From the sequence record OR525698.1: a DNA stretch of 64,000 nt. One strand, given 5' to 3'. How positions within the stretch are numbered: the stretch's first letter is position 1; each line of letters opens with the position of its first letter. The DNA comes from Escherichia phage vB-Eco-KMB43. The notes under the pieces were generated by a model, which saw only the letters and a list, made by a program, of their open reading frames with translations, had not been told where the DNA came from and made no database searches. The position numbers and the translations under genes were made by a program. This document shows, in pieces, positions 1 through 64,000 of this stretch.

Positions 1-308
1 TAGAAATGCTGCGGTTCGGTGATATTTACGATTAATTCAGCTTCTTCCATGAGGAAAACTTCAGATTCTACTGATTCCGTCGTATCGGTATCTTGTACCG
101 TTACTTTATAGCTACCCGCATTTTCACTTGTTGCACCTACTACAGATAGCGTAGCTGTGCTATTTTCATGTGGTTGGTCGTCTTTTGTCCATGTATATGT
201 CAAATTGCTGGGTAATGGTTCGTCACCCGCTACAGTCGCCGTTAAGGTGAAACCATCTCCAGCAAGAAAACATCTTTTGTCAGATTTAATTGATACTGTG
301 AAAGTCAT
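1..308 (-). CDS. hoc: Hoc-like head outer capsid protein, N-terminal part only (gene continues beyond window start)
   Basis: Minus-strand ORF starting ATG at 308 (MTFTVSIKSD...), Ig-like domain pattern (Y.W...SY.V), position next to inh/uvsW as in T4. Confidence 0.5.
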   Translation of the reverse strand, partial: MTFTVSIKSDKRCFLAGDGFTLTATVAGDEPLPSNLTYTWTKDDQPHENSTATLSVVGATSENAGSYKVTVQDTDTTESVESEVFLMEEAELIVNITEPQHF

Positions 309-477
309 ATAAAGCCACTCCCATAGAAAATCCGAATTTAATTAATTGAAATAGTTGATTGCCATCAACCAGATAACCATTGCGAGATTCCAATACATGA
401 GTATTAGAATAGTGATGTAACGAGGCCGAAATAGTATCGATCTCGTCTGGGTATTTGTTCTGTTTGATGTAATACAT
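286..477 (-). CDS. hypothetical small protein (63 aa)
   Basis: ORF track; sits between the inh-position gene and hoc; no recognisable motif. Confidence 0.3.
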   Translation of the reverse strand: MYYIKQNKYPDEIDTISASLHHYSNTHVLESRNGYLVDGNQLFQLIKFGFSMGVALYDFHSIN

Positions 478-573
478 TGATTTTGTTAGAAATGTAGTAT
501 CCTCTTTTTAATTGCATAACGGAACTACAATTAAAATTATAACAAATATTTCACAACTTTTATCACCCAAAAA

Positions 574-1299
574 TTACTTGAGTGTGTGGAATTGGCTGTG
601 TTTAGTCTCTCGCACCTTGACAGACCCATCGCGTTTGATATAATAGATCAGCGACTTGAGGGTGTCGTGTACATACGCGTGCGGGAAACGTTCTGGATAC
701 TTCTTCCAATCTGGAGTATTAACGATCCAGTCGAAAATCCACCACGGGCAGGAGTAGTAACCACGACCGCCACCGATCAAGCAAATGGTCGGACGGAAGC
801 CAGTAAGATCGCAAAATGAATCAGTGTCATGTGCTGGGGAACGATGCTCTGCTTCGTTAGAGAAAATGTTGGCTACCGGAGATTCCACTTTAACTTCCGG
901 TGCTTCTTCAACATCTGACTTAACTTCTTCGACCACTGGTTCAACTGCCGGAGATTCTTCTTTTGTTTCTTCAATGACGATCTCAGGTTCTTTCATTGCT
1001 TCAACCAGAGACGGATCAACTTCGTCGAATACCACTTTATCATCTGCGGTGTCTGCTGCCAGAATAAGATCGTTAATACTGGTTCCTTCTGCCGGAGTTT
1101 CTTCTTCCATTTCGGAAGCCAGTTTAGTTAATTCTGTTTCTACGAACTCGATCATGTTCTCTAGCGAGAGCGTCTTTTTGACCTTTATATCAAATTGTTT
1201 TGCGTAGTCCGCTAATTCTGTTTTAGCGGCTTTCTGTGATTCTTTGTCGTCGGACGCCGCAATAGCGCGGAGTTCTTCGAAATATTCTTTATCAAACAT
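574..1299 (-). CDS. hypothetical protein with acidic central region (positional equivalent of T4 inh)
   Basis: 241 aa ORF, E/D-rich middle, position between hoc and uvsW. Confidence 0.5.
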   Translation of the reverse strand: MFDKEYFEELRAIAASDDKESQKAAKTELADYAKQFDIKVKKTLSLENMIEFVETELTKLASEMEEETPAEGTSINDLILAADTADDKVVFDEVDPSLVEAMKEPEIVIEETKEESPAVEPVVEEVKSDVEEAPEVKVESPVANIFSNEAEHRSPAHDTDSFCDLTGFRPTICLIGGGRGYYSCPWWIFDWIVNTPDWKKYPERFPHAYVHDTLKSLIYYIKRDGSVKVRETKHSQFHTLK

Positions 1300-1325
1300 G
1301 TTATTCTCCTGATTGGGGGTGTTTG

Positions 1326-1333
1326 TATAAATA
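1326..1333 (+). promoter_or_regulatory. T4-type late promoter TATAAATA (uvsW)
   Basis: Exact TATAAATA ~37 nt upstream of uvsW ATG. Confidence 0.6.
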
Positions 1334-1369
1334 TTTGTATACTGTATTTATTGAGTGAGGCTATTCGCT

Positions 1370-2854
1370 ATGCAAGATATTAAAATTCACTTTCTGAACT
1401 ATTCCCATGTTCAAATTGAATGTAGCGATTCAATTTTATTAGAAATGCGAGATTATTTTAGTTTTGAAGTCGAGGGAGCGCGGTTTCAAAAAAGATTTAA
1501 GTATGGTGGATGGGATGGGCGTATTCGTCTTTTAGACTACAACGGAAAGTTGCCTATCGGCCTAACTAAAACCGTGGGAATCTTCGCTAAAAATATGGGC
1601 TATAGCGTATGGGTAGATCCTCGCTTATTCGAAAAAGAACAAGTTACAGAAGAAGAAATTACAAAATGGTGTAATGACTTAGAATTATATTCCGGTGCTA
1701 ACAGGATCACCCCGCACTGGTATCAATCAAAGGCTGTCTTTGAAGGTATCCATCATAAACGCCGTATGTTAGTTTTGCCTACGTCCGCTGGTAAATCTGC
1801 GATTGCTTGTATGTTGTCTCGCTGGTACTTAGAGAACTACGAAGGGAAAGTGCTGATCATCGTTCCTACCACGTCGCTAGTGCTGCAAATGCGTGATGAC
1901 TTTGTTGATTATCGCCAGTTTCCTTATGAAGCAATTCATACTATCATGAGCGGTACTAGTAAACACGTAGGTGATCGCCTGATCGTTGTTAGTACGTGGC
2001 AATCAGCATGTAAACAGCCTCGTGAGTGGTTCCAACAATTCGGGATGGTTATTGTTGACGAATGTCACAAAGCCACTGCTAAAAACCTGCTAAACATCGT
2101 TACTGATATGGATCATTGCCAATTTAAGATCGGTATGACTGGTTCCCCTCGTGACGGGAAAGCTAACATGATGCAGTATGTCGGGCTTTTCGGTGATATT
2201 TCTAAGATCGTGAGTATTGACCGCCTGATGGAAGAAGGGCAGGTGACAAAACTGAAAATTAACTGTCTTTTCCTTCGTTATACCGATGAGGAATGTAGCG
2301 CGGTTAAGGGTAGAGAATATGCGGAAGAGATCAAGTATATTACGTCTAACCCACGACGAAATAAGTTTGCTTGTAATTTGGCGCTAAAACTCGCTAAGAA
2401 GGGCGAAAACGTATTCCTTATGTTCCGCAATACTAAGCACGGAAAACTTATGTATGACGCGTTACAGAAGGTACACGACAAGGTTTATTATATTGACGGT
2501 GGAGTTAAGACAGAAGAACGTGATGAATTTAAGAAATTAGCGGAAGGGGAAACCGGGATCATTTGCGTTGCATCCTATGGTGTGTTCTCTACTGGTGTTT
2601 CAATTAAGAATTTGCACCATGTTATTTTCGGTCATCCAGTGAAGGAATCAACTATCGTTCGTCAGAGTATCGGTCGTGCATTGCGTAAACATGGTTCTAA
2701 GGATATTGCAACGGTCTGGGATCTTATAGATCATCTGGCGGTGAAGACAAAGAGCAAGAATGCTAAGAAACAGTTTAGTCACCTTAATTATGCTCTTAAA
2801 CACGCGCTTTTGAGGATACAGCTTTACAATACCGATAAATTTGAGTATGCTTAA
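1370..2854 (+). CDS. uvsW: UvsW RNA-DNA/DNA helicase (SF2), C-terminus altered by 55 bp tandem duplication
   Basis: Strong similarity to T4 UvsW (MQDIKIHF..., Walker A LPTSAGKS, DECH box); late promoter TATAAATA upstream; stop codon created at duplication junction. Confidence 0.9.
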   Translation: MQDIKIHFLNYSHVQIECSDSILLEMRDYFSFEVEGARFQKRFKYGGWDGRIRLLDYNGKLPIGLTKTVGIFAKNMGYSVWVDPRLFEKEQVTEEEITKWCNDLELYSGANRITPHWYQSKAVFEGIHHKRRMLVLPTSAGKSAIACMLSRWYLENYEGKVLIIVPTTSLVLQMRDDFVDYRQFPYEAIHTIMSGTSKHVGDRLIVVSTWQSACKQPREWFQQFGMVIVDECHKATAKNLLNIVTDMDHCQFKIGMTGSPRDGKANMMQYVGLFGDISKIVSIDRLMEEGQVTKLKINCLFLRYTDEECSAVKGREYAEEIKYITSNPRRNKFACNLALKLAKKGENVFLMFRNTKHGKLMYDALQKVHDKVYYIDGGVKTEERDEFKKLAEGETGIICVASYGVFSTGVSIKNLHHVIFGHPVKESTIVRQSIGRALRKHGSKDIATVWDLIDHLAVKTKSKNAKKQFSHLNYALKHALLRIQLYNTDKFEYA

Positions 2855-2904
2855 ACACGCGCTTTTGAGGATACAGCTTTACAATACCGATAAATTTGAG
2901 TATG
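2795..2904 (+). repeat. perfect 55 bp direct tandem duplication (2 copies) at uvsW 3' end
   Basis: 2795-2849 identical to 2850-2904; junction creates GCT TAA stop. Confidence 0.95.
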
Positions 2905-2933
2905 TCACGAAAACCATCGAGATTTAATAAATA

Positions 2934-2956
2934 GGGGCTTTAATGCCCCTTTATTC
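2934..2956 (+). terminator. rho-independent terminator after uvsW
   Basis: Hairpin GGGGC-TTTAAT-GCCCC followed by TTTATT. Confidence 0.6.
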
Positions 2957-2970
2957 TACGGAGATTAAAA

Positions 2971-3207
2971 ATGATTAGCTTTAAACGTTTTTTGGTTGAG
3001 GCCGCTATTGACGGTTTCATGCGTAAGATTTATTCTTGTAATACTATCGAGGGATTAAATGAACTTGAGGCATATTATGAGAAGCGCAAGAAAGAAACAG
3101 AATTGAAACCTGCTGATGATATTTCGATCCGTGATGCCATCGCTGGACGCCGTAAGCAACTGGAAGCGGACAACGAGCCAGAAGATGAGCCGGAAGAGGA
3201 TTTTTAA
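2971..3207 (+). CDS. UvsW.1-like small acidic protein
   Basis: 78 aa ORF with GGAG RBS immediately downstream of uvsW terminator, same position as T4 uvsW.1. Confidence 0.5.
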   Translation: MISFKRFLVEAAIDGFMRKIYSCNTIEGLNELEAYYEKRKKETELKPADDISIRDAIAGRRKQLEADNEPEDEPEEDF

Positions 3208-3210
3208 GAT

Positions 3211-3237
3211 ATAAAAAAGCCCCATCATTGATGGGGC
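3211..3237 (-). terminator. rho-independent terminator (minus strand) after uvsY operon
   Basis: Hairpin GCCCCAT-CATTG-ATGGGGC with A-run on plus strand (T-run on minus). Confidence 0.55.
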
Positions 3238-3270
3238 AAAATAAACCAATTAAAATCGGTTATCAACAAA

Positions 3271-3447
3271 TTACATTAACAGCATTGTTTGCTCTACGAG
3301 TTGTTCTTGTTCTTCGCCGTTCGCATCTTCACTAATCGAACGTTCTGTTACTAGCTGTAAGCAGTAGCCAGTGTGAACAACGCCGTTTTCTGTCTGGACG
3401 GATAACGCATCCTCGACAGGTTGTTTACAACAAATACAGATTTTCAT
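3271..3447 (-). CDS. small Cys-rich protein (58 aa), uvsY-downstream ORF
   Basis: ATG at 3447, ORF MKICICCKQP..., below ORF-track size cutoff; followed by hairpin terminator. Confidence 0.35.
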   Translation of the reverse strand: MKICICCKQPVEDALSVQTENGVVHTGYCLQLVTERSISEDANGEEQEQLVEQTMLLM

Positions 3448-3468
3448 AAAAATTCCTCCTGCATGTAT

Positions 3469-3876
3469 TTAGCGACCAGATTCCAGCATACGCAATTCTA
3501 TAGCATTCTTGATCGCAAAGCCACGAGATTTAACGATATCAAGTGCGCGACCAGCAAAATCCATTACCATCTGGTAATATGCAATTTTCGTATCAAGTGG
3601 TAAGATCTCGTCGTCTGCTGCCATGACAACTTTCAATTCTGATTTCTCATATTCAGCACGACACCAGTCATCACTACGGTTAGTGTAAAAATCAAGACGA
3701 TTTTTCATAGCCTTTTTCTTTTTAGCCTCAAGAGCAATCGTCTCTCTTTTCGCCTCGCTGTAAATCCTTAACCACTTTGAGTATACTACCGGATTATTCA
3801 GCGCCTCCCATTGCAACTTAGTCGCATCGATCTTCATGTCAGCTTCTAATTGTTCTTTCAAATCGTTTAGGTCCAT
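3469..3876 (-). CDS. uvsY: UvsY recombination mediator
   Basis: 135 aa, similar to T4 UvsY (KSRGFAIK motif), conserved position. Confidence 0.85.
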   Translation of the reverse strand: MDLNDLKEQLEADMKIDATKLQWEALNNPVVYSKWLRIYSEAKRETIALEAKKKKAMKNRLDFYTNRSDDWCRAEYEKSELKVVMAADDEILPLDTKIAYYQMVMDFAGRALDIVKSRGFAIKNAIELRMLESGR

Positions 3877-3923
3877 AATATCCCCTTATTCACACTAAGA
3901 CCTATATCATATCACACACAAAA

Positions 3924-4310
3924 TCACTTTGCAAGTCTTATGCGTAGTTGTTCAAGATCATCTGGGTTATCTATTACTGAAAAGTAGATTGATACTATGA
4001 TTGAGTTATCGTCGTACTGCGGAGTTACTTCTACTGTCAGGTTTCGGACCCGTGGTTCATAGTTTCGGATCGCCTCATTGATGTTTTTTGATAAGGTGTC
4101 CACTGTCAGTGGGTTCATGTTCTCAAACAGTGATTTATTGAGATCGCATCCAAACAGTGGATCAAATGGACGAGATCCCTTGCGAGTAGTCACGATCAGT
4201 AGAATAGAATCCTTAACCGCTTTAATCCCTATGTTCTTTTTAACGTCGTTATTCCACGATCTGGATATATTGAGATCCAAATCAGTATACATCTGATTAA
4301 TAGTTGCCAT
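3924..4310 (-). CDS. 25: baseplate wedge protein gp25
   Basis: TTRKGSRPFDP.FGCDL and FSVIDNPDD motifs as in T4 gp25; start set at ATG 4310 with GAGG RBS. Confidence 0.85.
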   Translation of the reverse strand: MATINQMYTDLDLNISRSWNNDVKKNIGIKAVKDSILLIVTTRKGSRPFDPLFGCDLNKSLFENMNPLTVDTLSKNINEAIRNYEPRVRNLTVEVTPQYDDNSIIVSIYFSVIDNPDDLEQLRIRLAK

Positions 4311-4318
4311 GTTATACC

Positions 4319-4948
4319 TCAAAGAATTTTAAGGAAACTGGATAGACCTGATAATGAATATACACCAGATTCCCCGCATTCGCACTTGATCGGTACTGCC
4401 AGCGTGATTTGATTTCTTGTTAGCTCGTCGATCACTTCTTCCACTTTATCCGTGGTAAGCATATCCAGCACACGGTCAAAGTCCTGTGCGTTCAGGTCGT
4501 CTATATTGAATTGCTGATCGCCGATCACGATATATTCGATACATGCAATTACCATCTGCATAATATCAACATCTTCTGTAAATTTAGGTTGACGAAACTT
4601 GATTTTTACTTGTCCTAAGTCTAGAATATATGGTTCAACTTCTGGTATCTGTGTGCGTGAAACATCAAGAGAATATACTTTCTCTTTATTGCATACACCA
4701 CACACCCAAGTAGCATCAATTTTCATCTTATTGAGGCTGTGACACCATAAGAGAAGAAAAATATATTCTGCTTCGCATTTCTCTAGCTCTAATGCATTGA
4801 TCCCCGTACATTCATGTATGATCTCTATAACAACCTCTGACAGCTTGCCAGTCTCTTTTGCTGCTACCAGTTTTTGAAATTCGCCGAAGGTGAAAGCACG
4901 GGCGTGTATCAACTTTTCGCCTAATTGGATCTTGAAAAAGTATTGCAT
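4319..4948 (-). CDS. 26: baseplate hub protein gp26
   Basis: 209 aa ORF at T4 gene 26 position and size, divergent from gene 51. Confidence 0.7.
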   Translation of the reverse strand: MQYFFKIQLGEKLIHARAFTFGEFQKLVAAKETGKLSEVVIEIIHECTGINALELEKCEAEYIFLLLWCHSLNKMKIDATWVCGVCNKEKVYSLDVSRTQIPEVEPYILDLGQVKIKFRQPKFTEDVDIMQMVIACIEYIVIGDQQFNIDDLNAQDFDRVLDMLTTDKVEEVIDELTRNQITLAVPIKCECGESGVYSLSGLSSFLKIL

Positions 4949-4990
4949 AATAAAACACCCTTTATAAACACATAGAATTATTTAGTATTT

Positions 4991-4998
4991 TATAAATA
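4991..4998 (+). promoter_or_regulatory. T4-type late promoter TATAAATA (gene 51)
   Basis: Exact TATAAATA ~21 nt upstream of gene 51 start. Confidence 0.6.
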
Positions 4999-5018
4999 CC
5001 CGAAAGGGGGATTATACC

Positions 5019-5789
5019 ATGAATATTATCCGAATAAAACTACCGGAAGGTGTGCAGAGATTTAAACCCTTCACGGTAAAAGATTATAGAGATTTCCTTC
5101 TGGTGTCAACTGAAATTAAGATGAATCCAGAAGAAGAACAAACGATTCTGGATGAGCTATTAGAAGAAATATATCCAGAAGTAGATCCGGCATTTCGTGA
5201 ATATATTTTCCTGAATGTCTTTACTAGTTCAATTGGTAAAACTAAGATACCGCTTTGTTTTACTTGCCCGACTTGCAACAAAGAAAGAAAAATGTTGCTT
5301 AACTTACAGGTTGAAGCACTAAAACCAATCGTTCTAGAGGCCGCAGGGCTTAAAATAACTTTCCGGTATGTTAAACCATCAACCGACTATGCAAAAACGT
5401 TTCTGGATGCGATAGAGCGTGTATCTGATGGTATTAATGATTATCTATGGACTGAATTACCGGAAGAAGTTAGAGAACAGGTTATCGATTCAATCTCATT
5501 TGCTGAATTTGAAGAAGTTGTTAAGCAGATGCACACAATCAAGATCGAACAAAAGATATCTTGTTGTGAAAGTCATGACCTGAAATACATAGGTCTTCTT
5601 CCATTGTTCAAATTGTTGTTGAATCCAGATGAGTTATTCATCTTTTATCGAATAAACCATCTATTGGCAAAATCAAATTATTCTATCAGTGATCTTATGG
5701 ACATGTTACCCGTCGAGAGAAACATTGCACTGACACTGGTCGAGAAAGACGTAAAAGAGGCAAACAATGCAAAGAACGGGGTTTCCTAA
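5019..5789 (+). CDS. 51: baseplate hub assembly protein gp51
   Basis: 256 aa, late promoter TATAAATA at 4991-4998, position as T4 gene 51. Confidence 0.75.
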   Translation: MNIIRIKLPEGVQRFKPFTVKDYRDFLLVSTEIKMNPEEEQTILDELLEEIYPEVDPAFREYIFLNVFTSSIGKTKIPLCFTCPTCNKERKMLLNLQVEALKPIVLEAAGLKITFRYVKPSTDYAKTFLDAIERVSDGINDYLWTELPEEVREQVIDSISFAEFEEVVKQMHTIKIEQKISCCESHDLKYIGLLPLFKLLLNPDELFIFYRINHLLAKSNYSISDLMDMLPVERNIALTLVEKDVKEANNAKNGVS

Positions 5790-6876
5790 TGTCTCAATAA
5801 AACTTTATCAGGATTATGAGGCATTTCTAAATCATCGCTTTATAGAATTGGGTGCTACCTTTGTTACAATGACTCTGCGTGATTCGATTCGTGGGGTGAA
5901 CGAAGGATTGTTGCAATTCTATGATAATAAGGCGATGCATACAAAATTAAACGGGAGAGAGATCATTCAGATTTCTCTATCCACTGCTAATACAGATGAA
6001 GTGTTTAACCGAATCTATGGGATCTCTCATAGTAATGTAACAATTGACCAAAAATCAGACAACATTTTAACATTCCAGTTAAAGAGTTATCATGAAACCC
6101 TAAACCTTAAATTTTCTAGCTCATTGACAAATAACGCTGTTAATAACGTAACTAGTATGATTGATGCCATCTATAAGGAAGTTCCTTTATGGAAACCTAC
6201 TATAAAGGGTGATAACGTTGTTATTCCTCGTTGTCCGTGGGTTAGTACCATAAATGACTATATGGATTTTGTTAGGGCATACGGGCAAAGCGTAGAAACC
6301 GAGTCTTTCGTGTATTGCTGGGAAGATTTTGATGGTATAACGATCGCTGGACACGATACAATATTAAAAAATGAGCCAATACCAGCTATAATCTGTGAGC
6401 CTAGACTCATGGGGCAATTTATTGATATGTCGCCTAATCTGATGGTTTTTAATTTCGAGTGGCAGACTAAGAGCAATGCTAAAGTTAAAAATTCATTTAG
6501 CAATGTGACATACACAACTATTGATTTTGTTACTAAGCAGTATAATAAAATTATTGTTGGTAATGGGGATAATATTGCACACTTTGCTCATGGCGGCGCT
6601 TATGGCGATTTAACTTATAAGAATGCGTTTTTGGAAGGTTCTAAACTTGCCACAATAGAACAATATGATTCATATGCTACCGCCGTGTGTCACGGTAATT
6701 TTTCGTTGCGCCCTGGTATGGTTATTCGATTCTTTGATGAGAAGCAACAAGCACGCAATGATTTTATTGTTGACGAAGTTGTGCATGAAATTAGCCGAGA
6801 GCAATCATTAACTCACCTGTATATGATCGGTAACAGCGAAGAATTACAGGAAGTCAAATTTGAAGGTAAGATATAA
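5767..6876 (+). CDS. 27: baseplate hub protein gp27
   Basis: 369 aa, similarity to T4 gp27 N-terminus (QRPGYPN.S.KL...LQFYD). Confidence 0.85.
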   Translation: MQRTGFPNVSIKLYQDYEAFLNHRFIELGATFVTMTLRDSIRGVNEGLLQFYDNKAMHTKLNGREIIQISLSTANTDEVFNRIYGISHSNVTIDQKSDNILTFQLKSYHETLNLKFSSSLTNNAVNNVTSMIDAIYKEVPLWKPTIKGDNVVIPRCPWVSTINDYMDFVRAYGQSVETESFVYCWEDFDGITIAGHDTILKNEPIPAIICEPRLMGQFIDMSPNLMVFNFEWQTKSNAKVKNSFSNVTYTTIDFVTKQYNKIIVGNGDNIAHFAHGGAYGDLTYKNAFLEGSKLATIEQYDSYATAVCHGNFSLRPGMVIRFFDEKQQARNDFIVDEVVHEISREQSLTHLYMIGNSEELQEVKFEGKI

Positions 6877-8582
6877 TGACAGAAACTAAACCTATGTTAA
6901 AATTTGTTGTTCCTGTAAAAAAATTAGAGATAAACGGGAAACATATCAAGATCCCAAAAATGGGGATTAAGCAACATCGATTATTAAAAGATGTTCGTAG
7001 CTGTGATGAAACATTAAAGATTCTTCTTGATTCAATCTGTCCTGGGTTAAACGCTGCCGAGTCTGAATTGGTTATGCTTAACCTTTGTGCGTATGAAGAA
7101 TTGCAAAAACTCAATAATTTCTCTTCTCAGATGAATGAGAAATTACGTGGTTTTGGTGTTATGATGGAACGTAGATTTGGTGTTGTCAGTAAAATGGCTA
7201 GCGGTATTGGTGCGATTGAAGAAGCACTGAAAAAACCGGAACAACCGCAAACAATGCCATCACCTCAGCCAGTTTTGCCTACTGTACCGGAACAGCCTAA
7301 TAATGACAACTATCAAGGTCTTCCAAAGAAAAAACCAGATGTTGAGGAACGGAAGAAAAAGAACGCCGCAGATAAGCGCAATGCGGATTCTATGGAAAAT
7401 CTTCTTAAAGTTGTTCGTGGAGGATTTAAAGAAACCATAGGTATCTCTAATAAGGTCTTAGGGATGTTATTTAAGATCACCTTGACCGCTATGGCAGAAG
7501 CCGCAAAATGGGGCGCTATTTTGATGGGTATTGTTTTTGCCATTGATACCCTTATGATTCATTTCAGATATTGGAGTGATTTATTCGAAACAAAATTTGA
7601 TGAATTTATGGATAAAGCCGGAGAATGGGCTGGACCCATTAGTGATATTCTAACAACTATTCGTCAAGTTCGAGATTATTGGTCTAAAGGTGAATATGGA
7701 GAATTAATTAAATCTCTTGTTATGGGTATTGGTGATGCATTCTATAAAACCTTTATCCAACTTGATCGAATTATCACTACTGGTATTGCTAAAATTCTTC
7801 GCATGATCCCTGGTATGGGTGATTATGCCGATAAGTTAGAATATGGTGCTTTAAAATCTGCTGTCGCTCAAGGTTATACGCCAAATGAAAGAGAACTCGA
7901 ATTAATGGATAAGGTCGAGTCTGAACACGAAGAGGACAAATACGGGGAGCGTACTGGTTGGACCGGAAAAGCCCGTGATATTGGTGAGGCTATCGGTGAC
8001 TCCATTAAAGATAAAGTTAACGAGGGTCTTGTTAGTCTGGGTTGGAGAGATCAAAAGGATGTTGACGCAGAGAAGCGACAAGAAGAATTAAAGCGCGGAG
8101 AATATGAGTCTGTTTCTGCTGAACAACGATCTGCTAGTCGTAAACTTAGAATTAAAAGTGAGGGCGCGATCAACAATATTAATGAAGTTATGGAGAATTT
8201 GAGCGGTGACTATGACAAAGAAAGAATGGGAGAGTTGAAAAAGGATATTGATGTTTACCGTGAGCAAGTTCAAGATCCTACATTAGTTGAAAGTGATCGT
8301 TCTCAGTTAGAGCGTCTTATTGAAAAATTTGATGAGATGTATGCTGATAAAACTAAGGGTGTTGTGCAAACACAGCCGGTTCCTGCAACTGAAACGGAAA
8401 CAGCAAAACAAGCGGAACGTACTGAACAAATGCAGAAACAAGCTGCAATCCAGAAACAAACGACAAATCAGACCTCAAACGTAAATAATACACAAATTGT
8501 AACAAACAATAGAACTATTAAACAGGGTGCACCAACAACTAGAATTGATGCCCCCGGTACAATTAATATGGGGAACTTTTAA
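6876..8582 (+). CDS. 29: baseplate hub / tail tube length determinant, gp29-like (no separate gp28 ORF seen)
   Basis: 568 aa ORF with hydrophobic segment and coiled-coil-like regions at gene 29 position; start overlaps gp27 stop (TAATG). Confidence 0.6.
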   Translation: MTETKPMLKFVVPVKKLEINGKHIKIPKMGIKQHRLLKDVRSCDETLKILLDSICPGLNAAESELVMLNLCAYEELQKLNNFSSQMNEKLRGFGVMMERRFGVVSKMASGIGAIEEALKKPEQPQTMPSPQPVLPTVPEQPNNDNYQGLPKKKPDVEERKKKNAADKRNADSMENLLKVVRGGFKETIGISNKVLGMLFKITLTAMAEAAKWGAILMGIVFAIDTLMIHFRYWSDLFETKFDEFMDKAGEWAGPISDILTTIRQVRDYWSKGEYGELIKSLVMGIGDAFYKTFIQLDRIITTGIAKILRMIPGMGDYADKLEYGALKSAVAQGYTPNERELELMDKVESEHEEDKYGERTGWTGKARDIGEAIGDSIKDKVNEGLVSLGWRDQKDVDAEKRQEELKRGEYESVSAEQRSASRKLRIKSEGAINNINEVMENLSGDYDKERMGELKKDIDVYREQVQDPTLVESDRSQLERLIEKFDEMYADKTKGVVQTQPVPATETETAKQAERTEQMQKQAAIQKQTTNQTSNVNNTQIVTNNRTIKQGAPTTRIDAPGTINMGNF

Positions 8583-9640
8583 TGAAAATTAGTGTTATCA
8601 ATGATGCCGTTGATAGCTTTAAAGCGGGGGTTAAAACCTCCGCTGGTTTTACCTCAAAAAATAAAGGGAAAACATTAACCGCTCAATTCCCCGCTGAACG
8701 TGCTAGCGGTAATGATGCTAGCGGTTATTATATCAACGACTTATATAATAATGGTCTGTTATTCACTGCATACGATTACACCTCTCGTACTACTGGATCG
8801 CTGCGTGATTTCAGGAAAAAGAAAAATGTTGCTAGCGGTTTTGGTGGTAGCGTTAATATCGCTGGTTTTGATTTAAATTTGGGTGGGAGAAATGCTGCAT
8901 TTGACCGAGAGGCAATTGCTAATATTCTTCTTCCTCGTAGTCAATCTGACGTTGACGCTGCCAGCCATAAGTTTAATGATGTTGGTGAATCTGTTATTTC
9001 TCGCGGCGGTGGTACTTTAGGCGGTGCTCTTTCTAATATGGCATCTACTGCCGTTTTTGGTGGTATCGAAAGTATTACTGGTGGATACCTTGCCGATCAC
9101 GGTGAACAGATTTATAATACTGCGCGAAGCATGTATGCGGGTGCTGATGCACGAACTAAAAACTACGTATGGCATCTAACCCCACGTAGTATTGAAGACC
9201 TTCGCAATATTCTGATCATATACGAAACGTTTTTAGAATTGTCTTATGGTTCTAGTGGCATTTCCAGCACCGCAAAAGAATTAAAAGCGGAAGTTGATGC
9301 GTGGTATAAAAATACACTATTGAGAAAATCCACCCCAGAGGAAGCGAAGAGAAATGATACTCTGTTTGAAGGGATCACCGATTTTCTATCAAACGTAATT
9401 ACTGTATCTAACCCGACAATATGGATGATCTCTAACTTCGGCAAGCGTACATCGTTTGAAGGGCGTAGCGATGCATTTGGTCCCGCTCAGATCTCAAGTG
9501 TACGTCTGGACAAGTCGCCTGATGGTAAGTTTAATGGCCTTGCTATTTCTCCTAACTTGCCGAGTACCTTTGTTCTGGAAGTATCATTTAGAGAGATCTT
9601 GACACTTTCCCGTGGTACTATATTTGGGAGTGCGGCATAA
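8582..9640 (+). CDS. 48: baseplate tail tube cap gp48
   Basis: 352 aa ORF at conserved position, start overlaps upstream stop. Confidence 0.8.
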   Translation: MKISVINDAVDSFKAGVKTSAGFTSKNKGKTLTAQFPAERASGNDASGYYINDLYNNGLLFTAYDYTSRTTGSLRDFRKKKNVASGFGGSVNIAGFDLNLGGRNAAFDREAIANILLPRSQSDVDAASHKFNDVGESVISRGGGTLGGALSNMASTAVFGGIESITGGYLADHGEQIYNTARSMYAGADARTKNYVWHLTPRSIEDLRNILIIYETFLELSYGSSGISSTAKELKAEVDAWYKNTLLRKSTPEEAKRNDTLFEGITDFLSNVITVSNPTIWMISNFGKRTSFEGRSDAFGPAQISSVRLDKSPDGKFNGLAISPNLPSTFVLEVSFREILTLSRGTIFGSAA

Positions 9641-10089
9641 TGTTTGATTTAAATGACTTTAACGAACAAGCCGCTAACCTTGACTTTCAGCGATCGAACT
9701 TATTCAGCGTGGCATTTGCCACCACTCCAAGTAATAAGACACAAGCGATCCTAGAAAGTATGGGTGGTGCGGTATATGATATTATACCAAATGCATTAAA
9801 TGACTATTTCGGGATTACTCGTGGTGATTATACTGACGCATTAACAAATCTTGCTGTGCAGGGTGTTAGGCGTGCTGTTGATTCATCTGGTGTCAAAAAG
9901 TATCTTTTAGGTGCAATGTCATCCCGCGTAGTTCAATCTCTTCTGGGGCAATTTGATGTTGGTACATATGCGCTTGACTGGTTCAATCTGGCATATAAGA
10001 CAAGCGGTCTTCTGGTGTATGCTGTTAAGGTTCCAGAAAACAGATTGAATTATGAAATGGACCGTAACCACAATGCGCCAAACATTCGA
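9640..10089 (+). CDS. 54: baseplate tail tube initiator gp54, N-terminal segment (residues 1-150)
   Basis: Collinear with T4 gp54 up to ...PENRLNYEMDRNHNAPNIR; reading frame then diverges and stops at 10170. Confidence 0.8.
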
Positions 10090-10466
10090 TTAATGGTAAG
10101 TGTCTGGAAGAAAAAGATGGTCTTAAGCTGTCTGATGTGTATATTTGTACAGAGACTGAATTTACTTTAAATGGTAAAGTCTTTAAATTTAAAAATCCAA
10201 TGTATACTTCTGACCCCATTATCGATGACGCTGATTTCTTGAGTCATCATTATCACGATCCTAGTGTAGACTTCCATGATTTCCCAGCTTTTATTATGGA
10301 TTGGGCTACAGGATTAAGAAAAACTATTGCACTGGATACACCGGAAGGTACTATCTATGGTGGAATTAACATATTGGATCGCCTATCATGAATGACGCAT
10401 TAACATCATTTCGCGGGATGCGCAAGGAAGCGGAAGAAAACCCGATTGATAAACTTAACAAATTAG
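10090..10466 (+). other. intervening sequence interrupting gene 54 (candidate group I intron or other excised element)
   Basis: Removing 377 nt (or 380 nt, 10087-10466) joins NIR to INGRDFDPLVLSFRMD in frame, matching the contiguous T4 gp54 sequence; 3' end is G. Confidence 0.6.
10137..10391 (+). CDS. open reading frame inside the gene 54 intervening sequence (~100 codons open, function unknown)
   Basis: Frame open from 10083 to TGA at 10391 in AT-rich DNA; weak RBS; same frame as gp54 C-terminal segment. Confidence 0.3.
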   Translation: MYICTETEFTLNGKVFKFKNPMYTSDPIIDDADFLSHHYHDPSVDFHDFPAFIMDWATGLRKTIALDTPEGTIYGGINILDRLS

Positions 10467-10949
10467 ATAAACGGACGTGATTTCGATCCGCTTGTATTGA
10501 GCTTTAGAATGGACTCTAGCGCATCAAACTATCGAGCAATGCAGGATTGGGTTAACTCAGTAGAAGACCCCGTTACAGGGCTTCGTGCGCTTCCTGTTGA
10601 CGTTGAAGCAGATATTCAGGTTAACTTACATAACCGAATGGGAGTTCCTCACACGATCATGATGTTTAATGGTTGTGTTCCTGTTGGTGTGAGTGCACCG
10701 GAATTAACCTATGAAAATAACAACGAAATAACAACATTCGATGTTACTTTCGCATATCGTTCTATGCAAACTGGTGCTGTAGGAGAGCAAGCCGCGCGAG
10801 AATGGATTGAGGATAAGGCAATAAACGCAATAACAAACACTTTCGGCAATAATTTACTTGATAGTGGGTTATCTGCTGCTGGTAATGCTTTATCGCGTCT
10901 AAATGGCGTTGGTGGGCGTGTGGTGAATACTGTCACTAACTGGTTCTGA
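10467..10949 (+). CDS. 54: baseplate tail tube initiator gp54, C-terminal segment
   Basis: INGRDFDPLVLSFRMDSSASNYRAMQDWVNSV... collinear with T4 gp54 C-terminal half; no good own start or RBS. Confidence 0.8.
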   Translation: MNGRDFDPLVLSFRMDSSASNYRAMQDWVNSVEDPVTGLRALPVDVEADIQVNLHNRMGVPHTIMMFNGCVPVGVSAPELTYENNNEITTFDVTFAYRSMQTGAVGEQAAREWIEDKAINAITNTFGNNLLDSGLSAAGNALSRLNGVGGRVVNTVTNWF

Positions 10950-10958
10950 TAATCGAAA

Positions 10959-10984
10959 GGCGGGGATTATCCCCGCCTTTTTAT
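10959..10984. terminator. bidirectional terminator between gene 54 and lipoprotein gene
   Basis: Hairpin GGCGGGGA-TTAT-CCCCGCC followed by TTTTTATTTT. Confidence 0.65.
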
Positions 10985-11466
10985 TTTGCTAAATCATTGC
11001 AATATTTTAGTGCCTTAGTTTGAAATTCTGCGCTGTTAAGTTCTTCATAACGGTCATAATCACCGTTTAATGCTGCTTTTCTTGCTTCTTGCTCTATCTG
11101 CATGTCAGACATGATAATACAGCGATCCCGTGCTTTCATCTTCTCAAGTTGTATAAACTCTTCTTTCTGTTTGCGCAATTCTTCTTGACGCTTCTTTTCT
11201 TCTCGTGCTTTCTCTTCCCGCGCTTCTTTGATTGCATCCTTGAACATCTGCGTTTGTGGTGCTAAACCAACTTTAACGCGACCCACGTCTCGACGTTCCA
11301 TTTTAGAAATAAAGCATGATTCGATCTGATCATCACTTGCATATGCTGCTTTACATTCACGAAGCAAGAAAACCGGATCTGATTTAGCATTCATCATAGC
11401 TTCCATGTTAGCACAACCAGTAAGCATGAATGCAGACGCAAGACCAATTAGTTTAATCATTTTCAT
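10981..11466 (-). CDS. putative lipoprotein (signal peptide plus lipobox LTGC)
   Basis: N-terminus MKMIKLIGLASAFMLTGC, charged coiled-coil-like body. Confidence 0.6.
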   Translation of the reverse strand: MKMIKLIGLASAFMLTGCANMEAMMNAKSDPVFLLRECKAAYASDDQIESCFISKMERRDVGRVKVGLAPQTQMFKDAIKEAREEKAREEKKRQEELRKQKEEFIQLEKMKARDRCIIMSDMQIEQEARKAALNGDYDRYEELNSAEFQTKALKYCNDLAK

Positions 11467-12287
11467 TTAGTCACCTCACCGAAAATTGTAAATTGTCTAC
11501 GATTCTCATCGCCGAAAGATTCTACTACGTCGTTTACCTTGACGCAAGTCCCGCGCGGTAAAATTACTTCACATTCGCAAGGATTCCATGCAATTGACCC
11601 AACAACAAAACCTTTATGATCTTTTACGTCAATTACCCACGATACATTACAAGAATGTTGCATCTTTCCGGTCATCGATTCATATCGATTCTCACAATAA
11701 AGGCTAGTGCTGTTTGATAGCCATCCTCCAAAGATGATCGGTGTCATGCTGGTCGATACAAAGTTTTTAAAGGTAAACTCCTTATCTTCAATGATGCGCT
11801 CTATTGTCTGAATGTCAAGATGTTGACCGCGATAAAGAGTACCGTTTAACTTTTCGGTTTTATCCATGACACAATCCATCAAATCGACAATCTCTGATAT
11901 CTCGTCGGTCATGTCTTCTTCCCCTAAGAGAGCACCATTTACCCATTCGTATTGTTCAGATACATAATCACAGATTGCATTATATTCTGCTGGGGTTATG
12001 TTGTTATGTTTGTAATGTTTGAATACATTATCTCCAAAGTCTTCGGAATGTACTTCATACATCACATTAATGATTTTCTTGACAAATCCATAATCTTGTG
12101 TCTCGCGCTCAAGGAAGCGGATAACCTTCACATAATCATCAAAGTTAATCTGATCGCTGATCATCTCAGTGATCATGTAACCATTAATCCCCTCAATGTC
12201 ATATGTTTCAATATAATTGTCCATACGTTCCATCATTGATTCGCGTGATTCTTCCGAAAGACGAAAATCCTGTAATTTCTTGAACAT
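11463..12287 (-). CDS. Alt-like ADP-ribosyltransferase domain protein (paralog of alt)
   Basis: R-S-E type motifs LYRG, FKNFVSTS, ECEVILPRG shared with the adjacent Alt. Confidence 0.7.
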   Translation of the reverse strand: MFKKLQDFRLSEESRESMMERMDNYIETYDIEGINGYMITEMISDQINFDDYVKVIRFLERETQDYGFVKKIINVMYEVHSEDFGDNVFKHYKHNNITPAEYNAICDYVSEQYEWVNGALLGEEDMTDEISEIVDLMDCVMDKTEKLNGTLYRGQHLDIQTIERIIEDKEFTFKNFVSTSMTPIIFGGWLSNSTSLYCENRYESMTGKMQHSCNVSWVIDVKDHKGFVVGSIAWNPCECEVILPRGTCVKVNDVVESFGDENRRQFTIFGEVTK

Positions 12288-12307
12288 TTTAAACCTCCCA
12301 TATAACA

Positions 12308-12340
12308 GAAAACGGGGCTAGTATAAAACTAGTCCCCGTT
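12308..12340 (-). terminator. terminator after alt
   Basis: Hairpin ACGGGGCTAGT...ACTAGTCCCCGT with flanking A-run on plus strand. Confidence 0.55.
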
Positions 12341-12366
12341 TGAGTCAACCATTATTTCTTAAAAAA

Positions 12367-14418
12367 TTACATTTTAAATTTATCTGGCATTGCGTCTACA
12401 GATACCAGATCAGCGATAAGCTGACGTAGAGTTGCCTTATCTGCTTTCTTACGTTCGGTTTTAGCTTCGCTAATGAAGCTGGAGAAAGACAGGTCAGAAG
12501 CAGGTTTAATAACACCTTCACGGATGAATGCATCACCGTCTGCGATCATCTCGCCAGATTCTTGTAATGCTGCCAGTTCATTTTTGTTCATAATATGTGC
12601 CTCAATGTAATAAGTTTCTTGTGAATCCGTCGATGCCGTAGCACGAGTTACCGTATCAAAGGATAACACAACACCGCGAGGAAGTAAAATCTCGCATTCT
12701 TTGTAAGCAAATGCTTTGTTACCTACTGGCAACACAGGGATGTTTTCCGCGCCAGCAATGGAGAAAGCAACATTAGCGCCACCTTCACCGCGAGAGCCAG
12801 CCATAGAATCAACACCAGCAACGGCACTAGCCACGTTTGCATTCCAGCCGCCAAAAATGTTAGGTGCAAGGGAAGTGCTCACATAGTTTTTAAAGTAAAA
12901 CGCTTTTTGCTTACGTGCAGTTTCCCACATTTGAGTCCGGAAGTCCATACCACGATACAGAATAGTACCCGGATCAAGTTTAACGCCATAGTTGGAGAAG
13001 GCATTATCCAGTGCATCGCACATCTTGACCAATTCTTCTGGATCTGCGATGCCTTCAAACTCTTCCAGCTTACGATCAGTTAGGAAGTTGTTCATATTGA
13101 TGTATGCTGCATCGGCATATTCGCTCAATACAAAACCTTCCGCGCCCGGCAGATCAAGATCAATATCTGCCATCATTTCACCCATGTTGCTAGCAATTGC
13201 TTCAAACATACCGGAAGCAACATTACGTAGGGCATCGGTTTTAATCTGGGTGATATGACTACGCAGCATTTCAGCTTTTACATCTGCTGGCATAGACTGG
13301 TCTACTCGATCCATTGCCAGGGCGGTGATCTTGTTTTCGAATACTTCCTCGCTCATGATTTCTTTTAAGCGTTTGATTGATGCTGCGATAACTTCCGCAG
13401 ACAACGGATCATATTGATCCTGAACTTTTACCAGTTCGCTTACTGCGTATTTTGCATCTGCTTCGCTTTCAAAAATAGTACGCATGAAACCATAGCGAGT
13501 GATAATATCACTTGTCCAGTCATTCAGAGAACGGGCGGTTGAACGTTCTAATGCTTGACGATCAATCAGAGTATTAAACTGTTTCTTAGGTTCGGCTTCG
13601 GTGATATCTTCTTCCGGTTTAAGATTAATTTTTTCTGGATGATTCACATAGTCGCTGTTATAGGTCGCTTGAGTTTTCAGCATTTCTTCTTTAGTCAAAC
13701 GAGATTTAGCCGCTACGCGTTGTTCTGCTTCCGCGTTTCGTTCTTCTTCTGACACAAGACTAGCCGCATACGCCTCATCTTTAGTCAGAGATTCACCAGT
13801 AGCCTTAGATACCCAGCGATCACCTAAATCACTTTCTACTTTAGTGAACAAGGATTCATCAAGTTTAATCCCTTTAATCTTATCAATCGCCATCCCGCGA
13901 CGCTTGACAACAACTAAAGCGATCTTTTTGCTGGTCATTACTTCCTGCTGGAATACTTCAAACTTCGGTGTACGACGCACCAAACGCTCTATAACGCGCT
14001 TAACCAGTTCGGTCTTACCTTTCATGCGGGATACGTTAAAACGGAACATAACAGCGTCTAATTGCGCTTTACGGGCTGTTTCCATAACCACATCAAAAGC
14101 ACTTGCCATAACTGCAATCGGGTTATCTCCTAGACCATTTTTAAGCTGTACAATACGACCGCTTTTGTTCATTTCGCACAGTACAACATGTGCGGTCTTG
14201 TCACCCATACGAATGATTTTAGGTGTTTTGTTGGTGAAGTTACAAAGACGGACAATCACATCTTTATCGCGTGTCTGTACTGCAAAAAGCTGTTTAGGAT
14301 TCTGCTTAGGCTTTAAGCACTGTACCGGAGCAATACTGCCAAAGTTTTCTTCCTCTTCCGTCAACAGCCATTTCTCGAAAGATTCAATCATTAGATCGTC
14401 GATTTCTAAGTTAAACAT
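12367..14418 (-). CDS. alt: Alt ADP-ribosyltransferase (head-packaged)
   Basis: 683 aa, T4 Alt size; motifs ILYRG, FKNYVSTS, YKECEILLPRG. Confidence 0.85.
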   Translation of the reverse strand: MFNLEIDDLMIESFEKWLLTEEEENFGSIAPVQCLKPKQNPKQLFAVQTRDKDVIVRLCNFTNKTPKIIRMGDKTAHVVLCEMNKSGRIVQLKNGLGDNPIAVMASAFDVVMETARKAQLDAVMFRFNVSRMKGKTELVKRVIERLVRRTPKFEVFQQEVMTSKKIALVVVKRRGMAIDKIKGIKLDESLFTKVESDLGDRWVSKATGESLTKDEAYAASLVSEEERNAEAEQRVAAKSRLTKEEMLKTQATYNSDYVNHPEKINLKPEEDITEAEPKKQFNTLIDRQALERSTARSLNDWTSDIITRYGFMRTIFESEADAKYAVSELVKVQDQYDPLSAEVIAASIKRLKEIMSEEVFENKITALAMDRVDQSMPADVKAEMLRSHITQIKTDALRNVASGMFEAIASNMGEMMADIDLDLPGAEGFVLSEYADAAYINMNNFLTDRKLEEFEGIADPEELVKMCDALDNAFSNYGVKLDPGTILYRGMDFRTQMWETARKQKAFYFKNYVSTSLAPNIFGGWNANVASAVAGVDSMAGSRGEGGANVAFSIAGAENIPVLPVGNKAFAYKECEILLPRGVVLSFDTVTRATASTDSQETYYIEAHIMNKNELAALQESGEMIADGDAFIREGVIKPASDLSFSSFISEAKTERKKADKATLRQLIADLVSVDAMPDKFKM

Positions 14419-14460
14419 TTTATATCCTCTAGTTGATAACCTATAAACCTATATTTATGA

Positions 14461-14480
14461 AAAAGGGGCTTAACGCCCCC
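14461..14480 (-). terminator. terminator (GGGGC-TTAAC-GCCCC hairpin family)
   Basis: AAAA upstream on plus strand gives T-run on minus strand. Confidence 0.55.
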
Positions 14481-14485
14481 ATTTA

Positions 14486-14698
14486 TTATAATGCACCATC
14501 GAGCAATTGCTCTAAGGTGTATCCTGAATAGTCTTTTTCAATCAGGATATATTTTCCTACTCGTTTAATACAACCGCGCATTTCAACGTATTCTGCGTAG
14601 TTGATGGTGCGAGTTGTTCCATCTTCCAGTAATGCAGTACCGATTTCGTTAATGCGGTCATAAGTTACGTCGGTAATGATGATTTCGATGTTAGCCAT
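14486..14698 (-). CDS. hypothetical small protein (70 aa)
   Basis: ORF with AAGGAG RBS, preceded by early promoter, followed by hairpin terminator. Confidence 0.5.
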   Translation of the reverse strand: MANIEIIITDVTYDRINEIGTALLEDGTTRTINYAEYVEMRGCIKRVGKYILIEKDYSGYTLEQLLDGAL

Positions 14699-14734
14699 TT
14701 GATACTCCTTAGTAGTTCGTTTCGGTATGGGTGT

Positions 14735-14763
14735 ATTATGATATACACCCTCTGTTATGTCAA
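14735..14763 (-). promoter_or_regulatory. early promoter, PeSL-like (TTGACA ... CATAAT)
   Basis: -35 TTGACA and -10 with palindromic element, upstream of 14486-14698 ORF. Confidence 0.5.
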
Positions 14764-14769
14764 CAACTT

Positions 14770-14949
14770 TTAGAACATTTTTGAAATCAATTCTGCTTTG
14801 ATTTCGCAGAGAACATCTAAAGATTTCTCGTCACCTGCTTTTGCTGCTTCTGCTTGCATTTTTGAAATGGCTTCAATGTCGGTGCAATTATAAGCCGCTT
14901 GAACTTTAGCGATTGCGATGATTGCCGATTCGATGGTTAAGTGTTTCAT
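14770..14949 (-). CDS. hypothetical small protein (59 aa)
   Basis: ATG at 14949 behind a PeSL promoter and GGAGAATCAA leader; below ORF-track cutoff. Confidence 0.4.
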   Translation of the reverse strand: MKHLTIESAIIAIAKVQAAYNCTDIEAISKMQAEAAKAGDEKSLDVLCEIKAELISKMF

Positions 14950-14981
14950 GTTTGATTCCCCTTTCGTTTCGGTATGTGTGT

Positions 14982-15011
14982 ATTATAGGGGATCACCGAT
15001 CCCCCTGTCAA
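14982..15011 (-). promoter_or_regulatory. PeSL early promoter (TTGACA-GGGGGATCGGTGATCCCC-TATAAT)
   Basis: Consensus -35/-10 with GC stem-loop in spacer. Confidence 0.6.
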
Positions 15012-15022
15012 CAACTTTTTAG

Positions 15023-15538
15023 TTATTTTTTTAATTGCTCATCTTGCAATAGGGCAATCACATGCTGGCGATGTTCTTCCGATTGAGGCACACCGAAAAA
15101 GTTTGTTTTGTAGAAATACTCTAATCGGTCTTCTCGTGTGCTCTCTTCCATCATGATCGCGGGTAGTCCGAGATTTCGGAAACGTCGCTTTTCTGCTGGC
15201 GTAAAATCACTGTAATACAACATAGAATCATCATTACCAGCAATGCTAAACTCATCCTTCATAAAGGAGAATATTGCGTTTAAACGCTGTTTACCGTCCA
15301 CGATTTCGATCTCATAGCGAGAGCCATCATCAATCTTAGCCATTGCGATAGCACCGACCGGAAAATCATTAATCAGGTTTTCGATAAACATACGTTTGTT
15401 TTCGGTGTCCCATACCAAAGGACGCTGATAATCTGGGTTCATGTTGATATAGCCATCTTCTAACCATGCTTCGTAAACAGAGATGACAAAGTTTTTAGTA
15501 TTGGTATAGTAACGGCGTTTAGGCGTTAAACGGTTCAT
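15023..15538 (-). CDS. DUF262 / ParB-like nuclease domain protein
   Basis: Motifs DYQRPLVWD and VDGKQRL (DGQQR-type); start at ATG 15538 with AGGAG RBS. Confidence 0.65.
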   Translation of the reverse strand: MNRLTPKRRYYTNTKNFVISVYEAWLEDGYINMNPDYQRPLVWDTENKRMFIENLINDFPVGAIAMAKIDDGSRYEIEIVDGKQRLNAIFSFMKDEFSIAGNDDSMLYYSDFTPAEKRRFRNLGLPAIMMEESTREDRLEYFYKTNFFGVPQSEEHRQHVIALLQDEQLKK

Positions 15539-15539
15539 G

Positions 15540-15872
15540 TTATAGTCTCCTGAATGGATCATCACGTAAATCAATATCTTTTAAGAACTCATCCCATGAA
15601 TGGCGGATATTGTTCTTAATTCTCCAGATAAGCGCAGGGATTGAACGCTCTCCCATCTGGAAGTATGGATCATATGATCCGTATGCCCAATATGCTACTA
15701 CAATTCCACAATCAGCGCAATAGTATTCTATTTCACTTGCTGGCGACCAAAGTCCATCAATATGATCGGTGATCTTGCTTTCGATGTTATGGCTATGACA
15801 ATCAGGGCAACGGATGCAATGACCTTGTTTATCGTAATTTGACGTTAGCGAATACTTAAACAATCTCATCAT
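15540..15872 (-). CDS. zinc-ribbon protein (CxxC...CxxC)
   Basis: CIRCPDCHSH ... YYCADCG cysteine pairs; coupled to flanking genes. Confidence 0.5.
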   Translation of the reverse strand: MMRLFKYSLTSNYDKQGHCIRCPDCHSHNIESKITDHIDGLWSPASEIEYYCADCGIVVAYWAYGSYDPYFQMGERSIPALIWRIKNNIRHSWDEFLKDIDLRDDPFRRL

Positions 15873-16585
15873 AGATCCTTATTTGCTTCAAATACTGCCT
15901 TTGCGAATCCTCGCGGGGTAAGTGACCTGATAGTCTTTGTTTTCGTTCCTTTCCCGCCTAGCTTAGAATGCTGTTTACTGTACCCTTTATTAATCTGCAA
16001 AGGTTTCTTTTCTGGCATTATAAAGCCTTGTCCGGTCCATAAGCAAGTCTTTTTCGGGTACATATCACGGGCGGCGATATACTCAGGAAAAGTAGGATGT
16101 TTATCATCTTCCGGCAAATAACCGCCATATTCCCACGGATGGAACATATAATCAGGCTTACGCCACATGCTAGAGATAACGCTTACAGGATTCTCTATCA
16201 TGTAGGGAACTCCTAGCCATTCACCCAAATAAGCGGTTATTTTAGCTGCCCGTACATCATGAACTTGAATCAATGGTCCTTGCTCTCGTTTCTTTCGTTC
16301 AAAGTGTGCAGCGCCACTAACAGCTAAATTGGTGCACGGTGGGAATGCAAAGATAATATCCGGTTTCCCCCATTCAAGGTCCATTGCTCTTTCCAGCCAG
16401 TTCAAATCAATCCAGGTGTTTACATAGGTAATGTTTGGATGTTCAAATCTGGTATTATACTTTTTGTATGTACCGTGGTCGGCGTCATCCGCATTAAAGC
16501 AGACTACCTTATGACCTGCTTTAGCCCATTCTAGCCCCATTATCCCCGATCCGTCAAAGTTACAGAATATTAATTTTTGTTTCAT
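15869..16585 (-). CDS. minimal C5-cytosine methyltransferase-like protein (238 aa, no obvious target recognition domain)
   Basis: Motif I-like FDGSGIMG, motif IV AFPPCTNLAVSG, motif VI ENP, motif X-like LTPRG. Confidence 0.55.
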   Translation of the reverse strand: MKQKLIFCNFDGSGIMGLEWAKAGHKVVCFNADDADHGTYKKYNTRFEHPNITYVNTWIDLNWLERAMDLEWGKPDIIFAFPPCTNLAVSGAAHFERKKREQGPLIQVHDVRAAKITAYLGEWLGVPYMIENPVSVISSMWRKPDYMFHPWEYGGYLPEDDKHPTFPEYIAARDMYPKKTCLWTGQGFIMPEKKPLQINKGYSKQHSKLGGKGTKTKTIRSLTPRGFAKAVFEANKDL

Positions 16586-16827
16586 ATACGCCCCTTTAAT
16601 CCAACACAGATTTTAGAAGGTTCTTTGCCGTGCCACATTAAGTAAAGTCCATTAATGCGGCCTTGTTTTGTATATGATTCTTTTCTGATCTTCTTATAGT
16701 GTCGTGCTTCCTCAGCCGATTGTTTAGAATACCAATCATAAAGGAAGAGGCACAAAGGCCAACCATTAGCGGCCTTAATGCAGTTATTAAGAAATTCCTT
16801 ATTGCGTTTAATTAATTTTCTTTTCAC
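16582..16827 (-). CDS. hypothetical protein (81 aa)
   Basis: ORF overlapping neighbours by 4 nt within operon. Confidence 0.5.
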   Translation of the reverse strand: MKRKLIKRNKEFLNNCIKAANGWPLCLFLYDWYSKQSAEEARHYKKIRKESYTKQGRINGLYLMWHGKEPSKICVGLKGRI

Positions 16828-17075
16828 GCTGCCCCCATTGGTTTGATAGTAACAGAATCTAAAAGACCTTTGTTAGCCAGTTCGCGGCAAGTTTTCAGAT
16901 CCGCAACTTCCCAGCCAGCCGCAATCAGGTTATCGATGAGGCTGTTAGCAACTTCTTCGCTCATGAAAGAGCACTGTTTGCCGATGGTGTAGCGTACACG
17001 CTGTAATTTCAGTTTACGGAAGCCTTTAACGTTCAGGTCTTTAGCGATTTTCTTTGCGGTTTCGATGTTAGCCAT
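16824..17075 (-). CDS. hypothetical protein (83 aa), first gene of the PeSL-driven operon
   Basis: AGGAGA RBS, PeSL promoter at 17115-17144. Confidence 0.5.
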   Translation of the reverse strand: MANIETAKKIAKDLNVKGFRKLKLQRVRYTIGKQCSFMSEEVANSLIDNLIAAGWEVADLKTCRELANKGLLDSVTIKPMGAA

Positions 17076-17114
17076 TGTTTGATTCTCCTAAGTGGTATCT
17101 AGTCTTGATGGTTG

Positions 17115-17144
17115 TATTGTAGGGGAGTTATCCTCCCCTGTCAA
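17115..17144 (-). promoter_or_regulatory. PeSL early promoter (stem GGGGAGG/CCTCCCC)
   Basis: TTGACA with GC palindrome; drives operon 17075 to 15023. Confidence 0.5.
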
Positions 17145-17158
17145 CACTTTTTATAAAA

Positions 17159-17326
17159 TTATTTGTTAATTTCCGGTGCGTTGCTAGGATAGTAACCTTC
17201 TTTAACTCCGAGGTATTTCGCAACCATCCCTACAATCTTCTGTGCTACTACAATGTCAAATTTCAGATAATCTTCGCCGTGGGTTTCAATGATATATGCT
17301 TCACATGCTGCTTTAGTCTCGAACAT
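17159..17326 (-). CDS. hypothetical small protein (55 aa), paralog of 20780-20947
   Basis: MFETKAACEAY...NAPEINK; near-identical copy elsewhere; PeSL upstream. Confidence 0.45.
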   Translation of the reverse strand: MFETKAACEAYIIETHGEDYLKFDIVVAQKIVGMVAKYLGVKEGYYPSNAPEINK

Positions 17327-17359
17327 TTTGATTCTCCTATTTCGTTTCGGTATGTGTGT

Positions 17360-17388
17360 ATTATAGGGGATCTCCCGATCCCCGTCAA
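17360..17388 (-). promoter_or_regulatory. PeSL early promoter (TTGACG-GGGATCGGGAGATCCCC-TATAAT)
   Basis: Consensus hexamers with stem-loop spacer. Confidence 0.6.
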
Positions 17389-17404
17389 CAACTTTTTTTT
17401 AAAA

Positions 17405-17686
17405 TTATTCGTGATTAGTTTCGATGTTGTGCATTTTGCACCAGTTCAGCCAATCACCCAGATCCTGATAGTTAATGCTTTTATCTGCTGCCATCGTTTT
17501 TGTCTTGATACCCATATGTGCGTTATGAGTAAGCATTTTTACAGTGAACTCAATTTTATCACCTTTAGCTTTAACATCAACCAGTTTGGTCCACTGGCTA
17601 CCAGCGCCGCGAATGTTCATACCAACGATGTTTCCGATGTATGCTTCTTTGTTTTTCAGGATTTCGGTTGCTTTGATGAATTTCAT
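17405..17686 (-). CDS. hypothetical protein (93 aa)
   Basis: ORF after PeSL promoter with GGAGAATCAA leader. Confidence 0.5.
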   Translation of the reverse strand: MKFIKATEILKNKEAYIGNIVGMNIRGAGSQWTKLVDVKAKGDKIEFTVKMLTHNAHMGIKTKTMAADKSINYQDLGDWLNWCKMHNIETNHE

Positions 17687-17719
17687 TTTTGATTCTCCAG
17701 TTCGTTTCGGTATGTGTGT

Positions 17720-17748
17720 ATTATGCTATTTTCTTACTTTGGTGTCAA
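17720..17748 (-). promoter_or_regulatory. early promoter (TTGACA-17-CATAAT), PeSL-related without clear stem
   Basis: Hexamers at correct spacing plus shared CACACATACCGAAACGAA leader. Confidence 0.5.
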
Positions 17749-17757
17749 CAACTTTTT

Positions 17758-18027
17758 TTAGATATTTTCAGAAATAAATTTTAAAACTTGACGTAAATGT
17801 TTCTCATCTTTGATAGTCGCCGGAAGTTCTTCTTTTACTTCCTGTGCAAGATAGATATTTCCGTTCCAAGTGAAAGATCCGTCTTCGTTTACGCGATAGC
17901 TGAACATCCACTCGCAATCATTTTCGATTTCATATACACACAGAAGAGTGTAATCTTCAAAGCTATTGATTTCAAGGTCGAAGCCGTGACGTTTTGCAAA
18001 GTTGGTAGTGGTTTTAGTCAGTGCCAT
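17758..18027 (-). CDS. hypothetical protein (89 aa)
   Basis: ORF after PeSL promoter. Confidence 0.5.
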   Translation of the reverse strand: MALTKTTTNFAKRHGFDLEINSFEDYTLLCVYEIENDCEWMFSYRVNEDGSFTWNGNIYLAQEVKEELPATIKDEKHLRQVLKFISENI

Positions 18028-18068
18028 TGTTTGATTCTCCTAAGTGGTATCTCGTCTTGATGGGTGTA

Positions 18069-18096
18069 TTATGCTATAGGCGTGATCTGGTGTCAA
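18069..18096 (-). promoter_or_regulatory. early promoter (TTGACA ... CATAAT)
   Basis: Hexamers upstream of 17758-18027 ORF. Confidence 0.5.
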
Positions 18097-18344
18097 TGCT
18101 TTTTTTAATTTTATGCAATAAAAAGACGACACTAAGGTCGGCACATTTTAAAAATTCTTGCCATATATGCAAGCCTCATAATCTAGAGGATGACCGCCAA
18201 TCCTACCCGGCTTAATATTCCAACCGCATCGATATTTGCTGACCATGCTAACAGTTTCGGTTCTTAGAGCATTTTCTTTGCAAATCATACCCCATAAATT
18301 CTTTTCTATAAGGACAGTCCGCTTTGCAAGTTGGCGGTTCTACG

Positions 18345-18536
18345 TCATTTAGCGGGTCGGAAGCAGTTGGCTTTATTATCAATTCTTTGTTTGCAATAAT
18401 CATAAGCACATCCCATTGAAGACAATTTAACATCTTCGCAATAAGTGTTGAATCCGTCAAACACGGTCACTTCGTATTTGACTCCATCAGCGATAGCTTT
18501 TACTTTATACCATCCATGCTTGTATAAAATCTTCAT
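18345..18536 (-). CDS. hypothetical Cys-containing protein (63 aa)
   Basis: GAGGAAAT RBS plus ATG right after PeSL. Confidence 0.45.
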   Translation of the reverse strand: MKILYKHGWYKVKAIADGVKYEVTVFDGFNTYCEDVKLSSMGCAYDYCKQRIDNKANCFRPAK

Positions 18537-18568
18537 CTTTATTTCCTCAATCTCGTTTCGATGGGTGT

Positions 18569-18598
18569 ATTATGCTATAGGCTAGACCAGGTTGTCAA
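18569..18598 (-). promoter_or_regulatory. early promoter (TTGACA ... CATAAT)
   Basis: Hexamers upstream of 18345-18536 ORF. Confidence 0.5.
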
Positions 18599-18621
18599 CA
18601 ACTTTTTTAATTTTTTGGAAA

Positions 18622-18647
18622 TAAAAAAGCCGACGCTAAGGTCGGCT
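18622..18647 (-). terminator. terminator
   Basis: Hairpin AGCCGAC-GCTAAG-GTCGGCT with A-run. Confidence 0.55.
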
Positions 18648-18654
18648 AATAAAA

Positions 18655-18963
18655 TCATTTAGACAAATAATCATTCTGTGCAATCCGGTCGGCGTATGCT
18701 GGTGTTACGTCAATCGCCAACACTTTAACGCGTGCTTTCTTGCGACCTGGGTTTTCTCGTAACCAGTGCTCATGACCGTGCACATTTTTATATTTTGATG
18801 CGGTTTCGAAGGTACGGATCGGACCTGGATAATCTGCGTAAAGGATCTCTAGGTCTTCGGTGATGTAAAAATATACATCATAATTACTGTTCTCTAGTTT
18901 AAGCAGAGAATTGCGAAATTGTGGTAAATTCTCGCGGGTAAATTCAACTACAAGATTTTTCAT
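18655..18963 (-). CDS. HxHW-motif small protein family member
   Basis: Shares H.HW and LAIDVTP motifs with five paralogs; start at ATG 18963 with GAGGA RBS. Confidence 0.5.
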   Translation of the reverse strand: MKNLVVEFTRENLPQFRNSLLKLENSNYDVYFYITEDLEILYADYPGPIRTFETASKYKNVHGHEHWLRENPGRKKARVKVLAIDVTPAYADRIAQNDYLSK

Positions 18964-18988
18964 AGTGATATCCTCATTCAGATAGATT

Positions 18989-19007
18989 AAAAGGGGCTTA
19001 ACGCCCC
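18989..19007 (-). terminator. terminator (GGGGC-TTAAC-GCCCC hairpin family)
   Basis: Same hairpin as the 14461 copy. Confidence 0.55.
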
Positions 19008-19012
19008 GTATA

Positions 19013-19300
19013 TTAAAACAGTCCTTCCTGTACACCGTAGTAGAGTTCGTCACTGATAATTTCATTAATGCGACGGTGTGCATATTCCTGATTTGCGAAG
19101 TTGTCAGCAAGTTCTACTTTAGTTTCGCCGTCATGAGTCCATTTAGTGATAACTTTACCATCTGCAAATTTGAAGTTGAACTCTTTAGCTACTGCATCGC
19201 GTACCAGACGTGCGAACTTGTTGTTACGGATTGCATTATCGGTTTCGTGTGCAGCGTGAGCAAATTTGTTAACTTTCAGAGTGATAGTAATGTATGCCAT
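19013..19300 (-). CDS. hypothetical protein (95 aa), AKEFN-motif pair with 22182-22493
   Basis: ORF after PeSL; shared motif RDAVAKEFNFK. Confidence 0.5.
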   Translation of the reverse strand: MAYITITLKVNKFAHAAHETDNAIRNNKFARLVRDAVAKEFNFKFADGKVITKWTHDGETKVELADNFANQEYAHRRINEIISDELYYGVQEGLF

Positions 19301-19346
19301 AATTTGATTCTCCTAGTTAGAAAGTGTATCTCGTTTCGATGGGTGT

Positions 19347-19375
19347 ATTATGCTATACACCCGATCCATTGTCAA
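19347..19375 (-). promoter_or_regulatory. early promoter (TTGACA-17-CATAAT)
   Basis: Hexamers upstream of 19013-19300 ORF. Confidence 0.5.
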
Positions 19376-19707
19376 CGCCTTTTTATAAAATAATTTTCGA
19401 TATCTTTATGATGTTTTTCTCGTGCTTGGTCTGCCTCGGCTGGCGATACGTTGGAAGCGATAATCTTCACTACTGTTGCACCTTTTTCGGTGTCCGACAC
19501 CCAATGATTATGGAAACCGCTATTATTAAACACTTGATAAGAAAATGATTTAATGCTAGGGAAATTATATGTGTAATAGCGTACCTTTAATTCTGAATCT
19601 ATGTATAGATAGATCACCGCACCTAGATAGACCGTCTCACTCGTTCCATCAACTAACAGTAGAGTATTTCGCAATTCTTCTAAATTGTCTTTTGTAAGAA
19701 AAATCAT
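19372..19707 (-). CDS. HxHW-motif small protein family member
   Basis: FHNHW ... IIASNVSPAEADQAREKHH. Confidence 0.5.
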   Translation of the reverse strand: MIFLTKDNLEELRNTLLLVDGTSETVYLGAVIYLYIDSELKVRYYTYNFPSIKSFSYQVFNNSGFHNHWVSDTEKGATVVKIIASNVSPAEADQAREKHHKDIENYFIKRR

Positions 19708-19721
19708 AGTATAATCCTCAA

Positions 19722-20045
19722 TTAAACCAAATTAACTTTGGTGTTGTGGTGTTTTTCTCGTGCTTCGTCCGCTTCTTCCGGTGTCACGTTACGAGCGACT
19801 ACAATAACACTTGCTGCCTCTCCGTGATGAGAGATCTCTACCCAATGGTTATGATTTGTGAATCCGTGTTTTATTGCGTAAGCGAACGGCTTGGACGTCC
19901 AGTAGTTACTATAATATCGTACATTTAGATCGCTATCAATGTACAAATATGTGCTGTCGTTTACATTGCCACTAACAACAAAAACAAGACAATTGCGAAG
20001 ATCTGGCAATATTTTGTCTGTCAATTTTATAATGTGACTGTTCAT
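19722..20045 (-). CDS. HxHW-motif small protein family member
   Basis: NHNHW ... VVARNVTPEEADEAREKHH; ATG at 20045. Confidence 0.5.
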   Translation of the reverse strand: MNSHIIKLTDKILPDLRNCLVFVVSGNVNDSTYLYIDSDLNVRYYSNYWTSKPFAYAIKHGFTNHNHWVEISHHGEAASVIVVARNVTPEEADEAREKHHNTKVNLV

Positions 20046-20047
20046 AA

Positions 20048-20257
20048 TTAACACCACTCAAGAGTTTTTGAAAACACATCTATCCATTGTTGAGTATATG
20101 CAGTTTCTTTCCACGAGACAATACCAGTAGAATAATGATTCTTGTTTCCAGAAAAGGACGGGCATTTTGATGCATCTTCCATCATCTTTTCGGCGAACTC
20201 TGGTTCGTATACTCGCAAGATCTGTTGATATGCTTTGTAGTCTTTAAATTTGCTCAT
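20048..20257 (-). CDS. hypothetical protein (69 aa)
   Basis: ORF in overlapping operon. Confidence 0.45.
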   Translation of the reverse strand: MSKFKDYKAYQQILRVYEPEFAEKMMEDASKCPSFSGNKNHYSTGIVSWKETAYTQQWIDVFSKTLEWC

Positions 20258-20522
20258 AATCGTTAACTACCTTATCAGCTTCTTTTATTGTTTTTACATC
20301 AACTGCGATAACCCGTAAAGGTTCGTCGTGGTTCCACCAATGATCGTGAATATCAGCTTGTGATTTATCACCAAAGGAATCACGAATATCATTTTTACAT
20401 TTATAGCTAATGTGACCGTCATAGTCAACATAAAGGTAATTATCGAAAATCGGCGTTTTTAAGATCATGCCGAAAAATCTTTCTTTGTGTGTCTTATCCA
20501 GTGTTGCAGTAATTCGCATCAT
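20244..20522 (-). CDS. HxHW-motif small protein family member
   Basis: HDHWW ... IAVDVKTIKEADK. Confidence 0.5.
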   Translation of the reverse strand: MMRITATLDKTHKERFFGMILKTPIFDNYLYVDYDGHISYKCKNDIRDSFGDKSQADIHDHWWNHDEPLRVIAVDVKTIKEADKVVNDYEQI

Positions 20523-20534
20523 AATATATTCCTC

Positions 20535-20714
20535 TTAGAAAGGGATGGTCATTTCTTGAGCTTGTACATTCTCGTTAGGATTAAACTTCATCCAACCGAT
20601 ATTGTCTACCAGCATATGCACATTTTTATCATATCCTACGTGAGTAGTCAATACTAAATGTGCTTTACCTTCAACGATGATTTCCATGTACTTCTGAACT
20701 TCGATAGCTTTCAT
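20535..20714 (-). CDS. hypothetical small protein (59 aa)
   Basis: ATG 20714 behind PeSL and GGAGAATCAA leader. Confidence 0.4.
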   Translation of the reverse strand: MKAIEVQKYMEIIVEGKAHLVLTTHVGYDKNVHMLVDNIGWMKFNPNENVQAQEMTIPF

Positions 20715-20747
20715 TTTTGATTCTCCGTTTGTTGTCTTGATGGGAGT

Positions 20748-20776
20748 ATATTACTACTCCCTTTAATCATTGTCAA
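20748..20776 (-). promoter_or_regulatory. PeSL early promoter (stem GGGAGTA/TACTCCC)
   Basis: TTGACA plus palindrome GGGAGTATATTACTACTCCC. Confidence 0.5.
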
Positions 20777-20779
20777 CTA

Positions 20780-20947
20780 TTATTTGTTAATTTCCGGTGC
20801 GTTGCTCGGATAGTAACCTTCTTTAACACCCAGATATTTTGCGACCATTCCGGTGATCTTCTGTGCTACTACAATGTCAAATTTCAGGTAGTCTTCACCG
20901 TGGTTTGCTACAATGTATGCTTCGCATTCTGCTTTAGTCTGGAACAT
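20780..20947 (-). CDS. hypothetical small protein (55 aa), paralog of 17159-17326
   Basis: MFQTKAECEAY...NAPEINK; PeSL upstream. Confidence 0.45.
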   Translation of the reverse strand: MFQTKAECEAYIVANHGEDYLKFDIVVAQKITGMVAKYLGVKEGYYPSNAPEINK

Positions 20948-20981
20948 TTTTGATTCTCCTATATCTCGTTGGTATGTGTGT

Positions 20982-21010
20982 AGTATAGGGGATCACCGAT
21001 CCCCTGTCAA
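20982..21010 (-). promoter_or_regulatory. PeSL early promoter (TTGACA-GGGGATCGGTGATCCCC-TATACT)
   Basis: Same stem-loop spacer as the 14982 copy. Confidence 0.6.
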
Positions 21011-21017
21011 CAACTTT

Positions 21018-21326
21018 TTATTCTTCATCTTCATCTTTATCTTGATATGCGTACGTCATAAATTTGTCTGCTACTTTGTCCGCGTTTTCAGGTTCTACGT
21101 CTGACGCTAGGACAACAGCTAGTTCTGTTTTGTCGTTTCCATCATACCAATGATTATGAGTGTCGTTTTCTTCGATATAAAACGAATCATTTGGAGTTGT
21201 GCGACAATATACGTCTAAATTCCCATCGATATAAAAGATCCAATCCGAATACAAAATGATTGTTTTAGCAAGATTTTTATTGCCTTCAACGAAAGGTTCG
21301 GCTACAAACAAATTAGTATGTTCCAT
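21018..21326 (-). CDS. HxHW-motif small protein family member
   Basis: THNHW ... VVLASDVEPENADK; start ATG 21326 with GAGGAAAAA RBS. Confidence 0.5.
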   Translation of the reverse strand: MEHTNLFVAEPFVEGNKNLAKTIILYSDWIFYIDGNLDVYCRTTPNDSFYIEENDTHNHWYDGNDKTELAVVLASDVEPENADKVADKFMTYAYQDKDEDEE

Positions 21327-21343
21327 AGTATTTTTCCTCAAAA

Positions 21344-21535
21344 TTATACAGCTTCGTAAACTTCCCAATGTCCAACACCAGCACGCTTAACGAAAAGGTT
21401 TTCTTTTATGTTATTCATAAACGTCTGGATGGATTTAATTCGTTTGGAAGGTTTCCAGTCTTCGTTGGTATTGCGTCGATACATCATAACATTACCAGAC
21501 CGCTTATATTCAGCAACCATTTTAAGACCACACAT
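21344..21535 (-). CDS. hypothetical protein (63 aa)
   Basis: ORF track; promoter-like motif upstream. Confidence 0.4.
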   Translation of the reverse strand: MCGLKMVAEYKRSGNVMMYRRNTNEDWKPSKRIKSIQTFMNNIKENLFVKRAGVGHWEVYEAV

Positions 21536-21580
21536 AATATTATCCTCAATTTGTGGGAGAGTATTACCCTCCCGATTATT

Positions 21581-21612
21581 GTTATACTACATTACGCAAA
21601 ATGGCGTGTCAA
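21581..21612 (-). promoter_or_regulatory. early promoter-like element with nearby GC palindrome
   Basis: TTGACA present; -10 weak; palindrome GGGAG...CTCCC displaced. Confidence 0.3.
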
Positions 21613-21912
21613 TGCTTCTTTTGCTGTTCCGCTAAGATTCTCTATCTCTCCTGGCATAACATCAACCGCCAGAACTTCTACAACATCCTCTGATCCTAAC
21701 CAGTGAGTATGACCTTTGTAGAACTTGATAATCAGACTACCTTCCTCATCCCATTTAACGCTATCGCTAGCCCACCACACATCACCGTCGATAAAGTTGA
21801 TGTAAAGCACACTACGCCACATTGAATTAATTACTTTCAATACTGCGCCTTTCATATCTTCCACGGTGTGGTCTTCCATTTTGAAGACCTCGCCTACCTG
21901 AACTTTTGCCAT
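21592..21912 (-). CDS. HxHW-motif small protein family member
   Basis: GHTHW ... LAVDVMPGE; RBS GAGAGGTGA. Confidence 0.5.
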   Translation of the reverse strand: MAKVQVGEVFKMEDHTVEDMKGAVLKVINSMWRSVLYINFIDGDVWWASDSVKWDEEGSLIIKFYKGHTHWLGSEDVVEVLAVDVMPGEIENLSGTAKEALTRHFA

Positions 21913-21929
21913 TTAGTCACCTCTCTTTA

Positions 21930-22109
21930 TTACATAACAATTACGCCAGCCGTTGAAAGTTGATGTTTCAACTGAGCATTTTCTGCTACTGTCAAATCAA
22001 TGATTTCTTGTGACGCTGCAATCATATAGCCATTGGTGATATTGTTTTGCATCAGTTCAATGGTTTCTTCGTTGTAGCGGATTTTAGCGATGATTTCGTT
22101 GAAGTTCAT
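21930..22109 (-). CDS. hypothetical small protein (59 aa)
   Basis: ATG 22109 behind PeSL; MNFNEIIAKIRY... Confidence 0.4.
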   Translation of the reverse strand: MNFNEIIAKIRYNEETIELMQNNITNGYMIAASQEIIDLTVAENAQLKHQLSTAGVIVM

Positions 22110-22143
22110 AATTGATTCTCCTAGTTCGTTTCGGTATGTGTGT

Positions 22144-22173
22144 ATTATAGGGGAGTTTAACCTCCCCTGTCAA
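22144..22173 (-). promoter_or_regulatory. PeSL early promoter (TTGACA-GGGGAGGTTAAACTCCCC-TATAAT)
   Basis: Consensus hexamers with stem-loop spacer. Confidence 0.6.
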
Positions 22174-22181
22174 CAACTTTT

Positions 22182-22493
22182 TTAAAGTTTTTCCATGATA
22201 ACGGTCATAATTACATCTTCTGCGCGAGCGGTCAGATTATCAGCGTCAGCATGTGGGCGGTTGGTTGTTACAGAGATAACACCGTTGCGCACTGGTTTGA
22301 TATTGATATCAAGATGATCCGCGAAACGTTCGCCAGTTACAGAATGAATTTTGGTGTTAAATTCTTTTGCCAGTGCCTTGCGAACTTCACGAATCAGGAT
22401 AGCGTTTTTCAGTTGGTTCTCCGCGCTCATGGTCTTCTGAGTGTTCATGGTTCCGTCGAAGTCAATCATTGGCAGCGTTACGATGTATTTCAT
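22182..22493 (-). CDS. hypothetical protein (103 aa), AKEFN-motif pair with 19013-19300
   Basis: Shared motif REVRKALAKEFNTK; PeSL upstream. Confidence 0.5.
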   Translation of the reverse strand: MKYIVTLPMIDFDGTMNTQKTMSAENQLKNAILIREVRKALAKEFNTKIHSVTGERFADHLDINIKPVRNGVISVTTNRPHADADNLTARAEDVIMTVIMEKL

Positions 22494-22537
22494 TTTTGAT
22501 TCTCCGTTTAAGAAAGTGTGTTTCGTTTTGATGTGTG

Positions 22538-22567
22538 TAGTATAGGGGATACGTGATCCCCTGTCAA
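22538..22567 (-). promoter_or_regulatory. PeSL early promoter (TTGACA-GGGGATCACGTATCCCC-TATACT)
   Basis: Consensus -35 with stem-loop spacer. Confidence 0.6.
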
Positions 22568-22580
22568 CAACTTTTTTGAA

Positions 22581-22925
22581 TTATTTTTTCATGAGCTTAA
22601 TGGCTTCTTCCATAGCCAGCACATTTCGATAGTTAGGGTATCGTGTTAGATCGTCATACATTCGCTTAAGGGTGGAAACTTCCTCAAACTCTGGGTTTTC
22701 TAGATACAGTTGAACAAATTGTTTCTCTACCATCTCGGCTTTTAGCTTGTCTGCTTGTTCCTGTTCATATGATTTCGTTGGACCCAACACCAACAAAATG
22801 ATAAAGGTGATCAACGGGCTAATGATCAATGATAGGATAACATAACCAATAACGCTACGGTTTAAACGGCTTGCGTACATGCCTACAAGGAAAACAAAAA
22901 GGATATAGATAAACAGAAAGAACAT
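22581..22925 (-). CDS. small membrane protein (two predicted TM segments)
   Basis: Hydrophobic N-terminal half FFLFIYILFVFLVGMY... IISPLITFIILLVLG. Confidence 0.5.
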   Translation of the reverse strand: MFFLFIYILFVFLVGMYASRLNRSVIGYVILSLIISPLITFIILLVLGPTKSYEQEQADKLKAEMVEKQFVQLYLENPEFEEVSTLKRMYDDLTRYPNYRNVLAMEEAIKLMKK

Positions 22926-22932
22926 ATAATGG

Positions 22933-23406
22933 TTACTCCTTATTTTCGCGCTCGTACTTTTCGAAATAAAATTCTACTGGCTGGTCGTGGATTGACAGCA
23001 AGCCAAAGCGTTTAGCCGCTCGCAATCCCATATTGCGCTGAATGTACTTCTGGAAGTTCTCGCGTATACACTTACGCCAGGATTCTAAGCCCATGCAGCT
23101 TTTATAAAGATTGCATTGCACACATGCCGGATTCATGTTATCAAGTATATCATGCTCCGGTTTATGCATTCCTACAACCTTATACTTCCACGATCCATCA
23201 TCATTACGGACAATTCGTCCATTTTCATCATAGACTACCTTTGAGCGTCGCAATACTGGTTTGATGTGGTCTGCGTGCCAGCGATCCCCTAGTTCCTCGC
23301 CACAATAGGCACAACGTCCACCATATTTCATTTTCAGGATCTGGCGTTGCTCTTTCTTTGACAATTTTTTAGGTTTAGGGGCTTTCGCCCCTTCATTATC
23401 ACACAT
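22933..23406 (-). CDS. HNH endonuclease (free-standing, homing-endonuclease-like)
   Basis: CAYCGE...WHADHIKP...N...CVQCNLYK pattern typical of the HNH motif. Confidence 0.7.
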   Translation of the reverse strand: MCDNEGAKAPKPKKLSKKEQRQILKMKYGGRCAYCGEELGDRWHADHIKPVLRRSKVVYDENGRIVRNDDGSWKYKVVGMHKPEHDILDNMNPACVQCNLYKSCMGLESWRKCIRENFQKYIQRNMGLRAAKRFGLLSIHDQPVEFYFEKYERENKE

Positions 23407-24901
23407 CGAATACCTCTTTTACTGTATTTGCAGTGGTCTTGTCGTAGCGAATACGTTTGATGATTGGGAGAAATAAAGAGAACTCCGGTTCATCTTCTTT
23501 ACGTGATTTGCTGCGAATGTACCCGTTGCATGTCATCTCAATGACTTTTCCAATCAGGTTATGACGGTCAGCCCATAACATTTCTCGGTCGAGTTCATTT
23601 CGACGATCGAACGGAATTACACGTTCAGTACCATCATCACCTTTTTCGGTTGTAGTGTCGGTTAATCCCGATCCGGTGTTAGTCATCATTCGTCCGCACG
23701 CACTACGGACAGTAAAACCGCCTACCTTATTGGGGTCTTTACTATGCGGATATACATCAACAATTTCCGCGTCGAAGTCAATCACTTCTTTAAATTTAAC
23801 CTGATCTTTACTACGGCGATCTTCAAATACACCATGTAAATTTTTAAGGATAATACCTTCTAAGCCCATGTTGACATAACGATGATATACTTCGCGAGCT
23901 TCATCGATATTGTTAACTACAGTGTTTTCTATGATCTGAACACGAGGATCGTTAAGTTCTTCAACAATCTGTTTTAGTTCTTCGAATCGATCTTTATATT
24001 GCTTCGTTGCTTTCTCGTTTCCGTAATACACATCACGGTCGATAACATCCCAGACAGTGTAAACAATACATTGGGCTTCTTCTTTTGGAATAGTTCCTTT
24101 AAGTGATTTGTTGAGGATACCATTTCCGGTCTGACGATCTGCAACAACGGATTCTTTCACTGCTTCCGCTACTGGCGTTAATGGCATTTCCTCTTCTTCA
24201 AATATCCATGACAGAGTACCATCATAAACGCTTTCAACGAAGTTCTGCGCTGGTGTTTGCGAAAGGGTAGGCATATATACCAATTCGCCATCTAGAACAA
24301 TTCCACGGCCTCGTAGACGCTCTAAAACCGCAAACAAATCATCAAGCCCTTGATAGGTATTACCTGAGCGGGTATAGATTGCTAATGTTTCCCCGTCAAT
24401 ATCAGCCATACCACGAGCGCCATCGCTTTTAAGTTGTGCATACGCCGGATACTTGATATTAGCAATAGTCTTATCAGAACATGACGATGCAAGGTGGCAC
24501 GGTTGCTGGGGGATCAGTTTCTTCCATACCTTGTTTGCAGTGGTAGCGGAACAGCCGCATTCCAGATCACGATTCAGGACCATCATTGCAACTTTAGCAT
24601 CATCCTCTGACAAGCAAGTCAGAGTATCGGTAACTAGCTGTAATGCTGCATTACCAGTTACTTGACGCGTGGCAAGTTTATTTTTAAAGACCTGTAATGC
24701 ACCGGATAAAGACAATACAGACGAATAGCGAGACGGTTTATCGTATTTCTTTACGCCAAACGTAACCTGTTTGCAATATGCCAGATAAAAGCATTCTTTC
24801 AGCGTTTCATTGCTCGCGGATTCTTTCAGAATCTTTTCTTTCAGCGATGTTTTGTCTGTTGCTGCAAGCTGATTAATGATATTAAGAATTGACATTTTCA
24901 C
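23399..24901 (-). CDS. 30: ATP-dependent DNA ligase gp30
   Basis: 500 aa, adenylation motif KSDGARG, T4 ligase-like length and position. Confidence 0.9.
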   Translation of the reverse strand: MKMSILNIINQLAATDKTSLKEKILKESASNETLKECFYLAYCKQVTFGVKKYDKPSRYSSVLSLSGALQVFKNKLATRQVTGNAALQLVTDTLTCLSEDDAKVAMMVLNRDLECGCSATTANKVWKKLIPQQPCHLASSCSDKTIANIKYPAYAQLKSDGARGMADIDGETLAIYTRSGNTYQGLDDLFAVLERLRGRGIVLDGELVYMPTLSQTPAQNFVESVYDGTLSWIFEEEEMPLTPVAEAVKESVVADRQTGNGILNKSLKGTIPKEEAQCIVYTVWDVIDRDVYYGNEKATKQYKDRFEELKQIVEELNDPRVQIIENTVVNNIDEAREVYHRYVNMGLEGIILKNLHGVFEDRRSKDQVKFKEVIDFDAEIVDVYPHSKDPNKVGGFTVRSACGRMMTNTGSGLTDTTTEKGDDGTERVIPFDRRNELDREMLWADRHNLIGKVIEMTCNGYIRSKSRKEDEPEFSLFLPIIKRIRYDKTTANTVKEVFDV

Positions 24902-25361
24902 CTCGTTTTGTTAAACGTTCACGAATATCATTGAGGATACTACAAAATTCCGATTCAGTCAATATAGTCTTTAACGGATCAGTTCCACCTATGCTATGAC
25001 GTAATTTCTTATTTCCGGTAGCAAGTAATGCTTTACAAAATTCTGGGTTATTCCGTGCCATCGTAACAAATGCCAGATGTACCAGTCTGTAATAATGCTC
25101 ACTCATTCGATGAATCGGGCGACCCTGAAAATATAACATGTGATTCTCAATCTTTTCAGTTCTTCCGGTTCTTTTTGCTTTGCCACCGTGCATCAAAAAG
25201 ATTTCTCTTTGTCTCTGAGGGTTCTTAAATCTTAGCCCCTGTAAAAATCCTTCTGTGCTGTTAATATCGCAGCCAAATAAACGGAATGGTCTTTTATTGA
25301 AATTACTCAATTCACCCGATGGATAAGGTCCACCCGCATAGATATCAATTTCAGAAGTCAT
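24882..25361 (-). CDS. NADAR (YbiA/DUF1768)-like domain protein
   Basis: Motifs YAGGPYP.GELSNF, TEGFLQGLRF, KALLATG resembling the NADAR family. Confidence 0.5.
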   Translation of the reverse strand: MTSEIDIYAGGPYPSGELSNFNKRPFRLFGCDINSTEGFLQGLRFKNPQRQREIFLMHGGKAKRTGRTEKIENHMLYFQGRPIHRMSEHYYRLVHLAFVTMARNNPEFCKALLATGNKKLRHSIGGTDPLKTILTESEFCSILNDIRERLTKRGENVNS

Positions 25362-25598
25362 TGAAACTAATCTCGCTAATCAGAGAGAACGGATCATAAT
25401 CGTCATTAGGAATATCGATAGTAATCGAATGAGGATTTACCCATACACCAAACTGGTCTTCTTCGGTGAATACTTCGGTATGGATTTCGTGGATGTTTAC
25501 ATTCATAGTTTTCATAATAAAATTTCCTTAATAATCAATAACTTACAAAATCATATAGCCAAAATATAGGCGGGATTATTTCCCGCCGTTTAAAATCA

Positions 25599-25922
25599 TT
25601 AACCGTAAACTACCACAATATTCTGTTTGTGTGTTACAGTCCATTTCAGGTCGATCTCTTCTTCCTTCTTAACGCCGTTAATAACGTCTGGATGAGGAAC
25701 TTTATTCATCTTGCCATGTGGCAGTAAAACAGTTTTACCCAGCAATTCTTTATCTACCGTTTCACCGATATCAATAATCTTACCTACCAGCGGAATCTCG
25801 CCCATAGTGCGCTTTTGCTCAATAATGATCCCCATAGAGCTTTTTACTTCTGTCCCTGCGCTTTCTGCTTTAGCTTCAATGATCACATAGTCACCAAGTG
25901 CTTTAGGAGTTTTAACGGTCAT
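25599..25922 (-). CDS. 31: co-chaperonin gp31 (GroES-like)
   Basis: 107 aa; GDYVII and NKVPHPDV motifs as in T4 gp31. Confidence 0.8.
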   Translation of the reverse strand: MTVKTPKALGDYVIIEAKAESAGTEVKSSMGIIIEQKRTMGEIPLVGKIIDIGETVDKELLGKTVLLPHGKMNKVPHPDVINGVKKEEEIDLKWTVTHKQNIVVVYG

Positions 25923-25963
25923 AATTTTATTACCTCTTCAAATCAATACAGTTTAATGATGAA

Positions 25964-26284
25964 TTATTTATAAATTTCGACGATCTGCGCTGGAGTCAGC
26001 CCGTCTACATTAATCAGACTATCAAGCCCAAAACTACGGAAACCTTCAACTGCAATTTCATATACTGGCAAAGATGTTTCTGATTCTTTACGCGGTTTTT
26101 CAACATTCGGAACTAACCACTTTTCGTATGTTTCAAACGGCATCAGTGCCGGATCTCGCGTGGCGATCATCTCACGGACAGTACCATCTTTCTTAGTAAA
26201 CTGCAAAGAGTGAGTACCGACCGAAAACATTTTCTTTAGTGCTTCACGAAGTGCGATATTATCAACTTGTTCAGTCATTATCAA
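25964..26284 (-). CDS. hypothetical protein (106 aa)
   Basis: ORF between cd and gene 31, overlaps cd stop. Confidence 0.5.
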   Translation of the reverse strand: MIMTEQVDNIALREALKKMFSVGTHSLQFTKKDGTVREMIATRDPALMPFETYEKWLVPNVEKPRKESETSLPVYEIAVEGFRSFGLDSLINVDGLTPAQIVEIYK

Positions 26285-26777
26285 TACCCTTCAAATCAGT
26301 CAATAATGCTTTTGGAATACGCGTGATTGTAATATCTGCATTATTCAGAATATCAGCCCAATCACGCCCACCATTTCGATCATATGTGTCGCAATAGTAT
26401 AGATGTTTAATACCACTGTTTGCAATTGCTTTAGCGCAATCTGGACACGGTGAAGCAGTACACCACATACTAGCGCCTTCAATCGATACACCGCTACGGG
26501 CAGCAAACAAAATAGCATTTAATTCAGCATGGATCTCGTTTTTCTGTGACCATGCACTATGCTCTGGTCGTTTTTCTGGGATCATTTTGCCGTCATCATC
26601 CAGCCAACCGTTTTTATGTGCATGACAGCTACAATTTACTTGCCCTGCTGGAGTTCCGTTAAATCCAGTAGAAATGATTCGCCCGTCTTTTTCGATCAGT
26701 GCGCCTACCTTCCACGAAACGCATTTAGAGTTCTTTGCGATTAGATAGGCGATCTGCATGTAAGTTTGTGACAACAT
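26271..26777 (-). CDS. cd: dCMP deaminase
   Basis: Zinc-binding motifs HAELNAI and PCPDCAKAI. Confidence 0.85.
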   Translation of the reverse strand: MLSQTYMQIAYLIAKNSKCVSWKVGALIEKDGRIISTGFNGTPAGQVNCSCHAHKNGWLDDDGKMIPEKRPEHSAWSQKNEIHAELNAILFAARSGVSIEGASMWCTASPCPDCAKAIANSGIKHLYYCDTYDRNGGRDWADILNNADITITRIPKALLTDLKGIDND

Positions 26778-26798
26778 AATATAATCCTCACATAGTAA

Positions 26799-27002
26799 TT
26801 AACCGTATACGCGAAAGTATTCTACTGATCCGTCGCTATACTGTTTTACATTGAATGTATTCACACCATGATTATTTCTCATGATGACATATACACTGCG
26901 ACGTTCATCGCTAAACGGCATAACTGGCGCTGGTTCAATATCAACACTAAAACCACGTTTAGCAAGTGCTTCGCCTAATTGCTTGAGTTTATCGGTAAAC
27001 AT
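26799..27002 (-). CDS. hypothetical protein (67 aa)
   Basis: ORF coupled to pseT. Confidence 0.45.
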   Translation of the reverse strand: MFTDKLKQLGEALAKRGFSVDIEPAPVMPFSDERRSVYVIMRNNHGVNTFNVKQYSDGSVEYFRVYG

Positions 27003-27880
27003 TAAAAGTCTCCGTAGTTAACCTGAAAACATTCTACACCAATTGAGCGGTACATGTCAACCACTTGATCACGGTCATCTACCGCCAAAACAACATGATA
27101 ACGCGGTGCAATTTCAGAGAAGAAGATCTCTTTCTTCACTTCATGATCAGGACGACGATCATTAGTTTCACGTTGAAAGTGATCACTCGGTTCAATACCC
27201 TGTTCACGCAACCATTGCAGAGTATCTTCTTCGCAAACATCCTCACGCCCTGAGCATGTAATGATACGATAACCATTATCACGATACAGTTTAAGCATTT
27301 CGACCACTTGCGGACGAGGTTTATCTTCTTTGACCTTTGTCCAGTCAAACGGATGACGACCGCCCTTATCCGCTAATGTCCCATCAATATCAAAGATCAC
27401 TGCCTTTGGCAGCATGGTATTCGGTTTGTATACTTCTTGACCCATATATTCCTGCATCAGATAAAATTGGTTGCGCAAATGAGAAAGTGGAATTGCTTTC
27501 TCACCGCGATATAAATTACGTTTCTTTAGTGTCTCAAATGATTCATTGAACACTTGTTCAGTATACACCGCGTTAAATTCTTTTGCAAGTTCTTTGTAGA
27601 ATACACGATGTTTTTCTTTCAGGTTGGTATCGGAGATAATGATACTCAATCCGCGTGATAGAGTCTCACGAGCAATCATTCTCTGAATAGACTCTACCAG
27701 CTTTTCTTTTTCCTTAGTATACTTGTATTTCAAATGTGAGTCAACACCAAACAACATAAGACGAAGATCATCACGATTCACATTACGATAATTACTAAAC
27801 CGTTTACATGTTTCCATCGCCCATGTAGTTTTACCGGACCCAGAACAACCAACGGTTAAAATCACTTCACATTTCGGCAT
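27002..27880 (-). CDS. pseT: polynucleotide 5'-kinase / 3'-phosphatase
   Basis: P-loop GCSGSGKTTWA, HAD phosphatase motif VIFDIDGTLA, C-terminal IGVECFQV; start ATG 27880 with AAGGAGA RBS. Confidence 0.9.
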   Translation of the reverse strand: MPKCEVILTVGCSGSGKTTWAMETCKRFSNYRNVNRDDLRLMLFGVDSHLKYKYTKEKEKLVESIQRMIARETLSRGLSIIISDTNLKEKHRVFYKELAKEFNAVYTEQVFNESFETLKKRNLYRGEKAIPLSHLRNQFYLMQEYMGQEVYKPNTMLPKAVIFDIDGTLADKGGRHPFDWTKVKEDKPRPQVVEMLKLYRDNGYRIITCSGREDVCEEDTLQWLREQGIEPSDHFQRETNDRRPDHEVKKEIFFSEIAPRYHVVLAVDDRDQVVDMYRSIGVECFQVNYGDF

Positions 27881-28332
27881 TATTTCTCCTTCGGTTTGCA
27901 CCGTTCCTCATTAAGTTCTTTTCGATAATAACACATGATCAACTTACTTTCAAGTGTATATCTCTTAATATCCGCAAGCCAGACTCTGAATTTTTGGGAG
28001 TCCTCCCACGACATAGAAACTCTAGGTTTACCGTCTATTGTATCCACTTTCAGGTCAATGTCAACTTTTTCTATTGGTGCTGGTAGTGGAGGATGTAATT
28101 TCGGTTCCTGTGAATAATGGTCCATTGTACACGAAGAAAGCGCAAATACAATAGGCAAAGCGAAGACATGGATTATGGAGGTCTGAAAATTCTTATGTGC
28201 TTTCTTAAACATCCAGTGTATCACGAAAATTGAAAACACCATCAGGATAATAATGCTTGCACCTATCCACAGATAATCAACCAGATTAAAATTGCTTATC
28301 TGCTCTTGTGTAGGCAATATTTCTATGCTCAT
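27880..28332 (-). CDS. membrane/lipoprotein ORF, outer-membrane spanin candidate (lipobox FALSSC) with N-terminal TM extension
   Basis: Strong AGGAGG RBS, ATGA overlap with upstream gene; internal signal-like segment ending LSSC, proline-rich region. Confidence 0.4.
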   Translation of the reverse strand: MSIEILPTQEQISNFNLVDYLWIGASIIILMVFSIFVIHWMFKKAHKNFQTSIIHVFALPIVFALSSCTMDHYSQEPKLHPPLPAPIEKVDIDLKVDTIDGKPRVSMSWEDSQKFRVWLADIKRYTLESKLIMCYYRKELNEERCKPKEK

Positions 28333-28652
28333 TTAGTAGCCTCCTTTAATTCTTCGGTAAACTCCTTAAATGAATCATTAAGCTGTTTCTCTACCAACTT
28401 TGGTTTTTGTGCTACTACATAGCCTCGTGTAGCGTCTTTCATTGCTTTGTTTTGTTCTTCTGCAAACTTAGTTCTTATTCCGTACATCTCCTTTTGTAGT
28501 GAGTCTACGACCTTCATCTTTTCATCTGTCTTTTTCTTATACTCTGTAAATTCCTGATTCAGTCGATCTACCTCCTTTTTATTTTCCCACCACATATTAC
28601 CACCTACCCCTAGCAACACAGAGATGATAACAATGTATATCAGCTTTGACAT
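28329..28652 (-). CDS. inner-membrane spanin candidate (N-terminal TM plus coiled coil)
   Basis: MSKLIYIVIISVLLGVGG then charged helical region; adjacent to lipoprotein ORF. Confidence 0.45.
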   Translation of the reverse strand: MSKLIYIVIISVLLGVGGNMWWENKKEVDRLNQEFTEYKKKTDEKMKVVDSLQKEMYGIRTKFAEEQNKAMKDATRGYVVAQKPKLVEKQLNDSFKEFTEELKEATK

Positions 28653-28696
28653 ATTACCCCCAACGACAAAAGGCGGGGAACTAGCCCCGCTTATTA

Positions 28697-29866
28697 TTAC
28701 CAATCAATCTTATCAGCCGGAATAAGTTTCTTATAATTCCGTAGATAGTAAGTTTTCATTGAATCCAGAATACGGTCATAATCAAGACCATCAAATGCAA
28801 TCATCAGACACATGAAAATATATGCTTGTGCATCACCATGTTTACGTGATTCGATAGTCGCATTTGATGCATATGTCTTTCTGTCTTCTCCCGCGTGTGC
28901 GTTATAAAATTCTGTTGCTGTCGTGAAGGCATTGCGAAGAATAGACCTGAATGCTTCCTCGAATAGCTCGATTCGTTCCAGTGCTTCCGGTTCGCCTTCA
29001 TATGCAGCACGCAAATCATCGGTTTCGCTTTCTACGACATAGTAGATCAGGTTATTAGGAAACATCGATGTGTTTTTAATGTTATGCACACCAATATACC
29101 ATTCACTCTTCACTTTGAACATTTGACCGTCTTTAGTGCGTGCAACAATTCCTTCGATACCTTCTGCGGTCCGAACTTCATCAAGAATATTGCTAAAACG
29201 CGCTGAATCAACCTGTAACGCATTTACCAGATGAGGACGTAGGATTGCGTCAGAAAATAGCATTTGATGCGGTACGTACTCTCCTGTGACGTTATGGCGT
29301 ACATTCAGAAGTGTTAGCGACGGTTCAGAATATTCTACAACAATTCGGTTGCTGGGCGCTGTATATTCAAAGTTGAAAGTATAATCAGACCCAATATCAG
29401 CAATCTTAGCGCGTAGATCCGCATACTTCTCTGAATACAGAAGACCGTTTGCTCTCTCTGCCTGGCTTGAGTACAAGGCCGCTTTAGACTTCAACTGAAC
29501 ATAGCCGTTATCAATGTATGTGCTTACTAGACTACCGTCCATTTTGTCCATGACCATTTCCACATCTTCCGGCTTAAAGCGAGCGCGATCATTCTCACCC
29601 AAATTAAAAAACTTCTCCATAGGACGAGATGCGATGCGGACCGGACGACCTTTATCGTCAATTTCAAACATGATCCCGCGACACTCTAACGCATCTGGTT
29701 TATTCCACATTTCCGGTTTGCTCAAGTACAGATAACTAAAAATGCGCATACGGGTTTGCATCGCCGTAATTTCATCTTTGTAATAGAACGTATCAGATCC
29801 GTCACATAGTGCCATCAGATTTTTGAACAATGCTAAAACTTTTTTGTTGTTTTCTTTTGTTGACAT
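28697..29866 (-). CDS. rnlA: RNA ligase 1
   Basis: Similarity to T4 Rnl1 (RIFSY, DALECRGIMFE, VRIASRPMEKFFNL, KxDGSLVS adenylation lysine). Confidence 0.85.
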   Translation of the reverse strand: MSTKENNKKVLALFKNLMALCDGSDTFYYKDEITAMQTRMRIFSYLYLSKPEMWNKPDALECRGIMFEIDDKGRPVRIASRPMEKFFNLGENDRARFKPEDVEMVMDKMDGSLVSTYIDNGYVQLKSKAALYSSQAERANGLLYSEKYADLRAKIADIGSDYTFNFEYTAPSNRIVVEYSEPSLTLLNVRHNVTGEYVPHQMLFSDAILRPHLVNALQVDSARFSNILDEVRTAEGIEGIVARTKDGQMFKVKSEWYIGVHNIKNTSMFPNNLIYYVVESETDDLRAAYEGEPEALERIELFEEAFRSILRNAFTTATEFYNAHAGEDRKTYASNATIESRKHGDAQAYIFMCLMIAFDGLDYDRILDSMKTYYLRNYKKLIPADKIDW

Positions 29867-30263
29867 AATTTGTGTTCCATTCTGGTTTAAATTTGGTGAT
29901 CAAAACAGGTTCTTCGATATCGGCAGTGCTTATAATATCCTTACCCGTTGGATTCTCGATGTACAACTCAAAGCACTGTCGGTAATAGAATGTTACTGTC
30001 TTACCTTCCTCTAGCGCCTTATGAATATTCTTACTCTTGCGAGTATCCGCTGTTGGTGTTTGTCTGTTAATGCTAGTCCGGTAATAATTGATCCGCTTTC
30101 TGAGATTGACAGTCTGACCAATATATACCAGTTCATCATCAACAACAATAGCGTAAAGAACATTTAAACGGTTCTTCTGAGGCGGCAGAATCACATCACC
30201 ATCTTTACACTCTAAACATGAATATTTAACGAATCCATAGTTTTCTATTAGCTCATTAATCAT
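29802..30263 (-). CDS. denA: GIY-YIG endonuclease, DenA (endonuclease II)-like
   Basis: GIY-YIG motif LYAIVVDDELVYIGQT...LRKRINYY; position between rnlA and nrdB as T4 denA; 3' end overlaps rnlA start by ~65 nt. Confidence 0.6.
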   Translation of the reverse strand: MINELIENYGFVKYSCLECKDGDVILPPQKNRLNVLYAIVVDDELVYIGQTVNLRKRINYYRTSINRQTPTADTRKSKNIHKALEEGKTVTFYYRQCFELYIENPTGKDIISTADIEEPVLITKFKPEWNTNYVNKRKQQKSFSIVQKSDGTM

Positions 30264-30313
30264 TATCCTTTCCTCACGTCACAACAAAGGCGGGATTTCT
30301 CCCGCCCGCCTTA

Positions 30314-30712
30314 TTAACTTTCCAGAATATCGCGAGCTTCGTTACGCTCCTTGATGATTTTCAGGACAAATTCCAGTTTTTCTTTGTTCAGTGTTCCGTT
30401 TTCCATTGCTTCTTTGACGGTAAACACTCCGCCACCTTGCCCGTATACAGTGACAGTGATTTCACCTAACATCGTGGTATGAAAACCGCCAATTTTCGGT
30501 GATTCGAAAGAAACAATTACCTCGCGAACAGTATTACCGTCGTTGATTTCTGAGAGGGTAATGTCGTTTTTGTAGGCGGTTGCTTTAACCATACGGATCA
30601 ACATAGTCTGATCTGGTGAGATGGTCATTTTGTCCATTGCATGTTGCAATGCAGCGTAACCGAAAACTTTAACGAAGTCCAGAACATCTTTGCGAGTTTG
30701 AAATTTAATCAT
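30314..30712 (-). CDS. hypothetical protein (132 aa)
   Basis: ORF behind PeSL with hairpin terminator downstream. Confidence 0.5.
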   Translation of the reverse strand: MIKFQTRKDVLDFVKVFGYAALQHAMDKMTISPDQTMLIRMVKATAYKNDITLSEINDGNTVREVIVSFESPKIGGFHTTMLGEITVTVYGQGGGVFTVKEAMENGTLNKEKLEFVLKIIKERNEARDILES

Positions 30713-30745
30713 CTTGATACTCCTTAGTTGTTTTGGTATGGGAGT

Positions 30746-30774
30746 ATCTTACTACTCCCGTGATATGCTGTCAA
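30746..30774 (-). promoter_or_regulatory. PeSL early promoter (stem GGGAGTAG/ATACTCCC)
   Basis: TTGACA, palindrome overlapping -10 TAAGAT. Confidence 0.5.
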
Positions 30775-30782
30775 CTGCTTTT

Positions 30783-30932
30783 TTATGCAACCGCAAACAT
30801 CAACATTTGAACATTCTTGGCTGTCTGGCTTTCAAAGTTCTGACATTCTTTGATAATGTCCTCTACTTTCTCGCCGGAGATCTCCGCGTAAGTTTCGATT
30901 GCCATTTTCAGTACCGCGTCAAAGTTGTTCAT
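30783..30932 (-). CDS. hypothetical small protein (49 aa)
   Basis: ATG 30932 behind PeSL and GGAGAATCAA leader. Confidence 0.35.
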   Translation of the reverse strand: MNNFDAVLKMAIETYAEISGEKVEDIIKECQNFESQTAKNVQMLMFAVA

Positions 30933-30970
30933 TTGATTCTCCTTAAAGTTTATTTCGTTTCGATGGGGGT

Positions 30971-30999
30971 ATATTAATACCCCCGTTATTCAGTGTCAA
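30971..30999 (-). promoter_or_regulatory. PeSL early promoter (stem GGGGGTAT/ATACCCCC)
   Basis: TTGACA-17-TAATAT with palindrome. Confidence 0.55.
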
Positions 31000-31218
31000 C
31001 TACTTTTTAATGACAATTTCGAATTTTGCTACCTTGCGTCCTCGTTTATTGAAAGCAACCCACGGACGGTTTTCAATATAGAACAATTCTTCGCCAATAA
31101 TGAATACTGGCTGATTGTAAAGGCGACCCATCAGGTCACGCTGGCGAATGGTAGTAGATTCGTATACTTCGCCTACTACAAAGTGTTTGCTGATAGAGTC
31201 GGTGCAAGTAAATTTCAT
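31000..31218 (-). CDS. hypothetical protein (72 aa), VAKFEI-motif pair with 59495-59701
   Basis: C-terminal KVAKFEIVIKK shared with a paralog; PeSL upstream. Confidence 0.5.
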   Translation of the reverse strand: MKFTCTDSISKHFVVGEVYESTTIRQRDLMGRLYNQPVFIIGEELFYIENRPWVAFNKRGRKVAKFEIVIKK

Positions 31219-31251
31219 TTTGATTCTCCTTTGTTTCGTTTCGATGGGAGT

Positions 31252-31280
31252 ATCTTACTACCCCCGTTATTCAGTGTCAA
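31252..31280 (-). promoter_or_regulatory. PeSL early promoter
   Basis: TTGACA-17-TAAGAT with imperfect palindrome. Confidence 0.5.
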
Positions 31281-31287
31281 CTACTTT

Positions 31288-31506
31288 TTACTTGTTGTAT
31301 TCATTCCACCATTGGGTGAGCTTATCAATTATTTTTGTGTTTCTATCCAACTTATCCCACCGTTTTCGAGGGTTTATCAACCGTAATAGGTAAGGTGTAC
31401 TTGTTAAGTGAACTCGGTCAATATAGTGATTGATGTACTGCTTTTCGATTCTAAGTTTCATCTTTTTACGATGAAAATATGCAATGACTTGTTCTTCTGT
31501 TTCCAT
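31288..31506 (-). CDS. hypothetical protein (72 aa)
   Basis: ORF behind PeSL. Confidence 0.5.
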   Translation of the reverse strand: METEEQVIAYFHRKKMKLRIEKQYINHYIDRVHLTSTPYLLRLINPRKRWDKLDRNTKIIDKLTQWWNEYNK

Positions 31507-31529
31507 ATGTTCCTCCGTTTCGATGTGCG

Positions 31530-31559
31530 TATTATGCTATGGCAAGATCAGATTGTCAA
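31530..31559 (-). promoter_or_regulatory. early promoter (TTGACA-17-CATAAT)
   Basis: Hexamers upstream of 31288-31506 ORF. Confidence 0.5.
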
Positions 31560-31570
31560 CACCCAATAAC

Positions 31571-31596
31571 AAAAAAGTCGCCACTATGGGCGACTT
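31571..31596 (-). terminator. terminator
   Basis: Hairpin AGTCGCC-ACTATG-GGCGACT with A-run. Confidence 0.55.
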
Positions 31597-31606
31597 TGAA
31601 CAAACA

Positions 31607-32083
31607 TTAATCATGACCGTGATTTGCAATATCCGCTCGCGTCTTATCTTTGTGATTTCCTACGTCAAAGACACGATAACCATTTTCACGCAAAACTTTA
31701 ATCACTTCTGGGTTATCCTCAAAGACTCCGACAACTTCATCTTTATCAAAGGATTTAATTACCTCTAATTTGATGTGATAGTCTTTACGGGAATCGGTAC
31801 GGCCTCTCATAAAGATTTTATCAAAACACACCCCGTTAGAAATTAACCAATCAATTGTTTCCATGTAAGCATGTGAACTTCGTCCTGTGAGGATGTAAAT
31901 CAAATGCCCGTTGTCGGAAAGAGCATTAATAACACGAATTACATCGTAAATGGGGGAATCTCCCCCACATGCTTTGTTATATTCGATCCATGACTCGACT
32001 TTATCAAGATTTTCGGTTGGCATCTTTGCTAGTCGATGCGTTGGATCTGTGATCGTAAAATCTAAATCGACAAAATATATCAT
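31607..32083 (-). CDS. HAD-superfamily phosphatase-like protein
   Basis: N-terminal DxDxT motif (FVDLDFTITD); overlaps nrdB stop. Confidence 0.5.
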   Translation of the reverse strand: MIYFVDLDFTITDPTHRLAKMPTENLDKVESWIEYNKACGGDSPIYDVIRVINALSDNGHLIYILTGRSSHAYMETIDWLISNGVCFDKIFMRGRTDSRKDYHIKLEVIKSFDKDEVVGVFEDNPEVIKVLRENGYRVFDVGNHKDKTRADIANHGHD

Positions 32084-33243
32084 AGATATTTCCCGAATCG
32101 GTTGTAGTCATCGTCTGTTAAATCGGTATTAACCTGAGATACCAGATACATAATCTCTACTTCTTGCGCTGCATTCTGTACTTCGTCAGAGTTTAACCAC
32201 TTACGCATCCACGGTAAAGGATGACGACGAACACTAAACGGGCTTTTCAGTCCGACAGCACGCATACGGGAATCTGCCAGGTATTCTACATAAGTTTTCA
32301 GAATTTCCGGTGACAATCCAGGAATTGACCCCATTGCGAATAGGTGGTCTACCCATTCTTTTTCTTGCTCGACAACATCCAGAAAGATTTTCGTTGCTTC
32401 GCCTTCAAGTTCTTCCGCAATCTGTTTCCACTCATCACCATCAGCCCCCGTTTGCCATTGACGAATAATGTATTGTGTGCCTTTTAAGTGAAGTTGTTCA
32501 TCACGCGCAATAAATTTCATGATCTTCGCGTTACCTTCCAGTAAACCACGTTCGGCAAAGCTGAAAGTACATGCAAAGGACACATAAAAACGGATTGCCT
32601 CCAGTGCATTAACGCAATGCATACACAGATAGAGTGATTCCATCAGATTGCGTTTAGTTTCTTCCACGTACGAAATGCTATCAGAATATGCATCAAGGTC
32701 AAATTCATTTTCAGAAGAACGACTAAAACTTTCTTTAGCGTCCTCGTATTCACGGATTTTCACCAGAACATCATCATAATATTTCCCGATAGATTCCGCT
32801 CGCTTCATGATAGCAGGGTTATCGATGATCTGGTCGAACTCACTAGCCGGATCAATGAAACAGTTACGCATAATGTGTGTATAGCTTCGGCTATGAATCG
32901 TTTCGCTGAATGTCCATGTTTGCAACCATGTATCGAGAGTTGGATCAGATACAATTGGACCAAATGCTGCGGACGGTGCGCGACCTTGAATAGAATCAAG
33001 TAATGTCTGATACTTCAAGTTTTCGGTAAAGAAACGCTTTTCAACGTCACCCATATTAAGATATTGAATGCGGTCGGTTGCAAGTGAAATCTCTTCTGGA
33101 CGCCAGAAAAATGACAATTGCTTTTCGATCAGTTCTTCAAATACTTGATGACGCTGAATATCATAGCGAGCGATACCCAACCCACTACCCAGAAACATCG
33201 GTTCGTTCATAATATCAACATGTTCGCGGTTAAATACGCTCAT
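32080..33243 (-). CDS. nrdB: ribonucleotide reductase class Ia beta subunit (uninterrupted, no intron)
   Basis: 387 aa, di-iron site helices (ARDEQLH), C-terminal NrdA-binding tail. Confidence 0.9.
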   Translation of the reverse strand: MSVFNREHVDIMNEPMFLGSGLGIARYDIQRHQVFEELIEKQLSFFWRPEEISLATDRIQYLNMGDVEKRFFTENLKYQTLLDSIQGRAPSAAFGPIVSDPTLDTWLQTWTFSETIHSRSYTHIMRNCFIDPASEFDQIIDNPAIMKRAESIGKYYDDVLVKIREYEDAKESFSRSSENEFDLDAYSDSISYVEETKRNLMESLYLCMHCVNALEAIRFYVSFACTFSFAERGLLEGNAKIMKFIARDEQLHLKGTQYIIRQWQTGADGDEWKQIAEELEGEATKIFLDVVEQEKEWVDHLFAMGSIPGLSPEILKTYVEYLADSRMRAVGLKSPFSVRRHPLPWMRKWLNSDEVQNAAQEVEIMYLVSQVNTDLTDDDYNRFGKYL

Positions 33244-33258
33244 TAATTCACCTCACTA

Positions 33259-33426
33259 TCACTTTTTAACACAAAAGAACTTAGTATTTCTGTTTATTTC
33301 GCTATCCTGCTGCAATTCCTGCACAGCTTCAAAACAATTTTGATATGATGAAAACTCTACGCTGGTAACAGTTCCTTTATTATATACGCCTACGCTAACG
33401 GAAAGCAATAACCATAATGTAGCCAT
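33259..33426 (-). CDS. hypothetical small protein (55 aa), signal-like N-terminus, tandem paralog
   Basis: MATLWLLLSVSVG...; TAATG overlap with upstream ORF. Confidence 0.4.
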   Translation of the reverse strand: MATLWLLLSVSVGVYNKGTVTSVEFSSYQNCFEAVQELQQDSEINRNTKFFCVKK

Positions 33427-33599
33427 TAGTTCACCTTTTGTTTTTCAACGCAATATAGATTCATAAAGCGTTTATTGTCTTCGCGGATAATCTCGCGAGC
33501 TTTAACGCAATCCTGCTTTGTTGCAAACTCAATGCTTGACATATTTCCGTAATTATACATTGAATTGCTTATTGCAATCAATAACCATACAGTAGCCAT
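33426..33599 (-). CDS. hypothetical small protein (57 aa), signal-like N-terminus, tandem paralog
   Basis: MATVWLLIAISNS...; AAGGTGA RBS; TAATG overlap. Confidence 0.4.
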   Translation of the reverse strand: MATVWLLIAISNSMYNYGNMSSIEFATKQDCVKAREIIREDNKRFMNLYCVEKQKVN

Positions 33600-33766
33600 T
33601 ATCCGACAACCTCAAAACATTTATCATCAGGAAGAATCGCCCATTCTACACCGTATTCATCCTCAACGTAGTAGCAAGTCCCATCATGTCGAGCATCATA
33701 TTCATCACCAACAACAAAGCTATCAGCTAGTTCAAAATCTACAGCAACACATTTTAATTTGGTCAT
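33599..33766 (-). CDS. hypothetical small acidic protein (55 aa)
   Basis: ATG 33766 with GAGGA RBS behind PeSL. Confidence 0.4.
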   Translation of the reverse strand: MTKLKCVAVDFELADSFVVGDEYDARHDGTCYYVEDEYGVEWAILPDDKCFEVVG

Positions 33767-33797
33767 AATAAAATCCTCACTTGTTTTTGATGGTTGT

Positions 33798-33826
33798 ATT
33801 ATAGCGGGGATTTCTCCCCGCGTCAA
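33798..33826 (-). promoter_or_regulatory. PeSL early promoter (TTGACG-CGGGGAGAAATCCCCGC-TATAAT), downstream flank of MTase cassette
   Basis: Core identical to the copy at 34696-34724. Confidence 0.65.
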
Positions 33827-34674
33827 CAGCTATTTGACAATCCATCGCAAGCATCAATGTAAGCACCTACAAAACTTTCTATAAAAAGTGCTCCGACTTG
33901 AGGAACTATCGCATTGCCATAACCGCGCAATCGTCCCATTGTTGAGGATACCCCATCAGCCAACAAGGGAATCGTGGGTTCAACAATTCGTTTTTTCCCG
34001 TCTCTGCATAGATACTCTGTTCCACTGTCCCAAAACCGTAATACATCTTCACTTGTTCTGATAAATTTCCCGGCGCTAGTGATTTCCTCCCCGTTGCAAG
34101 TCTCGCTTCCATTCTCCGTTGCATTGCTTCCGGCGATCTTGCTGATATATTCGTTACAGTAGGTGTTTGCCAACTCGTTAATAGCCCCGAAGAAAAGTCT
34201 GTCCCGCTTGTGCGGCGCACCGACGATATCACATGATAATACCGCAGCCCCGACACTGTAACCTTCTCTTTCCAATTCCTCGTGAAGATCATCCAACCAC
34301 CCCGTTTCGATAGCTTTTGCAACCTGTTCCCCAAAGAGCATTGGAGGTTTGCACGCTGACACGAGTTTAAGAAATGTCGGTGCAAGGTGTCTTTCGTCGA
34401 ACTTTCCTTTTTGCTTTCCGGCTCTTGAAAATGGTTGACATGGTGGCGATCCGGTCCATAGCCTTGTTGTTTCTGGTACTCCAGCGAGTTGCAATGCTCT
34501 TGACCACCCCCCAATCCCCGCGAAGAAGTGACATTGTGTAAATCCTTCCAGATCTCTAGGGGTGACTTCTGTAATTGATCTTTCATCGACATACCCATAA
34601 GGAATTAATTTGTTTGCTATAAGTTCACGTAACCAGTTAGCCGCGCCTTTATCCCACTCATTGTAATAATTCAT
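33823..34674 (-). CDS. DNA (cytosine-5)-methyltransferase, compact (283 aa)
   Basis: Motif I FFAGIGG, motif IV GSPPCQPFSRAG, C-terminal GNAIVPQV; GC-rich versus flanks; identical PeSL copies on both sides. Confidence 0.8.
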   Translation of the reverse strand: MNYYNEWDKGAANWLRELIANKLIPYGYVDERSITEVTPRDLEGFTQCHFFAGIGGWSRALQLAGVPETTRLWTGSPPCQPFSRAGKQKGKFDERHLAPTFLKLVSACKPPMLFGEQVAKAIETGWLDDLHEELEREGYSVGAAVLSCDIVGAPHKRDRLFFGAINELANTYCNEYISKIAGSNATENGSETCNGEEITSAGKFIRTSEDVLRFWDSGTEYLCRDGKKRIVEPTIPLLADGVSSTMGRLRGYGNAIVPQVGALFIESFVGAYIDACDGLSNSC

Positions 34675-34695
34675 TCTTACAATTCACCTCACATT

Positions 34696-34724
34696 ATTAT
34701 AGCGGGGATTTCTCCCCGCGTCAA
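34696..34724 (-). promoter_or_regulatory. PeSL early promoter (TTGACG-CGGGGAGAAATCCCCGC-TATAAT), upstream flank of MTase cassette
   Basis: Core identical to the copy at 33798-33826; overlaps nrdA stop. Confidence 0.65.
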
Positions 34725-34732
34725 CAGTTATT

Positions 34733-36976
34733 TTACAGCTTACAGGATGAACACTCGCTAGCGTCTTCCGTACCATCTGCACCGTCGCGAACGTTCGCAT
34801 AATACAGGGTTTTCAGACCGTAATATTGAGCAAACAACATATCATCTAACACATCAGCAATATCGACTTTACCAGTCTTATAAGTGCTTGGATCGTATGA
34901 TGTATTGGAACTAATCGCCTGATCCACAAACTTCTGCATGATCGCTGCCAGTGTCAGATAAGGCTTGTTACCTTTCTTGATCAGTGTCCAAAGCAGGTCA
35001 ATAACATCAGCATTATTCTCTACGTTCGGAATAACCTGATTAAATTGCCCTTCTTTCGATCCTTTAACCGATACAATCCCGCGAGGCGGTTCAATACCAT
35101 TTGTGCTGTTAGACACCTGAGAAGATGACTCACAAGGCATCAGCGCCGAAAGCGTACTGTTACGAATGCCATATTTTTTCAGGTCTTCGCGCAGTTCTTC
35201 CCAATCCATCTCATACACCGGATCAACCAGTTCATCTACTGTCTTTTTGTACCAGTCGATAGGAAGTTCACCGCGACCGTAGCGTGTTTCGTGCATCAGT
35301 TCGCAAGCACCCTTCTCTTTTGCGAGTTGCACACTAGCCTTAATCAGAGCATATTGCAAGCGTTCAAACGTTTTATGCGTAAACTCGTTAGCGTCTTCAT
35401 ATGTGAAGAAATTATCTGCTAGATATGATGCAAAGTTAGTAACACCAACGCCCAGAGAGCGACGTTTTTTGGCTGTCAGAGCTTGTTCTACAGGATAATC
35501 CTGATAATCTAACAGGTTGTCAAGTGCACGCACCATAACCATAGCAATGCGTTCTACTTCTTTCATGTTTTCGATATCGAAATTACCTAAAACATATGCT
35601 GCCAAAGTGCATAGGCTGATCTCTGAATCATCACGACCCATCGGTTTAGTAGGCAGTGCAATTTCACAACACAGGTTAGATTGTTTAATCGGTGCTACAT
35701 TACGAATAAACGCCCCGTGATTGTTCATGTTGTCTGTGAACGTTGGGTAGATTCGACCAGTGTTAAAACGTTCAATTGCCACCGCTAAAAACAGGTCTTC
35801 GGCTTTAACACGAGTTTTACGAACACTCGGATCTTTTTCCAGTTTTTCGTAAAGCTGGCGGAAACCTTCCTCATCTCGGAAGTACAGATCCCACAACAAG
35901 CCACCTGCAACATCTGGACTAAACAGAGTAATGTAATCCCGTTTAAGGAATCGCTCTACCATCAGGTTATTAATCTGTACGCCGTAGTCAAGATGGCGAA
36001 TGCGGTTATCTTCCACGCCCTTATTGTTCTTTAACACAATCAGACTTTCAAACTCTAAATGCCACATTGGGTAATAGAGTGTCGCTGCCCCGCCACGAAT
36101 ACCGCCTTGTGAGCATGACTTAACGGCAGTCTGAAAATGTTTCCAGAATGGGATAACGCCAGTATGACGAACTTCACCATGCCCGATCTTAGATCCTTCC
36201 GCGCGAATCATACCAGCATTGATACCGATACCAGCACGCTTGCTAATATACTTGATGATTGCATTTGCTGTTTCGTTGATGCCCTGCAATGAATCATCAG
36301 ATTCGATCACCACACACGAACTAAATTGGCGTGTTGGGGTACGCACACCTGCCATAATCGGAGTAGGCAGAGAGATTTGCTTATTCGCAACAGCATTATA
36401 AAAATCAATCACATGTTCAAGTCGATTTTCTGTCTCTTCTTGATGCAAGCACATACCGATCAGCATATACGCAAATTGCGGTGTTTCGATGATTTTCTTA
36501 GTGCTGCGATCCTGAACAAGATATTTCTCTTTTAACTGCATCGCACCAGCATAGGTCATTTTAAAATCAAGTTTATGGTCGATGAATTTCTCCAGATATT
36601 CCACTTCTTCACGGGAATATTTTTGCAGAATTTCGCGATCATATTTTCCGGTTGCAATATTACGCTCAATATGGCTATAAAAATCAATAGGTTGGAATTG
36701 ACCGTATACTGATTTACGAAGCGCGAACATTGCAAGGTTACTTGCTACATATTGATAATCAGGTGTTTCTACAGTAATGTTATCTGCGGCGACCTTAATC
36801 AATACTTTCTGGATATCATTGGTAGACATACCTTCTGTCAGAAGTGGTTCAACCATATCAAACAATTCATATGGATCAACGTTATGACCTTCGGCTGCCG
36901 CTTCCAGAATTTTCATTACTTTTTCTTTTTCAAACGGAACAGTCAGACCGGAAGACTTAACAACATTTTTAATCAT
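34733..36976 (-). CDS. nrdA: ribonucleotide reductase class Ia alpha subunit
   Basis: 747 aa, ATP-cone N-terminus, active-site NLCCEI, C-terminal CSSCKL. Confidence 0.9.
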   Translation of the reverse strand: MIKNVVKSSGLTVPFEKEKVMKILEAAAEGHNVDPYELFDMVEPLLTEGMSTNDIQKVLIKVAADNITVETPDYQYVASNLAMFALRKSVYGQFQPIDFYSHIERNIATGKYDREILQKYSREEVEYLEKFIDHKLDFKMTYAGAMQLKEKYLVQDRSTKKIIETPQFAYMLIGMCLHQEETENRLEHVIDFYNAVANKQISLPTPIMAGVRTPTRQFSSCVVIESDDSLQGINETANAIIKYISKRAGIGINAGMIRAEGSKIGHGEVRHTGVIPFWKHFQTAVKSCSQGGIRGGAATLYYPMWHLEFESLIVLKNNKGVEDNRIRHLDYGVQINNLMVERFLKRDYITLFSPDVAGGLLWDLYFRDEEGFRQLYEKLEKDPSVRKTRVKAEDLFLAVAIERFNTGRIYPTFTDNMNNHGAFIRNVAPIKQSNLCCEIALPTKPMGRDDSEISLCTLAAYVLGNFDIENMKEVERIAMVMVRALDNLLDYQDYPVEQALTAKKRRSLGVGVTNFASYLADNFFTYEDANEFTHKTFERLQYALIKASVQLAKEKGACELMHETRYGRGELPIDWYKKTVDELVDPVYEMDWEELREDLKKYGIRNSTLSALMPCESSSQVSNSTNGIEPPRGIVSVKGSKEGQFNQVIPNVENNADVIDLLWTLIKKGNKPYLTLAAIMQKFVDQAISSNTSYDPSTYKTGKVDIADVLDDMLFAQYYGLKTLYYANVRDGADGTEDASECSSCKL

Positions 36977-37024
36977 ATTACCTCACTTCATATTTTAGCA
37001 GGAACAAGTTTTATCCTCCATATT

Positions 37025-37045
37025 GGGGGCTTTCGCCCCCTTTGT
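37025..37045. terminator. GC hairpin GGGGGC-TTTC-GCCCCC between td and nrdA (terminator-like)
   Basis: Perfect 6 bp stem; T-run only on plus strand while genes are minus; function uncertain. Confidence 0.3.
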
Positions 37046-38278
37046 TTATACTGCCATTTGAGCGGTGATCGCTGGATGGCTTTGATAGTTGTGAATTTTA
37101 AAATCTTTCGGAGTCTTTGTCAATACCTCATCTAAAGATTTAAATTCCGGCAACTCAATTGTTGGTTTATCAAACGGAACACGGCTTAACTGTTCCATAA
37201 CTTGATCAAAATGGTTTTTGTAAATGTGAGTATCTCCACCAGAGAAAATCAGTTCTCCTACCTCAAGATCACACATTTTCGCTATGATGTGAGTTAACAG
37301 CGCATAGCTGGCGACGTTAAAGGGCAAGCCCAAAAAGCTGTCTACGCTTCGCTGAAACCACATACAAGACAGTTTACCTTCATTGACGTAGAATTGTACG
37401 AACGGATGACATACACCCAATACAGCATTATGTGTTCCTTGTACGTTCCATGAGTCAATGATGATACGTCGATCCGTTGGATTGTTTTTAATTTGTTCAA
37501 TCACGTTTTGTAACTGGTCTTCCCAAATCTTCGGGCGATAGACATATTCTTCATCGTCTTTAGTGCTTGATGTGTCTACGTCCATACTAACAAACATCGT
37601 GGTATCCGGTGCTATAATATCCCCACCCAGATAATCACTATCAAGCAGATAACCGAAATAACCATCATCTACCCATTCCTGGAATCCCCACAAGCAATAT
37701 GCATCATTAACAAAATTAGATTGAGTCTTCCAGTGGTCTGCTACTAAGAATTGATTATATTCAGAATCAAACTCTTCATAACGCATACCACGCCAGATAG
37801 CACATAAACGGTCTTCTGTGTCATTAGTTGGCGTAAAGTCTTCTACCCACGGGTGCTTAAATGTATGTGTATATTTGCTCTTAACGCGCTTAATTTTGAT
37901 TTCACCATGTGGATGAATCGGTTTGCGTCGCCACGCCATACCATACATATTTCCGACATTATAACCATTGAATCGCAATGGATTCTTTTCTTTCATATCA
38001 AGACAGTTGCCGCGCCAAATATCAAAGGCTTCCTCGTCAAACTTGCCGCGTGTAATTTCCTGTAAGCGACGGCGGTCAAGTGATCCCTCCATAAACCATA
38101 GCAATTCGCCAATTACAGAGGCTGTAGCCATCTTTTTAGTGGTCAGTAATGGGAAACCCTTGCTTAAATCAATTCGCATCTCTGCGCCGAATTTAGAGAG
38201 CGTACCTACCCCCGTGCGGTCTTCACGAGGACAGCCATTATCAAGAACATCACGCAATAGTTTCAAATATTCTTTCAT
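37046..38278 (-). CDS. td: thymidylate synthase with ~125 aa in-frame insertion
   Basis: N-terminal DRTGVGT, FPLLTTKK; catalytic region RRIIIDSWN...CHPFVQFYV...LGLPFNVASYALL; 410 aa versus ~286 in T4. Confidence 0.8.
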   Translation of the reverse strand: MKEYLKLLRDVLDNGCPREDRTGVGTLSKFGAEMRIDLSKGFPLLTTKKMATASVIGELLWFMEGSLDRRRLQEITRGKFDEEAFDIWRGNCLDMKEKNPLRFNGYNVGNMYGMAWRRKPIHPHGEIKIKRVKSKYTHTFKHPWVEDFTPTNDTEDRLCAIWRGMRYEEFDSEYNQFLVADHWKTQSNFVNDAYCLWGFQEWVDDGYFGYLLDSDYLGGDIIAPDTTMFVSMDVDTSSTKDDEEYVYRPKIWEDQLQNVIEQIKNNPTDRRIIIDSWNVQGTHNAVLGVCHPFVQFYVNEGKLSCMWFQRSVDSFLGLPFNVASYALLTHIIAKMCDLEVGELIFSGGDTHIYKNHFDQVMEQLSRVPFDKPTIELPEFKSLDEVLTKTPKDFKIHNYQSHPAITAQMAV

Positions 38279-38519
38279 CCCACATCACCTTTTTCTTATT
38301 GATTGCTTTCTTACGCAGTTTTGCTACTGTCTCGTCAATGTCTATAAAGATAACACCACGGTCGAATATAGTAGCAGGTCTTGATATATCGCTATTTTCT
38401 TGCACAGGAAGCCATGATGCGCTCGCTTCATCATAGAGATATTGTAAACCGTAATAATCTACGGCTACTGCGTAGTTTTCACTGGTAGCTGACCATAATT
38501 GAATAATACCGACTTTCAT
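38250..38519 (-). CDS. hypothetical protein
   Basis: ORF between frd and td; ATG 38519 overlaps upstream stop (TAATG). Confidence 0.4.
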   Translation of the reverse strand: MKVGIIQLWSATSENYAVAVDYYGLQYLYDEASASWLPVQENSDISRPATIFDRGVIFIDIDETVAKLRKKAINKKKVMWDERIFETIA

Positions 38520-38611
38520 TATTGTTCCCGTCCACAATGTAAACACCGACTACCAGCAAACATCAAAGATTCACCACAATGTTTGCACTCATAATCTGTC
38601 AGAATTTTCAT
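38519..38611 (-). CDS. tiny zinc-ribbon peptide (30 aa)
   Basis: MKILTDYECKHCGESLMFAGSRCLHCGREQ; coupled to frd stop. Confidence 0.3.
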   Translation of the reverse strand: MKILTDYECKHCGESLMFAGSRCLHCGREQ

Positions 38612-38612
38612 G

Positions 38613-39194
38613 TTACGCCTTCTTACGTTCTAAAATTTGTTCGCTGATCAGGTAATCATCAAGGAAGTAATTATGTTCTTCTTTTGTTGCAAAGTCAAAA
38701 TATAATTCCTGAATCATTTCCTTAGAGATGCCAACATCATATTCAAACGGATCATTAATTCCTGATCGTTGAACATACGTTAACACAATACGGTCCGCAA
38801 AGTCAACTGCTTTTTCAATCAGGGAAGGTCCGCCAATAACGCTTACCAAACCTTGCAATTTCTCTATGACTTCTAATAATTCCTTCAATCCACCATCATT
38901 AGTAATCGCGGTATACACATCTGGTTGGTCGCCGTTTTTTGCTTTCGGTGCTGGCTTACTGGTATCGGTGCTAACAACCACATTCACACGGCCTTCCAGT
39001 GCTTTAGGTAGACTTTCAAAGGTATTACGTCCCATTACAACCGCCGCAAGATCAACATCTCCCATAGTGCGCATTTTAAAGTTTTCCATGTCCTTTTTGA
39101 TTGGACGTCCCCACGGTAAACCGCCTTTAAAACCAAAAGCCCAATTTTCATCTGACATTTTAGTATCACCAATCGCAAATACACATTGAATCAT
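38613..39194 (-). CDS. frd: dihydrofolate reductase
   Basis: 193 aa, GLPWG motif, same length as T4 Frd. Confidence 0.85.
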   Translation of the reverse strand: MIQCVFAIGDTKMSDENWAFGFKGGLPWGRPIKKDMENFKMRTMGDVDLAAVVMGRNTFESLPKALEGRVNVVVSTDTSKPAPKAKNGDQPDVYTAITNDGGLKELLEVIEKLQGLVSVIGGPSLIEKAVDFADRIVLTYVQRSGINDPFEYDVGISKEMIQELYFDFATKEEHNYFLDDYLISEQILERKKA

Positions 39195-39209
39195 AATATA
39201 AATCTCCTA

Positions 39210-39539
39210 TCAAACCAGCTTGAGATAGTTTTCGTTAACGTTTTCTTCTGTGATCTCGGTTTTAAACTCATTACCAACATCAGGAGAAACATAATAGCGT
39301 TCGGAATAATCACGCCACATTTTCAGTAGGCTGACACCAACATTAACACCATTTTCCCAGAAACGGAAGATAATTTTATTTGCGGTGTAGCGGTAATCGC
39401 TTTGAATCAAGCTGCCATCACCGCGACGTGATTCATAAACCGTAATACATTCACGGTTAGCGGCTTTAAGACATTCTTCAATAGTGCCGCATGAGATAAT
39501 TTCGGTTGAGTCGTTTACGATTTGTTCTACAGTCCACAT
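39210..39539 (-). CDS. hypothetical protein (109 aa)
   Basis: ORF behind PeSL. Confidence 0.5.
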   Translation of the reverse strand: MWTVEQIVNDSTEIISCGTIEECLKAANRECITVYESRRGDGSLIQSDYRYTANKIIFRFWENGVNVGVSLLKMWRDYSERYYVSPDVGNEFKTEITEENVNENYLKLV

Positions 39540-39570
39540 AATATAATCCTCTCTTTGTTTCGATGTGTGT

Positions 39571-39598
39571 ATTATACATTACCACATCAGCATGTCAA
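39571..39598 (-). promoter_or_regulatory. early promoter (TTGACA ... TATAAT)
   Basis: Hexamers upstream of 39210-39539 ORF. Confidence 0.5.
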
Positions 39599-39629
39599 CA
39601 CCTTTTTCATAAAATTTTAGGCAATAAAA

Positions 39630-39655
39630 AGCCTCCCCGAAGGAAGGCTTTAAAA
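39630..39655 (-). terminator. terminator after gene 32
   Basis: Imperfect hairpin AGCCTCCCC-GAAG-GAAGGCT with A-run. Confidence 0.5.
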
Positions 39656-39660
39656 ATTCA

Positions 39661-40684
39661 TTACAGATTCAGAAGTGAGTCCAGGTCATCCAGATCAGAA
39701 GCGGAGGAAGTACCGCCACCCAGATCCAGCGATGCCATCAGGTCATCAGCGGAAGAATCTAACGCCGTGCTAGCTGCGTTAATACCAACTACAGTGCTAG
39801 CTGCGGTAATACCAGAATCGAATGCATTCATCTGTGCGTCAAAATCGTCAAGCTGGCTGTTAATCGCTGCCGCAGCACTGGAAGCCGCAGCGCCAGCTAC
39901 CATAGAAACGCCCATAGTTTTCTTAAATTTGGTTTCCAGTTCATCGAACGGTTTAAACTGGCTAGGCGCTACAATCTCACCCAGATCAACCATGTTTTCC
40001 ATCAGATATTTCTGATATGCTTCGTCTTCAATTTTCGGAAGCTGTGATTGCTGCATGAAACGAGAATCATCATAGTTCTGGTGTTTATCAACCTTCTTAG
40101 CTTTCAGGAGGAAGTTAGCACCGGAGAACACACAAGTTACATCTACCGGAACTTCGCCCATGTCGGTATTCACGTTCACCATTGCAACGATCTTATCATA
40201 AATTTTCTGACCGAAGCGGAATTTGAATACCTTACCTTCATTTTCTGGTGCTTGAGGATCTTTCAGTACCAGAATATTTGCGTAGTAAGACGCTTTACGC
40301 TTAATCAGTTGCCATTCGGTTTTATCGGTATTGTACAGGTCTTTTTCGTTAATATATTTGCACACAGGGCAAGAATCAAAATCACCGTGGGTGCTGGAGC
40401 AGTTTTCCCAATACCATTTGCCATTAACTTTGAAGGAATGGTTTACCAGTTTCACAATCGGCAGACCGTCTTCTGTCTTAGACGGCAGGAAGCGAATCAG
40501 GGCTTCACCGTTACCTGCTGCATCAGTCTTAATCTTCCACTCTTTCGGATCTTCTTTGGAGAAACCGTTGCCACCTTTCAGTGTTAATCTTCCACTCTTT
40601 CGGATCTTCTTTGGAGAAACCGTTGCCACCTTTCAGTGAGGCCAGTTGAGCTTGCAGTTTGGAAGAATCTTGGCGTTTAAACAT
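39661..40684 (-). CDS. 32: single-stranded DNA-binding protein gp32, reading frame disrupted by 55 bp tandem duplication
   Basis: ATG at 40684 ([23 protein letters not shown]...) matches T4 gp32 N-terminus; frameshift inside the duplication gives a stop; remainder of gp32 is in the ORF-track frame 39661-40629. Confidence 0.85.
40529..40638 (+). repeat. perfect 55 bp direct tandem duplication (2 copies) inside gene 32 5' region
   Basis: 40529-40583 identical to 40584-40638; 55 is not a multiple of 3, so gene 32 is frameshifted. Confidence 0.95.
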
Positions 40685-40720
40685 ATTCACTATTCCTTCT
40701 TTTGATTAATTTACTAGACT

Positions 40721-40748
40721 ATTATACAGATTTAAATTTACTTGTCAA
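40721..40748 (-). promoter_or_regulatory. sigma70-type early promoter for gene 32 (TTGACA-16-TATAAT)
   Basis: Minus strand reads TTGACAAGTAAATTTAAATCTGTATAAT upstream of gene 32 ATG. Confidence 0.55.
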
Positions 40749-41425
40749 CTATTTGTTTCGGCTTTTAATTGAGATATTTCTTTACACTCTTTAACTACTT
40801 TAACAAATAATGCTCTTGCTTTTGCGGCGTCAATAACAAGTAGTTTCTTGTACGCCTTCATTTTAACACTATAAGTTTGCCAAATCAAGTCTTTGGCTAC
40901 CTTGTCGTGTTCGTCGATTATATTTAGAAAGCTATCTAACAACATAAACGACTCAAACGATATAATCCGATTTTGCAGTAGTTTAAAGATACCGCTTGTT
41001 TCGGTTGTGGGATTGTATGTAATTAGCTCTTTAAGAGTAACCCCGCGTTTCTCGGAGAAGTATACCAGACTTTTAATGTCATCGTCAAATCGTGTTGCTG
41101 CATCGGTTATCTTTCCTATGTATTCCATATAAAAGCCGTATGCGTCAACATCAGTGATTTCACCTACCCATGCATCGGTATTAGCTACCAGATTGCTTAG
41201 GAATAGGAAGTATAATTCTCTTAGATTGTACTTTTCCGCTAATTTTGCGAAATAATACTTATCTCTGCGTTTATTGAATGCGGCATCAGACAACCGCATC
41301 CTCCAATTGTATTTTACGCAATCATAACGCCCGTTCATGTGAGCTTTCATCATGCAATATAACATATACACAGATTTAGCATTAATTCGCATATCTGGAT
41401 CTGGAGGAAGACGGTTTCTGATCAT
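40745..41425 (-). CDS. 59: helicase loader gp59
   Basis: 226 aa, similarity to T4 gp59 (KSVY.LY, HMNG.YD, YNW.MR.SDAA). Confidence 0.8.
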   Translation of the reverse strand: MIRNRLPPDPDMRINAKSVYMLYCMMKAHMNGRYDCVKYNWRMRLSDAAFNKRRDKYYFAKLAEKYNLRELYFLFLSNLVANTDAWVGEITDVDAYGFYMEYIGKITDAATRFDDDIKSLVYFSEKRGVTLKELITYNPTTETSGIFKLLQNRIISFESFMLLDSFLNIIDEHDKVAKDLIWQTYSVKMKAYKKLLVIDAAKARALFVKVVKECKEISQLKAETNS

Positions 41426-41434
41426 ACATACCCC

Positions 41435-41704
41435 TTAAATATCGAGAGTGTTGGTCGGTTCGTCGATCACTCCCTTCCTGAGCGTTCTATTTACTATACA
41501 TTCTTGTGTGATCTTGTCAATAATGGACACCGGAATATATTTCTGATAGTGACCATATTCGATAGAGTTTTCCTCTACAAACTGAGTGGTCGCTTCAAGA
41601 TAAGTCAATCCCTCTTCAACAACCAGTTTTTCGATTGCAAGACCGTTTGCTGTTTTATTCGCGGCTTTTACCGCATGTTCATTAAGCATTGAACACCCGA
41701 TCAT
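41435..41704 (-). CDS. 33: late transcription co-activator gp33
   Basis: 89 aa, motif YLEATT.F.EENSI shared with T4 gp33; position after gene 59. Confidence 0.6.
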   Translation of the reverse strand: MIGCSMLNEHAVKAANKTANGLAIEKLVVEEGLTYLEATTQFVEENSIEYGHYQKYIPVSIIDKITQECIVNRTLRKGVIDEPTNTLDI

Positions 41705-41957
41705 AGAGTTCTACCGCTTCATCGCGTTCTGCTTCGAAGGTTTCGCGCTGTTGCTGGTGATACAGTTTAAACAGAATGCCCCACATTTTACCGTCTACGC
41801 CTAATTCTTCTTTAGCACGCTGTTTGATCTCTTTGATCTTATCGCCGTATGCTTCTTGAATGGTTTTCTGATCGCTGGCTTCTTTAATCAGTTGTGCCAG
41901 GGTATTTCCGTGTACATTTTCGTCAAATACTACTTTTTCTTTTTTCTGTTCAGTCAT
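41682..41957 (-). CDS. dsbA: DsbA-like late transcription dsDNA-binding protein
   Basis: 91 aa basic/acidic protein at T4 dsbA position. Confidence 0.55.
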   Translation of the reverse strand: MTEQKKEKVVFDENVHGNTLAQLIKEASDQKTIQEAYGDKIKEIKQRAKEELGVDGKMWGILFKLYHQQQRETFEAERDEAVELYDRVFNA

Positions 41958-41961
41958 AATA

Positions 41962-42561
41962 TTAACCCTCTTTCGTCATTAATTGAAAACCACGTTCAGC
42001 TTTTGAGATTTCGCTAGGACGTAAATCGTCACCCACATATTCTAGCATCATTTCTCGGATAATGTCAAGTGCTTTTTCATCACCTGATTTTAACTCGAAC
42101 TCAAGTTCATAATGAGCAGTGTCGCCCAATCCTTCGCCTACTTTGCCATAATAGAAAGTGTCTTTGCACATTTCCACTATACCACAACCCATATCTAGAG
42201 TCAATGACTTGCGATATGTCATTACTTGCATTGTTGTAGTGATATAGTCTGAGTTTACCCCTATACTATCAATAAAATGGACAAACTCATCCCAATTTGA
42301 AAATGTAATTTCCTCGCGGTTGAATAGTCCAGATTCATTATCACCCATTTTGACCATGATCTCTGATTTTCGACAGTCAAGTCGTGCATAAATTCCTTTT
42401 TGACGTAGCGCATGATCTTCGGTATCATAATAAAATTCGTGTTTTAGAATGTTATCTCGGTCTAAGAGATTGTATCCGTCATACATTGCCACCCACAAAT
42501 CACAGATGGTTTCGACGCCAATTTGTGAGTGTGCATAGTATTTTAATTCAAGTTCTTTCAT
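41962..42561 (-). CDS. CYTH-like domain protein (triphosphate tunnel metalloenzyme family candidate)
   Basis: N-terminal ExExK (MKELELKYY) and C-terminal YELEFELK acidic strand motifs, ~200 aa. Confidence 0.4.
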   Translation of the reverse strand: MKELELKYYAHSQIGVETICDLWVAMYDGYNLLDRDNILKHEFYYDTEDHALRQKGIYARLDCRKSEIMVKMGDNESGLFNREEITFSNWDEFVHFIDSIGVNSDYITTTMQVMTYRKSLTLDMGCGIVEMCKDTFYYGKVGEGLGDTAHYELEFELKSGDEKALDIIREMMLEYVGDDLRPSEISKAERGFQLMTKEG

Positions 42562-42571
42562 ATGTCAACCC

Positions 42572-43519
42572 TTAGAACTCACCAATTTTCTGCAACATTT
42601 TAACTAACGCATTTGTTACAAAATAGTTATAAATTTTACCGCGTGGTGCTGGTTTAGATTTTTCCCATGACTCCAGAATCTGATTCTGAATATCATCTGG
42701 GATGTAATCGAAATCAATAAGTTCGCGGTTTTCGTCAAATCGTCGTGCTTCTTCCTCTGTCATCAAAGACTTTGGATCTTCGGCATCGAAAATTTGCTCC
42801 AACCATTTGGTTGGAACTGGTTTAGCTCGTTCCCCTTCCAGTCGAGAGATAATGAAATCACTACGACACTTGACAGAAGCCACACCGTCTTTTGCGTCAC
42901 CCTTAACACATTTTACCATAAGGTCTTTGTAAGGGCTACCATATTTGCATTTCTTCCATGCTTTCTGTACTGGCGCCCACTGTTTCACATTTTTGTATTT
43001 GTGCAACTGTGTGTAGTCACCATCGCCGGAGTTGATTAGCACCTGACGACCTTCTACAGAAAACTTTTTAGTTAACACAGCGATTATATCATCTGCTTCA
43101 ACTTTGTCAACCTTAATAACGTGATAAGGCATGTTCTCTTTAAACTCTTCGGTGATCTTATTGATCGCAGCAAAGATCATCTCCCAATCACGCGGATCTG
43201 CGTCTCGTTTTTCCTTACGGTTGCGTTTATAGTAAGGTGCGATATCACGTCGCCAGTAACCTTTGCTTGAATCAAAAGCAAGTACCGTGATTGGGTATTG
43301 ATCTTTGAATTTTGTCATATTATAACGCATGGTGTCAAGAATAAGATGACGGATCATGCCTTCATTAATAGGATCTTCCGGTTTAAAGGTATGCGAGATA
43401 GTAGCAATCATAAGCTGCGACATATCAATCAAATGCACACCTTCCGGCAGTTTATCTTCTGGATCATCAAAGAAATCATTAAGTGTAGCGGTAGTTTTTG
43501 TAAACGGGTTATACGTCAT
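42572..43519 (-). CDS. rnh: RNase H / 5'-3' exonuclease (FEN family)
   Basis: 315 aa, acidic catalytic clusters (DDIIAVL, SGDGDYTQL), T4 rnh position. Confidence 0.85.
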   Translation of the reverse strand: MTYNPFTKTTATLNDFFDDPEDKLPEGVHLIDMSQLMIATISHTFKPEDPINEGMIRHLILDTMRYNMTKFKDQYPITVLAFDSSKGYWRRDIAPYYKRNRKEKRDADPRDWEMIFAAINKITEEFKENMPYHVIKVDKVEADDIIAVLTKKFSVEGRQVLINSGDGDYTQLHKYKNVKQWAPVQKAWKKCKYGSPYKDLMVKCVKGDAKDGVASVKCRSDFIISRLEGERAKPVPTKWLEQIFDAEDPKSLMTEEEARRFDENRELIDFDYIPDDIQNQILESWEKSKPAPRGKIYNYFVTNALVKMLQKIGEF

Positions 43520-43521
43520 AA

Positions 43522-43707
43522 TTAAGTTCTCTCCACTCTCACAACAACAGACTCATCAAACGAGCTAGATACTTCACGATCATACCCGTATTTCTCCATA
43601 ACTCGCAGAATTGCATTGTTTAGTTCTGCGCGAAAATAATTGTAATCCTTATCAGGGATTCGGTCAACTACCCATTTTGCACCGTCTGACAAATCAACTT
43701 TAACCAT
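43522..43707 (-). CDS. hypothetical protein (61 aa)
   Basis: ORF between rnh and gene 34. Confidence 0.4.
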   Translation of the reverse strand: MVKVDLSDGAKWVVDRIPDKDYNYFRAELNNAILRVMEKYGYDREVSSSFDESVVVRVERT

Positions 43708-43745
43708 AATATATCATCCTCTTTTGTTTCTATCAAGCCTTATTT

Positions 43746-43753
43746 TATAAATA
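43746..43753 (+). promoter_or_regulatory. T4-type late promoter TATAAATA (gene 34)
   Basis: Exact TATAAATA ~29 nt upstream of gene 34 start. Confidence 0.6.
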
Positions 43754-43781
43754 TGAACATACTATAAAAGGAGACCCAATA

Positions 43782-46700
43782 ATGGCAGATTTTTCTCAAC
43801 ATTTCAAGGCCACATTTGGCTTTGACGCTGGTAATGAAAAGGTCGTCAATGTAGCATACGCAGATAAAAACACATCAACGGATGCGGTCAACGTTGAATT
43901 TTTCAATTACCATAATGGTATTACTCAGTATGACACAACTCGCGGTTATGATCAATACGGAACTACAATCTATCAAAACCGTCCGTATTATGCAAAAGAA
44001 GATATCGCAAAACCAGCAGGTGACTTTGACCCGACTAAATGGCAAGCACTGCGCACGGACCCACGTTGGGATTATGTTGCAGCAACTTCCGGCGATACTC
44101 CTTTAAAGTCCGGTGATTATATCGCAGCGGACTGTCAGTTTGCAAACTTGACATTCTCAATGCCTACTAATCCGGCAGAGGGCGACACTATAACAGTAAA
44201 AGATATCGGTGGCAAGTGCGGTGTTAATGAGTTATCGTTCCTTGCGGCTGGTCATGAGTTCTATCATAACGGTGTGGTAAACAACCGCAAATGGTATTGT
44301 ACTACCCCTTATGCAATGAACTACTTCATTTTTGTTCGCAATCGCTGGCACGTTTACCAGACGGGAACGGAGCCGCGCGGGGTATATGCACAGCCATCTA
44401 TTGATCCGATTCAGATGCAAAACGGTGATCAGGTATTCCGTCGTAGTTCTTTAGGTAACATTGTTTTGATGCTTCCTAAGTTTGCTAATAACGGTGATAT
44501 GATCCAGACTACCGATCTTGACGGATTGACTGCAACCAACCATGTTACAGTAAAAGTACATGAAGGTGCGCAAGAACAATCGATCGGTACTTTCGGGGTA
44601 AAAGAAATTGTTGGTAAGCGTAGCGGTCATGGTGTATTCATCTTTGACAAACCGGAAAACTTATGGCGTTTGTGGGATGGCGATCAGTCTGTTCGCTTGA
44701 ATCCTATCATTAGTGATACTCGCTTATCCCCTAATAGCTATGTTGCAGTATTTGGTGATCGTGATGTTACCTTGACTTTACCGACCAATGTCGAGCCGGG
44801 TGATCGTATCCAAGTTTCTATGCAGTATATGCACGGAAACCAGACTTGCCGAATCGTTACCTCAGAAGAGGATACAAAAATCCTTATGCAGAAAAACATG
44901 GTTCAGTTTCCTAAGCGTAGCGAGTACCCATTCAATGGGACCGATACATGGACGGGAGTGTCTGAATTGTCTTTCAACGCTGCAAATGATTATGTACCTT
45001 ATCTGGAGTTCTCTTATTCAGAAGGTGATGATGGTAAGAAATACTGGTTGGTTGCACATGCTCACCCGATTGTAGAACGAGTAGATCCTACACGTAAAGA
45101 TCGTGTTGGTGTAATTGCACTGGCTACCCAGGATGAAACAAACAAAAACCATGAAGATAATCCTAGCGACGAAGTTGCGGTGACCCCAAAGGTTCTGGCT
45201 AATAAAACAGCCAACGAAACTCGACGCGGTATTGCTCGCATTGCAACTCAAGCGGAAACGCATCAAGATACTGGTTCCAGCTTCCTGGATGATGTTATCG
45301 TTACACCTAAAAAGTTAAATAACTGTGTTGCTACCGAAGACCGTCGTGGTGTGGTGGAAATTGCAACTCAACATGAAACAAACGAAGGTTTAGACGATAC
45401 CCGCGCAATCACTCCTAAGAAGTTAGAAGAACGTCGCGCGTCCGAGGATCTTGCTGGTATCGCTGAAATTGTTCAGGTAGGCGGTAATGCTGCCGCTCTA
45501 AGGGGTGAAGCTGGTACGGGGATCTATAACATCAACGACCACGCTAAAATAGTTACTCCGCAAAACATCAACGAAGTTAAGGCGACCGAAACTTCCCGTG
45601 GTGTTGGCTATCTGGCAACTGATGCGGAAGTGCAAGGGGCTACAGAATCAACCCCGCAAGATGCTTTACTAATCACGACTCGCACGCTAACGAAACGTAC
45701 TGCTACCGAATCGCGTACTGGTATCGCTGAAATTGCAACGCAGGAAGAAACAAACTTAGGTCAAAGTGATAACCATATCATCACGCCTAAAAAGCTGCAT
45801 ACTCGCCGCGCAACGGAAACTTTACACGGTTTAGCAGAAATTGCAACTCAACCGGAATTTGACGCAGGTCGTGACGATTCTCGCATTTCTACCCCATTGA
45901 AGATTAAAACCTTCTTTGAGAATGCACAGCGTTTGAAAGTAGATCCGACTCAGGGGCTTAACCTTACTGGTGATTTGTGGCAAGGTATCATGATCAGCGG
46001 TCTGGATGCAACCGAAGACACAAAAGGTGTCGCTAAAGTTGCTACTACTCAGCTTACTGACGCTGGTCAAGATGATACTACAATCATCACGCCTAAAAAG
46101 CTGCAAGGCAAAAAGGCCACCGAAGGTAAAGAAGGTATTATCCGAGTTGGTACTCAAGCCGAAACCGTGGCTGGTACACTGGCTAATGTAGCAATTTCTC
46201 CGAAGAACTTCAAATATGTTGTTCAGACAGAGGATACATGGAAAGCAACCGAAGCGCGTCGTGGATTCTTGAAAGTTGCTACTCAGGAAAACTGTTTTGT
46301 TGGTGATAATCTGCAAGGTTCTACTCAAGAACTAGGAAACTACCAGCATGACGGAATTGCTGTTACCCCGAAAGGATTAAACTACGCACTTGCTAATTTC
46401 TTACCTAAGATGGCAACCGCTCAGAATAGTTTGAAATTAGGTAACGTAGAGGCCGCTAAATGGGCGCGTAGAGACATTGACCAGACCATAGAGAGCAATT
46501 ACACGTTTAATAAAAACGTTAACGTGAAGGGCGATTTAGAGTGCTTAAAATCTGGTTCCTTTGAAACTCTGTCTGTGACTAAGAACTCGACCGATGATCC
46601 GAGTAATGGTCATCTGGTGTTGGGTGAGCGTGGAGTTGACGGTCACACCGGAATTACTCTGCATGGCACAACCGCATCGGAAGGCATGGAAAACTCATGG

Positions 46701-47522
46701 TCTATTATCGTTGGTGGCACGGGAACAGCGCAAGTTGTTGATAGTAATGCTATCGCTTTCGGTAAAATCAATGATGGTGGATTAGTCGAGCATTACGCCT
46801 TTGCTATGGAACACAATGGCGACGCGACAGCATATAGAGACTTTATTGCAGGTCGTAACCTGTATGCGAAACAAGGCGGTTTATACATTGTTGACCAGTC
46901 TAATCCGGCAATGACTCGTTCCCCAGATGGTATGCTGAATATCGGTCACGGTGGAAGTGTTAACATCAAGGCAGGTCATCAAACGTTAACTACAGAGATC
47001 GCCGGACAGAAATATCAGATCGTACACGCAGGAAACGCTGACGAAGTTCTTAACCGTCAGTTTGTTAAGAATGCTGGCGATACAATGGTCGGTAAGCTGA
47101 CTATGGATAATGCGCCTATTGTTTCTGTTAAGCATGAAGCTAGCGCGGCAACCGCTCCGGCAATCGGTAACATCGGTTTCTGGAATATGCGAGTTACTAC
47201 CCAGAACATCAAAGAAACTTATCCAGAGAAGAAAAACGGTACTCTGATGCAATGGGGTACTGACGCGGACGGGCTTACCCAGCTTTGGTCCCCTGATGGT
47301 ACTCATAAACATTATATCCGTTCCGGTACTGGTGGTCAATGGACCGCATGGGGCGAAATTTACACCAAACAGAACAAGCCTACCGCTCAGGAAATCGGGG
47401 CAGTTGTTGCCGAAGGTGGTTTAATGAACTCTATGACGGTTCGTGACTGGATCAAGGTTGGTAATGTTAAAATCATCGCCAATAATCTGACTCGTACCGT
47501 AGATTTTATCTGGGAAGACTAA
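43782..47522 (+). CDS. 34: long tail fibre proximal subunit gp34
   Basis: 1246 aa, repeat-rich fibre protein; late promoter TATAAATA at 43746. Confidence 0.9.
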   Translation: MADFSQHFKATFGFDAGNEKVVNVAYADKNTSTDAVNVEFFNYHNGITQYDTTRGYDQYGTTIYQNRPYYAKEDIAKPAGDFDPTKWQALRTDPRWDYVAATSGDTPLKSGDYIAADCQFANLTFSMPTNPAEGDTITVKDIGGKCGVNELSFLAAGHEFYHNGVVNNRKWYCTTPYAMNYFIFVRNRWHVYQTGTEPRGVYAQPSIDPIQMQNGDQVFRRSSLGNIVLMLPKFANNGDMIQTTDLDGLTATNHVTVKVHEGAQEQSIGTFGVKEIVGKRSGHGVFIFDKPENLWRLWDGDQSVRLNPIISDTRLSPNSYVAVFGDRDVTLTLPTNVEPGDRIQVSMQYMHGNQTCRIVTSEEDTKILMQKNMVQFPKRSEYPFNGTDTWTGVSELSFNAANDYVPYLEFSYSEGDDGKKYWLVAHAHPIVERVDPTRKDRVGVIALATQDETNKNHEDNPSDEVAVTPKVLANKTANETRRGIARIATQAETHQDTGSSFLDDVIVTPKKLNNCVATEDRRGVVEIATQHETNEGLDDTRAITPKKLEERRASEDLAGIAEIVQVGGNAAALRGEAGTGIYNINDHAKIVTPQNINEVKATETSRGVGYLATDAEVQGATESTPQDALLITTRTLTKRTATESRTGIAEIATQEETNLGQSDNHIITPKKLHTRRATETLHGLAEIATQPEFDAGRDDSRISTPLKIKTFFENAQRLKVDPTQGLNLTGDLWQGIMISGLDATEDTKGVAKVATTQLTDAGQDDTTIITPKKLQGKKATEGKEGIIRVGTQAETVAGTLANVAISPKNFKYVVQTEDTWKATEARRGFLKVATQENCFVGDNLQGSTQELGNYQHDGIAVTPKGLNYALANFLPKMATAQNSLKLGNVEAAKWARRDIDQTIESNYTFNKNVNVKGDLECLKSGSFETLSVTKNSTDDPSNGHLVLGERGVDGHTGITLHGTTASEGMENSWSIIVGGTGTAQVVDSNAIAFGKINDGGLVEHYAFAMEHNGDATAYRDFIAGRNLYAKQGGLYIVDQSNPAMTRSPDGMLNIGHGGSVNIKAGHQTLTTEIAGQKYQIVHAGNADEVLNRQFVKNAGDTMVGKLTMDNAPIVSVKHEASAATAPAIGNIGFWNMRVTTQNIKETYPEKKNGTLMQWGTDADGLTQLWSPDGTHKHYIRSGTGGQWTAWGEIYTKQNKPTAQEIGAVVAEGGLMNSMTVRDWIKVGNVKIIANNLTRTVDFIWED

Positions 47523-47555
47523 TTAAAGGGGGCGAAAGCCCCCTATGGGGTTATT

Positions 47556-48695
47556 ATGACACAAGATATAGAATTACGCAACACCGGAATTAAGTTTGCG
47601 CATTTCGACGAAGACTCCGCGACATTTACAAGCATTTCAGAAAATAACTCTGTGATGTATAAGCTGGAAGTGCGCGGATCTAATGCGGATTCTACCAAAC
47701 CAGCAAGGATTAGATTTAATGGAGTGGAGATAGTTGGCACTGGCTATGAAAATGGCCTAAATTTTAAAGTTCTTACTCCAACTGGACAACTACACGAAGA
47801 AAAGGTATTCTATGGTCGCGGTGCTGTTTTGGCAATGCGTGATTATCTCTCTTTGCTGAAAGGTGACTATATCATTGCGATGGCAACGCATGGAGAATTG
47901 TTTGCAGATCCGATAAGTGATGTTGTATTCTCTAAGATGGGATCTGTATCATTCCCGAATCACATTTTGCTACAGCAAATGCCTCGTGTATCCTATGCAG
48001 CAATTTATTCTACTAAAATGGGCAAAATTGTGTGCGAAGGGATGCAAGCAACGAACGGGGAAGGTCAAGATTCGTCTATACAGATCGAGAAAGTTTATGA
48101 TACTATAGACGATCTTGCAATAACAGGAACACCACAACGATTTTTAGATTATCCGGTTGAATATGTTAGCGAAGATGCCGAACATTTCGAGCTAATACAA
48201 TGGCCTCATGATGAGATCAGCTCACCACTTGAAGATTTTAACATAAAGGCAGGTGACAAACTATCAATATCCTTTGAATTGTTCCGTGATAGTGCCGCAG
48301 CCGCAGCCAACGTAACAGCGCGTTTCTATCACAACTACTTCACTGATGGACAATATCAAACTGGCGTTCGTTATAATGCCAGCCAGAAAGATCAATGGGA
48401 AAAGTTTGAAGCCGTCTATACCGTACCGGAAGGAGTTGATAGTGTTACCACTGGTTGTATCAGATATCCAACCAACTCAAATGAAGGTATTGTTAAAATT
48501 AGAAACATACTAATAACGCCGATCAGTGGAGTCGTCAAAACTACTGGTCCTACTTCATTTGGTGTTAACGGTATTAGAACAACTCACATTCAGGATAACG
48601 GCAATTTCGATAACCCTGTTATGAGTCTTCTTAAATTACCTAGAGACAATAAACATATCACATCCAACAACTTTAAAGAGTTCGATGTTGATTAA
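47556..48695 (+). CDS. 35: long tail fibre hinge protein gp35
   Basis: 379 aa at conserved position. Confidence 0.85.
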   Translation: MTQDIELRNTGIKFAHFDEDSATFTSISENNSVMYKLEVRGSNADSTKPARIRFNGVEIVGTGYENGLNFKVLTPTGQLHEEKVFYGRGAVLAMRDYLSLLKGDYIIAMATHGELFADPISDVVFSKMGSVSFPNHILLQQMPRVSYAAIYSTKMGKIVCEGMQATNGEGQDSSIQIEKVYDTIDDLAITGTPQRFLDYPVEYVSEDAEHFELIQWPHDEISSPLEDFNIKAGDKLSISFELFRDSAAAAANVTARFYHNYFTDGQYQTGVRYNASQKDQWEKFEAVYTVPEGVDSVTTGCIRYPTNSNEGIVKIRNILITPISGVVKTTGPTSFGVNGIRTTHIQDNGNFDNPVMSLLKLPRDNKHITSNNFKEFDVD

Positions 48696-48707
48696 CATTT
48701 TTAACAA

Positions 48708-48738
48708 GCCGATCCTCGTGGTCGGCTTTATTTTTATA
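48708..48738 (+). terminator. terminator after gene 35
   Basis: Hairpin AGCCGA...TCGGCT followed by TTTATTTTTAT. Confidence 0.6.
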
Positions 48739-48856
48739 CAGTTGGTTAAAACATAACCAAAACGAAGAAAGATCTTTAGAATAATAGAAAATTTGTTTCG
48801 GTTAAAAAGTAGTCAGTGCCTACGGCACGTCGCGAAGCGATATTTTGTTAACATTC

Positions 48857-48864
48857 TATAAATA
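48857..48864 (+). promoter_or_regulatory. T4-type late promoter TATAAATA (gene 36)
   Basis: Exact TATAAATA ~34 nt upstream of gene 36 start. Confidence 0.6.
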
Positions 48865-48897
48865 CTCGGAACTATAACTAATTTTTGAGGTTACTTT

Positions 48898-50388
48898 ATG
48901 GCAGATTTGAAACATGGATCTACTGTAGGCGGATCTCCCATTTGGACGCAAGGAAACTTGACGATCCAGCCAGCGGGTGATCAGCTTTTCTATAAAGGTC
49001 ATAAAATCTATACCGCTTTTGATAAACCTTCGGCTGCCGATTTTGATGCTGTTAGTGCATCTGAGGGTGGTACATTTCAGAAACTGGTCCATTTTGAGGA
49101 AGGTTTAAGCGTAGGTAGCGCATCCGGTGGAGAAACCAAAAAGAACGGGATCTTTAAAGGAAAGAGCGATGCGGCTAACTTTGATGGTGTAAGTTGGGGT
49201 TTGCATTCGTGGAAATCTATTGGTTTTGTTAATGCTCGTGATGATGTTATCATGGCTTATATTGACACTACCACAGGTGATTTTAAAACTAAAGGGACCA
49301 TCGAAGGGACAACCATTAAAGACACTGGTCAACGCGTCTATAGTCCTGTTAATAAGCCGACAAACAATGATTTGGATTTGGTGTCTCGTCGCGGTGATAC
49401 TCTCACGGGAACGTATAATTTAAACACGGCTACATTTAAACTTGATGTTAATTCGAAAATACTTGCGCGGGATCGTGGTTTCATTGCTTTCGATTCTAAT
49501 GCCATTTATTTTGGAAATAGTCTTGATACTTTGGCATTCAGTAGCAAAAACGAGCCGACAATTTCTGTTAATGGCAAGGCAGGTAGATTCTACCACACCA
49601 ACAATAAACCGACTAAAGCCGATGTTGGACTAGGTAATGTCACCAATGATGCACAGGTTAAACGTGCTGGTGATATTATGGAAGGTAACTTGCAAGCGCC
49701 TAGAATGTTGGCGACAAACGATCCTGCTGGTCCTAATGAATTGGTTCGTTTGAGCTACTTTGAGAAAAAATCAATGGTAGCAAATCCAACAATCATTGGA
49801 AACGTTGATTGGAACACTCTTATTAATCGCGGTATCTATCGTGTGGAAAATGCTGGATCAGGTACTAATAAACCGTCTGATAGCTATTATAACGGCGTTT
49901 TGATGGTATATCGCCCAGAAGATGCGGTCGGTACTCGTCGAATTGTTCAGGTATACTATCCTGAATCTATTGATCATCCGATGTGCTGGCGTTCTTGTTC
50001 TAATGAATCATGGACCGCATGGAACTATGTAGATCACCGTAAATTGGCTGATGCTCGCTATGTTAATGTGACTGGCGATACCATGAGAGGTGCTTTGACA
50101 GTTCCCGCTGCAAACGGCGTTCGTACCGCAAAAGCTAACTATAATGGTGATAATTGCTACGCTGGACTTAATAGCTTAGATGGCACAGCAATGATTCATC
50201 GTGTTAGTGATATTAAAGCGCACGAGAAACTAGGCATCACACATGATTCTAAAATTATTTTCGTTAAATCACGCAACAATACTCAGGACACCGATACATT
50301 TGAATTATACCACGAAGGACACAAACCAACTCCTGATGATGTTGGCGCTGTTCCGCTTAATGCGGTAATTGATTTTGGTACTTTCTAA
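48898..50388 (+). CDS. 36: long tail fibre distal connector gp36 (extended, 496 aa)
   Basis: N-terminus MADLKHGSTVGGSPIW like T4 gp36; late promoter TATAAATA at 48857. Confidence 0.85.
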   Translation: MADLKHGSTVGGSPIWTQGNLTIQPAGDQLFYKGHKIYTAFDKPSAADFDAVSASEGGTFQKLVHFEEGLSVGSASGGETKKNGIFKGKSDAANFDGVSWGLHSWKSIGFVNARDDVIMAYIDTTTGDFKTKGTIEGTTIKDTGQRVYSPVNKPTNNDLDLVSRRGDTLTGTYNLNTATFKLDVNSKILARDRGFIAFDSNAIYFGNSLDTLAFSSKNEPTISVNGKAGRFYHTNNKPTKADVGLGNVTNDAQVKRAGDIMEGNLQAPRMLATNDPAGPNELVRLSYFEKKSMVANPTIIGNVDWNTLINRGIYRVENAGSGTNKPSDSYYNGVLMVYRPEDAVGTRRIVQVYYPESIDHPMCWRSCSNESWTAWNYVDHRKLADARYVNVTGDTMRGALTVPAANGVRTAKANYNGDNCYAGLNSLDGTAMIHRVSDIKAHEKLGITHDSKIIFVKSRNNTQDTDTFELYHEGHKPTPDDVGAVPLNAVIDFGTF

Positions 50389-50392
50389 TTCT

Positions 50393-50416
50393 AGCGGGGA
50401 TTATCCCCGCTTTTCT
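50393..50416 (+). terminator. terminator after gene 36
   Basis: Hairpin GCGGGGA-TTA-TCCCCGC followed by TTTTCT. Confidence 0.6.
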
Positions 50417-50455
50417 AAATAATATTATTCTAACAACCGTTAAGGATTTTATAAA

Positions 50456-53254
50456 ATGGCAGATTTACAGAGAATCCAATTTAAAAGAACAAGTACGGCA
50501 GGTCGCAAGCCGGATGCGAATATTCTAACTCCGGGTGAACTTGCTATTAACCTAGCGGATCGAGAACTATATACAAAAGATGACAGCAATAATGTAATTA
50601 CTTTGGGACACTTTCGCGGTGAGTTGCCATCTGATGCAAATTTAGATAATTATGGACCTACTGGTAAATTTACTGGCGTTTGGTCTAAATCAACTTCAAC
50701 AAATGCGCAGCCAGCAAATAAATTCCCAGAAGAGAATGCTGTAGGTGTATTAGAAGTATTTGTGGCTGGTCAATTTGCTGGCACTCAGCGTTATACTGTT
50801 CGGTCTGGTAACGTTTATATCCGTTCTTTGTCTGCGAAATGGAATGGCGTAGATGGTCCATGGGGTCCGTGGCGCAATATTCAAACTGGCACACGTCCAC
50901 TATCAACTACACTAGACTTGAATACTTTAGGTGATGCTTCTCATTTTGGGTTATGGCGAAATAGTTTAAGTTCCATTGCATCATTTTCTCGAAATTACCC
51001 AGAAGAAGGTGGTCTCGCGCAAGGTCTTTTAGAAATTTATGAAGGTGGTAACTATTCTCGCACGCAACGTTATACTACCCGAATGGGTGTTGTATATGTT
51101 CGTTGTCTTGCTGGTGCATGGGATCCAGAAGCTCCGAATTGGGGACCGTGGCAACAAGTAGGTATGGTTACTCCAAACACATTCTATGACGGGGATCTTA
51201 ATAATTTTCGTTCTCCTGGCTTGTATAACATTTTAGGGACTGATGCCGTTATTAACCGTCCAGTTGCAGAAGGTGTTCCGGTTGAGATGACCGGATTGCT
51301 TGAGGTTAAACAGCGTGCTTCCGGTGCCGCTATTTTCCAACGTTTCACTACCGCAGGAACGGGTGCAACTACGCGATCTCGCGTGTTTGAACGTGCGATG
51401 ACAAATAACATCTGGGGAAATTGGTACGAAGTATATACGTCCTATTCTATGCCGATCACTCTGGGTATGGGTGGTGTTAAATCTCAATTAGCGGAGCTAG
51501 ACTGGCAAACCTTTGATTTTGTCCCTGGTAGTATGTTTAGTGTTCCTTTGAACAAAATAAAGAATATGCCAGCAAATATGGATTGGGGGACGATTGACGG
51601 AAACTTGGTTATGTTTTCTGTCGGTCCTAGCGAACATACCGGAACGGGTCGAACTGTTCAAGTGTGGCGCGGTACTGTATCTCAGGCGAACTATCGTTAT
51701 TTCGTTGTTCGTATCGCTGGTAATCCAGGAAGTAGGACTAATACTTGTCGTCGTGTTGTTGTGGAAGATGGTCGCCACACATGGACAGCGCAACAAGATT
51801 TTAATGGTGCAGTTAACTTCGGTGCTCCTACCAATTTTAACTCTACTGTTAACCTTAATAACACTACCACATTTAAAACAGAAGTTAAATTCCGCTCATC
51901 TAATGCATTCCGTATGTATGGCGGTAATTTTGGCACAATTTTCCGTAATGATGGTGAAAGTCTTTATATTCTTTCCACCGACGAAAATGATCAAGATGGA
52001 AACTTTAATACAAATAGACCTTTCCGCTATCAATTAAAAACTGGCGATGTTACTTTGGGTGGCACTAGCGGTGCTAACGCTTTAGTATTAAAAGGCGGTT
52101 CTCTTGCTGCTACCTTTAGCGGTGATGTTAATTTAAGTAAAGGTACGCTGACGTTTGAAGCGGGTGGTAAGCAATCACGCGATTATTTCCGGTTTAATCA
52201 TTGGGGTGATAGCAATAACGCTCGTGATAACATTATTCAGTTAGAAGATAGTAAAGGCGCTCATTTTTCCACTGAACGTACTTTAGCGACGGGCGCAATT
52301 AAAACTAAGTTCTTTGGTGAAGTTGAATCCGATGGTCGATTGACTATTAAACGTCCTGGTGATGCTATTGTATTATCAACAACTGCTGGTAATGCTTTGC
52401 ATATTCGCGGTGATATAGACGGGAGTGGTAACTGGTATATTGGCAAGGGTGGTGCTGATAATTCGCTAGCATTTTATAGCTATGCTACTCAGGCGGCAGT
52501 ACATATAACAAACAATGGTGAGATTGCGTTAAACCCGCAAAATACCGCAATGGTTAACGTTAACCGCGACCGTGTACACATTAACGGTTCTGGATGGATT
52601 GCTAGACAACCGGGTGATTGGGGCAACCAATGGCGAGTAGAAGCTCCATTATTCGTTGATCATGGTTATGTTGGTCAAGATAGTTATTATCCTATTCTTA
52701 AAGCAAGAAGCGTTATAACCAATCAAGGATATAGCACCGCTGTTGACTTTGGTATGCGTCGTATTCCATCACAGTGGGGGCAAGCAATCATTCGCGTCGG
52801 ATCCACGGAGGCTTCTCCTGATGCTGGACACCCACAAGCTATATTTGAATTCCATCATGATGGATTCTTTTATACACCAGGAAATGGTAGCTTTAGCGAT
52901 GTGTATATTCGTTCTGACTCCCGTCTCAAGATTAATAAAGAAGAATTAGAATATGGAGCGGTCGAAAAAGTTTGCCGACTGAAAGTTTATACATACGATA
53001 AGGTTAAGTCTATTAAAGATCGTAGTGTTATTAAACGTGAAGTTGGTATTATTGCTCAGGATCTTGAAAAAGAATTACCGGAAGCTGTGTCTAAAGTTGA
53101 AGTTGATGGTTCTGATGTTCTGACAATTTCTAACTCGGCAGTGAATGCTCTTTTAATTAAGGCTATTCAGGAAATGAGTGAAGAAATTAAAGAATTGAAA
53201 ACGCCTCTCTTTACTAAAATTGCTCGCAAAATTAGTAAATATTTTAAATTCTAA
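50456..53254 (+). CDS. 37: long tail fibre distal subunit gp37 with C-terminal intramolecular-chaperone-like domain
   Basis: N-terminus MADLQRIQFKRTSTAGRKP like T4 gp37; C-terminal SDSRLKINKEELEYG...IIAQDLEKELPEAV resembles auto-cleaving chaperone domains. Confidence 0.9.
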   Translation: MADLQRIQFKRTSTAGRKPDANILTPGELAINLADRELYTKDDSNNVITLGHFRGELPSDANLDNYGPTGKFTGVWSKSTSTNAQPANKFPEENAVGVLEVFVAGQFAGTQRYTVRSGNVYIRSLSAKWNGVDGPWGPWRNIQTGTRPLSTTLDLNTLGDASHFGLWRNSLSSIASFSRNYPEEGGLAQGLLEIYEGGNYSRTQRYTTRMGVVYVRCLAGAWDPEAPNWGPWQQVGMVTPNTFYDGDLNNFRSPGLYNILGTDAVINRPVAEGVPVEMTGLLEVKQRASGAAIFQRFTTAGTGATTRSRVFERAMTNNIWGNWYEVYTSYSMPITLGMGGVKSQLAELDWQTFDFVPGSMFSVPLNKIKNMPANMDWGTIDGNLVMFSVGPSEHTGTGRTVQVWRGTVSQANYRYFVVRIAGNPGSRTNTCRRVVVEDGRHTWTAQQDFNGAVNFGAPTNFNSTVNLNNTTTFKTEVKFRSSNAFRMYGGNFGTIFRNDGESLYILSTDENDQDGNFNTNRPFRYQLKTGDVTLGGTSGANALVLKGGSLAATFSGDVNLSKGTLTFEAGGKQSRDYFRFNHWGDSNNARDNIIQLEDSKGAHFSTERTLATGAIKTKFFGEVESDGRLTIKRPGDAIVLSTTAGNALHIRGDIDGSGNWYIGKGGADNSLAFYSYATQAAVHITNNGEIALNPQNTAMVNVNRDRVHINGSGWIARQPGDWGNQWRVEAPLFVDHGYVGQDSYYPILKARSVITNQGYSTAVDFGMRRIPSQWGQAIIRVGSTEASPDAGHPQAIFEFHHDGFFYTPGNGSFSDVYIRSDSRLKINKEELEYGAVEKVCRLKVYTYDKVKSIKDRSVIKREVGIIAQDLEKELPEAVSKVEVDGSDVLTISNSAVNALLIKAIQEMSEEIKELKTPLFTKIARKISKYFKF

Positions 53255-53260
53255 CAACAA

Positions 53261-53278
53261 GGGGGCATTGCCCCCTTT
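53261..53278 (+). terminator. hairpin after gene 37 (terminator-like)
   Basis: GGGGGC-ATT-GCCCCC followed by TTTGG. Confidence 0.4.
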
Positions 53279-53290
53279 GGAGTATAAATT

Positions 53291-54073
53291 ATGGCAGTAG
53301 TTGGTGTTCCTGGTTGGATTGGAAGTTCAGCCGCAAATGAAACAGGACAAAGATGGATGAGTCAAGCGGCTGGTCAATTAAGATTGGGTGTTCCTTGCTG
53401 GATGATTCAATTTGCAGGTCGCTCGCGAGAAATTATTCATACACTTGGTGCAGACCATAACTTCAACGGTCAGTGGTTCCGTGATAGATGCTTTGAAGCA
53501 GGTAGTACACCTATAGTGTTTAATATCACTGGAGATTTAGTATCATATTCTAAAGATGTTCCTTTATTCTTTATGTACGGAGATACACCGAATGAATATG
53601 TTCAGTTGAATATACATGGCGTAACGATGTATGGTCGTGGCGGGAATGGCGGTAGCAATGGTCCTGGATCAGCCGGGGGGCATTGTATTCAAAATGATAT
53701 TGGTGGGAGACTAAGAATTAATAATGGTGGAGCTATTGCAGGTGGCGGTGGCGGTGGCGGTGGTGGGTATTATTCTCCTTTTTCACAAATGAGATTAACC
53801 TTTGGCGGTGGCGGTGGGCGTCCGTTTGGTGCGCCGGGCGGATCTATTGATATGCAATCAGGCGCAACTGCTGGTACTCTTTATGCGCCCGGTTCGGGGT
53901 CCGTGAACGGTATCTATAATGGTGGAAGCGGTGGTGAGGTAGGCGCCGCAGGAGGTAGATGTAATATTCGTGGTCAAGGATCTGAATATAATGGCGGCGA
54001 TTCTGGATATGCTGTTATAGGGTCTTCTCCAACGTGGCAAAATCGCGGAGCTATTTACGGACCGGCTGTTTAG
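53291..54073 (+). CDS. 38: tail fibre adhesin gp38 (T2-type, glycine-rich motifs)
   Basis: [11 protein letters not shown]...[19 protein letters not shown] and poly-Gly blocks characteristic of T2/T6-type gp38. Confidence 0.85.
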
Positions 54074-54136
54074 ACGCAATTATAAAAAGAATTAAGGAAA
54101 ACTCCCACGGAAGGGAACTACTAAGGAGAAACGGCT

Positions 54137-54376
54137 ATGGTCTATAATATCGTCATTGGTGCTTTGTCTAATTTCGGAATGAAACTATTGTCAAAGTTAA
54201 TTAGTGAAAAGATGCTCACTAAAATTTTCTTCTATTGCGCTCGTCGTCTTGCGGCTTATACCAATACGCCAATTGATGATCGTTTTGTGGAAGAACTTTA
54301 TAAGGAGTTTAATAAAGATCAGTCAGAAGATAGTAACGAGCAAGATAAACCTAATGATAGTCAACTACCTAAATAA
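54137..54376 (+). CDS. hypothetical small protein (79 aa)
   Basis: ORF between gene 38 and t with GGAG RBS. Confidence 0.4.
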   Translation: MVYNIVIGALSNFGMKLLSKLISEKMLTKIFFYCARRLAAYTNTPIDDRFVEELYKEFNKDQSEDSNEQDKPNDSQLPK

Positions 54377-54409
54377 GAGTACACTGTCATAGTTATCTTA
54401 GGGCATTAT

Positions 54410-55066
54410 ATGCAAGTTTCTGAAAAAGGGAAAGACTTTGCTATCTCAAATGTCCTGCGCGCTATTTTCACAACTAAAAGCACGGAGTTGCTCGTACTTC
54501 GTGTTTTTGCTGCCGTCGTGTTGTCCATATTAGCATTTGTCGTTTATAGTAAAAACGAGTTATTTGCGCTTTATAAAGAGACTCGTTATGAGACTTATGC
54601 TCACATTCTCCAGGTAGAGAAAGACCGCAATTTTGATAATGCAGCACAGGAGCAGTTACAGATAGTTCATGTGTCGGCTGATGCCGATTTTTCTGCTGTT
54701 TTTAGTTTTCGTCCGAAAAACCTAAACTATTTTGTTGATTTGGTGGCATATGAAGGAAAGTTACCGCATACAATCGATGAAAAAAATTTAGGCGGATTCC
54801 CTATCAATAAAACGAGTGAAGAATATCGTAGGCATCTTTTAGGTAAATCATATTTTACCGATAAAGATTTCCAGTATATTCCATCAAGAGAAAAGAAATT
54901 AGAGAGTATCGATATAGGGTTTATGTATTCTTGCCCTATATTCAATCTCGATAATGTCTATTCTGGTAGTATCTCCATTGCATGGAAGAATAAACCGGAT
55001 ATTGACATTGAGAATTTAGATACTCTTTGCAATCAATCTGCCAGAATCCTCGGTAGGATTAGATAA
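54410..55066 (+). CDS. t: holin T
   Basis: 218 aa, single N-terminal TM, conserved LEQLQIVH, FSAV.SFRPKNLNYFVD, ARILGR as in T4 holin. Confidence 0.85.
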   Translation: MQVSEKGKDFAISNVLRAIFTTKSTELLVLRVFAAVVLSILAFVVYSKNELFALYKETRYETYAHILQVEKDRNFDNAAQEQLQIVHVSADADFSAVFSFRPKNLNYFVDLVAYEGKLPHTIDEKNLGGFPINKTSEEYRRHLLGKSYFTDKDFQYIPSREKKLESIDIGFMYSCPIFNLDNVYSGSISIAWKNKPDIDIENLDTLCNQSARILGRIR

Positions 55067-55070
55067 CTTA

Positions 55071-55103
55071 AAGGGGGAAGCCTTTCGGCCTCCCCTTCTT
55101 TTT
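55071..55103. terminator. bidirectional terminator after holin t
   Basis: Hairpin GGGGGAAGCC-TTTC-GGCCTCCCC followed by TTCTTTTTTATT. Confidence 0.6.
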
Positions 55104-55351
55104 TATTGACGCATAGACGCGCCTGAATCGCATTTTGACGCTGTATGATGAAAACATGTAGCGTACCAGTCATCGGCTTGTTTGTCTTCGTCAGAAAACG
55201 CGTAATTTCGTTGTATGCCGTTTTCTACTTTGACCAGTGCAATAGCTGTTTCTGGAAGATCAATCAATCGGACAAAATCACCATCTTCCCACTCTACACG
55301 AGCAATATCATAGCCCATCTCAAAGTATACAATCGCTTGTTCTAATTTCAT
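55103..55351 (-). CDS. hypothetical protein (82 aa)
   Basis: ORF; bidirectional terminator between it and t. Confidence 0.45.
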   Translation of the reverse strand: MKLEQAIVYFEMGYDIARVEWEDGDFVRLIDLPETAIALVKVENGIQRNYAFSDEDKQADDWYATCFHHTASKCDSGASMRQ

Positions 55352-55677
55352 TCTGGAAACTTCCCGTAAACATTCTCTGCCAACTTACGTGCATCGTTTA
55401 CAATATCTTTCATGTAATGACTATAATTTTTAGCTAGATCAATGATGCAATCAACAAAGAAGTAATAGCGTCGCAGTGCTACCAGCTCAACATCTTCAAG
55501 ATGACCATTTTCTCCAATCGCTGAAATATGTTTAAATTCCTTTCGGATCGCGTCCATCGCTACATTAACTTCTTTTATAATATCTTTCGTATTATATGCA
55601 CCTCGACTAATCAAAATTTTGGTTAGGTCTTCTGCTTTTTCGTGAAAGTTGTCAATTTCAAACTCGATCATAATCAC
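55348..55677 (-). CDS. hypothetical protein (109 aa), paralog of 55786-56118
   Basis: Shared C-terminal motif AENVYGKF. Confidence 0.5.
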   Translation of the reverse strand: MIMIEFEIDNFHEKAEDLTKILISRGAYNTKDIIKEVNVAMDAIRKEFKHISAIGENGHLEDVELVALRRYYFFVDCIIDLAKNYSHYMKDIVNDARKLAENVYGKFPE

Positions 55678-55785
55678 CTCTCATAATTTCACGCTGTTGT
55701 GTCAACATTTTTTCGTGGTTTGCTAATTCTATACCTTGTAATAGCATAACCAGTGCAATTTTCAATGATTCATCATCTTTCATAA

Positions 55786-56118
55786 TCAAAATTTACCGAA
55801 AATATTCTCTGTCATAATTCTTGCTTCGTCGATTATTTTCGTCATGTTCATGGTGTAGTTATGATCATTTAGTGCTTTAATGACAACGAGCAAGGAATCT
55901 AAAAACACTCGATACCGGGTATATTCTACGCTATTTGTGAATACCGATGTTTTCTCTACTTTATCGATCAGATAGCCTAAAACCGATAGAGCCTCGTTTA
56001 CTTCCCTTGTTACTTTATCGGCGCTAAACAACACCGGATAAAGACGCGGTGTGATTAACCGCGCTGCCTCTTTCAATTCGGTCGCTTTCCATGATTCATA
56101 TTTGTCATAGTTAAACAT
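55786..56118 (-). CDS. hypothetical protein (110 aa), paralog of 55348-55677
   Basis: C-terminal TENIFGKF. Confidence 0.5.
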   Translation of the reverse strand: MFNYDKYESWKATELKEAARLITPRLYPVLFSADKVTREVNEALSVLGYLIDKVEKTSVFTNSVEYTRYRVFLDSLLVVIKALNDHNYTMNMTKIIDEARIMTENIFGKF

Positions 56119-56130
56119 TGTATAATGTCC

Positions 56131-56463
56131 TTACAGATGAAAACCTGTTACAATCACCGCATCGATCATACCGCTAGGAATAAACGGTTCACCCTCTTTT
56201 ATTTCAACTTTGAATTGATGCCATTTCGCTAATACTTCTTCCAGTACACCCAGCGATTCGGCGTCTGCTTTGGTGTCATCTGTCACCCATTCCGGATTCA
56301 TGAGAGCATAGTTTACATAGTCCATTTCTGGGGTCATGTCATCAATGTTAATATATTTGTAGTTGACGCGTTTCAGAATTTCAAATTCTTTATTATCAAC
56401 CTGTACCATGTATAATTCAGTAGTTTCTGGAATCAGTTCCCACACAATCAGTACATTTTTCAT
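56131..56463 (-). CDS. hypothetical protein (110 aa)
   Basis: ORF track, operon context. Confidence 0.5.
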   Translation of the reverse strand: MKNVLIVWELIPETTELYMVQVDNKEFEILKRVNYKYINIDDMTPEMDYVNYALMNPEWVTDDTKADAESLGVLEEVLAKWHQFKVEIKEGEPFIPSGMIDAVIVTGFHL

Positions 56464-56471
56464 AGTTCACC

Positions 56472-56840
56472 TCACTTAACAAAGATTTTCTTTAATGCTT
56501 TCAGGATCGTTGCTTCCGGTGCTTCCTCCGGTGGAGGAAGCAATTCTACCACTTCCTCTTCCAACTCGATATAGTCTACCAGATATTCTACATAGAATGC
56601 AAGTGCTTCCATGAAATTAAATGCTACATCCGATTCACCACAAGCGCCTACATGCATTGTATAAACATCACTGCGATCAAGTTTGTGGATGCTTCCCAGA
56701 TAGTTCCGGTTATACCAGACTTCCCACACTTTCAGCTTTCCGGTTTTGGTTGCTGTTTTATAATCGGTTTCGTAATGATGCAATTGACGTTGCAGATCAT
56801 TGATAATAACACATTTTTCGTAATTGTTTTGAATTTCCAT
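56472..56840 (-). CDS. hypothetical protein (122 aa)
   Basis: ORF track. Confidence 0.5.
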   Translation of the reverse strand: MEIQNNYEKCVIINDLQRQLHHYETDYKTATKTGKLKVWEVWYNRNYLGSIHKLDRSDVYTMHVGACGESDVAFNFMEALAFYVEYLVDYIELEEEVVELLPPPEEAPEATILKALKKIFVK

Positions 56841-56850
56841 GATGTAATCC

Positions 56851-57042
56851 TCACTTATCGTTAAGAAGTTCTAAAACTTTCTGTCGTACTTTGTCAATAT
56901 TAGTTGATTCAAAAACTGTATGGTATCCCCAACTTTGACCGTATGATCGCGAGCAATCCCCATATCCCCATTGTTCAACCTGATAGTATTCAAGGAATGG
57001 GTGCTGCCGAACTATGATACCATCGCGATTAAAAATTACCAT
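56851..57042 (-). CDS. hypothetical protein (63 aa)
   Basis: ORF track. Confidence 0.45.
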   Translation of the reverse strand: MVIFNRDGIIVRQHPFLEYYQVEQWGYGDCSRSYGQSWGYHTVFESTNIDKVRQKVLELLNDK

Positions 57043-57065
57043 AATATAATCCTCACGTCAACAAC

Positions 57066-57353
57066 TTATTTTCGGTTGTGGTCACGATATGTTTTAAAAT
57101 ATCCCTCGTACCACGGTAAAATATCTGGATTTTTACCACTATACAGACCTTTAACCATCATGTCAATAAGACCGTCCGGTGTTTGATAATTACCAGCTTT
57201 TATAAGCTCTCTGATTAAAATCTCTCTGTATATGTCTTTCGGATCTTCGTAATCAACTTGTATTGTTGTTGTGGTCTCATTCAATTTGGTTTCTGGAGTA
57301 TCTCGCATCGCATCCCACCAATCTTTTGTGATCTTCATGTTATTGAATTTCAT
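57066..57353 (-). CDS. hypothetical protein (95 aa)
   Basis: ORF track. Confidence 0.45.
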   Translation of the reverse strand: MKFNNMKITKDWWDAMRDTPETKLNETTTTIQVDYEDPKDIYREILIRELIKAGNYQTPDGLIDMMVKGLYSGKNPDILPWYEGYFKTYRDHNRK

Positions 57354-57364
57354 AATTTAACCTC

Positions 57365-58123
57365 TTACTTGCAAACGTATTGATCTACATCAATTGCGCC
57401 ACCGAATGTAGGATGACGTTTTTCGAATCGAATAGTTCCGTCGTTTGGTTCGAAAACGGAGTATTCATATAGATCTTTCTTGCCAACATTCTTATAAAAC
57501 CCGCCTTTAGTCATAAGGGTTTCTTGTACGTTTGCTTTGTGTACGTTGTATTCATCAATGTATACAAAATCAACCATCTTCCCATTTTTAATGGTTACTT
57601 TAAGATCTCCTGGTTGATTTCCATATTTGGCATACAGTGGCGCTTCTTTAATTTTTGTGGAAATTCCATCTTTCATACTCCACTCATAACGAACGGTGCA
57701 TTGATAGGTAAAAGTTTCGACCTTCGGTTCTTCTACCACTTTTGCTTCCTGTTTCGGTTGTTCTTCTTCAACCTTCGCAGAAGTCTCTGAATCGCTTTCT
57801 GACGCGGTTTCTTCTTTAGGTAATACATTCATCAAGTTTTGGATTTGAGCGTTGTATACAGCCTCCAGTGGCTGAATCTGCCCGATATTGATCATTGTAT
57901 CACGAACAGTTTTATTCCAGTTACGTTGCTCTTGTTTCAGAGACGGATCAATCTTAACAGCCTTAACATACACCTCATGAAGTTTAGAGTCCAGTGCGGA
58001 GATAGACTCATTAGCACAAATAAACTTCTCTGATTTGGTAGTAGCTTTAGCGCAATCAAAGGACGCAGCGTTAGCACCGAAAGCAGTAGCAGAAAGAACG
58101 ATAGCAGCGATAATGTTTTTCAT
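57365..58123 (-). CDS. secreted protein with DUF1311/LprI-like N-terminal domain
   Basis: Signal peptide MKNIIAAIVLSATAFGANA; pattern C...C...LD..L..VY...QR.W typical of DUF1311; PeSL upstream. Confidence 0.5.
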   Translation of the reverse strand: MKNIIAAIVLSATAFGANAASFDCAKATTKSEKFICANESISALDSKLHEVYVKAVKIDPSLKQEQRNWNKTVRDTMINIGQIQPLEAVYNAQIQNLMNVLPKEETASESDSETSAKVEEEQPKQEAKVVEEPKVETFTYQCTVRYEWSMKDGISTKIKEAPLYAKYGNQPGDLKVTIKNGKMVDFVYIDEYNVHKANVQETLMTKGGFYKNVGKKDLYEYSVFEPNDGTIRFEKRHPTFGGAIDVDQYVCK

Positions 58124-58157
58124 AATATATTCCTCAGTGTTTTGTCTTGATGGGAGT

Positions 58158-58187
58158 ATCTTACTACTCCCTTAATCCTGTGTCAAC
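58158..58187 (-). promoter_or_regulatory. PeSL early promoter (stem GGGAGTAG/ATACTCCC)
   Basis: TTGACA with palindrome, upstream of DUF1311 gene. Confidence 0.5.
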
Positions 58188-58198
58188 AACTATTTTTT

Positions 58199-58411
58199 TT
58201 AATTTTTACCCGCTCGTGCATTAATACGCATTTTCTGCATAGCCATGATCTGGCTTACTACTTCTTCTTTACGTTCTTGCGTGATAACGTGACCAGATTC
58301 CGCAAACTCTCCCGCAACTTCTTCTACGATCTCGCGAACTTGAGAACGTCCAAAGATGCGGTTTCCTTCGTAGCTCATAAATTCAGTCACTACTTGCTCA
58401 ATAGATTTCAT
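58199..58411 (-). CDS. hypothetical protein (70 aa)
   Basis: ORF behind PeSL. Confidence 0.45.
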   Translation of the reverse strand: MKSIEQVVTEFMSYEGNRIFGRSQVREIVEEVAGEFAESGHVITQERKEEVVSQIMAMQKMRINARAGKN

Positions 58412-58440
58412 GTGATTCTCCTTTCGTTTGGTATGGGAGT

Positions 58441-58469
58441 ATATTACTACTCCCTTATCTTTACGTCAA
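58441..58469 (-). promoter_or_regulatory. PeSL early promoter
   Basis: TTGACG-17-TAATAT with palindrome GGGAGTATATTACTACTCCC. Confidence 0.5.
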
Positions 58470-58476
58470 CTAGTTT

Positions 58477-58719
58477 TTAGAAATTTTTCGCTTCTTCTTC
58501 GGTCATCATAACCGCGCATTCGTGCATAACTTTGAAAACCGGATCAATCATGTCGAATGCTTCGCGGGACAGTTTACGAGAAGCGATTTTGATTGCTTCA
58601 TCGTCTTCGACTACAGGAACAAAAACAGTTTTCAGTTCATCGAGCACGGCAGCTTCTTTTTCATTCAGGAAGATCCCAGCGTCGTACAGTGCAACTTCGA
58701 TAACATTCACTTTAACCAT
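58477..58719 (-). CDS. hypothetical acidic protein (80 aa)
   Basis: ATG 58719 behind PeSL at 58754-58782. Confidence 0.45.
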   Translation of the reverse strand: MVKVNVIEVALYDAGIFLNEKEAAVLDELKTVFVPVVEDDEAIKIASRKLSREAFDMIDPVFKVMHECAVMMTEEEAKNF

Positions 58720-58753
58720 TTTTATTTCCTCCAGTTCGTTTCGGTATGGGAGT

Positions 58754-58782
58754 ATAATACTACCGATGACCTTTGGCGTCAA
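58754..58782 (-). promoter_or_regulatory. early promoter (TTGACG-17-TATTAT)
   Basis: Hexamers upstream of 58477-58719 ORF. Confidence 0.5.
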
Positions 58783-58984
58783 CTAGTTTTTTGTTATTTT
58801 CGTGAAAATTTTTCGTCGCCTCAAGTGCTTTTCGCTGGGCTTCTTGTTGTGCTTGCTGGCGTGCTGCCTCTTGCGATGCCATAACGGAAGCATTTGCGGC
58901 AGTTACAGCCGCGACCATCGCTGCGGTGTTAGCATTTACAGTACATGCGCTCGCCAACAAAGCAATCGCAATCATTTTCTTCAT
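58760..58984 (-). CDS. small secreted/lipoprotein-like protein (74 aa)
   Basis: Signal peptide MKKMIAIALLASAC, A/Q-rich body. Confidence 0.45.
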   Translation of the reverse strand: MKKMIAIALLASACTVNANTAAMVAAVTAANASVMASQEAARQQAQQEAQRKALEATKNFHENNKKLVDAKGHR

Positions 58985-59151
58985 AGTTTCCTCTTTAGGT
59001 TATCTTCGACCTTCACCCATTCCGCGTATTCTTGCGCGGCTACTTTCGGATTTAGTCCGTCTTCATACATTGCATCAAGTAATTCTTTGTCGGTGGGCTT
59101 ATACCCTAGATAAGCCTCCACCTGATTTTTCCAAATTTTATACCAGTTCAT
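58981..59151 (-). CDS. hypothetical protein
   Basis: ORF; likely start ATG 59151 with GGTGA RBS. Confidence 0.4.
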   Translation of the reverse strand: MNWYKIWKNQVEAYLGYKPTDKELLDAMYEDGLNPKVAAQEYAEWVKVEDNLKRKL

Positions 59152-59155
59152 ATTA

Positions 59156-59428
59156 TCACCAATCAAGAGCGCGTGTCTCTGCGTCTTCCCATGCTTGATC
59201 CATAACAGCCTTGAAAACATATTCTAGAGTATCATCTTTAGAGAATCCGAAGACCTTAGACGGGATATCTTCAATTGCTACTCCAGCAACTTCTGCATTA
59301 CGCGCTTGGCAATAATGCAACTCTAAGTTATCGAGATAGCGACCGCCTAATTTCTCCATATCATCCCAGCATTTCCAGTAACCTACTTTATTTGCAATTG
59401 CTAACACTTTGCTGTTTTCGTTGCTCAT
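59156..59428 (-). CDS. hypothetical protein (90 aa)
   Basis: ATG 59428 behind PeSL at 59460-59488. Confidence 0.45.
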   Translation of the reverse strand: MSNENSKVLAIANKVGYWKCWDDMEKLGGRYLDNLELHYCQARNAEVAGVAIEDIPSKVFGFSKDDTLEYVFKAVMDQAWEDAETRALDW

Positions 59429-59459
59429 CTTTGATTCTCCTTTTGTTTGGAATGGGAGT

Positions 59460-59488
59460 ATATTACTACTCCCATTATTCAGTGTCAA
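59460..59488 (-). promoter_or_regulatory. PeSL early promoter
   Basis: TTGACA-17-TAATAT with palindrome GGGAGTA...TACTCCC. Confidence 0.5.
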
Positions 59489-59494
59489 TAGATT

Positions 59495-59701
59495 TTATTC
59501 GATTATTTCAAATTTTGCTACCGGATCACCGTTTCGTTTGGTTGCAGTAAGTTGTTGTTTGTCAAAGTAAAACCAAATATAGTCACCATGAACTACATCA
59601 AATGTGTTTCCGCTATTGTCCGTGAATACATCAACATCATAATCACACCCGACACCAAAGCTATAATTGATGTGATCGGTTTCAATGCAACGTACTTTCA
59701 T
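59495..59701 (-). CDS. hypothetical protein (68 aa), VAKFEI-motif pair with 31000-31218
   Basis: C-terminal PVAKFEIIE; PeSL upstream. Confidence 0.5.
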   Translation of the reverse strand: MKVRCIETDHINYSFGVGCDYDVDVFTDNSGNTFDVVHGDYIWFYFDKQQLTATKRNGDPVAKFEIIE

Positions 59702-59732
59702 TTTTTGAATCTCCTTTTTGTTTCACTGTGTG

Positions 59733-59762
59733 TATTATGCAATGCTGGATTATGGAAGTCAA
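59733..59762 (-). promoter_or_regulatory. early promoter (TTGACT ... CATAAT)
   Basis: Hexamers upstream of 59495-59701 ORF. Confidence 0.45.
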
Positions 59763-59774
59763 ACAACTTTTCAA

Positions 59775-59801
59775 ATAAAAAAGCCGACCACAAGGATCGG
59801 C
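59775..59801 (-). terminator. terminator
   Basis: Hairpin AGCCGA...TCGGCT with A-run. Confidence 0.5.
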
Positions 59802-59812
59802 TTAATAGTCAG

Positions 59813-60205
59813 TTACTTACTAAATTTCTTTTTGGCTTCGTCTACTGCATGAGATGCCAGCACCGCTGCCGCATGTGCACTTTTATCTGTGTTGCATAGA
59901 ACACCCAGATAAACATCACGCCAAAGTTTAATCATCTCGTAGATCATATCAATATCATTTTCTTGTTTGTTGGTGATGCTATTCGTCGTTATCTGGTAAG
60001 GTAACGGCTTGATCTGTACTGGTTCCGCCATCGGGCTAATCGGTCTCGGATCAGTCATCGGATTAATTGATGGTGATGATTTCCATACGTCATTATTCCA
60101 CGGTTTAATCGTTGTATCGTAAAGTTTATAAGGATTTTTGTCTGGATTAACCATCCAGGCATGATGAGTACCCAAACCATTTGAAGTGATGCGTCGTTCA
60201 GTCAT
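59813..60205 (-). CDS. hypothetical protein (130 aa)
   Basis: ORF with downstream hairpin terminator. Confidence 0.5.
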   Translation of the reverse strand: MTERRITSNGLGTHHAWMVNPDKNPYKLYDTTIKPWNNDVWKSSPSINPMTDPRPISPMAEPVQIKPLPYQITTNSITNKQENDIDMIYEMIKLWRDVYLGVLCNTDKSAHAAAVLASHAVDEAKKKFSK

Positions 60206-60407
60206 ACTTTCCCTCCAAAAATTCTTTCATCAAATAGTCTATCGTTGCTCTGTGTTCTGGTGTGTTTGTTATCTCTGCTAACTTATTCAGAGATTCAATA
60301 GTGATCCGGTTGGCTTCTTCCATAGTCTCAACGACCATTGGCACAATCTTTTTATTGTTGTACACAAATGCAATATAACCGCCTTCTGGATATTCTTTCA
60401 TAATCAA
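60198..60407 (-). CDS. hypothetical protein (69 aa)
   Basis: ORF coupled to gene 52. Confidence 0.45.
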   Translation of the reverse strand: MIMKEYPEGGYIAFVYNNKKIVPMVVETMEEANRITIESLNKLAEITNTPEHRATIDYLMKEFLEGKYD

Positions 60408-61765
60408 CCCTTCTTAAGTTCTTTAAGATCTTTCTTATATTCCTTCATTGCTGTCGTCTTTGTCCAATACTCATATTCACTATGATGTTTATTGGCATCT
60501 TTGACCAGTCGATCATACTCTTCTTGAGTAACGCTATACAATGGCATAGAAACTAGCTTATCGGCGTATGGACGCAGTTTTTCATGTCCATTGATGGATT
60601 GCATTACCTCGGCCTTTTTCTTGCCCTGTAGCTCGATTTCGCCCTTAATTACGCGATCGATAAATTCGGCTTTAGCCATTGCATAATTGTATGCTTCCAG
60701 CGTTTCCGCTTGCATCAATTCAATGCGTTTATCGACATACCCTAAGCGAATTTCGACGAATCGACGGATCAGATCGCTCGCTTTCTCGAATACTTCTACT
60801 AAACCACGTTCATTAACCACTACGATATTCTGGGCTACTAACTGCGTTAGTTTAAAATCCTTCATGATTTGCTCATGTCGAGCGGATTCATCTTCGCTTT
60901 TGAAATAATCGCGTTTCAGTGTTACTTCAAATCTGAATCCATCCTTAGAGCAACGGTCATTATACGATACAATCAGATCTTTTTCTTCCAGTGCATCCAG
61001 TACCGCTACATATTCTTCACGGTCGAACTTATAAGGAACTTCTGATATTGTCAGCTTAGTCTTGCCGTTTAGTTCATATGTACCCTCAAGAATCACACCA
61101 TCGCGATCATCTCGCGGGATAACTTTACCCGTGAATTTTGGGAATTGAACACTAGGTTCTTTATCCAGTTTTCCGGCAAGTGCTAGCTCTGTGCATTCAA
61201 TAAGGCTTTCCAGTGAATGCGGTAAAATGTCAGTTTTATACCCTGTAGCAATACCACTAATACCATTAGCCAATACCATTGGCACAACTGGCAAGTAGAA
61301 CGCTGGCGGGATGTGTTCCAGATCTTCGTGCTTAGGTGCGCAATTCATATCTTTATAGATTTTAAAGAAGTTTTCATGCACACGAGCAAAGATATAACGT
61401 GCTGCACCTGCTTTCTGGACTAAACGAGATCCGAAGTTACCTTGACCGTCAAGCAGTGGAGTATTATTGCTCCATGTATTCGCCATGAGTGATCCGGCTT
61501 CTACGGCATTAGTTTCCCCGTGGTGATAACCCAACTCAGCAACACCAGATCCAATATCTGCCATCTTACGGAATTTCTTACGGTCGCCTTTACTCTTTTG
61601 CAAAGCACATTCCATAACAAAGCGTTGCACTGGTTTAAGCCCATCTACTAATTGAGGAATCCCGCGTTCCTCGGCAGAATAGATCGCATATTCCTTAGCT
61701 TCATTATGTACAATGCTTTCAAGGCTGCGGTAAGTAACTGATTTATTCATCTTCACCTCATACAC
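60404..61765 (-). CDS. 52: DNA topoisomerase II medium subunit gp52
   Basis: 453 aa, GyrA-like N-terminus (GLKPVQRFV), T4 gp52 size. Confidence 0.85.
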   Translation of the reverse strand: MYEVKMNKSVTYRSLESIVHNEAKEYAIYSAEERGIPQLVDGLKPVQRFVMECALQKSKGDRKKFRKMADIGSGVAELGYHHGETNAVEAGSLMANTWSNNTPLLDGQGNFGSRLVQKAGAARYIFARVHENFFKIYKDMNCAPKHEDLEHIPPAFYLPVVPMVLANGISGIATGYKTDILPHSLESLIECTELALAGKLDKEPSVQFPKFTGKVIPRDDRDGVILEGTYELNGKTKLTISEVPYKFDREEYVAVLDALEEKDLIVSYNDRCSKDGFRFEVTLKRDYFKSEDESARHEQIMKDFKLTQLVAQNIVVVNERGLVEVFEKASDLIRRFVEIRLGYVDKRIELMQAETLEAYNYAMAKAEFIDRVIKGEIELQGKKKAEVMQSINGHEKLRPYADKLVSMPLYSVTQEEYDRLVKDANKHHSEYEYWTKTTAMKEYKKDLKELKKG

Positions 61766-62120
61766 GCTTACAAATCACATTCTTTACTTTATCAGATTTA
61801 TCAGCCCAATCCAATAGCCATTTTAACGGAAGGATTGACACAATAAACGGGGCAGCAATCAAAGCAAACATGATACACCTGATAATCAGGAAAACGCAAG
61901 TGACAAAACTAGCGATAGTGATCCCGACAAAACAAAATACCATAGAAAACAGAGTAATGATATAGAAAGGCCAGAATACCCACTCCCGCATCTTAACTCC
62001 TTTGTATTCTCTGAATTGCTTAAAATCTACAAACAACTCTCGGATAGACGCGTACAGGACCGAAAAATCATCTTTCATTGCTCTGAATGAGCAATCTTCT
62101 ATTTTAGAATGACCTAGCAT
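61758..62120 (-). CDS. membrane protein (120 aa)
   Basis: Several hydrophobic segments. Confidence 0.5.
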   Translation of the reverse strand: MLGHSKIEDCSFRAMKDDFSVLYASIRELFVDFKQFREYKGVKMREWVFWPFYIITLFSMVFCFVGITIASFVTCVFLIIRCIMFALIAAPFIVSILPLKWLLDWADKSDKVKNVICKRV

Positions 62121-62122
62121 TA

Positions 62123-62416
62123 TTAACCGCCTTTAACCATTGATACCGGAATTGTTTTCTGATTTGTGTATAATTGGCCTACTTCAATTTTTTCTTGAAT
62201 CACCACGACGTTACAATATCCACTGTCTTTAAGTTTTCTGATAATGACTCGCTTTTGTTCGTCGGTGATAGGATTGACTGTTCTCACCAATTCACCGCAA
62301 ATAATAGCACCATCTTTACAATTGCCAGTAACTTTCATGCTACGACCGTGAACAACAACCACATCACCGTAAATCACATTTTCGTCGTCGTATTTGGTAA
62401 TAACCGTGACTGTCAT
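62123..62416 (-). CDS. hypothetical protein (97 aa)
   Basis: ORF track. Confidence 0.45.
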   Translation of the reverse strand: MTVTVITKYDDENVIYGDVVVVHGRSMKVTGNCKDGAIICGELVRTVNPITDEQKRVIIRKLKDSGYCNVVVIQEKIEVGQLYTNQKTIPVSMVKGG

Positions 62417-62430
62417 AATGTATTCCCTCT

Positions 62431-62453
62431 AAGAAAGGCCGCGCAAAGCGGCC
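62431..62453 (-). terminator. terminator
   Basis: Hairpin GGCCGC-GCAAA-GCGGCC with A-run. Confidence 0.55.
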
Positions 62454-62461
62454 TATGTTGA

Positions 62462-62788
62462 TTATTGTTCTACAGTATAACCGTTGTTTTCAAGCCATGC
62501 AATAACAATCTTTTCGCCAATTTCATCGAGCATTTCATCAGCGCCATATTCTTTAATGAAAGTCGATGGATCATTATTGCTTACTACGTGCTGGATCACA
62601 ACATGTTCAGGAATTGCGTCTAGCAGTTCGCTATGATCATACTCATTAACGATATCTTCAACACTAACATTATTAACCAAATCAACATCATCCATAGTCA
62701 CAGTAACGCGACCGGACGGACGCAATGAATATTGGCTACTTTCAACTTCAACATGTGCACTTTCGCAAGTAACTTTCATATCAACCAT
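62462..62788 (-). CDS. hypothetical acidic protein (108 aa)
   Basis: ORF with hairpin terminator downstream. Confidence 0.45.
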   Translation of the reverse strand: MVDMKVTCESAHVEVESSQYSLRPSGRVTVTMDDVDLVNNVSVEDIVNEYDHSELLDAIPEHVVIQHVVSNNDPSTFIKEYGADEMLDEIGEKIVIAWLENNGYTVEQ

Positions 62789-62802
62789 AATTAATTCCTC
62801 TG

Positions 62803-63804
62803 TTAGTAATGGCTAAAACCTTCGGTTACATCTTCAACCACATAGTAACGATGACAGCGCATTTTGGCATTCGCATAATCTTTCGGGATACTTACAACGT
62901 GACGCGGGTCAACTTTACATTTAATGATTCGGCCTCGTCCACCGCCATAGTGCGGAATATAGTGTTTCGCTGCAACGTGGAGGCCATTAGAGCAAGTGCG
63001 ATCATCATCTGGGTCCACGTCTTTACGCTTCATTTTAACCGTGCGACCTGGGCTATTATCAAACGTATGCGTAAAGAAATCTTTATAATCAACATCAACA
63101 CGTTTCCATGCATAGAAACAACCATCTTCCACGATCTCAATGTCGTTGTGCTCTAAGAAGTCAAATAGACGATCTACGGCCTTACGGCTAGGGTTTTTCT
63201 TGCACTTCTCAAAGAAGTTCAGATAGTGCGTATATGGCTTATTCTCTTTAATCGACTCCACAACTCGACGAGTCAGATTATTATCAAGAACAATATTATG
63301 ATAATACACAATACCATTTTCGATACGGAAAGCGCCGTGATAATATACTTCAACCGCTTTCTTAATGTCAATCAGCGTAATAGCTTTGATGAAATCATTA
63401 TGTTTAATCGCTTCCAGTGCTTCATTAAAGTTAACATGTGATGGATCAGCAGTATAAACAATGTCACCACATGTAATAGTAATAAACTTAGTTGAGGCTA
63501 TGGCTACGATTTTTGAGGAAGTAGTCACGGGCTTTTTTGCGCGTTCACCGCCTTTTCCTTTACTGGTTTTACGGCGTGCTTTACGTTTTTCTAGTGCCTT
63601 GCGACCTTCCGCTACTGCGTCTTTCTGAATCAGTAATACACGGGAGGCAGTGCGACGAGATACACCAAATGCTGCCGCAAGTGCTTCGCGGGTAGTAAAC
63701 TTACCTTCGCCCCACTGTTTAGCCAGTTTGATTTGTTTCGCAGAATCCAGGCATTGAACGTTACGGTCAGAGACTGTGATTTTTGCTTTAGTCATAGTAT
63801 TCAT
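62803..63804 (-). CDS. rIIB: rIIB-like protein with N-terminal HTH
   Basis: Motifs RLFDFLEHNDIEIVEDGCFYAWK, TFDNSPGRTVKM, CSNGLHVA, PRHVVSIP, MRCHRYYVVEDVTE resembling T4 rIIB. Confidence 0.6.
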   Translation of the reverse strand: MNTMTKAKITVSDRNVQCLDSAKQIKLAKQWGEGKFTTREALAAAFGVSRRTASRVLLIQKDAVAEGRKALEKRKARRKTSKGKGGERAKKPVTTSSKIVAIASTKFITITCGDIVYTADPSHVNFNEALEAIKHNDFIKAITLIDIKKAVEVYYHGAFRIENGIVYYHNIVLDNNLTRRVVESIKENKPYTHYLNFFEKCKKNPSRKAVDRLFDFLEHNDIEIVEDGCFYAWKRVDVDYKDFFTHTFDNSPGRTVKMKRKDVDPDDDRTCSNGLHVAAKHYIPHYGGGRGRIIKCKVDPRHVVSIPKDYANAKMRCHRYYVVEDVTEGFSHY

Positions 63805-63857
63805 TCCTCTATTAGTTGGGCGACTATCGCCGCCCGATTCACATCATTATACCAGAA

Positions 63858-63989
63858 TTATTTTGCTTCTACAACCTTGCGGATTGTGCGGTCTGATACA
63901 TTATAGATTCGTGCCAGTTCGCCTTTAGTCAAGCCGCGAGCGTATTGTTTACGGATGGTTTCTTTCTGGATAGCGGTCAGTTTAGTCAT
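63858..63989 (-). CDS. small HTH protein (43 aa)
   Basis: MTKLTAIQKETIRKQYARGLTKGELARIYNVSDRTIRK; resembles the rIIB N-terminal HTH segment. Confidence 0.35.
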   Translation of the reverse strand: MTKLTAIQKETIRKQYARGLTKGELARIYNVSDRTIRKVVEAK

Positions 63990-64000
63990 AGTATCACCTC

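What the first reader, a model, noticed from the sequence alone, without database searches (positions are those of the whole stretch)
15023..17150. Five-gene early operon pairing a minimal C5-MTase-like enzyme with a zinc-ribbon protein and a DUF262 (ParB-like nuclease) protein
One promoter (17115-17144) drives five overlapping ORFs. The 238 aa protein carries motifs IV (FPPCT..AVSG), VI (ENP) and a motif X-like LTPRG but has no room for a normal target recognition domain. It is translationally coupled to a CxxC zinc-ribbon protein and to a 171 aa DUF262 protein (DYQRPLVWD, VDGKQRL). DUF262 is best known as the N-terminal module of GmrSD-type modification-dependent restriction enzymes. A phage-borne MTase-like plus DUF262 pair could be a DNA modification, anti-defence or inter-phage exclusion module.
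Basis: partly seen in the sequence, partly recalled or inferred. Interest (0 to 1): 0.7.

Follow-up and report, generated by a model that had tools for sequence, protein, structure and literature searches.

The report
Known phage Dcm-like methylase, unlinked DUF262
This stretch of an RB49-like coliphage holds five real early genes, including a short cytosine DNA methylase from a family already tested in the lab and a stand-alone DUF262 (ParB-like) protein, but comparative genomics shows the two are neighbours by accident, not a conserved module.

Summary
A sigma-70 promoter (17144-17116, minus strand) precedes five tightly packed genes in a Krischvirus (RB49-like) genome.

- **Its family is already known.** It is 56% identical over its full length (E 2e-92) to the short "Dcm-like" methylase of KarlJaspers-type phages. 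That enzyme (phage K42) puts 5mC on DNA and triggers retron Ec86. The family occurs in 1,479 phage genomes.
- **The 171-aa protein is a genuine stand-alone DUF262 domain.** Pfam gives E 4e-20 and the fold is ParB/BrxU-like. It has no HNH nuclease.
- **The "pair/module" reading fails.** All 78 non-Krischvirus methylase loci lack DUF262 and the zinc-ribbon gene. All eight distinct non-Krischvirus DUF262 contexts lack this methylase. A metagenomic relative carries ORF5-ORF4-zinc ribbon-DUF262 with the methylase gene precisely absent.
- **Bulk modification is not seen.** The near-identical phage TB34 has no detectable modified bases.

The function of the DUF262 protein remains unknown. Interest is low to moderate.

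The parts
17116..17144 (-). Sigma-70-type early promoter (TTGACA, 17 nt, TACAAT) with a GGGGAG..CTCCCC palindrome in the spacer
   Evidence: A promoter is annotated at the same place in GEC-3S.
16824..17075 (-). ORF5, 83 aa, unknown function (phrog_14908)
   Evidence: 72% identical homologue in L088.
16582..16827 (-). ORF4, 81 aa, GTG start overlapping the ORF5 stop (GTGA), unknown function (phrog_7065)
   Evidence: 70% identical homologue in L088.
15869..16585 (-). Short Dcm-like C5-cytosine DNA methyltransferase, 238 aa. Motif I FDGSG (10-14), catalytic PPC (C84), ENP (E131), KK (178-179).
15540..15872 (-). Zinc-ribbon protein, 110 aa (C22/C25 ... C52/C55), unknown function (phrog_2993). The start overlaps the methylase stop (ATGA).
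   Evidence: Found in 292 phage genomes, including Nonagvirus-type 60-kb phages (JenP1) and Felixounavirus, which are not among the DUF262 hits by organism and host counts.
15023..15538 (-). Stand-alone DUF262 (ParB/Srx-fold) protein, 171 aa. Motifs YQRPLVW, DGKQR and FxxxNxxGVPQSEEH. No HNH/DUF1524.
14982..15011 (-). Next tandem early promoter (TTGACA, 18 nt, TATAAT), immediately after the DUF262 stop with no terminator between
14464..14480 (-). First terminator-like hairpin downstream, marking the end of the multi-promoter early region
   Evidence: A terminator is annotated at the equivalent place in GEC-3S.

Best explanation
The region is a segment of the early accessory-gene block of an RB49-like (Krischvirus) T4-type coliphage. 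Host RNA polymerase transcribes it from tandem sigma-70 promoters. It is a mosaic of independently inherited small genes.

**Gene 3** encodes a member of the widespread short (about 230 aa) 'Dcm-like' phage C5-cytosine DNA methyltransferase family. The protein has a complete catalytic domain (SAM-binding FxGxG, catalytic Pro-Cys, ENV-type Glu) and a short, highly conserved insert in place of a large target-recognition domain. I infer that, made early in infection, it transfers a methyl group from S-adenosylmethionine to C5 of cytosines in a rare short motif. CCWGG is proposed for the characterised homologue. This would act as an orphan anti-restriction methylase. It carries a known cost: the same activity triggers retron Ec86.

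**Gene 5** encodes a bare ParB/Srx-type DUF262 nucleotide-binding domain with no nuclease or DNA-binding extension. It is a separate accessory gene shared with other T4-like genera, and its role is unknown.

The methylase, the zinc-ribbon protein and the DUF262 protein are adjacent in Krischvirus through gene-cassette shuffling. They are not parts of one machine.

**Shown here:** fold, motifs, family membership and the lack of conserved linkage. **Shown by others:** 5mC formation by a 56%-identical homologue. **Inferred:** activity and target motif of this copy, and its anti-restriction role.
For: **Genome identity.** The region is 98% identical to RB49, GEC-3S and TB34.

**Methylase.**
- phrog_757 'DNA methyltransferase', E 8e-91.
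- 7,314 homologous clusters, uniformly about 230 aa.
- Invariant F10, G12, S13, G14, P82-P83-C84-T85 and E131-N132-P133.
- The L076 gene is 96.8% identical in DNA to the KarlJaspers 'Dcm-like C5 cytosine methyltransferase'.
- The L076 protein is 56% identical to the window protein end to end (E 2e-92), with C82, E128, K175 and K176 aligned to C84, E131, K178 and K179.
- The K42 Dcm (a 711-bp gene) raised 5mC on msDNA by LC-MS. The quadruple mutant (C82A, E128A, K175A, K176A) did not raise 5mC. It was expressed alone from a plasmid.

**Independence from DUF262.**
- 78 of 78 non-Krischvirus loci lack zinc-ribbon and DUF262 genes, by tblastn and by HMM.
- 1,479 genomes carry the methylase, 324 carry DUF262 and 292 carry the zinc ribbon. 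Host and genus make-up differs, apart from the same number (56) of high-identity records, consistent with Krischvirus, in each search.
- No hit to the methylase HMM even at E 10 in any non-Krischvirus DUF262 locus.
- L088 has an ORF4/zinc-ribbon ATGA junction with the methylase gene absent.
- Phage kaaroe and L088 carry an extra small gene between the zinc-ribbon and DUF262 genes.

**DUF262.**

**Rare-site activity.** TB34 shows no detectable modified nucleosides by HPLC-MS (PMC13390438). HpaII cuts RB49 DNA (PMC4041780).
Against: - No experiment exists on the Krischvirus protein itself.
- The Pfam PF00145 match is below the gathering score (15.7 against 22 bits). A family profile finds no C5-MTase among PDB sequences. 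The link to canonical enzymes therefore rests on motifs I-VI, the fold and the K42 experiments.
- CCWGG specificity of K42 Dcm was assumed by analogy with E. coli Dcm and supported only by msDNA mutants. The dcm+ host did not trigger the retron, so the phage enzyme may differ in site or substrate.
- Translational coupling in Krischvirus is compatible with co-function. One other short DUF262 gene (L087) is overlapped by a gene resembling an amino-methyltransferase (SPPY motif; PF01555 E 1e-3, below threshold).
- HPLC-MS on TB34 might also mean that the enzyme does not act on phage DNA at all.
Confidence: 0.75

Rival explanations
1. The minimal methylase, the zinc-ribbon protein and the DUF262 protein form one complex. 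The zinc ribbon and/or the ParB-like domain would supply the DNA recognition or loading that the methylase lacks, by analogy with ParB-domain/methylase fusions.
For: The genes are tightly coupled (ATGA overlaps, 1-nt gap). The methylase has only a short insert where a target-recognition domain normally sits. In L087 a short DUF262 gene is overlapped by a gene resembling an SPPY amino-methyltransferase. ParB-domain/DNA-methylase fusions are known in phages and plasmids (my own knowledge, not tested here).
Against: The methylase family occurs without either partner in 78 of 78 sampled loci, and only about 56 of the 1,479 genomes that carry it are Krischvirus. K42 Dcm works when expressed alone. 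L088 keeps the zinc-ribbon and DUF262 genes without the methylase. DUF262 in RB16, KP15, POP12 and ST64B has no methylase or zinc-ribbon neighbour. Some Krischviruses insert another gene between the zinc-ribbon and DUF262 genes.
Confidence: 0.08
2. The stand-alone DUF262 protein is a counter-defence decoy. As a nuclease-less copy of the NTPase/dimerisation domain of host GmrSD/BrxU, SspE, DndB-type or Menshen NsnA proteins, it would poison or titrate those systems.
For: It consists only of the ParB-DUF262 core. The best PADLOC matches are NsnA (E 1e-20) and PD-T4-2_A. It resembles BrxU and SspE structurally. It is expressed from early promoters. It is conserved in several T4-like genera, and its closest relatives (top 150 of 17,174 family representatives) are all short (92-344 aa) with the domain at or near the C-terminus, leaving no room for a nuclease domain.
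Against: There is no experimental support. Krischvirus SAP carries a 99%-identical copy yet is restricted by BrxU, which argues at least against an anti-BrxU role. The NTP-binding motifs (QR, DGKQR, FxxxN) are invariant, which suggests an enzyme rather than a passive decoy.
Confidence: 0.15
3. The DUF262 protein is itself an NTP-dependent DNA-acting factor, either a ParB-like clamp or a ParB/Srx-type nuclease. It would act on host or competing-phage DNA, for example in host shut-off or superinfection exclusion.
Against: It has no recognisable DNA-binding domain (no HTH, no ParBDB). No phenotype data exist.
Confidence: 0.2
4. The 238-aa protein is an unrelated Rossmann-fold enzyme, or a methylase of a non-DNA substrate (tRNA or a nucleotide), and the C5-MTase motifs are coincidental.
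Confidence: 0.04

Closest known systems
Phage K42 / KarlJaspers (Bas06) 'Dcm-like C5 cytosine methyltransferase' (Drexlerviridae), the trigger of retron Ec86 (bioRxiv 10.1101/2023.08.16.553469)
   Same: Same family and length (236 against 238 aa). 56% identity end to end, E 2e-92. The catalytic Cys, Glu and Lys-Lys align. Both have the same short insert in place of a target-recognition domain, and both resemble DNMT3 in predicted fold.
   Different: It sits in a T4-like myovirus early region rather than a T1-like siphovirus. This copy is untested. The target motif is not rigorously established even for K42.
Canonical bacterial and eukaryotic C5-cytosine DNA methyltransferases (PF00145: M.HhaI, E. 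coli Dcm, DNMT3A/B catalytic domain)
   Different: About 90-230 residues shorter. There is no large target-recognition domain and no recognisable QxRxR (motif VIII) or GNAV (motif X). Pfam is below the gathering score, and a family profile finds no PDB C5-MTase by sequence.
GmrSD / BrxU / SspE type IV, modification-sensing restriction enzymes
   Same: The N-terminal DUF262 (ParB/Srx) domain with QR, DGxQR and FxxxN motifs.
   Different: No DUF1524/HNH nuclease and no helical linker or DNA-binding middle domain. The protein ends at residue 171. It is phage-encoded and expressed early, so it is not a restriction enzyme.
Stand-alone short DUF262 proteins of other T4-like phages (RB16p168, KP15_143, POP12_100) and Salmonella phage ST64B Sb33
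   Same: 35-39% identity over the whole length, the same size, and the same invariant C-terminal GVPQSEEH motif.
   Different: They sit in different gene neighbourhoods (near nudE in RB16, KP15 and POP12; in the early-left region of ST64B), with no methylase or zinc-ribbon gene adjacent. None has a known function.
CmoX, the phage DNA cytosine C5-carboxymethyltransferase (PDB 8yf3; PMC12783734)
   Different: CmoX has 333 residues and uses carboxy-SAM for hypermodification. There is no evidence for this here, and TB34 DNA shows no unusual bases.

Membership tests
Short phage Dcm-like C5-cytosine methyltransferase family (phrog_757; K42/KarlJaspers Dcm) | Full-length homology to the characterised member | tested here: met
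   56% identity over 238/236 aa, E 2e-92. phrog_757 E 8e-91.
Short phage Dcm-like C5-cytosine methyltransferase family (phrog_757; K42/KarlJaspers Dcm) | Residues mutated in the K42 study (C82, E128, K175, K176) are conserved | tested here: met
   They align to C84, E131, K178 and K179. C84, E131 and K178 are invariant in 41 sequences.
Short phage Dcm-like C5-cytosine methyltransferase family (phrog_757; K42/KarlJaspers Dcm) | SAM-dependent formation of 5mC in DNA | not testable with these tools
   Shown only for K42 Dcm, by LC-MS. TB34 HPLC-MS shows no bulk modification.
Canonical C5-cytosine DNA methyltransferase (Pfam PF00145) | Pfam gathering score | tested here: not met
   15.7 bits against a cut-off of 22. 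Only residues 10-100 match.
Canonical C5-cytosine DNA methyltransferase (Pfam PF00145) | Motif I FxGxG, motif IV Pro-Cys, motif VI ENV | tested here: met
   FDGSG 10-14, FPPCT 81-85 and ENP 131-133, all invariant.
Canonical C5-cytosine DNA methyltransferase (Pfam PF00145) | Motif VIII QxRxR, a large target-recognition domain, and motif X GNAV | tested here: not met
   None is recognisable in the alignment. A conserved stretch of roughly 75 residues (about 141-215) and IRSLTPRGFAKAV (motif IX-like) take their place.
Canonical C5-cytosine DNA methyltransferase (Pfam PF00145) | C5-MTase three-dimensional fold | tested here: met
GmrSD-type modification-dependent restriction enzyme | N-terminal DUF262 domain with QR, DGQQR and FxxxN motifs | tested here: met
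GmrSD-type modification-dependent restriction enzyme | DUF1524/HNH nuclease domain, fused or encoded by an adjacent gene | tested here: not met
   The protein ends at residue 171. None of the five proteins gives an HNH or DUF1524 hit. The closest 150 relatives are also short.
ParB/Srx superfamily | ParB-N/sulfiredoxin fold | tested here: met
   0 of 78 methylase loci outside Krischvirus have DUF262. None of the eight distinct non-Krischvirus DUF262 contexts (nine loci) has this methylase. L088 lacks the methylase gene.

The most novel reading that the evidence does not exclude
The stand-alone DUF262 proteins form a large, uncharacterised family (17,174 representatives at E <= 0.001). The 150 closest are all short (92-344 aa) with the domain at or near the C-terminus, so none has room for a nuclease domain. 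The close subfamily aligned here (8 sequences) shares an invariant C-terminal GVPQSEEH motif. The family could be a new class of phage NTP-dependent DNA-binding or counter-defence factors. In Krischvirus the protein might cooperate with the neighbouring Dcm-like methylase, for example by reading or shielding phage DNA that carries 5mC, or by targeting the methylase to incoming DNA.
Probability: 0.08. Interest if true: 0.6.

Novelty: new member of a known kind. Interest (0 to 1): 0.22.

Why it matters
Little is at stake for the methylase. It belongs to a family that is already annotated and experimentally characterised: orphan anti-restriction methylases that also trigger retron Ec86.

Three modest open points remain:
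1. How a 238-aa C5-methylase with almost no target-recognition domain selects its site. The true motif has not been rigorously mapped.
2. What the widespread nuclease-less DUF262 proteins of T4-like phages do.
3. Whether any gene in this early region bears on the unexplained report that Krischvirus SAP is cytosine-modified while its 99.96%-identical twin TB34 is not. I found no coding difference in this operon, only a duplicated promoter downstream.

Tried and rejected
- **Sequence searches of the PDB.** The methylase alone gave no match. The family profile gave only a chance hit. DUF262 gave only chance sliding-clamp hits.
- **NCBIfam.** Nothing for the methylase or DUF262.
- **A conserved zinc-ribbon/DUF262 pair.** The roughly 110-aa genes just upstream of DUF262 in RB16 and KP15 have no cysteines and no similarity to the zinc-ribbon protein, so I rejected this idea.
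- **POP12_099 as a hidden methylase.** This 250-aa gene overlaps the DUF262 start in POP12, but it shows no similarity.
- **Neighbours in ST64B, L085 and L094.** None gave a hit to the methylase-family HMM. Pfam scans of the ST64B, POP12 and RB16/KP15 neighbours also found no methylase.
- **Context of the zinc-ribbon homologue in JenP1.** Only small hypothetical genes, nothing informative.
- **One literature query returned only irrelevant RNA-m5C papers** (Krischvirus / methyltransferase / 5-methylcytosine).
- **CCWGG depletion in the window** (30 observed against 66.7 expected). I considered it as support for a Dcm/EcoRII arms race. It is not specific: several other GC-rich 5-mers are equally or more depleted, and CCAAG/CTTGG, the expected deamination product, is itself depleted.
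Full report
**What the window is.** The 2.4-kb region is 98% identical to RB49, Phi1, JSE, GEC-3S, TB34 and about 50 other Krischvirus genomes, the 'pseudo-T-even' T4 relatives. In those records the 238-aa gene is variously annotated 'DNA methyltransferase', 'Dcm' or 'C-5 cytosine DNA methylase'. The 171-aa gene is once annotated 'DUF262 domain protein'.

**Checking the observation.** The five minus-strand ORFs are at the stated coordinates.
- The promoter TTGACA-17-TACAAT lies at 17144-17116. GEC-3S annotates a promoter at the same place.
- The ORF5/ORF4, ORF4/methylase and methylase/zinc-ribbon junctions are 4-nt overlaps (GTGA, ATGA, ATGA). The zinc-ribbon stop and the DUF262 start are separated by one base, with AGGAGA just upstream.
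- Each protein matches a PHROG family and has diverged homologues, so all five are real genes.
- The unit is not self-contained. Near-identical promoter units lie upstream at 17388, 17748 and 18096 and downstream at 15011 and 14763. No terminator occurs between about 18.15 kb and 14.47 kb. The five genes are part of a longer multi-promoter early region that ends just before the alt gene.

**The 238-aa protein.**
- Pfam PF00145 matches only residues 10-100 and falls below the gathering score (E 0.01). phrog_757 'DNA methyltransferase' matches end to end (E 8e-91).
- The family is very large: 7,314 clusters at 90% identity, all about 225-260 aa. It is present in 1,479 of 50,697 phage genomes, including Drexlerviridae, Dhillonvirus, Kagunavirus, Vequintavirinae, 47-51-kb Klebsiella siphoviruses such as KP36, and Campylobacter phages.
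- In a 41-sequence alignment, FDGSG (motif I), PPCT (motif IV with the catalytic Cys84) and ENP (motif VI) are invariant. So is a long C-terminal stretch, WRKPD...YGGYLPEDD.HP.FPEYI..RD.Y.KKT.LW...KLGGK..KTK.IRSLTPRG.
- The AlphaFold model is confident (pLDDT 90, pTM 0.88).
- Foldseek against the PDB ranks DNMT3B first (E 1.5e-8), then DNMT1, MET1, DIM2 and DNMT2.

**The methylase family is already characterised.**
- A bioRxiv paper (10.1101/2023.08.16.553469) isolated escape mutants of the Drexlerviridae phage K42, which is 95.4% identical to BASEL phage KarlJaspers Bas06, on retron Ec86. All four escapers hit a 711-bp dcm gene.
- The plasmid-expressed Dcm alone raised 5mC on msDNA by LC-MS and activated the retron. 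A C82A/E128A/K175A/K176A mutant did not raise 5mC. The authors also noted the DNMT3A-like predicted fold.
- Locus L076, fetched here, carries a 711-nt gene that is 96.8% identical to the KarlJaspers gene annotated 'Dcm-like C5 cytosine methyltransferase'.
- Its product is 56% identical to the window protein over the whole length (E 2e-92). C82, E128, K175 and K176 align to C84, E131, K178 and K179.
- The window protein is thus a member of an experimentally validated family of short phage C5-methylases.
- One caveat: CCWGG specificity was assumed from E. coli Dcm and supported only by msDNA mutants. The dcm+ host alone did not trigger the retron. The real site or substrate preference of the phage enzyme is therefore not settled.

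**Is phage DNA modified?** HPLC-MS of TB34, which carries this operon at 98% identity, found no modified nucleosides (PMC13390438). HpaII cuts RB49 DNA (PMC4041780). This excludes bulk or low-specificity methylation. It remains compatible with methylation of a rare motif, which I estimate at roughly 0.5% of cytosines for CCWGG.

**The 171-aa protein.**
- Pfam GmrSD_N (DUF262) matches with E 4.2e-20. The three signature motifs described for DUF262/DGQHR domains (QR, DGQQR, FxxxN; PMC4619093) are present and invariant as YQRxxVW, DGKQR and FxxxNxxGVPQSEEH.
- There is no HNH/DUF1524 domain in this protein or in its neighbours.
- A profile search of 1.84 billion representatives found 17,174 relatives. 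The closest 150 are 92-344 aa long, mostly about 160-190 aa, or about 270-290 aa with an uncharacterised N-terminal extension. In all of them the DUF262 domain lies at or near the C-terminus, so there is no room for a nuclease domain.
- The DUF262 assignment is sound, but the protein is not a GmrSD enzyme.

**Testing the 'pair'.**
1. Of 80 viral-contig loci fetched around methylase homologues, the 78 outside Krischvirus have no zinc-ribbon or DUF262 homologue within 4 kb. This holds by tblastn and by an HMM of the short DUF262 family.
2. Short DUF262 genes occur in 324 phage genomes. These are the Krischviruses plus RB16-type, KP15-type and POP12-type T4-like phages, ST64B and others. The zinc-ribbon gene occurs in 292 genomes: the Krischviruses plus Nonagvirus-type 60-kb phages (JenP1) and Felixounavirus. 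By organism and host counts, the three sets appear to overlap only in Krischvirus, where each search gave the same number (56) of high-identity records.
3. In RB16, KP15 and POP12 the DUF262 gene sits near nudE, and in ST64B it sits in the early-left region. None has a methylase or zinc-ribbon neighbour. The methylase-family HMM finds nothing at E <= 10 in any of the nine non-Krischvirus DUF262 loci.
4. Metagenomic contig L088 is about 70% identical in DNA to Krischvirus. It encodes ORF5 (72%), ORF4 (70%), the zinc-ribbon protein (66%), a 46-aa gene and DUF262 (56%). The ORF4 stop overlaps the zinc-ribbon start by ATGA, so the methylase gene is precisely absent.
5. Phage kaaroe and L088 carry an extra small gene between the zinc-ribbon and DUF262 genes that the window lacks.

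The cluster is therefore a mosaic of cassettes exchanged at start/stop junctions, as is usual for T4-type early regions. The only counter-hint is L087. There a short DUF262 gene is overlapped by a 357-aa gene with an SPPY motif and a sub-threshold N6_N4_Mtase match.

**What the DUF262 protein does.** This is not resolved.
- A decoy against host DUF262-containing defences is attractive. The best PADLOC match is Menshen NsnA, E 1e-20. However, SAP carries the gene and is still restricted by BrxU.
- The invariant nucleotide-binding motifs favour an active NTP-binding protein.
- I rank 'NTP-dependent DNA-acting factor' and 'counter-defence decoy' as the two live options, with neither above about 0.2.

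**Verdict.** The proposed functional pairing is not supported, and the methylase belongs to a known, experimentally studied family. Novelty is that of a new, untested member of known kinds, and interest is low to moderate.

Noticed in passing
window 14700-18120, minus strand (promoters at 18096, 17748, 17388, 17144, 15011, 14763): Six tandem early promoters share a conserved unit of about 70 nt: an A-rich upstream tract, GTTGTTGACA, a -10 box, and then a conserved leader ATACACACATACCGAAACGAA...GGAGAATCAAA. Three of them (17388, 17144, 15011) have a G/C palindrome (GGGGATC...GATCCCC type) filling the spacer. These repeated units explain the recurring 'FRYVCIIGD' peptide in plus-strand ORFs.
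   Followed up: partly
L003 (phage SAP) 551-698 against L002 (TB34) 1551-1619; equivalent to window about 14950-15022: SAP, reported as cytosine-modified, differs from its 99.96% twin TB34, reported as unmodified, by a 79-bp tandem duplication of the promoter and leader unit immediately downstream of the DUF262 gene. In SAP it is annotated as a 38-aa ORF (SAP_052). At the protein level the five operon products match the window proteins to the same percentage in SAP and TB34; I did not align the two phages directly over the coding regions.
   Followed up: partly
whole window: CCWGG is under-represented: 30 observed against 66.7 expected from a maximal-order Markov model, the sixth most depleted of 512 5-mers. 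GGCCC is absent (0 against 8.5), and CCAAG/CTTGG (13 against 59) and CCCGG are also strongly depleted. This looks like restriction-site avoidance in an unmodified genome.
   Followed up: partly
L004 (kaaroe) 1137-1316; L088 841-981: A small gene (59 and 46 aa, MxTPQLHGK...YKWFESMKEFVAAV) lies between the zinc-ribbon and DUF262 genes in kaaroe and in the metagenomic relative. Three other Krischvirus matches with enlarged spans (FL04, ELT3, ELT4) may carry it too, but I did not check them. It is absent from the window.
   Followed up: partly
L087 2953-4507: A 357-aa gene with VWDMSSGYGG and FTSPPYFN motifs, resembling an amino-methyltransferase (PF01555 E 1e-3, below threshold), overlaps the start of a short DUF262 gene that is 46% identical to the window's. 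This is the only other methylase/DUF262 adjacency I found.
   Followed up: partly
window 16824-17075 (ORF5, 83 aa): Weak match (E 2.6e-5, residues 12-75) to the C-terminal region of the PADLOC model RT_UG35, a defence-associated reverse transcriptase. It may be chance or a shared small domain.
   Followed up: no
window 12367-14418, minus strand: The 683-aa ORF downstream of the region is the Alt-like RNA polymerase ADP-ribosyltransferase, as annotated in GEC-3S, TB34 and kaaroe. This places the operon in the early accessory block upstream of alt.
   Followed up: no
proteins P0127, P0144-P0275 (relatives of the window DUF262): Many of the closest DUF262 relatives are about 270-290 aa long, with an N-terminal extension of about 110-150 residues that has no Pfam match. 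This is an uncharacterised two-domain variant.
   Followed up: partly

Follow-up and report, generated by a model that had tools for sequence, protein, structure and literature searches.

Introduction

Among the systems closest to the locus studied here are the early-promoter/stem-loop (PeSL) cassettes of phages RB49 and phi1, which carry ORFan genes (Arbiol et al. 2010, PMC2839356; Comeau et al. 2014, PMC4122927). Their architecture was described in RB49/phi1, and for the RB49 PeSLs of the same region both promoter and terminator activity have been demonstrated experimentally: when fused to lacZ, PeSL206/205 yielded ~13,000 Miller units, and lacZ terminator data have been published for PeSL211/210 (PMC2839356). 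The genes of the hyperplastic regions are described as non-essential and shuffled, and the ORFs at issue are treated as unrelated ORFans, with no mention of paralogy among them (the word 'paralog' occurs zero times in these papers; PMC2839356, PMC4122927).

The window, that is the whole stretch of 64,000 nucleotides of Escherichia phage vB-Eco-KMB43 (OR525698.1) analysed here, belongs to a Krischvirus, an RB49/JSE-like T4-type coliphage, as had been guessed from the letters of the sequence. Between alt and the DNA ligase gene 30 (gp30), in the PeSL-rich hyperplastic region 3 (HPR3), it carries six minus-strand ORFs of 92-111 aa, which span positions 18655-21912 and which we call p1-p6 according to the slots 1-6 that they occupy (Table 1). 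Host-interaction genes in the neighbourhood of the array include alt and a methyltransferase gene. The array lies in the same region as the described cassettes (RB49 ORFs 197-208) and resembles them in several respects: sigma-70 early promoters and G(n)-loop-C(n) stem-loops are placed between units, the products are small proteins without assigned function that are presumed to be adaptive, and the content varies among close relatives (a replaced type in slots 2 and 3, and an additional gene of 88 aa).

Results

All six ORFs were found on the minus strand where the original prediction had placed them, and the start codons chosen there agree with the annotated lengths of the orthologues in RB49, JSE and PHB13. 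Paralogy was assessed by leave-one-out HMM searches, in which a profile derived from five members was run against the complete set of 612 stop-to-stop ORFs in the window. The omitted member was recovered each time, with E-values of 2e-15 (p1), 1e-19 (p2), 7e-20 (p3), 1e-5 (p4), 4e-11 (p5) and 1.5e-9 (p6), and the best non-member ORF scored 0.008 or worse. The H.HW motif occurs in exactly 6 of the 612 ORFs, p1-p6 and no others, against an expectation of 0.56 ± 0.77 ORFs in shuffles. By both measures the six are genuine paralogues, as had been proposed; they are real genes of the expressed type and belong to a single, ancient family.

In the alignment of the six sequences, whose overall identity is 20-45% (22-29% to p1, and 44.6% between p2 and p3), six residues are invariant: Y33, H64, H66, W67, A83 and V86 (motif residues are given in p1 numbering). 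The list of shared motifs in the original prediction stands only in part: H.HW is common to all six, but the N-terminal L..LRN.L is confined to p1-p3, the Asp of the 'ID' after the invariant Tyr is present in 4 of 6, and the Asp of the DV.P tail is replaced by Asn in p2 and p3. In the wider family of 23-27 members the invariant residues are reduced to H66 and W67; a D or N is found one strand after H-x-H-W in 20 of 23 members, and the first His of the motif is missing in some members or changed to Ser, as in the slot-5 proteins of RB49 and JSE. Since the H-x-H pair is not universal, a reading of the motif as a metal site is weakened.

The same sequences are already catalogued in PHROGs, but divided into four unrelated-looking families, all of 'unknown function'. 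The full-length HMM matches are to phrog_9345 for p1 (E = 2e-48), p2 (5e-41) and p3 (7e-42), to phrog_15972 for p4 (6e-59), to phrog_15965 for p5 (4e-57) and to phrog_16486 for p6 (8e-71), and cross-matches are weak (p4 and p5 to phrog_9345 with E = 3e-3 and 2e-6, respectively; none for p6). Neither PHROGs nor the literature searched records that they form one family, that the array has six fixed slots or that His-Trp is invariant. The original prediction could not place the family in a named Pfam domain, and indeed none matches its members; 0 families match in PADLOC, and the named families of NCBIfam gave sub-threshold noise only. Nor did these resources or solved structures provide a functional anchor.

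Among deposited phages the family occurs in Krischvirus records only, in line with the suggested confinement to RB49-like phages. The six slots are found in the same order in 7/7 other Krischvirus loci examined (RB49, JSE, PHB13, E26, G2494, G2248 and one metagenomic contig), and all slots are kept in 54-56 deposited genomes; no further copies were found elsewhere in the 164-kb RB49 genome. More than 50 genomes carry the products under the annotation 'hypothetical protein', and a library of 1.84 billion proteins contains only 21 representatives of the family. Within the genus only the type of slots 2 and 3 varies: p2 is present at >95% identity only in JSE (2/56 records), the other 54 carrying a 92-aa type (s2b), and JSE is alone among the compared loci in having a p3 of at least 60% identity, the other six carrying the s3b type. 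An extra 88-aa gene is present in the region in JSE, G2494 and G2248. The JSE orthologues of p1 and p5 are frameshifted, which would make single members dispensable, at least in the laboratory, unless the frameshifts are sequencing errors.

The p6, p5, p4 and p1/2/3 subfamilies are already present in L002 and L018, more distant contigs that are syntenic and have a 72% identical ligase, and their identity into more distant phages is 35-60%. The L018 lineage has two members only, both of the p5 type, and p5 is the most widespread subfamily (relatives P0082, P0087, P0089, P0093, P0094 and P0096); distant relatives of the p4 type are P0074 and P0091. Two family domains, one s2b-like and the other p5-like, are also fused in tandem in a natural protein (P0085, 203 aa). 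Judged from the sequences, the subfamilies are older than the genus Krischvirus. The lineage-specific expansion seen in the original prediction can be retained in the sense that deposited phages outside Krischvirus lack the family, but not as a recent or strain-specific event: the 20-45% identity of the copies, together with the presence of all six in every other Krischvirus locus examined, excludes a recent 'accordion' tandem amplification.

Values of dN/dS are 0.19 for p6 (8 orthologues), 0.18 for p5, 0.07 for p4 and 0.22 for p1, with a range of 0.07-0.27 at dS up to 0.63; the ligase has a dN/dS of 0.02. These ratios point clearly to purifying selection on five of the six members.

The confident AlphaFold2 model of p1 (pLDDT 82.9, pTM 0.79) predicts an alpha/beta architecture in which five strands, each at least 3 residues long, are joined by a helix at the C-terminus. 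Independent models in BFVD, of further Krischvirus members of the family, superpose on it with TM-scores of 0.64-0.83, and no solved structure matches the predicted fold, all fold scores being below significance. The His-Trp pair, usually as H-x-H-W, is positioned between predicted strands 4 and 5, in the block of residues 61-70 that is the least confident of the model (mean pLDDT 68). Just upstream of the motif, the orthologues of p5 and p6 have a hypervariable, indel-prone segment. With negative GRAVY values, pI of 4.1-7.9 and charges from +1 to -17, p1-p6 are predicted to be soluble proteins of ~11-13 kDa; p1, p2 and p6 contain no Cys.

The expectation that each gene would have its own promoter was not borne out. 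None of the six lies directly behind a promoter: all are promoter-distal, each with its own Shine-Dalgarno sequence, and they are spread over four short early units (Table 1). The start of p6, for instance, is preceded by a 17-nt gap that contains the Shine-Dalgarno sequence GAGAGGTGA, and that of p3 comes 2 nt after the stop of a 69-aa ORF (20048-20257). There are 31 promoter-like sites, as compared to 21.2 ± 3.6 in shuffles, and several TTGACA-N17/18-TATAAT sites on the minus strand that match at 11-12 of 12 positions and are accompanied by GGGG..CCCC stem-loops. The PeSL downstream of p5 would close the p5 unit with its stem-loop and drive a 55-aa ORF from its promoter. The hairpin upstream of p1, whose equivalent in phage G2494 is annotated as a terminator, is probably an attenuator, so that expression of p1 would need read-through; the hairpin that ends the p1 unit is annotated as a terminator in both G2494 and G2248. 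Because a sigma-70-type early promoter consensus heads the units, the genes should be expressed during the first minutes after infection, a timing read from the consensus itself.

Table 1. Coordinates of the six family members and of the predicted promoters, stem-loops and hairpins of the array.
Feature	Coordinates	Strand	Description
PeSL early promoter	22144..22173	-	TTGACA-N18-TATAAT, 12/12; GGGGAG...CTCCCC stem-loop between the hexamers; unit order PeSL, 59-aa ORF, p6
p6 (slot 6)	21592..21912	-	106 aa, pI 4.8; ORF and leave-one-out HMM
Promoter-like site	21584..21612	-	10/12, within 3' end of p6, followed by GGGAGGG...CTCTCCC stem-loop; heads 63-aa ORF, p5
p5 (slot 5)	21018..21326	-	102 aa, very acidic, pI 4.1, C-terminal DKDEDEE
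PeSL	20982..21010	-	Directly downstream of p5; counterpart of RB49 PeSL206/205
Promoter-like site	20748..20776	-	10/12; stem-loop overlaps -10; heads 59-aa ORF, p4, 69-aa ORF, p3, p2
p4 (slot 4)	20244..20522	-	92 aa
p3 (slot 3)	19722..20045	-	107 aa
p2 (slot 2)	19372..19707	-	111 aa
PeSL	19347..19375	-	11/12; -35 overlaps p2 stop codon; heads 95-aa ORF, hairpin, p1
Hairpin and T-run	18993..19007	-	GC-rich, between 95-aa ORF and p1
p1 (slot 1)	18655..18963	-	102 aa
Intrinsic-terminator-like hairpin	18628..18647	-	Ends p1 unit

Discussion

The family is real, conserved and not previously characterised. Tentatively, and with a probability that we put at roughly 0.4, we propose that p1-p6 are accessory early host-directed proteins, acting as binders in counter-defence or host takeover. 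The conserved His-Trp loop would serve as a common docking or ligand-contact element. Each paralogue would owe a specificity of its own to its diverged surfaces and to the hypervariable segment before the motif, and on this view the phage maintains a set battery of six genes instead of a single one. Most of the small early proteins of T4-type HPRs that have been characterised bind or inhibit proteins of the host or of defence systems. The PeSL papers likewise see the small early HPR proteins as binders or inhibitors of this kind (PMC2839356, PMC4122927). The binding and the targets that we infer for p1-p6 have to be set against several observations. A polar/aromatic motif that stays strictly invariant at only 20-30% identity is expected of a ligand, metal or catalytic site more than of protein binders engaged in an arms race, and the values of dN/dS, well below 1, indicate that there is no gene-wide positive selection. 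The frameshifted p1 and p5 orthologues of JSE, the lack of a functional anchor among the families and solved structures compared, and the position of p1 behind a terminator-like hairpin also count against the proposal.

A bolder version of this proposal, which we consider doubtful, is that the six slots form a 'poly-counter-defence battery' on a previously unseen small fold, in which the invariant His-Trp loop would hold the ligand or active-site element of different host immune pathways. The ligands could be nucleotide second messengers, NAD-derived signals or effector proteins, and some domains might pair, as in the fusion P0085. If this were true, a single family would provide several new anti-defence activities and a new sponge or inhibitor fold.

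Several features of the family recall the sponge-type proteins Tad1, Tad2 and Acb2: its size of ~90-110 aa is typical of phage sponges, His-Trp is invariant in otherwise divergent sequences, and the tandem fusion suggests pairing of domains. The H-x-H-W loop and nearby acidic residues might form a pocket for a nucleotide-derived immune signal or a metal, in oligomers with paralogue-specific ligands. Tad2, which sequesters gcADPR as a homotetramer, also has a five-stranded sheet, with a ligand pocket formed by its long beta4-alpha3 loop, and there is a local resemblance between 'HAW...DVLAEDW' and 'HxHW...VLAxDV'. However, none of 23 members matches PF11195 (DUF2829) at E ≤ 1, and hhalign against a 42-sequence DUF2829 alignment gave a probability of 0.5% (E = 0.11, over 9 columns). 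The DUF2829 signature (R22, W25-N26-G27-K28, W73...S-Q-T-D-x-L-A-x-D-W), which includes the invariants R-x-x-W-N-G-K, is absent from the family except for V-L-A-x-D; Tad2 has its helix at the N-terminus, our predicted model at the C-terminus; the fold score between the two is not significant; and the first His and both Asp positions vary. A sponge role is unlikely, and the Tad2/DUF2829 gcADPR sponges, including AcrIIA7, are best taken as an analogy, not as a case of membership. We find it distinctly improbable that p1-p6 are small enzymes or pseudo-enzymes with a His-(Asp/Asn) dyad, either as the remnant of a papain-/transglutaminase-like beta-sheet or as a cupin-like metal centre. The D or N one strand after the motif would fit such a dyad, and faint matches exist of p5 to Cupin_2 (PF07883, E = 0.18) and of one member to a protein-glutamine gamma-glutamyltransferase model. 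Yet p5 scores 12 bits for Cupin_2, where the cut-off is 27.2 bits, the motif is aligned with the wrong end of that profile, and the predicted model is an alpha/beta sheet, not a barrel. Neither a Cys nor another nucleophile is conserved, three members being Cys-free, which argues against a papain-like or transglutaminase-like peptidase, whose catalytic Cys sits on an N-terminal helix; moreover, the fold scores lack significance, the first His can be Ser, and a length of ~95 aa is short for an enzyme that acts alone.

The stable full set and its order would be explained if the six paralogues were equivalent subunits of one hetero-oligomeric phage complex instead of independent effectors. Starts are closely spaced within units, as seen for p3, P0085 joins domains of two different subfamilies, and the conserved loop could be an interface. 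This hardly agrees with a lineage that has two members only, both p5-type, with the two frameshifted members of JSE, or with the exchange of slots 2 and 3 for other subfamilies between haplotypes; the spread in charge, the distribution over four separate units that differ greatly in promoter context and the poor model of the fusion (pLDDT 34) also weigh against it, and we give it very little credence. The frameshifts and the haplotype replacement at slots 2 and 3, together with a location in a PeSL-rich HPR of shuffled, non-essential genes, might instead suggest selfish or near-neutral ORFans, passengers of PeSL-mediated shuffling with no role in infection. This is extremely unlikely in view of the sustained purifying selection, the retention of all slots in the deposited genomes, the persistence of the subfamilies into more distant phages and the invariance of the His-Trp motif.

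Unlike the shuffled PeSL cassettes, the array keeps the number and order of its family members stable in the deposited genomes examined, and has no member directly behind a PeSL. Clustered, diverged small paralogues in variable regions are also characteristic of the multigene families of large DNA viruses and of bacterial poly-immunity arrays, with their tandem paralogous small inhibitors. Copy number in such families usually differs from strain to strain, and recent duplicates are among their members, whereas the Krischvirus array is fixed at six within the genus and its copies are old.

A single family of six paralogues

The six small ORFs p1 to p6, numbered by slot (Table; residue numbers are those of p1), can be aligned over their full length, with Y33, H64, H66, W67, A83 and V86 invariant. 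In leave-one-out searches against the window's complete set of 612 stop-to-stop ORFs, an HMM built from five members recovered the omitted one with E-values from 1e-5 to 7e-20, the best unrelated ORF being at 0.008 or worse; the string H.HW occurs in p1-p6 and in no other ORF of the window (0.56 +/- 0.77 ORFs in shuffles). These two results confirm that the six ORFs are paralogues, as had been proposed from inspection of the sequence. The motifs originally assigned to them hold in part: H-x-H-W is found in all six, but L..LRN.L is confined to p1-p3 and two Asp positions are occupied by T or N in some members. Wider alignments reduce the invariant residues to H66 and W67. The proteins are predicted to be soluble, with pI values of 4.1-7.9, and the orthologues of p5 and p6 carry a hypervariable, indel-prone segment directly before the H-x-H-W motif. 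The plus-strand ORFs within 18655-21912 are shadows of the six minus-strand ORFs, and in 5 annotated related genomes all annotated genes of this stretch lie on the same strand as p1-p6. The window yielded no seventh member, and a scan of the complete RB49 genome (1588 ORFs) likewise returned six and no more.

Table. Positions of the family members and of other features of the region; features without a locus name are in the window.
Feature	Position	Strand	Remarks
p1	18655-18963	-	102 aa
p2	19372-19707	-	111 aa
p3	19722-20045	-	107 aa
p4	20244-20522	-	92 aa
p5	21018-21326	-	102 aa
p6	21592-21912	-	106 aa
PeSL cassette copies 1-5	17095-17164, 17326-17408, 17686-17760, 18047-18116, 18548-18598	-	repeat family
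PeSL cassette copies 6-9	19326-19395, 20948-21030, 22110-22184, 22518-22587	-	repeat family
69-aa ORF	20048-20257		
55-aa ORF, two copies	17159-17326, 20780-20947	-	phrog_8009
95-aa protein	19013-19300	-	phrog_7474
103-aa protein	22182-22493	-	phrog_7474
HNH endonuclease	22933-23406	-	157 aa
Gene 30 (DNA ligase)	23399-24901	-	
P0085 (locus L002)	823-1434		203 aa
Fusion ORF (locus L003)	318-1100		260 aa
p1 orthologue of JSE (locus L004)	2687-2994		EpJSE_00203/00202
p5 orthologue of JSE (locus L004)	5047-5341		EpJSE_00212/00211
EpJSE_00215 (locus L004)	5928-6194		88 aa
RB49p187-like gene (locus L006)	9676-10194		172 aa

Searches for relatives and predicted fold

On first inspection the family could not be placed in a named Pfam domain, and searches with p1-p6 and with 23 members gave no credible match in Pfam; NCBIfam and PADLOC likewise returned nothing above noise, and the sequence-profile search of the PDB noise only. 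In PHROGs the six proteins are spread over four separate families of unknown function. When 1.84 billion cluster representatives were searched exhaustively with an HMMER profile, 21 hits were obtained; a second, word-indexed search, its profile extended by the distant members, yielded no further homologues. One hit, P0092 (1034 aa), has 7 stretches matching the family profile (E = 6e-7), but we regard it as spurious, its score being a sum over repeats of 'KGCLRLTYKKG..HTWKD'; in this long repeat protein the segment 'DLSCDFHN.LCGWTFD' recurs, which by eye looks like a eukaryotic MAM domain.

The AlphaFold2 model of p1, from an alignment of 27 sequences, has pLDDT 82.9 and pTM 0.79 and comprises strand 5-7, helix 13-16, strands 19-23, 29-34 and 40-45, helix 52-56, the H-x-H-W motif at 64-67, strand 78-84 and helix 88-100. 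The fold is confidently predicted and lacks a recognizable relative.

Several assignments were considered and rejected. For DUF2829 (PF11195, the Tad2 family of anti-Thoeris gcADPR sponges) a 42-sequence alignment was built, and profile-profile comparison with the family gave a probability of 0.5% and E = 0.11 over nine columns. With so weak a match, with the signature residues missing and with the helix at the opposite end of the protein, homology is unsupported and analogy alone is left. A cupin-type H-x-H fails on score, register and fold. Membership of a papain-like or transglutaminase-like remnant was rejected because the Cys is not conserved and the scores are not significant. The letters H-N-H-W are also unlikely to denote an 'HNH' nuclease: that motif is a spaced beta-beta-alpha-metal finger, unlike a contiguous tripeptide.

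Promoters and transcription units

The window shares ~94% identity with JSE and RB49, Escherichia phages of the genus Krischvirus (Straboviridae), and p1-p6 lie between alt, which encodes an RNA polymerase ADP-ribosyltransferase, and gene 30. This interval is the PeSL-dense hyperplastic region 'HPR3' of Arbiol et al. 2010, a PeSL being a sigma-70 consensus early promoter with a G(n)-loop-C(n) stem-loop that also terminates upstream transcription (PMC2839356). In the window these cassettes are visible as repeat families, and several minus-strand sites match TTGACA-N17/18-TATAAT at 11-12 of 12 positions; promoter-like sites in the region number 31 vs 21.2 +/- 3.6 in shuffles. The repeated unit of ~70-75 nt, in which the Shine-Dalgarno sequence 'GGAGAATCAA' is followed by TTGACA, a GGGGAT..ATCCCC stem-loop and TATAAT, is a PeSL promoter/terminator cassette as in RB49/phi1 (PMC2839356).

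Reading of the upstream sequences places the six genes in four minus-strand units: PeSL(22173), a 59-aa ORF and p6; promoter(21612), a 63-aa ORF and p5; promoter(20776), a 59-aa ORF, p4, the 69-aa ORF, p3 and p2; and PeSL(19375), a 95-aa ORF, a hairpin/T-run, p1 and a terminator. It follows from this layout that each gene is promoter-distal with its own Shine-Dalgarno sequence, and the suggestion that each has its own promoter or a coupled start fails as regards the promoter (0 of 6). The small ORFs intervening between p1-p6 all fall in PHROGs of unknown function. The PeSL immediately 3' of p5 is the counterpart of RB49 PeSL206/205, whose lacZ fusion reached about 13,000 Miller units (PMC2839356). 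From the promoter context we infer that p1-p6 are probably expressed early.

Conservation across Krischvirus

The family HMM finds six members, at the same positions and in the same order, in all seven orthologous loci compared (RB49, JSE, PHB13, E26, G2494, G2248 and one 11-kb metagenomic contig). Slots 2 and 3 exist as two haplotypes: p2 and p3 are present in the window and in JSE, while slot 2 is of a 92-aa type (HDHSHW, here s2b) in the other 54 of 56 deposited matching records, paired with a 102-106-aa type (s3b) in slot 3 in the six other loci examined. Values of dN/dS are 0.07-0.27 for five of the six genes of the window and for both alternative slot types, with dS among orthologues up to 0.63; the ligase has 0.02. 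The value for p3 (0.77), obtained from one pair that has few substitutions, is uninformative. Judged by their substitutions, these are protein-coding genes under purifying selection that evolve faster than core genes.

In the deposited JSE genome a frameshift splits the orthologues of p1 and p5 into two ORFs each, and they are either pseudogenes or the product of sequencing errors. JSE, G2494 and G2248 also have, just upstream of slot 6, an additional gene that is absent from the window (EpJSE_00215); its product is without the His-Trp, 'GNGHL' replacing H-x-H-W, and its family HMM score of 7.5 bits is no match. An 88-aa JSE protein, BFVD C4MZ33, which we equate with EpJSE_00215 by assumption from its length, has a family-like fold (Foldseek E = 7e-3, TM about 0.6), and EpJSE_00215 may be a degenerate eighth lineage of the family.

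Age of the copies

Metagenomic relatives group into the same subfamilies as the paralogues of the window, with identities of 50-52% for the p6 type, 35-61% for p5, 37-55% for p4, 33-53% for p1/2/3 and about 30% for s2b. One 2.1-kb contig (L002) retains the synteny of the window, including homologues of both 59-aa ORFs, and has its family genes in the window's order: one of p6 type, a fusion of an s2b-like with a p5-like domain, one of p4 type and one of p3 type. On a 20-kb contig (L018) from a more distant T4-type phage, with a ligase 72% identical, the lig-to-alt region has only two members, both p5-type. On these comparisons the set of six is long-standing and stably kept, not a recent burst, and the lineage-specific expansion of the original prediction stands in so far as the family is lineage-restricted.

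The fusion, P0085, is a natural protein of tandem s2b-like and p5-like domains; its single-sequence AlphaFold2 model (pLDDT 34, pTM 0.23) is uninformative on the domain-domain interface. On a 1.2-kb contig (L003, run SRR8048112) an ORF joins two tandem homologues of the 69-aa ORF in frame to a p3-type domain; in the window the 69-aa ORF stops 2 nt ahead of the start of p3. The joined ORF may be a genuine gene fusion, suggestive of a functional link, or may stem from an indel in the assembly.

Other genes of the region

The two copies of the 55-aa ORF, each directly behind a PeSL, are 87% identical over 172 nt, and their duplication is far more recent than the six-member family. The phrog_7474 proteins, of unknown function, are a paralogous pair, each encoded by the first gene after a PeSL; the 95-aa protein is extremely conserved (dN/dS 0.01). 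The HNH endonuclease gene directly downstream of gene 30 overlaps its end by 8 nt; because it is present in all loci compared with a dN/dS of 0.03, it has the look of a domesticated or fixed gene and not of a mobile homing gene. On a Krischvirus-like contig, an RB49p187-like gene of the alt-to-ligase region matches GmrSD_N (PF03235) according to the contig's precomputed annotation and adjoins a DNA methyltransferase gene, which hints that other genes of this region are concerned with DNA modification or restriction.

Proposed function and comparison with other phage families

The most likely mechanism, to which we would give a probability of about 40%, is that p1-p6 act as a battery of host-directed binders: made early in infection, they would act on host components through one common docking element with separate specificities. 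This reading is preferred because most solved small early proteins of T4-type phages bind or inhibit proteins of the host or of its defences. The main rival, a sponge-like pocket for a ligand or a metal, is favoured by a polar/aromatic motif that stays invariant in paralogues so diverged and by the natural two-domain fusion, but the DUF2829 test was negative and the first His and the Asp positions vary, and we consider such a pocket unlikely. Less likely still are an enzyme or pseudo-enzyme, the assembly of p1-p6 into a single hetero-oligomeric complex, and their carriage as neutral cargo.

The genes themselves are not new: >50 genomes list them as 'hypothetical proteins', and PHROGs has entries for them. 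The literature searched contains no mention of the four PHROGs, of RB49p200 or of NP_891771, no link of Krischvirus with 'anti-defense' and no report of paralogy for this region; in that literature the unity of the family, the fixed six-slot array across the deposited genomes examined, the ancient age of the copies and the fold without a detectable relative all appear to be undescribed. It is improbable that p1-p6 are an anti-defence battery of several specificities built on a new fold; if they were, a new fold and several activities would be gained, and if not, four PHROG families are still merged into one and a stable island is documented inside a region known for shuffling.

T4-type phages hold a large store of small early 'ORFan' genes, and the small number solved so far (among them Dmd, Arn, IPI*, Acb2 and Tad-like sponges) are host-takeover or anti-immunity factors. 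In kind, p1-p6 are another uncharacterised accessory family of a T4-type hyperplastic region. Among ORFans they stand out as a six-member family, not a singleton, stably retained under mostly clear purifying selection across the deposited Krischvirus genomes examined, with a strictly conserved His-Trp as an obvious handle for mutagenesis; these features and the relative-less predicted fold make them a well-defined and cheap experimental target.

Follow-up and report, generated by a model that had tools for sequence, protein, structure and literature searches.

DarTG1 resistance of the T-even phages has been mapped to gene 30.3, which was renamed adfN (Johannesman et al., Nat Commun 2025, PMC11825919). 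The name, given in 2025, stands for anti-DarT factor NADAR, and the T-even phages tested in that work were Bas35-Bas47, T2, T4, T6 and RB69 (PMC11825919). In vitro, T4 AdfN strips ADP-ribose from DarT1-modified DNA (PMC11825919), and the adduct that it removes is guanine-linked ADP-ribose on DNA (PMC11825919, PMC11125620). Hydrolysis of this adduct (G-ADPr) by the T4 protein in vitro was also described in independent reports (PMC11125620, PMC12945103). AdfN was necessary and sufficient for DarTG1 resistance during T-even infection and was weakened by each of the substitutions E36A and K43A (PMC11825919). Loss of the C-terminal helix had a weakening effect as well, a natural case being the frameshift allele of the DarTG1-sensitive phage RB69 (PMC11825919). 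The protein did not bind DarT1 (PMC11825919) and did not counter DarTG2 (PMC11825919; HIDEN-SEQ preprint). In an independent transposon screen adfN was conditionally essential on DarTG1 hosts and dispensable on K-12 (HIDEN-SEQ preprint). Full function of T4 AdfN was confined to T-even infection (PMC11825919), which suggests that the protein needs a phage co-factor.

NADAR activity has been described on ADP-ribosylated nucleic-acid bases, namely guanine and, for some families, cytosine (PMC11125620, PMC11543638, PMC12945103). In vivo, the specificity of NADARs differs despite a common activity in vitro (PMC11125620). In uninfected cells DarG1 could not be replaced by T4 AdfN (PMC11825919), and E. 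coli YbiA gave no protection from DarT1 in cells (PMC11125620). AdfN-Bas32 (T5-like) and AdfN-Bas60 (Vequintavirinae) are NADARs specific for guanine adducts that belong to other NADAR branches and are active without T-even infection (PMC11825919). These two proteins share their purpose, phage escape from DarT toxins, with AdfA, a non-enzymatic DarT1 binder (PMC11825919), and with Tk.4 (AdfM), an anti-DarTG2 factor that is a macrodomain protein (HIDEN-SEQ preprint). Two residues of the NADAR site recur in the description below: the catalytic Glu of the E36 type, which contacts the distal ribose (T4 E36, PnNADAR E43), and a Lys seven residues past this Glu, which contacts the ADP-ribose phosphates (T4 K43, C7 DarG1 K95, PnNADAR K50). 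A third residue, on the last β-strand, is His in phage NADARs, Glu in YbiA and Asp in DarG1 (PMC11125620, PMC11543638, PMC12945103).

The locus described here lies in a stretch of 64,000 nucleotides of Escherichia phage vB-Eco-KMB43 (OR525698.1), referred to as the window. An ORF scan of the window gave a 159 aa ORF, complete from ATG to stop, at 24882..25361 on the minus strand. An earlier sequence-only reading had reported an ORF of this length and position, with NADAR-like motifs and next to a DNA ligase gene, and these observations held. The motifs are present as SGELSNF (residues 15-21), STEGFLQGLRF (35-45) and ALLATG (111-116), and the 3' end of the ORF is shared with the 5' end of an ATP-dependent DNA ligase gene (PF01068, PHROG 114). 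The encoded protein is 100% identical to gp30.3 of phage RB49, whose record carries the label '30.3', whereas 'hypothetical protein' is the label in most of the newer deposited Krischvirus records. Over the segment comprising the ligase gene, 30.3 and gene 31, the identity to 59 Krischvirus (RB49-like) genomes from E. coli and Shigella is 98-100%. The source of the window is a Krischvirus, an RB49-like relative of T4.

A tblastn match to the window protein was found in 1509 phage records. A word-indexed homologue search returned 13 matches only, and the family statistics required an exhaustive search, which gave 973 cluster representatives at E ≤ 1e-3; the family alignment of 162 domains was built from the top 150 of these. 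In a metagenomic relative (L010) gp30.3 is 69% identical, and the gene order, a 54 aa ORF upstream and both gene overlaps are kept. The dN/dS ratio of 30.3 between the window and this relative was 0.12, at a dS near saturation; the gene is maintained by purifying selection. Longer family members carry fusion partners (LRR, metallophosphatase, thymidine kinase, Lgt, cupin, α/β hydrolase). We considered these as a functional clue and set them aside because they are heterogeneous and give no consistent hint; some may be gene-calling fusions.

The window protein matched the Pfam family PF08010 (Phage_30_3, 'Bacteriophage protein GP30.3') with an E-value of 1.2e-38 and a score of 132.5 bits (cut-off 36), over profile positions 2-138 of 138, and PHROG 652 with an E-value of 2.5e-45. 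Membership of this family is thus far above chance. The link from there to the NADAR fold is less direct. With the general NADAR/DUF1768 model PF08719 the score of 15.5 bits (E 0.021) did not reach the cut-off of 35.1, and neither did the match to the NCBIfam NADAR anti-phage model, which was far under its cut-off with an E-value of 0.023. A search of the PDB with family profiles returned YbiA only, and weakly, with E-values of 0.12 for a profile of 12 sequences and 0.0014 for one of 74 sequences; the latter alignment pairs the SNF motif and the E...K motif. On sequence alone, the gp30.3 family is therefore barely tied to NADAR. The AF2 model of the window protein had a pLDDT of 94.3 and a pTM of 0.89, and a structure search with the window protein gave the NADAR fold unambiguously. 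Because the PF08719 match is sub-threshold, the assignment to NADAR rests on the fold search together with the published work on the gp30.3 family, and these show that the homology call of the sequence-only reading was right. It passed the profile check narrowly: with the Pfam NADAR model alone, below its threshold, the outcome would be borderline if that check is taken strictly, and the structure search gave the support.

T4 gp30.3/AdfN, the prototype of the 'phage NADAR' family (PF08010), falls in the same Pfam family as the window protein, and BLASTP aligned the two at 38% identity over 151 aa (E 2e-30). The proteins are of similar length (152 aa in T4, 159 aa here), and both consist of the bare NADAR core without extensions. 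They also share the catalytic Glu, the His of the phage type and the C-terminal helix. Residue E37 aligned to T4 E36 and to the Glu in 'SEHYFQAQKF' of YbiA, and 158 of the 162 family domains have Glu there. H122 aligned to T4 H123 and directly follows strand 119-121 of the AF2 model; His occupies this position in all but two of the domains (160/162). The SNF motif, R85, T135, E138 and R147 are near-invariant across the 162 domains, as are L18-S19-N20, F26, Q41, Q51, G59, A62, L112, G125, T132, L134, F139 and L143, and the window protein keeps them all. Its C-terminal helix is complete at residues 136-157 and modeled with high confidence, and the ORF ends seven residues beyond the T4 end, with no frameshift. 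From these sequence comparisons we identify the ORF as the Krischvirus orthologue of T4 gene 30.3/adfN, encoding a stand-alone NADAR domain of the phage type.

The other characterized NADARs are more distant. DarG1, the BC4488-type NADAR of DarTG1 (G. lovleyi 8BAT, E. coli C7), shares 11% identity with the window protein. It has a catalytic Asp on the last strand, where the window protein has His, and an N-terminal extension of the fold, whereas the window protein is the core domain only. DarG1 is also partnered by an adjacent DarT1 gene; the neighbors of 30.3 are the 54 aa ORF and the ligase gene, and no ADP-ribosyltransferase gene adjoins it. E. coli YbiA (2B3W) and the Phytophthora nicotianae NADAR (8BAU) are 21-22% identical to the window protein and carry Glu on the last strand in place of the His found here. 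Accordingly, a YbiA-type N-glycosidase acting on riboflavin-pathway intermediates is hardly credible as the function of this protein, since the last-strand Glu that defines that subfamily (PMC11125620) is His both here and in 160/162 domains, identity to YbiA is about 22% and riboflavin gene context is absent.

The present data directly support the gene identity, the family membership, the NADAR fold, purifying selection and the conservation of key residues; the phenotype, the substrate and the defence system that is targeted would follow by homology to T4 AdfN at 38% identity. A literature search for Krischvirus in connection with DarTG returned no paper, and no experiment on a Krischvirus protein. 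On the basis of the homology the protein is probably a counter-defence factor against DarTG1, a G-ADPr glycohydrolase orthologous to AdfN. In an infected cell that carries the DarTG1 toxin-antitoxin system, DarT1 would add ADP-ribose to the N2 of guanine in the phage DNA, and the adducts would block phage DNA replication. The phage enzyme, produced from the gene block that it shares with the ligase, would then cut the bond between ribose and guanine, so that ADP-ribose is released and the template can be replicated again. In the active site, the distal ribose would be held by E37, and the usual phosphate-contacting Lys would be replaced by R44; H122, located where the last β-strand ends, would fill the position of the YbiA Glu and the DarG1 Asp. 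The sequence-only reading had offered the countering of host toxins that ADP-ribosylate DNA as one of two possible roles, and this role agrees with the experiments on the T4 orthologue gp30.3/AdfN against DarTG1 (PMC11825919; HIDEN-SEQ preprint).

The main departure from T4 AdfN in the active site is the Arg found here in place of T4 K43. R44 of the window protein corresponds to T4 K43, C7 DarG1 K95 and PnNADAR K50, and the column is Lys in 147/162 and Arg in 11/162 of the family domains. The Krischvirus lineage is fixed for Arg at this position, and Arg is also recurrent in other parts of the family. At least three separate lineages carry it with the Glu and the His intact, which argues that it is tolerated. 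In E. coli C7 DarG1, the corresponding K95R variant kept G-ADPr hydrolysis in vitro and lost the rescue of cells from DarT1 (Schuller et al., PMC11543638). R44 might mark a functional shift, either to another ADP-ribosylated substrate or toxin than E. coli C7 DarT1 or to a weakened allele, and we consider such a shift unlikely. A weakened allele, by which the Krischvirus phages would be left sensitive to DarTG1, is what the K95R result in DarG1 would predict. The K95R result, and the fact that the published tests were on T-even phages, are the main reason why the anti-DarTG1 function is put no higher than probable.

R44 also bears on the proposal that the enzyme acts chiefly on ADP-ribosylated RNA, or on adducts that toxins other than DarT1 (pierisin/ScARP-like or YarT-like) place on guanine, with the Arg reflecting a shifted preference. 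The occurrence of Arg for the usual Lys in several separate lineages, with E37 and H122 intact, would fit such a shift. Representatives of all NADAR families, that of T4 included, were reported to remove G-ADPr from RNA as well as DNA (PMC12945103), and specificity in vivo varies among NADARs that have the same activity in vitro (PMC11125620). Nothing, however, links RNA ADP-ribosylation to the restriction of T4-like phages, and DarT1-modified DNA is the simplest transfer from the T4 orthologue. We regard an RNA or other-toxin target as improbable; it overlaps the anti-DarTG1 function and does not exclude it.

As in T4, the gene lies between gene 30 (ligase) and gene 31. Gene 30 encodes an ATP-dependent DNA ligase of 498-500 aa at 23399..24901 on the minus strand (PF01068, E 2.8e-22; PHROG 114, E 1.4e-141; RB49 annotation), and 14-20 nt at its start, according to the start codon chosen, are shared with the 3' end of 30.3. 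An HNH endonuclease gene follows downstream of the ligase gene. Directly upstream of 30.3 is the 54 aa ORF, called '31.-1' in RB49 (25351..25515, minus strand; PHROG 15277). An 11-nt overlap between its stop and the start of 30.3 makes translational coupling of the two ORFs likely, and with a dN/dS of 0.47 against 0.12 for 30.3 it evolves faster. Further upstream on the same strand are a homologue of the gene 31 co-chaperonin and a 31.1-like WYL_2 protein, as well as genes for dCMP deaminase and polynucleotide kinase. In the stretch that separates gene 31 from the 54 aa ORF, a consensus scan located a hairpin rich in GC with a T-rich run behind it (25569..25587, minus strand), which may be a terminator or RNA-stability element upstream of the 31.-1/30.3/30 block. 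In the promoter and terminator scan around 30.3, sites were no more numerous than in shuffled sequence; this reading of the hairpin is consequently weak and we make no claim about expression.

The arrangement differs from that of T4 in several respects. Here 30.3 directly adjoins the ligase gene, without 30.1 and 30.2, its upstream partner is the unrelated 54 aa ORF instead of 30.4, and 30.3 of the RB49 type has no annotated internal 30.3' ORF. Searches for T4 genes by tblastn covered the window and the RB49 genome except bases 100001-100699, a stretch covered by the window. At E ≤ 0.01 none of T4 30.1, 30.2 and 30.4 was found in RB49 or the window. If AdfN needs a T-even co-factor, this would not be 30.1, 30.2 or 30.4 here, as these are undetectable in RB49. 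The 54 aa ORF that overlaps 30.3 is at most a candidate for that role.

The wider gene context bears on two further proposals. The same strand carries, at a distance of 2-5 kb, the RNA-repair genes pseT (polynucleotide kinase/phosphatase) and rnlA (RNA ligase 1), which would suit an enzyme that degrades soluble ADP-ribose derivatives, such as immune signals or by-products of RNA repair, instead of DNA adducts. A comparative survey of 2022 proposed from context that phage NADARs generally target such soluble derivatives, and it described the NADARs of T4-like phages as expressed early, alongside ADP-ribosyltransferases (PMC9503650). The proposal, reasonable in its day, is older than the biochemistry and genetics of the T4 protein, which point to G-ADPr on DNA and to DarTG1 (PMC11825919; HIDEN-SEQ preprint), and the literature consulted reports no soluble substrate for any protein of the gp30.3 type. 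A soluble substrate thus has a low probability.

The other context is that of phage-made ADP-ribosylation. Two ADP-ribosyltransferases claimed by the sequence-only reading are indeed encoded in the window: an Alt-like protein of 683 aa (12367..14418, minus strand; PF03496, E 2.1e-9; RB49 alt annotation) and a shorter Alt-like protein of 274 aa (11463..12287, minus strand; PF03496, E 4.3e-16), which corresponds to RB49p183, 'similar to C-terminal part of T4 Alt'. They lie about 10-13 kb from 30.3 on the same strand, and modB is also present in RB49, elsewhere in the genome, so that the enzyme could be imagined to reverse or edit the ADP-ribosylation that the phage itself introduces by the Alt-like transferases and ModB. 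The Alt and Mod enzymes of T4 modify arginine side chains of proteins, which argues against this idea. The NADAR activity described in the literature is on modified nucleic-acid bases (PMC11125620, PMC11543638, PMC12945103), and the processing of Alt/Mod products, the other role that the sequence-only reading had suggested, finds no support there. Moreover, DarTG1 alone explains the phenotype of the T4 adfN deletion and the gene is dispensable on K-12 (PMC11825919; HIDEN-SEQ preprint), and 30.3 sits in the block of the ligase gene and gene 31, away from the transferase genes. We consider this role very improbable, and the two Alt-like transferases are context only, outside the mechanism proposed for the AdfN orthologue.

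The gene, its family and the function of the family are already in the literature. The value lies mainly in annotation, where 'hypothetical protein' can be replaced by AdfN/phage NADAR orthologue. The assignment also predicts that RB49-like phages, which find use in phage collections and therapy cocktails, would resist E. coli carrying DarTG1. Concerning the other anti-DarT factors, a homologue of T4 AdfM (Tk.4) was found by tblastn in RB49 at 50040-50495, outside the window, with 44% identity, and T4 AdfA (61.2) had no homologue at E ≤ 0.01 in RB49 or the window. The presence of the former and the absence of the latter in RB49 give a testable picture of the anti-DarT repertoire.

Elsewhere in the window, comparison with RB49 and FL04 revealed two oddities that occur in no deposited Krischvirus. 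A 541-nt piece across the gp28/gp29 junction is absent from its normal place, near position 7092, and 386 nt of this piece are found at 10087..10472 inside gene 54, which is thereby split into two ORFs. A group I intron was considered for the insertion in gene 54 and rejected, as there was no Rfam match and the inserted sequence is a displaced piece of the same genome. The second oddity is a perfect 55-bp tandem duplication at 2795..2904 that alters the end of uvsW. Since essential baseplate genes would be damaged, the displacement and the duplication are read as probable artefacts of assembly or editing, not as biology.

RB49 encodes a homologue of AdfM (Tk.4), the T4 macrodomain protein that acts against DarTG2, with 44% identity to the T4 protein. 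The ADP-ribosyltransferase gene modB is also present in RB49, and both genes lie outside the window (RB49 stretches L008, 40..495, and L007, 8917..9420, respectively). A homologue of AdfA (61.2), the DarT1 binder of T4, was not detectable in RB49. Since RB49 has an AdfM homologue and no detectable AdfA, the RB49 phage group likely possesses enzymes that counteract DarTG1 as well as DarTG2, but lacks the DarT1-binding factor.

Next to 30.3, the gene of the AdfN orthologue, an acidic ORF of 54 aa is located (25351..25515, minus strand; PHROG 15277; '31.-1' in RB49) which overlaps the start of 30.3 by 11 nt. The same layout occurs in a metagenomic relative with a 69% identical gp30.3 (locus L010, 4847..5011). 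Comparison of the window with this relative gave a dN/dS of 0.47 for the small ORF, indicating faster evolution than that of gp30.3. The T4 gene 30.4 occupies the equivalent position but is unrelated to the small ORF. On the other side of 30.3, the 3′ end of the adjoining ligase gene overlaps by 8 nt with an HNH endonuclease gene (22933..23406, minus strand; PF01844, PHROG 2118); in T4, this place is taken by alt.1 and alt instead. The HNH gene may be a mobile homing-endonuclease insertion.

In the gp30.3 family, ca. 45% of the top representatives exceed 200 aa in length. The gp30.3 domain was found fused to a BspA-type LRR, a calcineurin-like phosphoesterase, thymidine kinase, Lgt, a cupin and an alpha/beta hydrolase, and several family proteins contain tandem gp30.3 domains. 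The metagenomic relatives concerned are P0019, P0021, P0058, P0061, P0069, P0070, P0075, P0117, P0131, P0135 and P0140. The catalytic Glu is lost from the second copy in at least two of the tandem proteins (P0069 and P0117). Some of the long proteins may be fusions introduced by gene calling. Unexpectedly, residues 45–151 of the window's gp30.3 also weakly resemble in sequence the C-terminal part of DltA (PDB 7vhv, E = 3.8e-4; NCBIfam PRK04813, E = 0.24); this appears to be a chance match, as the predicted fold gives no support for a DltA relationship.

Compared to RB49 and FL04, another Krischvirus, 541 nt that span the gp28/gp29 junction are absent from their usual site at window position 7092. 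Of this missing piece, 386 nt interrupt the tail-tube/baseplate gene 54 at 10087..10472, splitting it into ORFs at 9640..10170 and 10497..10949. The displaced piece has no second copy in the window, and Rfam returned nothing for it. The arrangement is absent from all 58 Krischvirus records matching the region, and in FL04 the genes are intact. Because three essential genes would be broken, the displacement is probably an artefact of assembly or editing. A perfect 55-bp tandem duplication at the 3′ end of uvsW (2795..2849 and 2850..2904; ORF 1355..2854), found in neither RB49 nor FL04, shifts the frame at the extreme end of the UvsW helicase gene and likewise looks like an artefact.

Megablast gave no match to RB49 for window stretches 19416..20043, 33839..34695 and 50561..54083. 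The last is the largest and corresponds to the site of the distal long tail fibre gene in RB49 (151717–154656), which is consistent with replacement of a host-range module among Krischvirus isolates.
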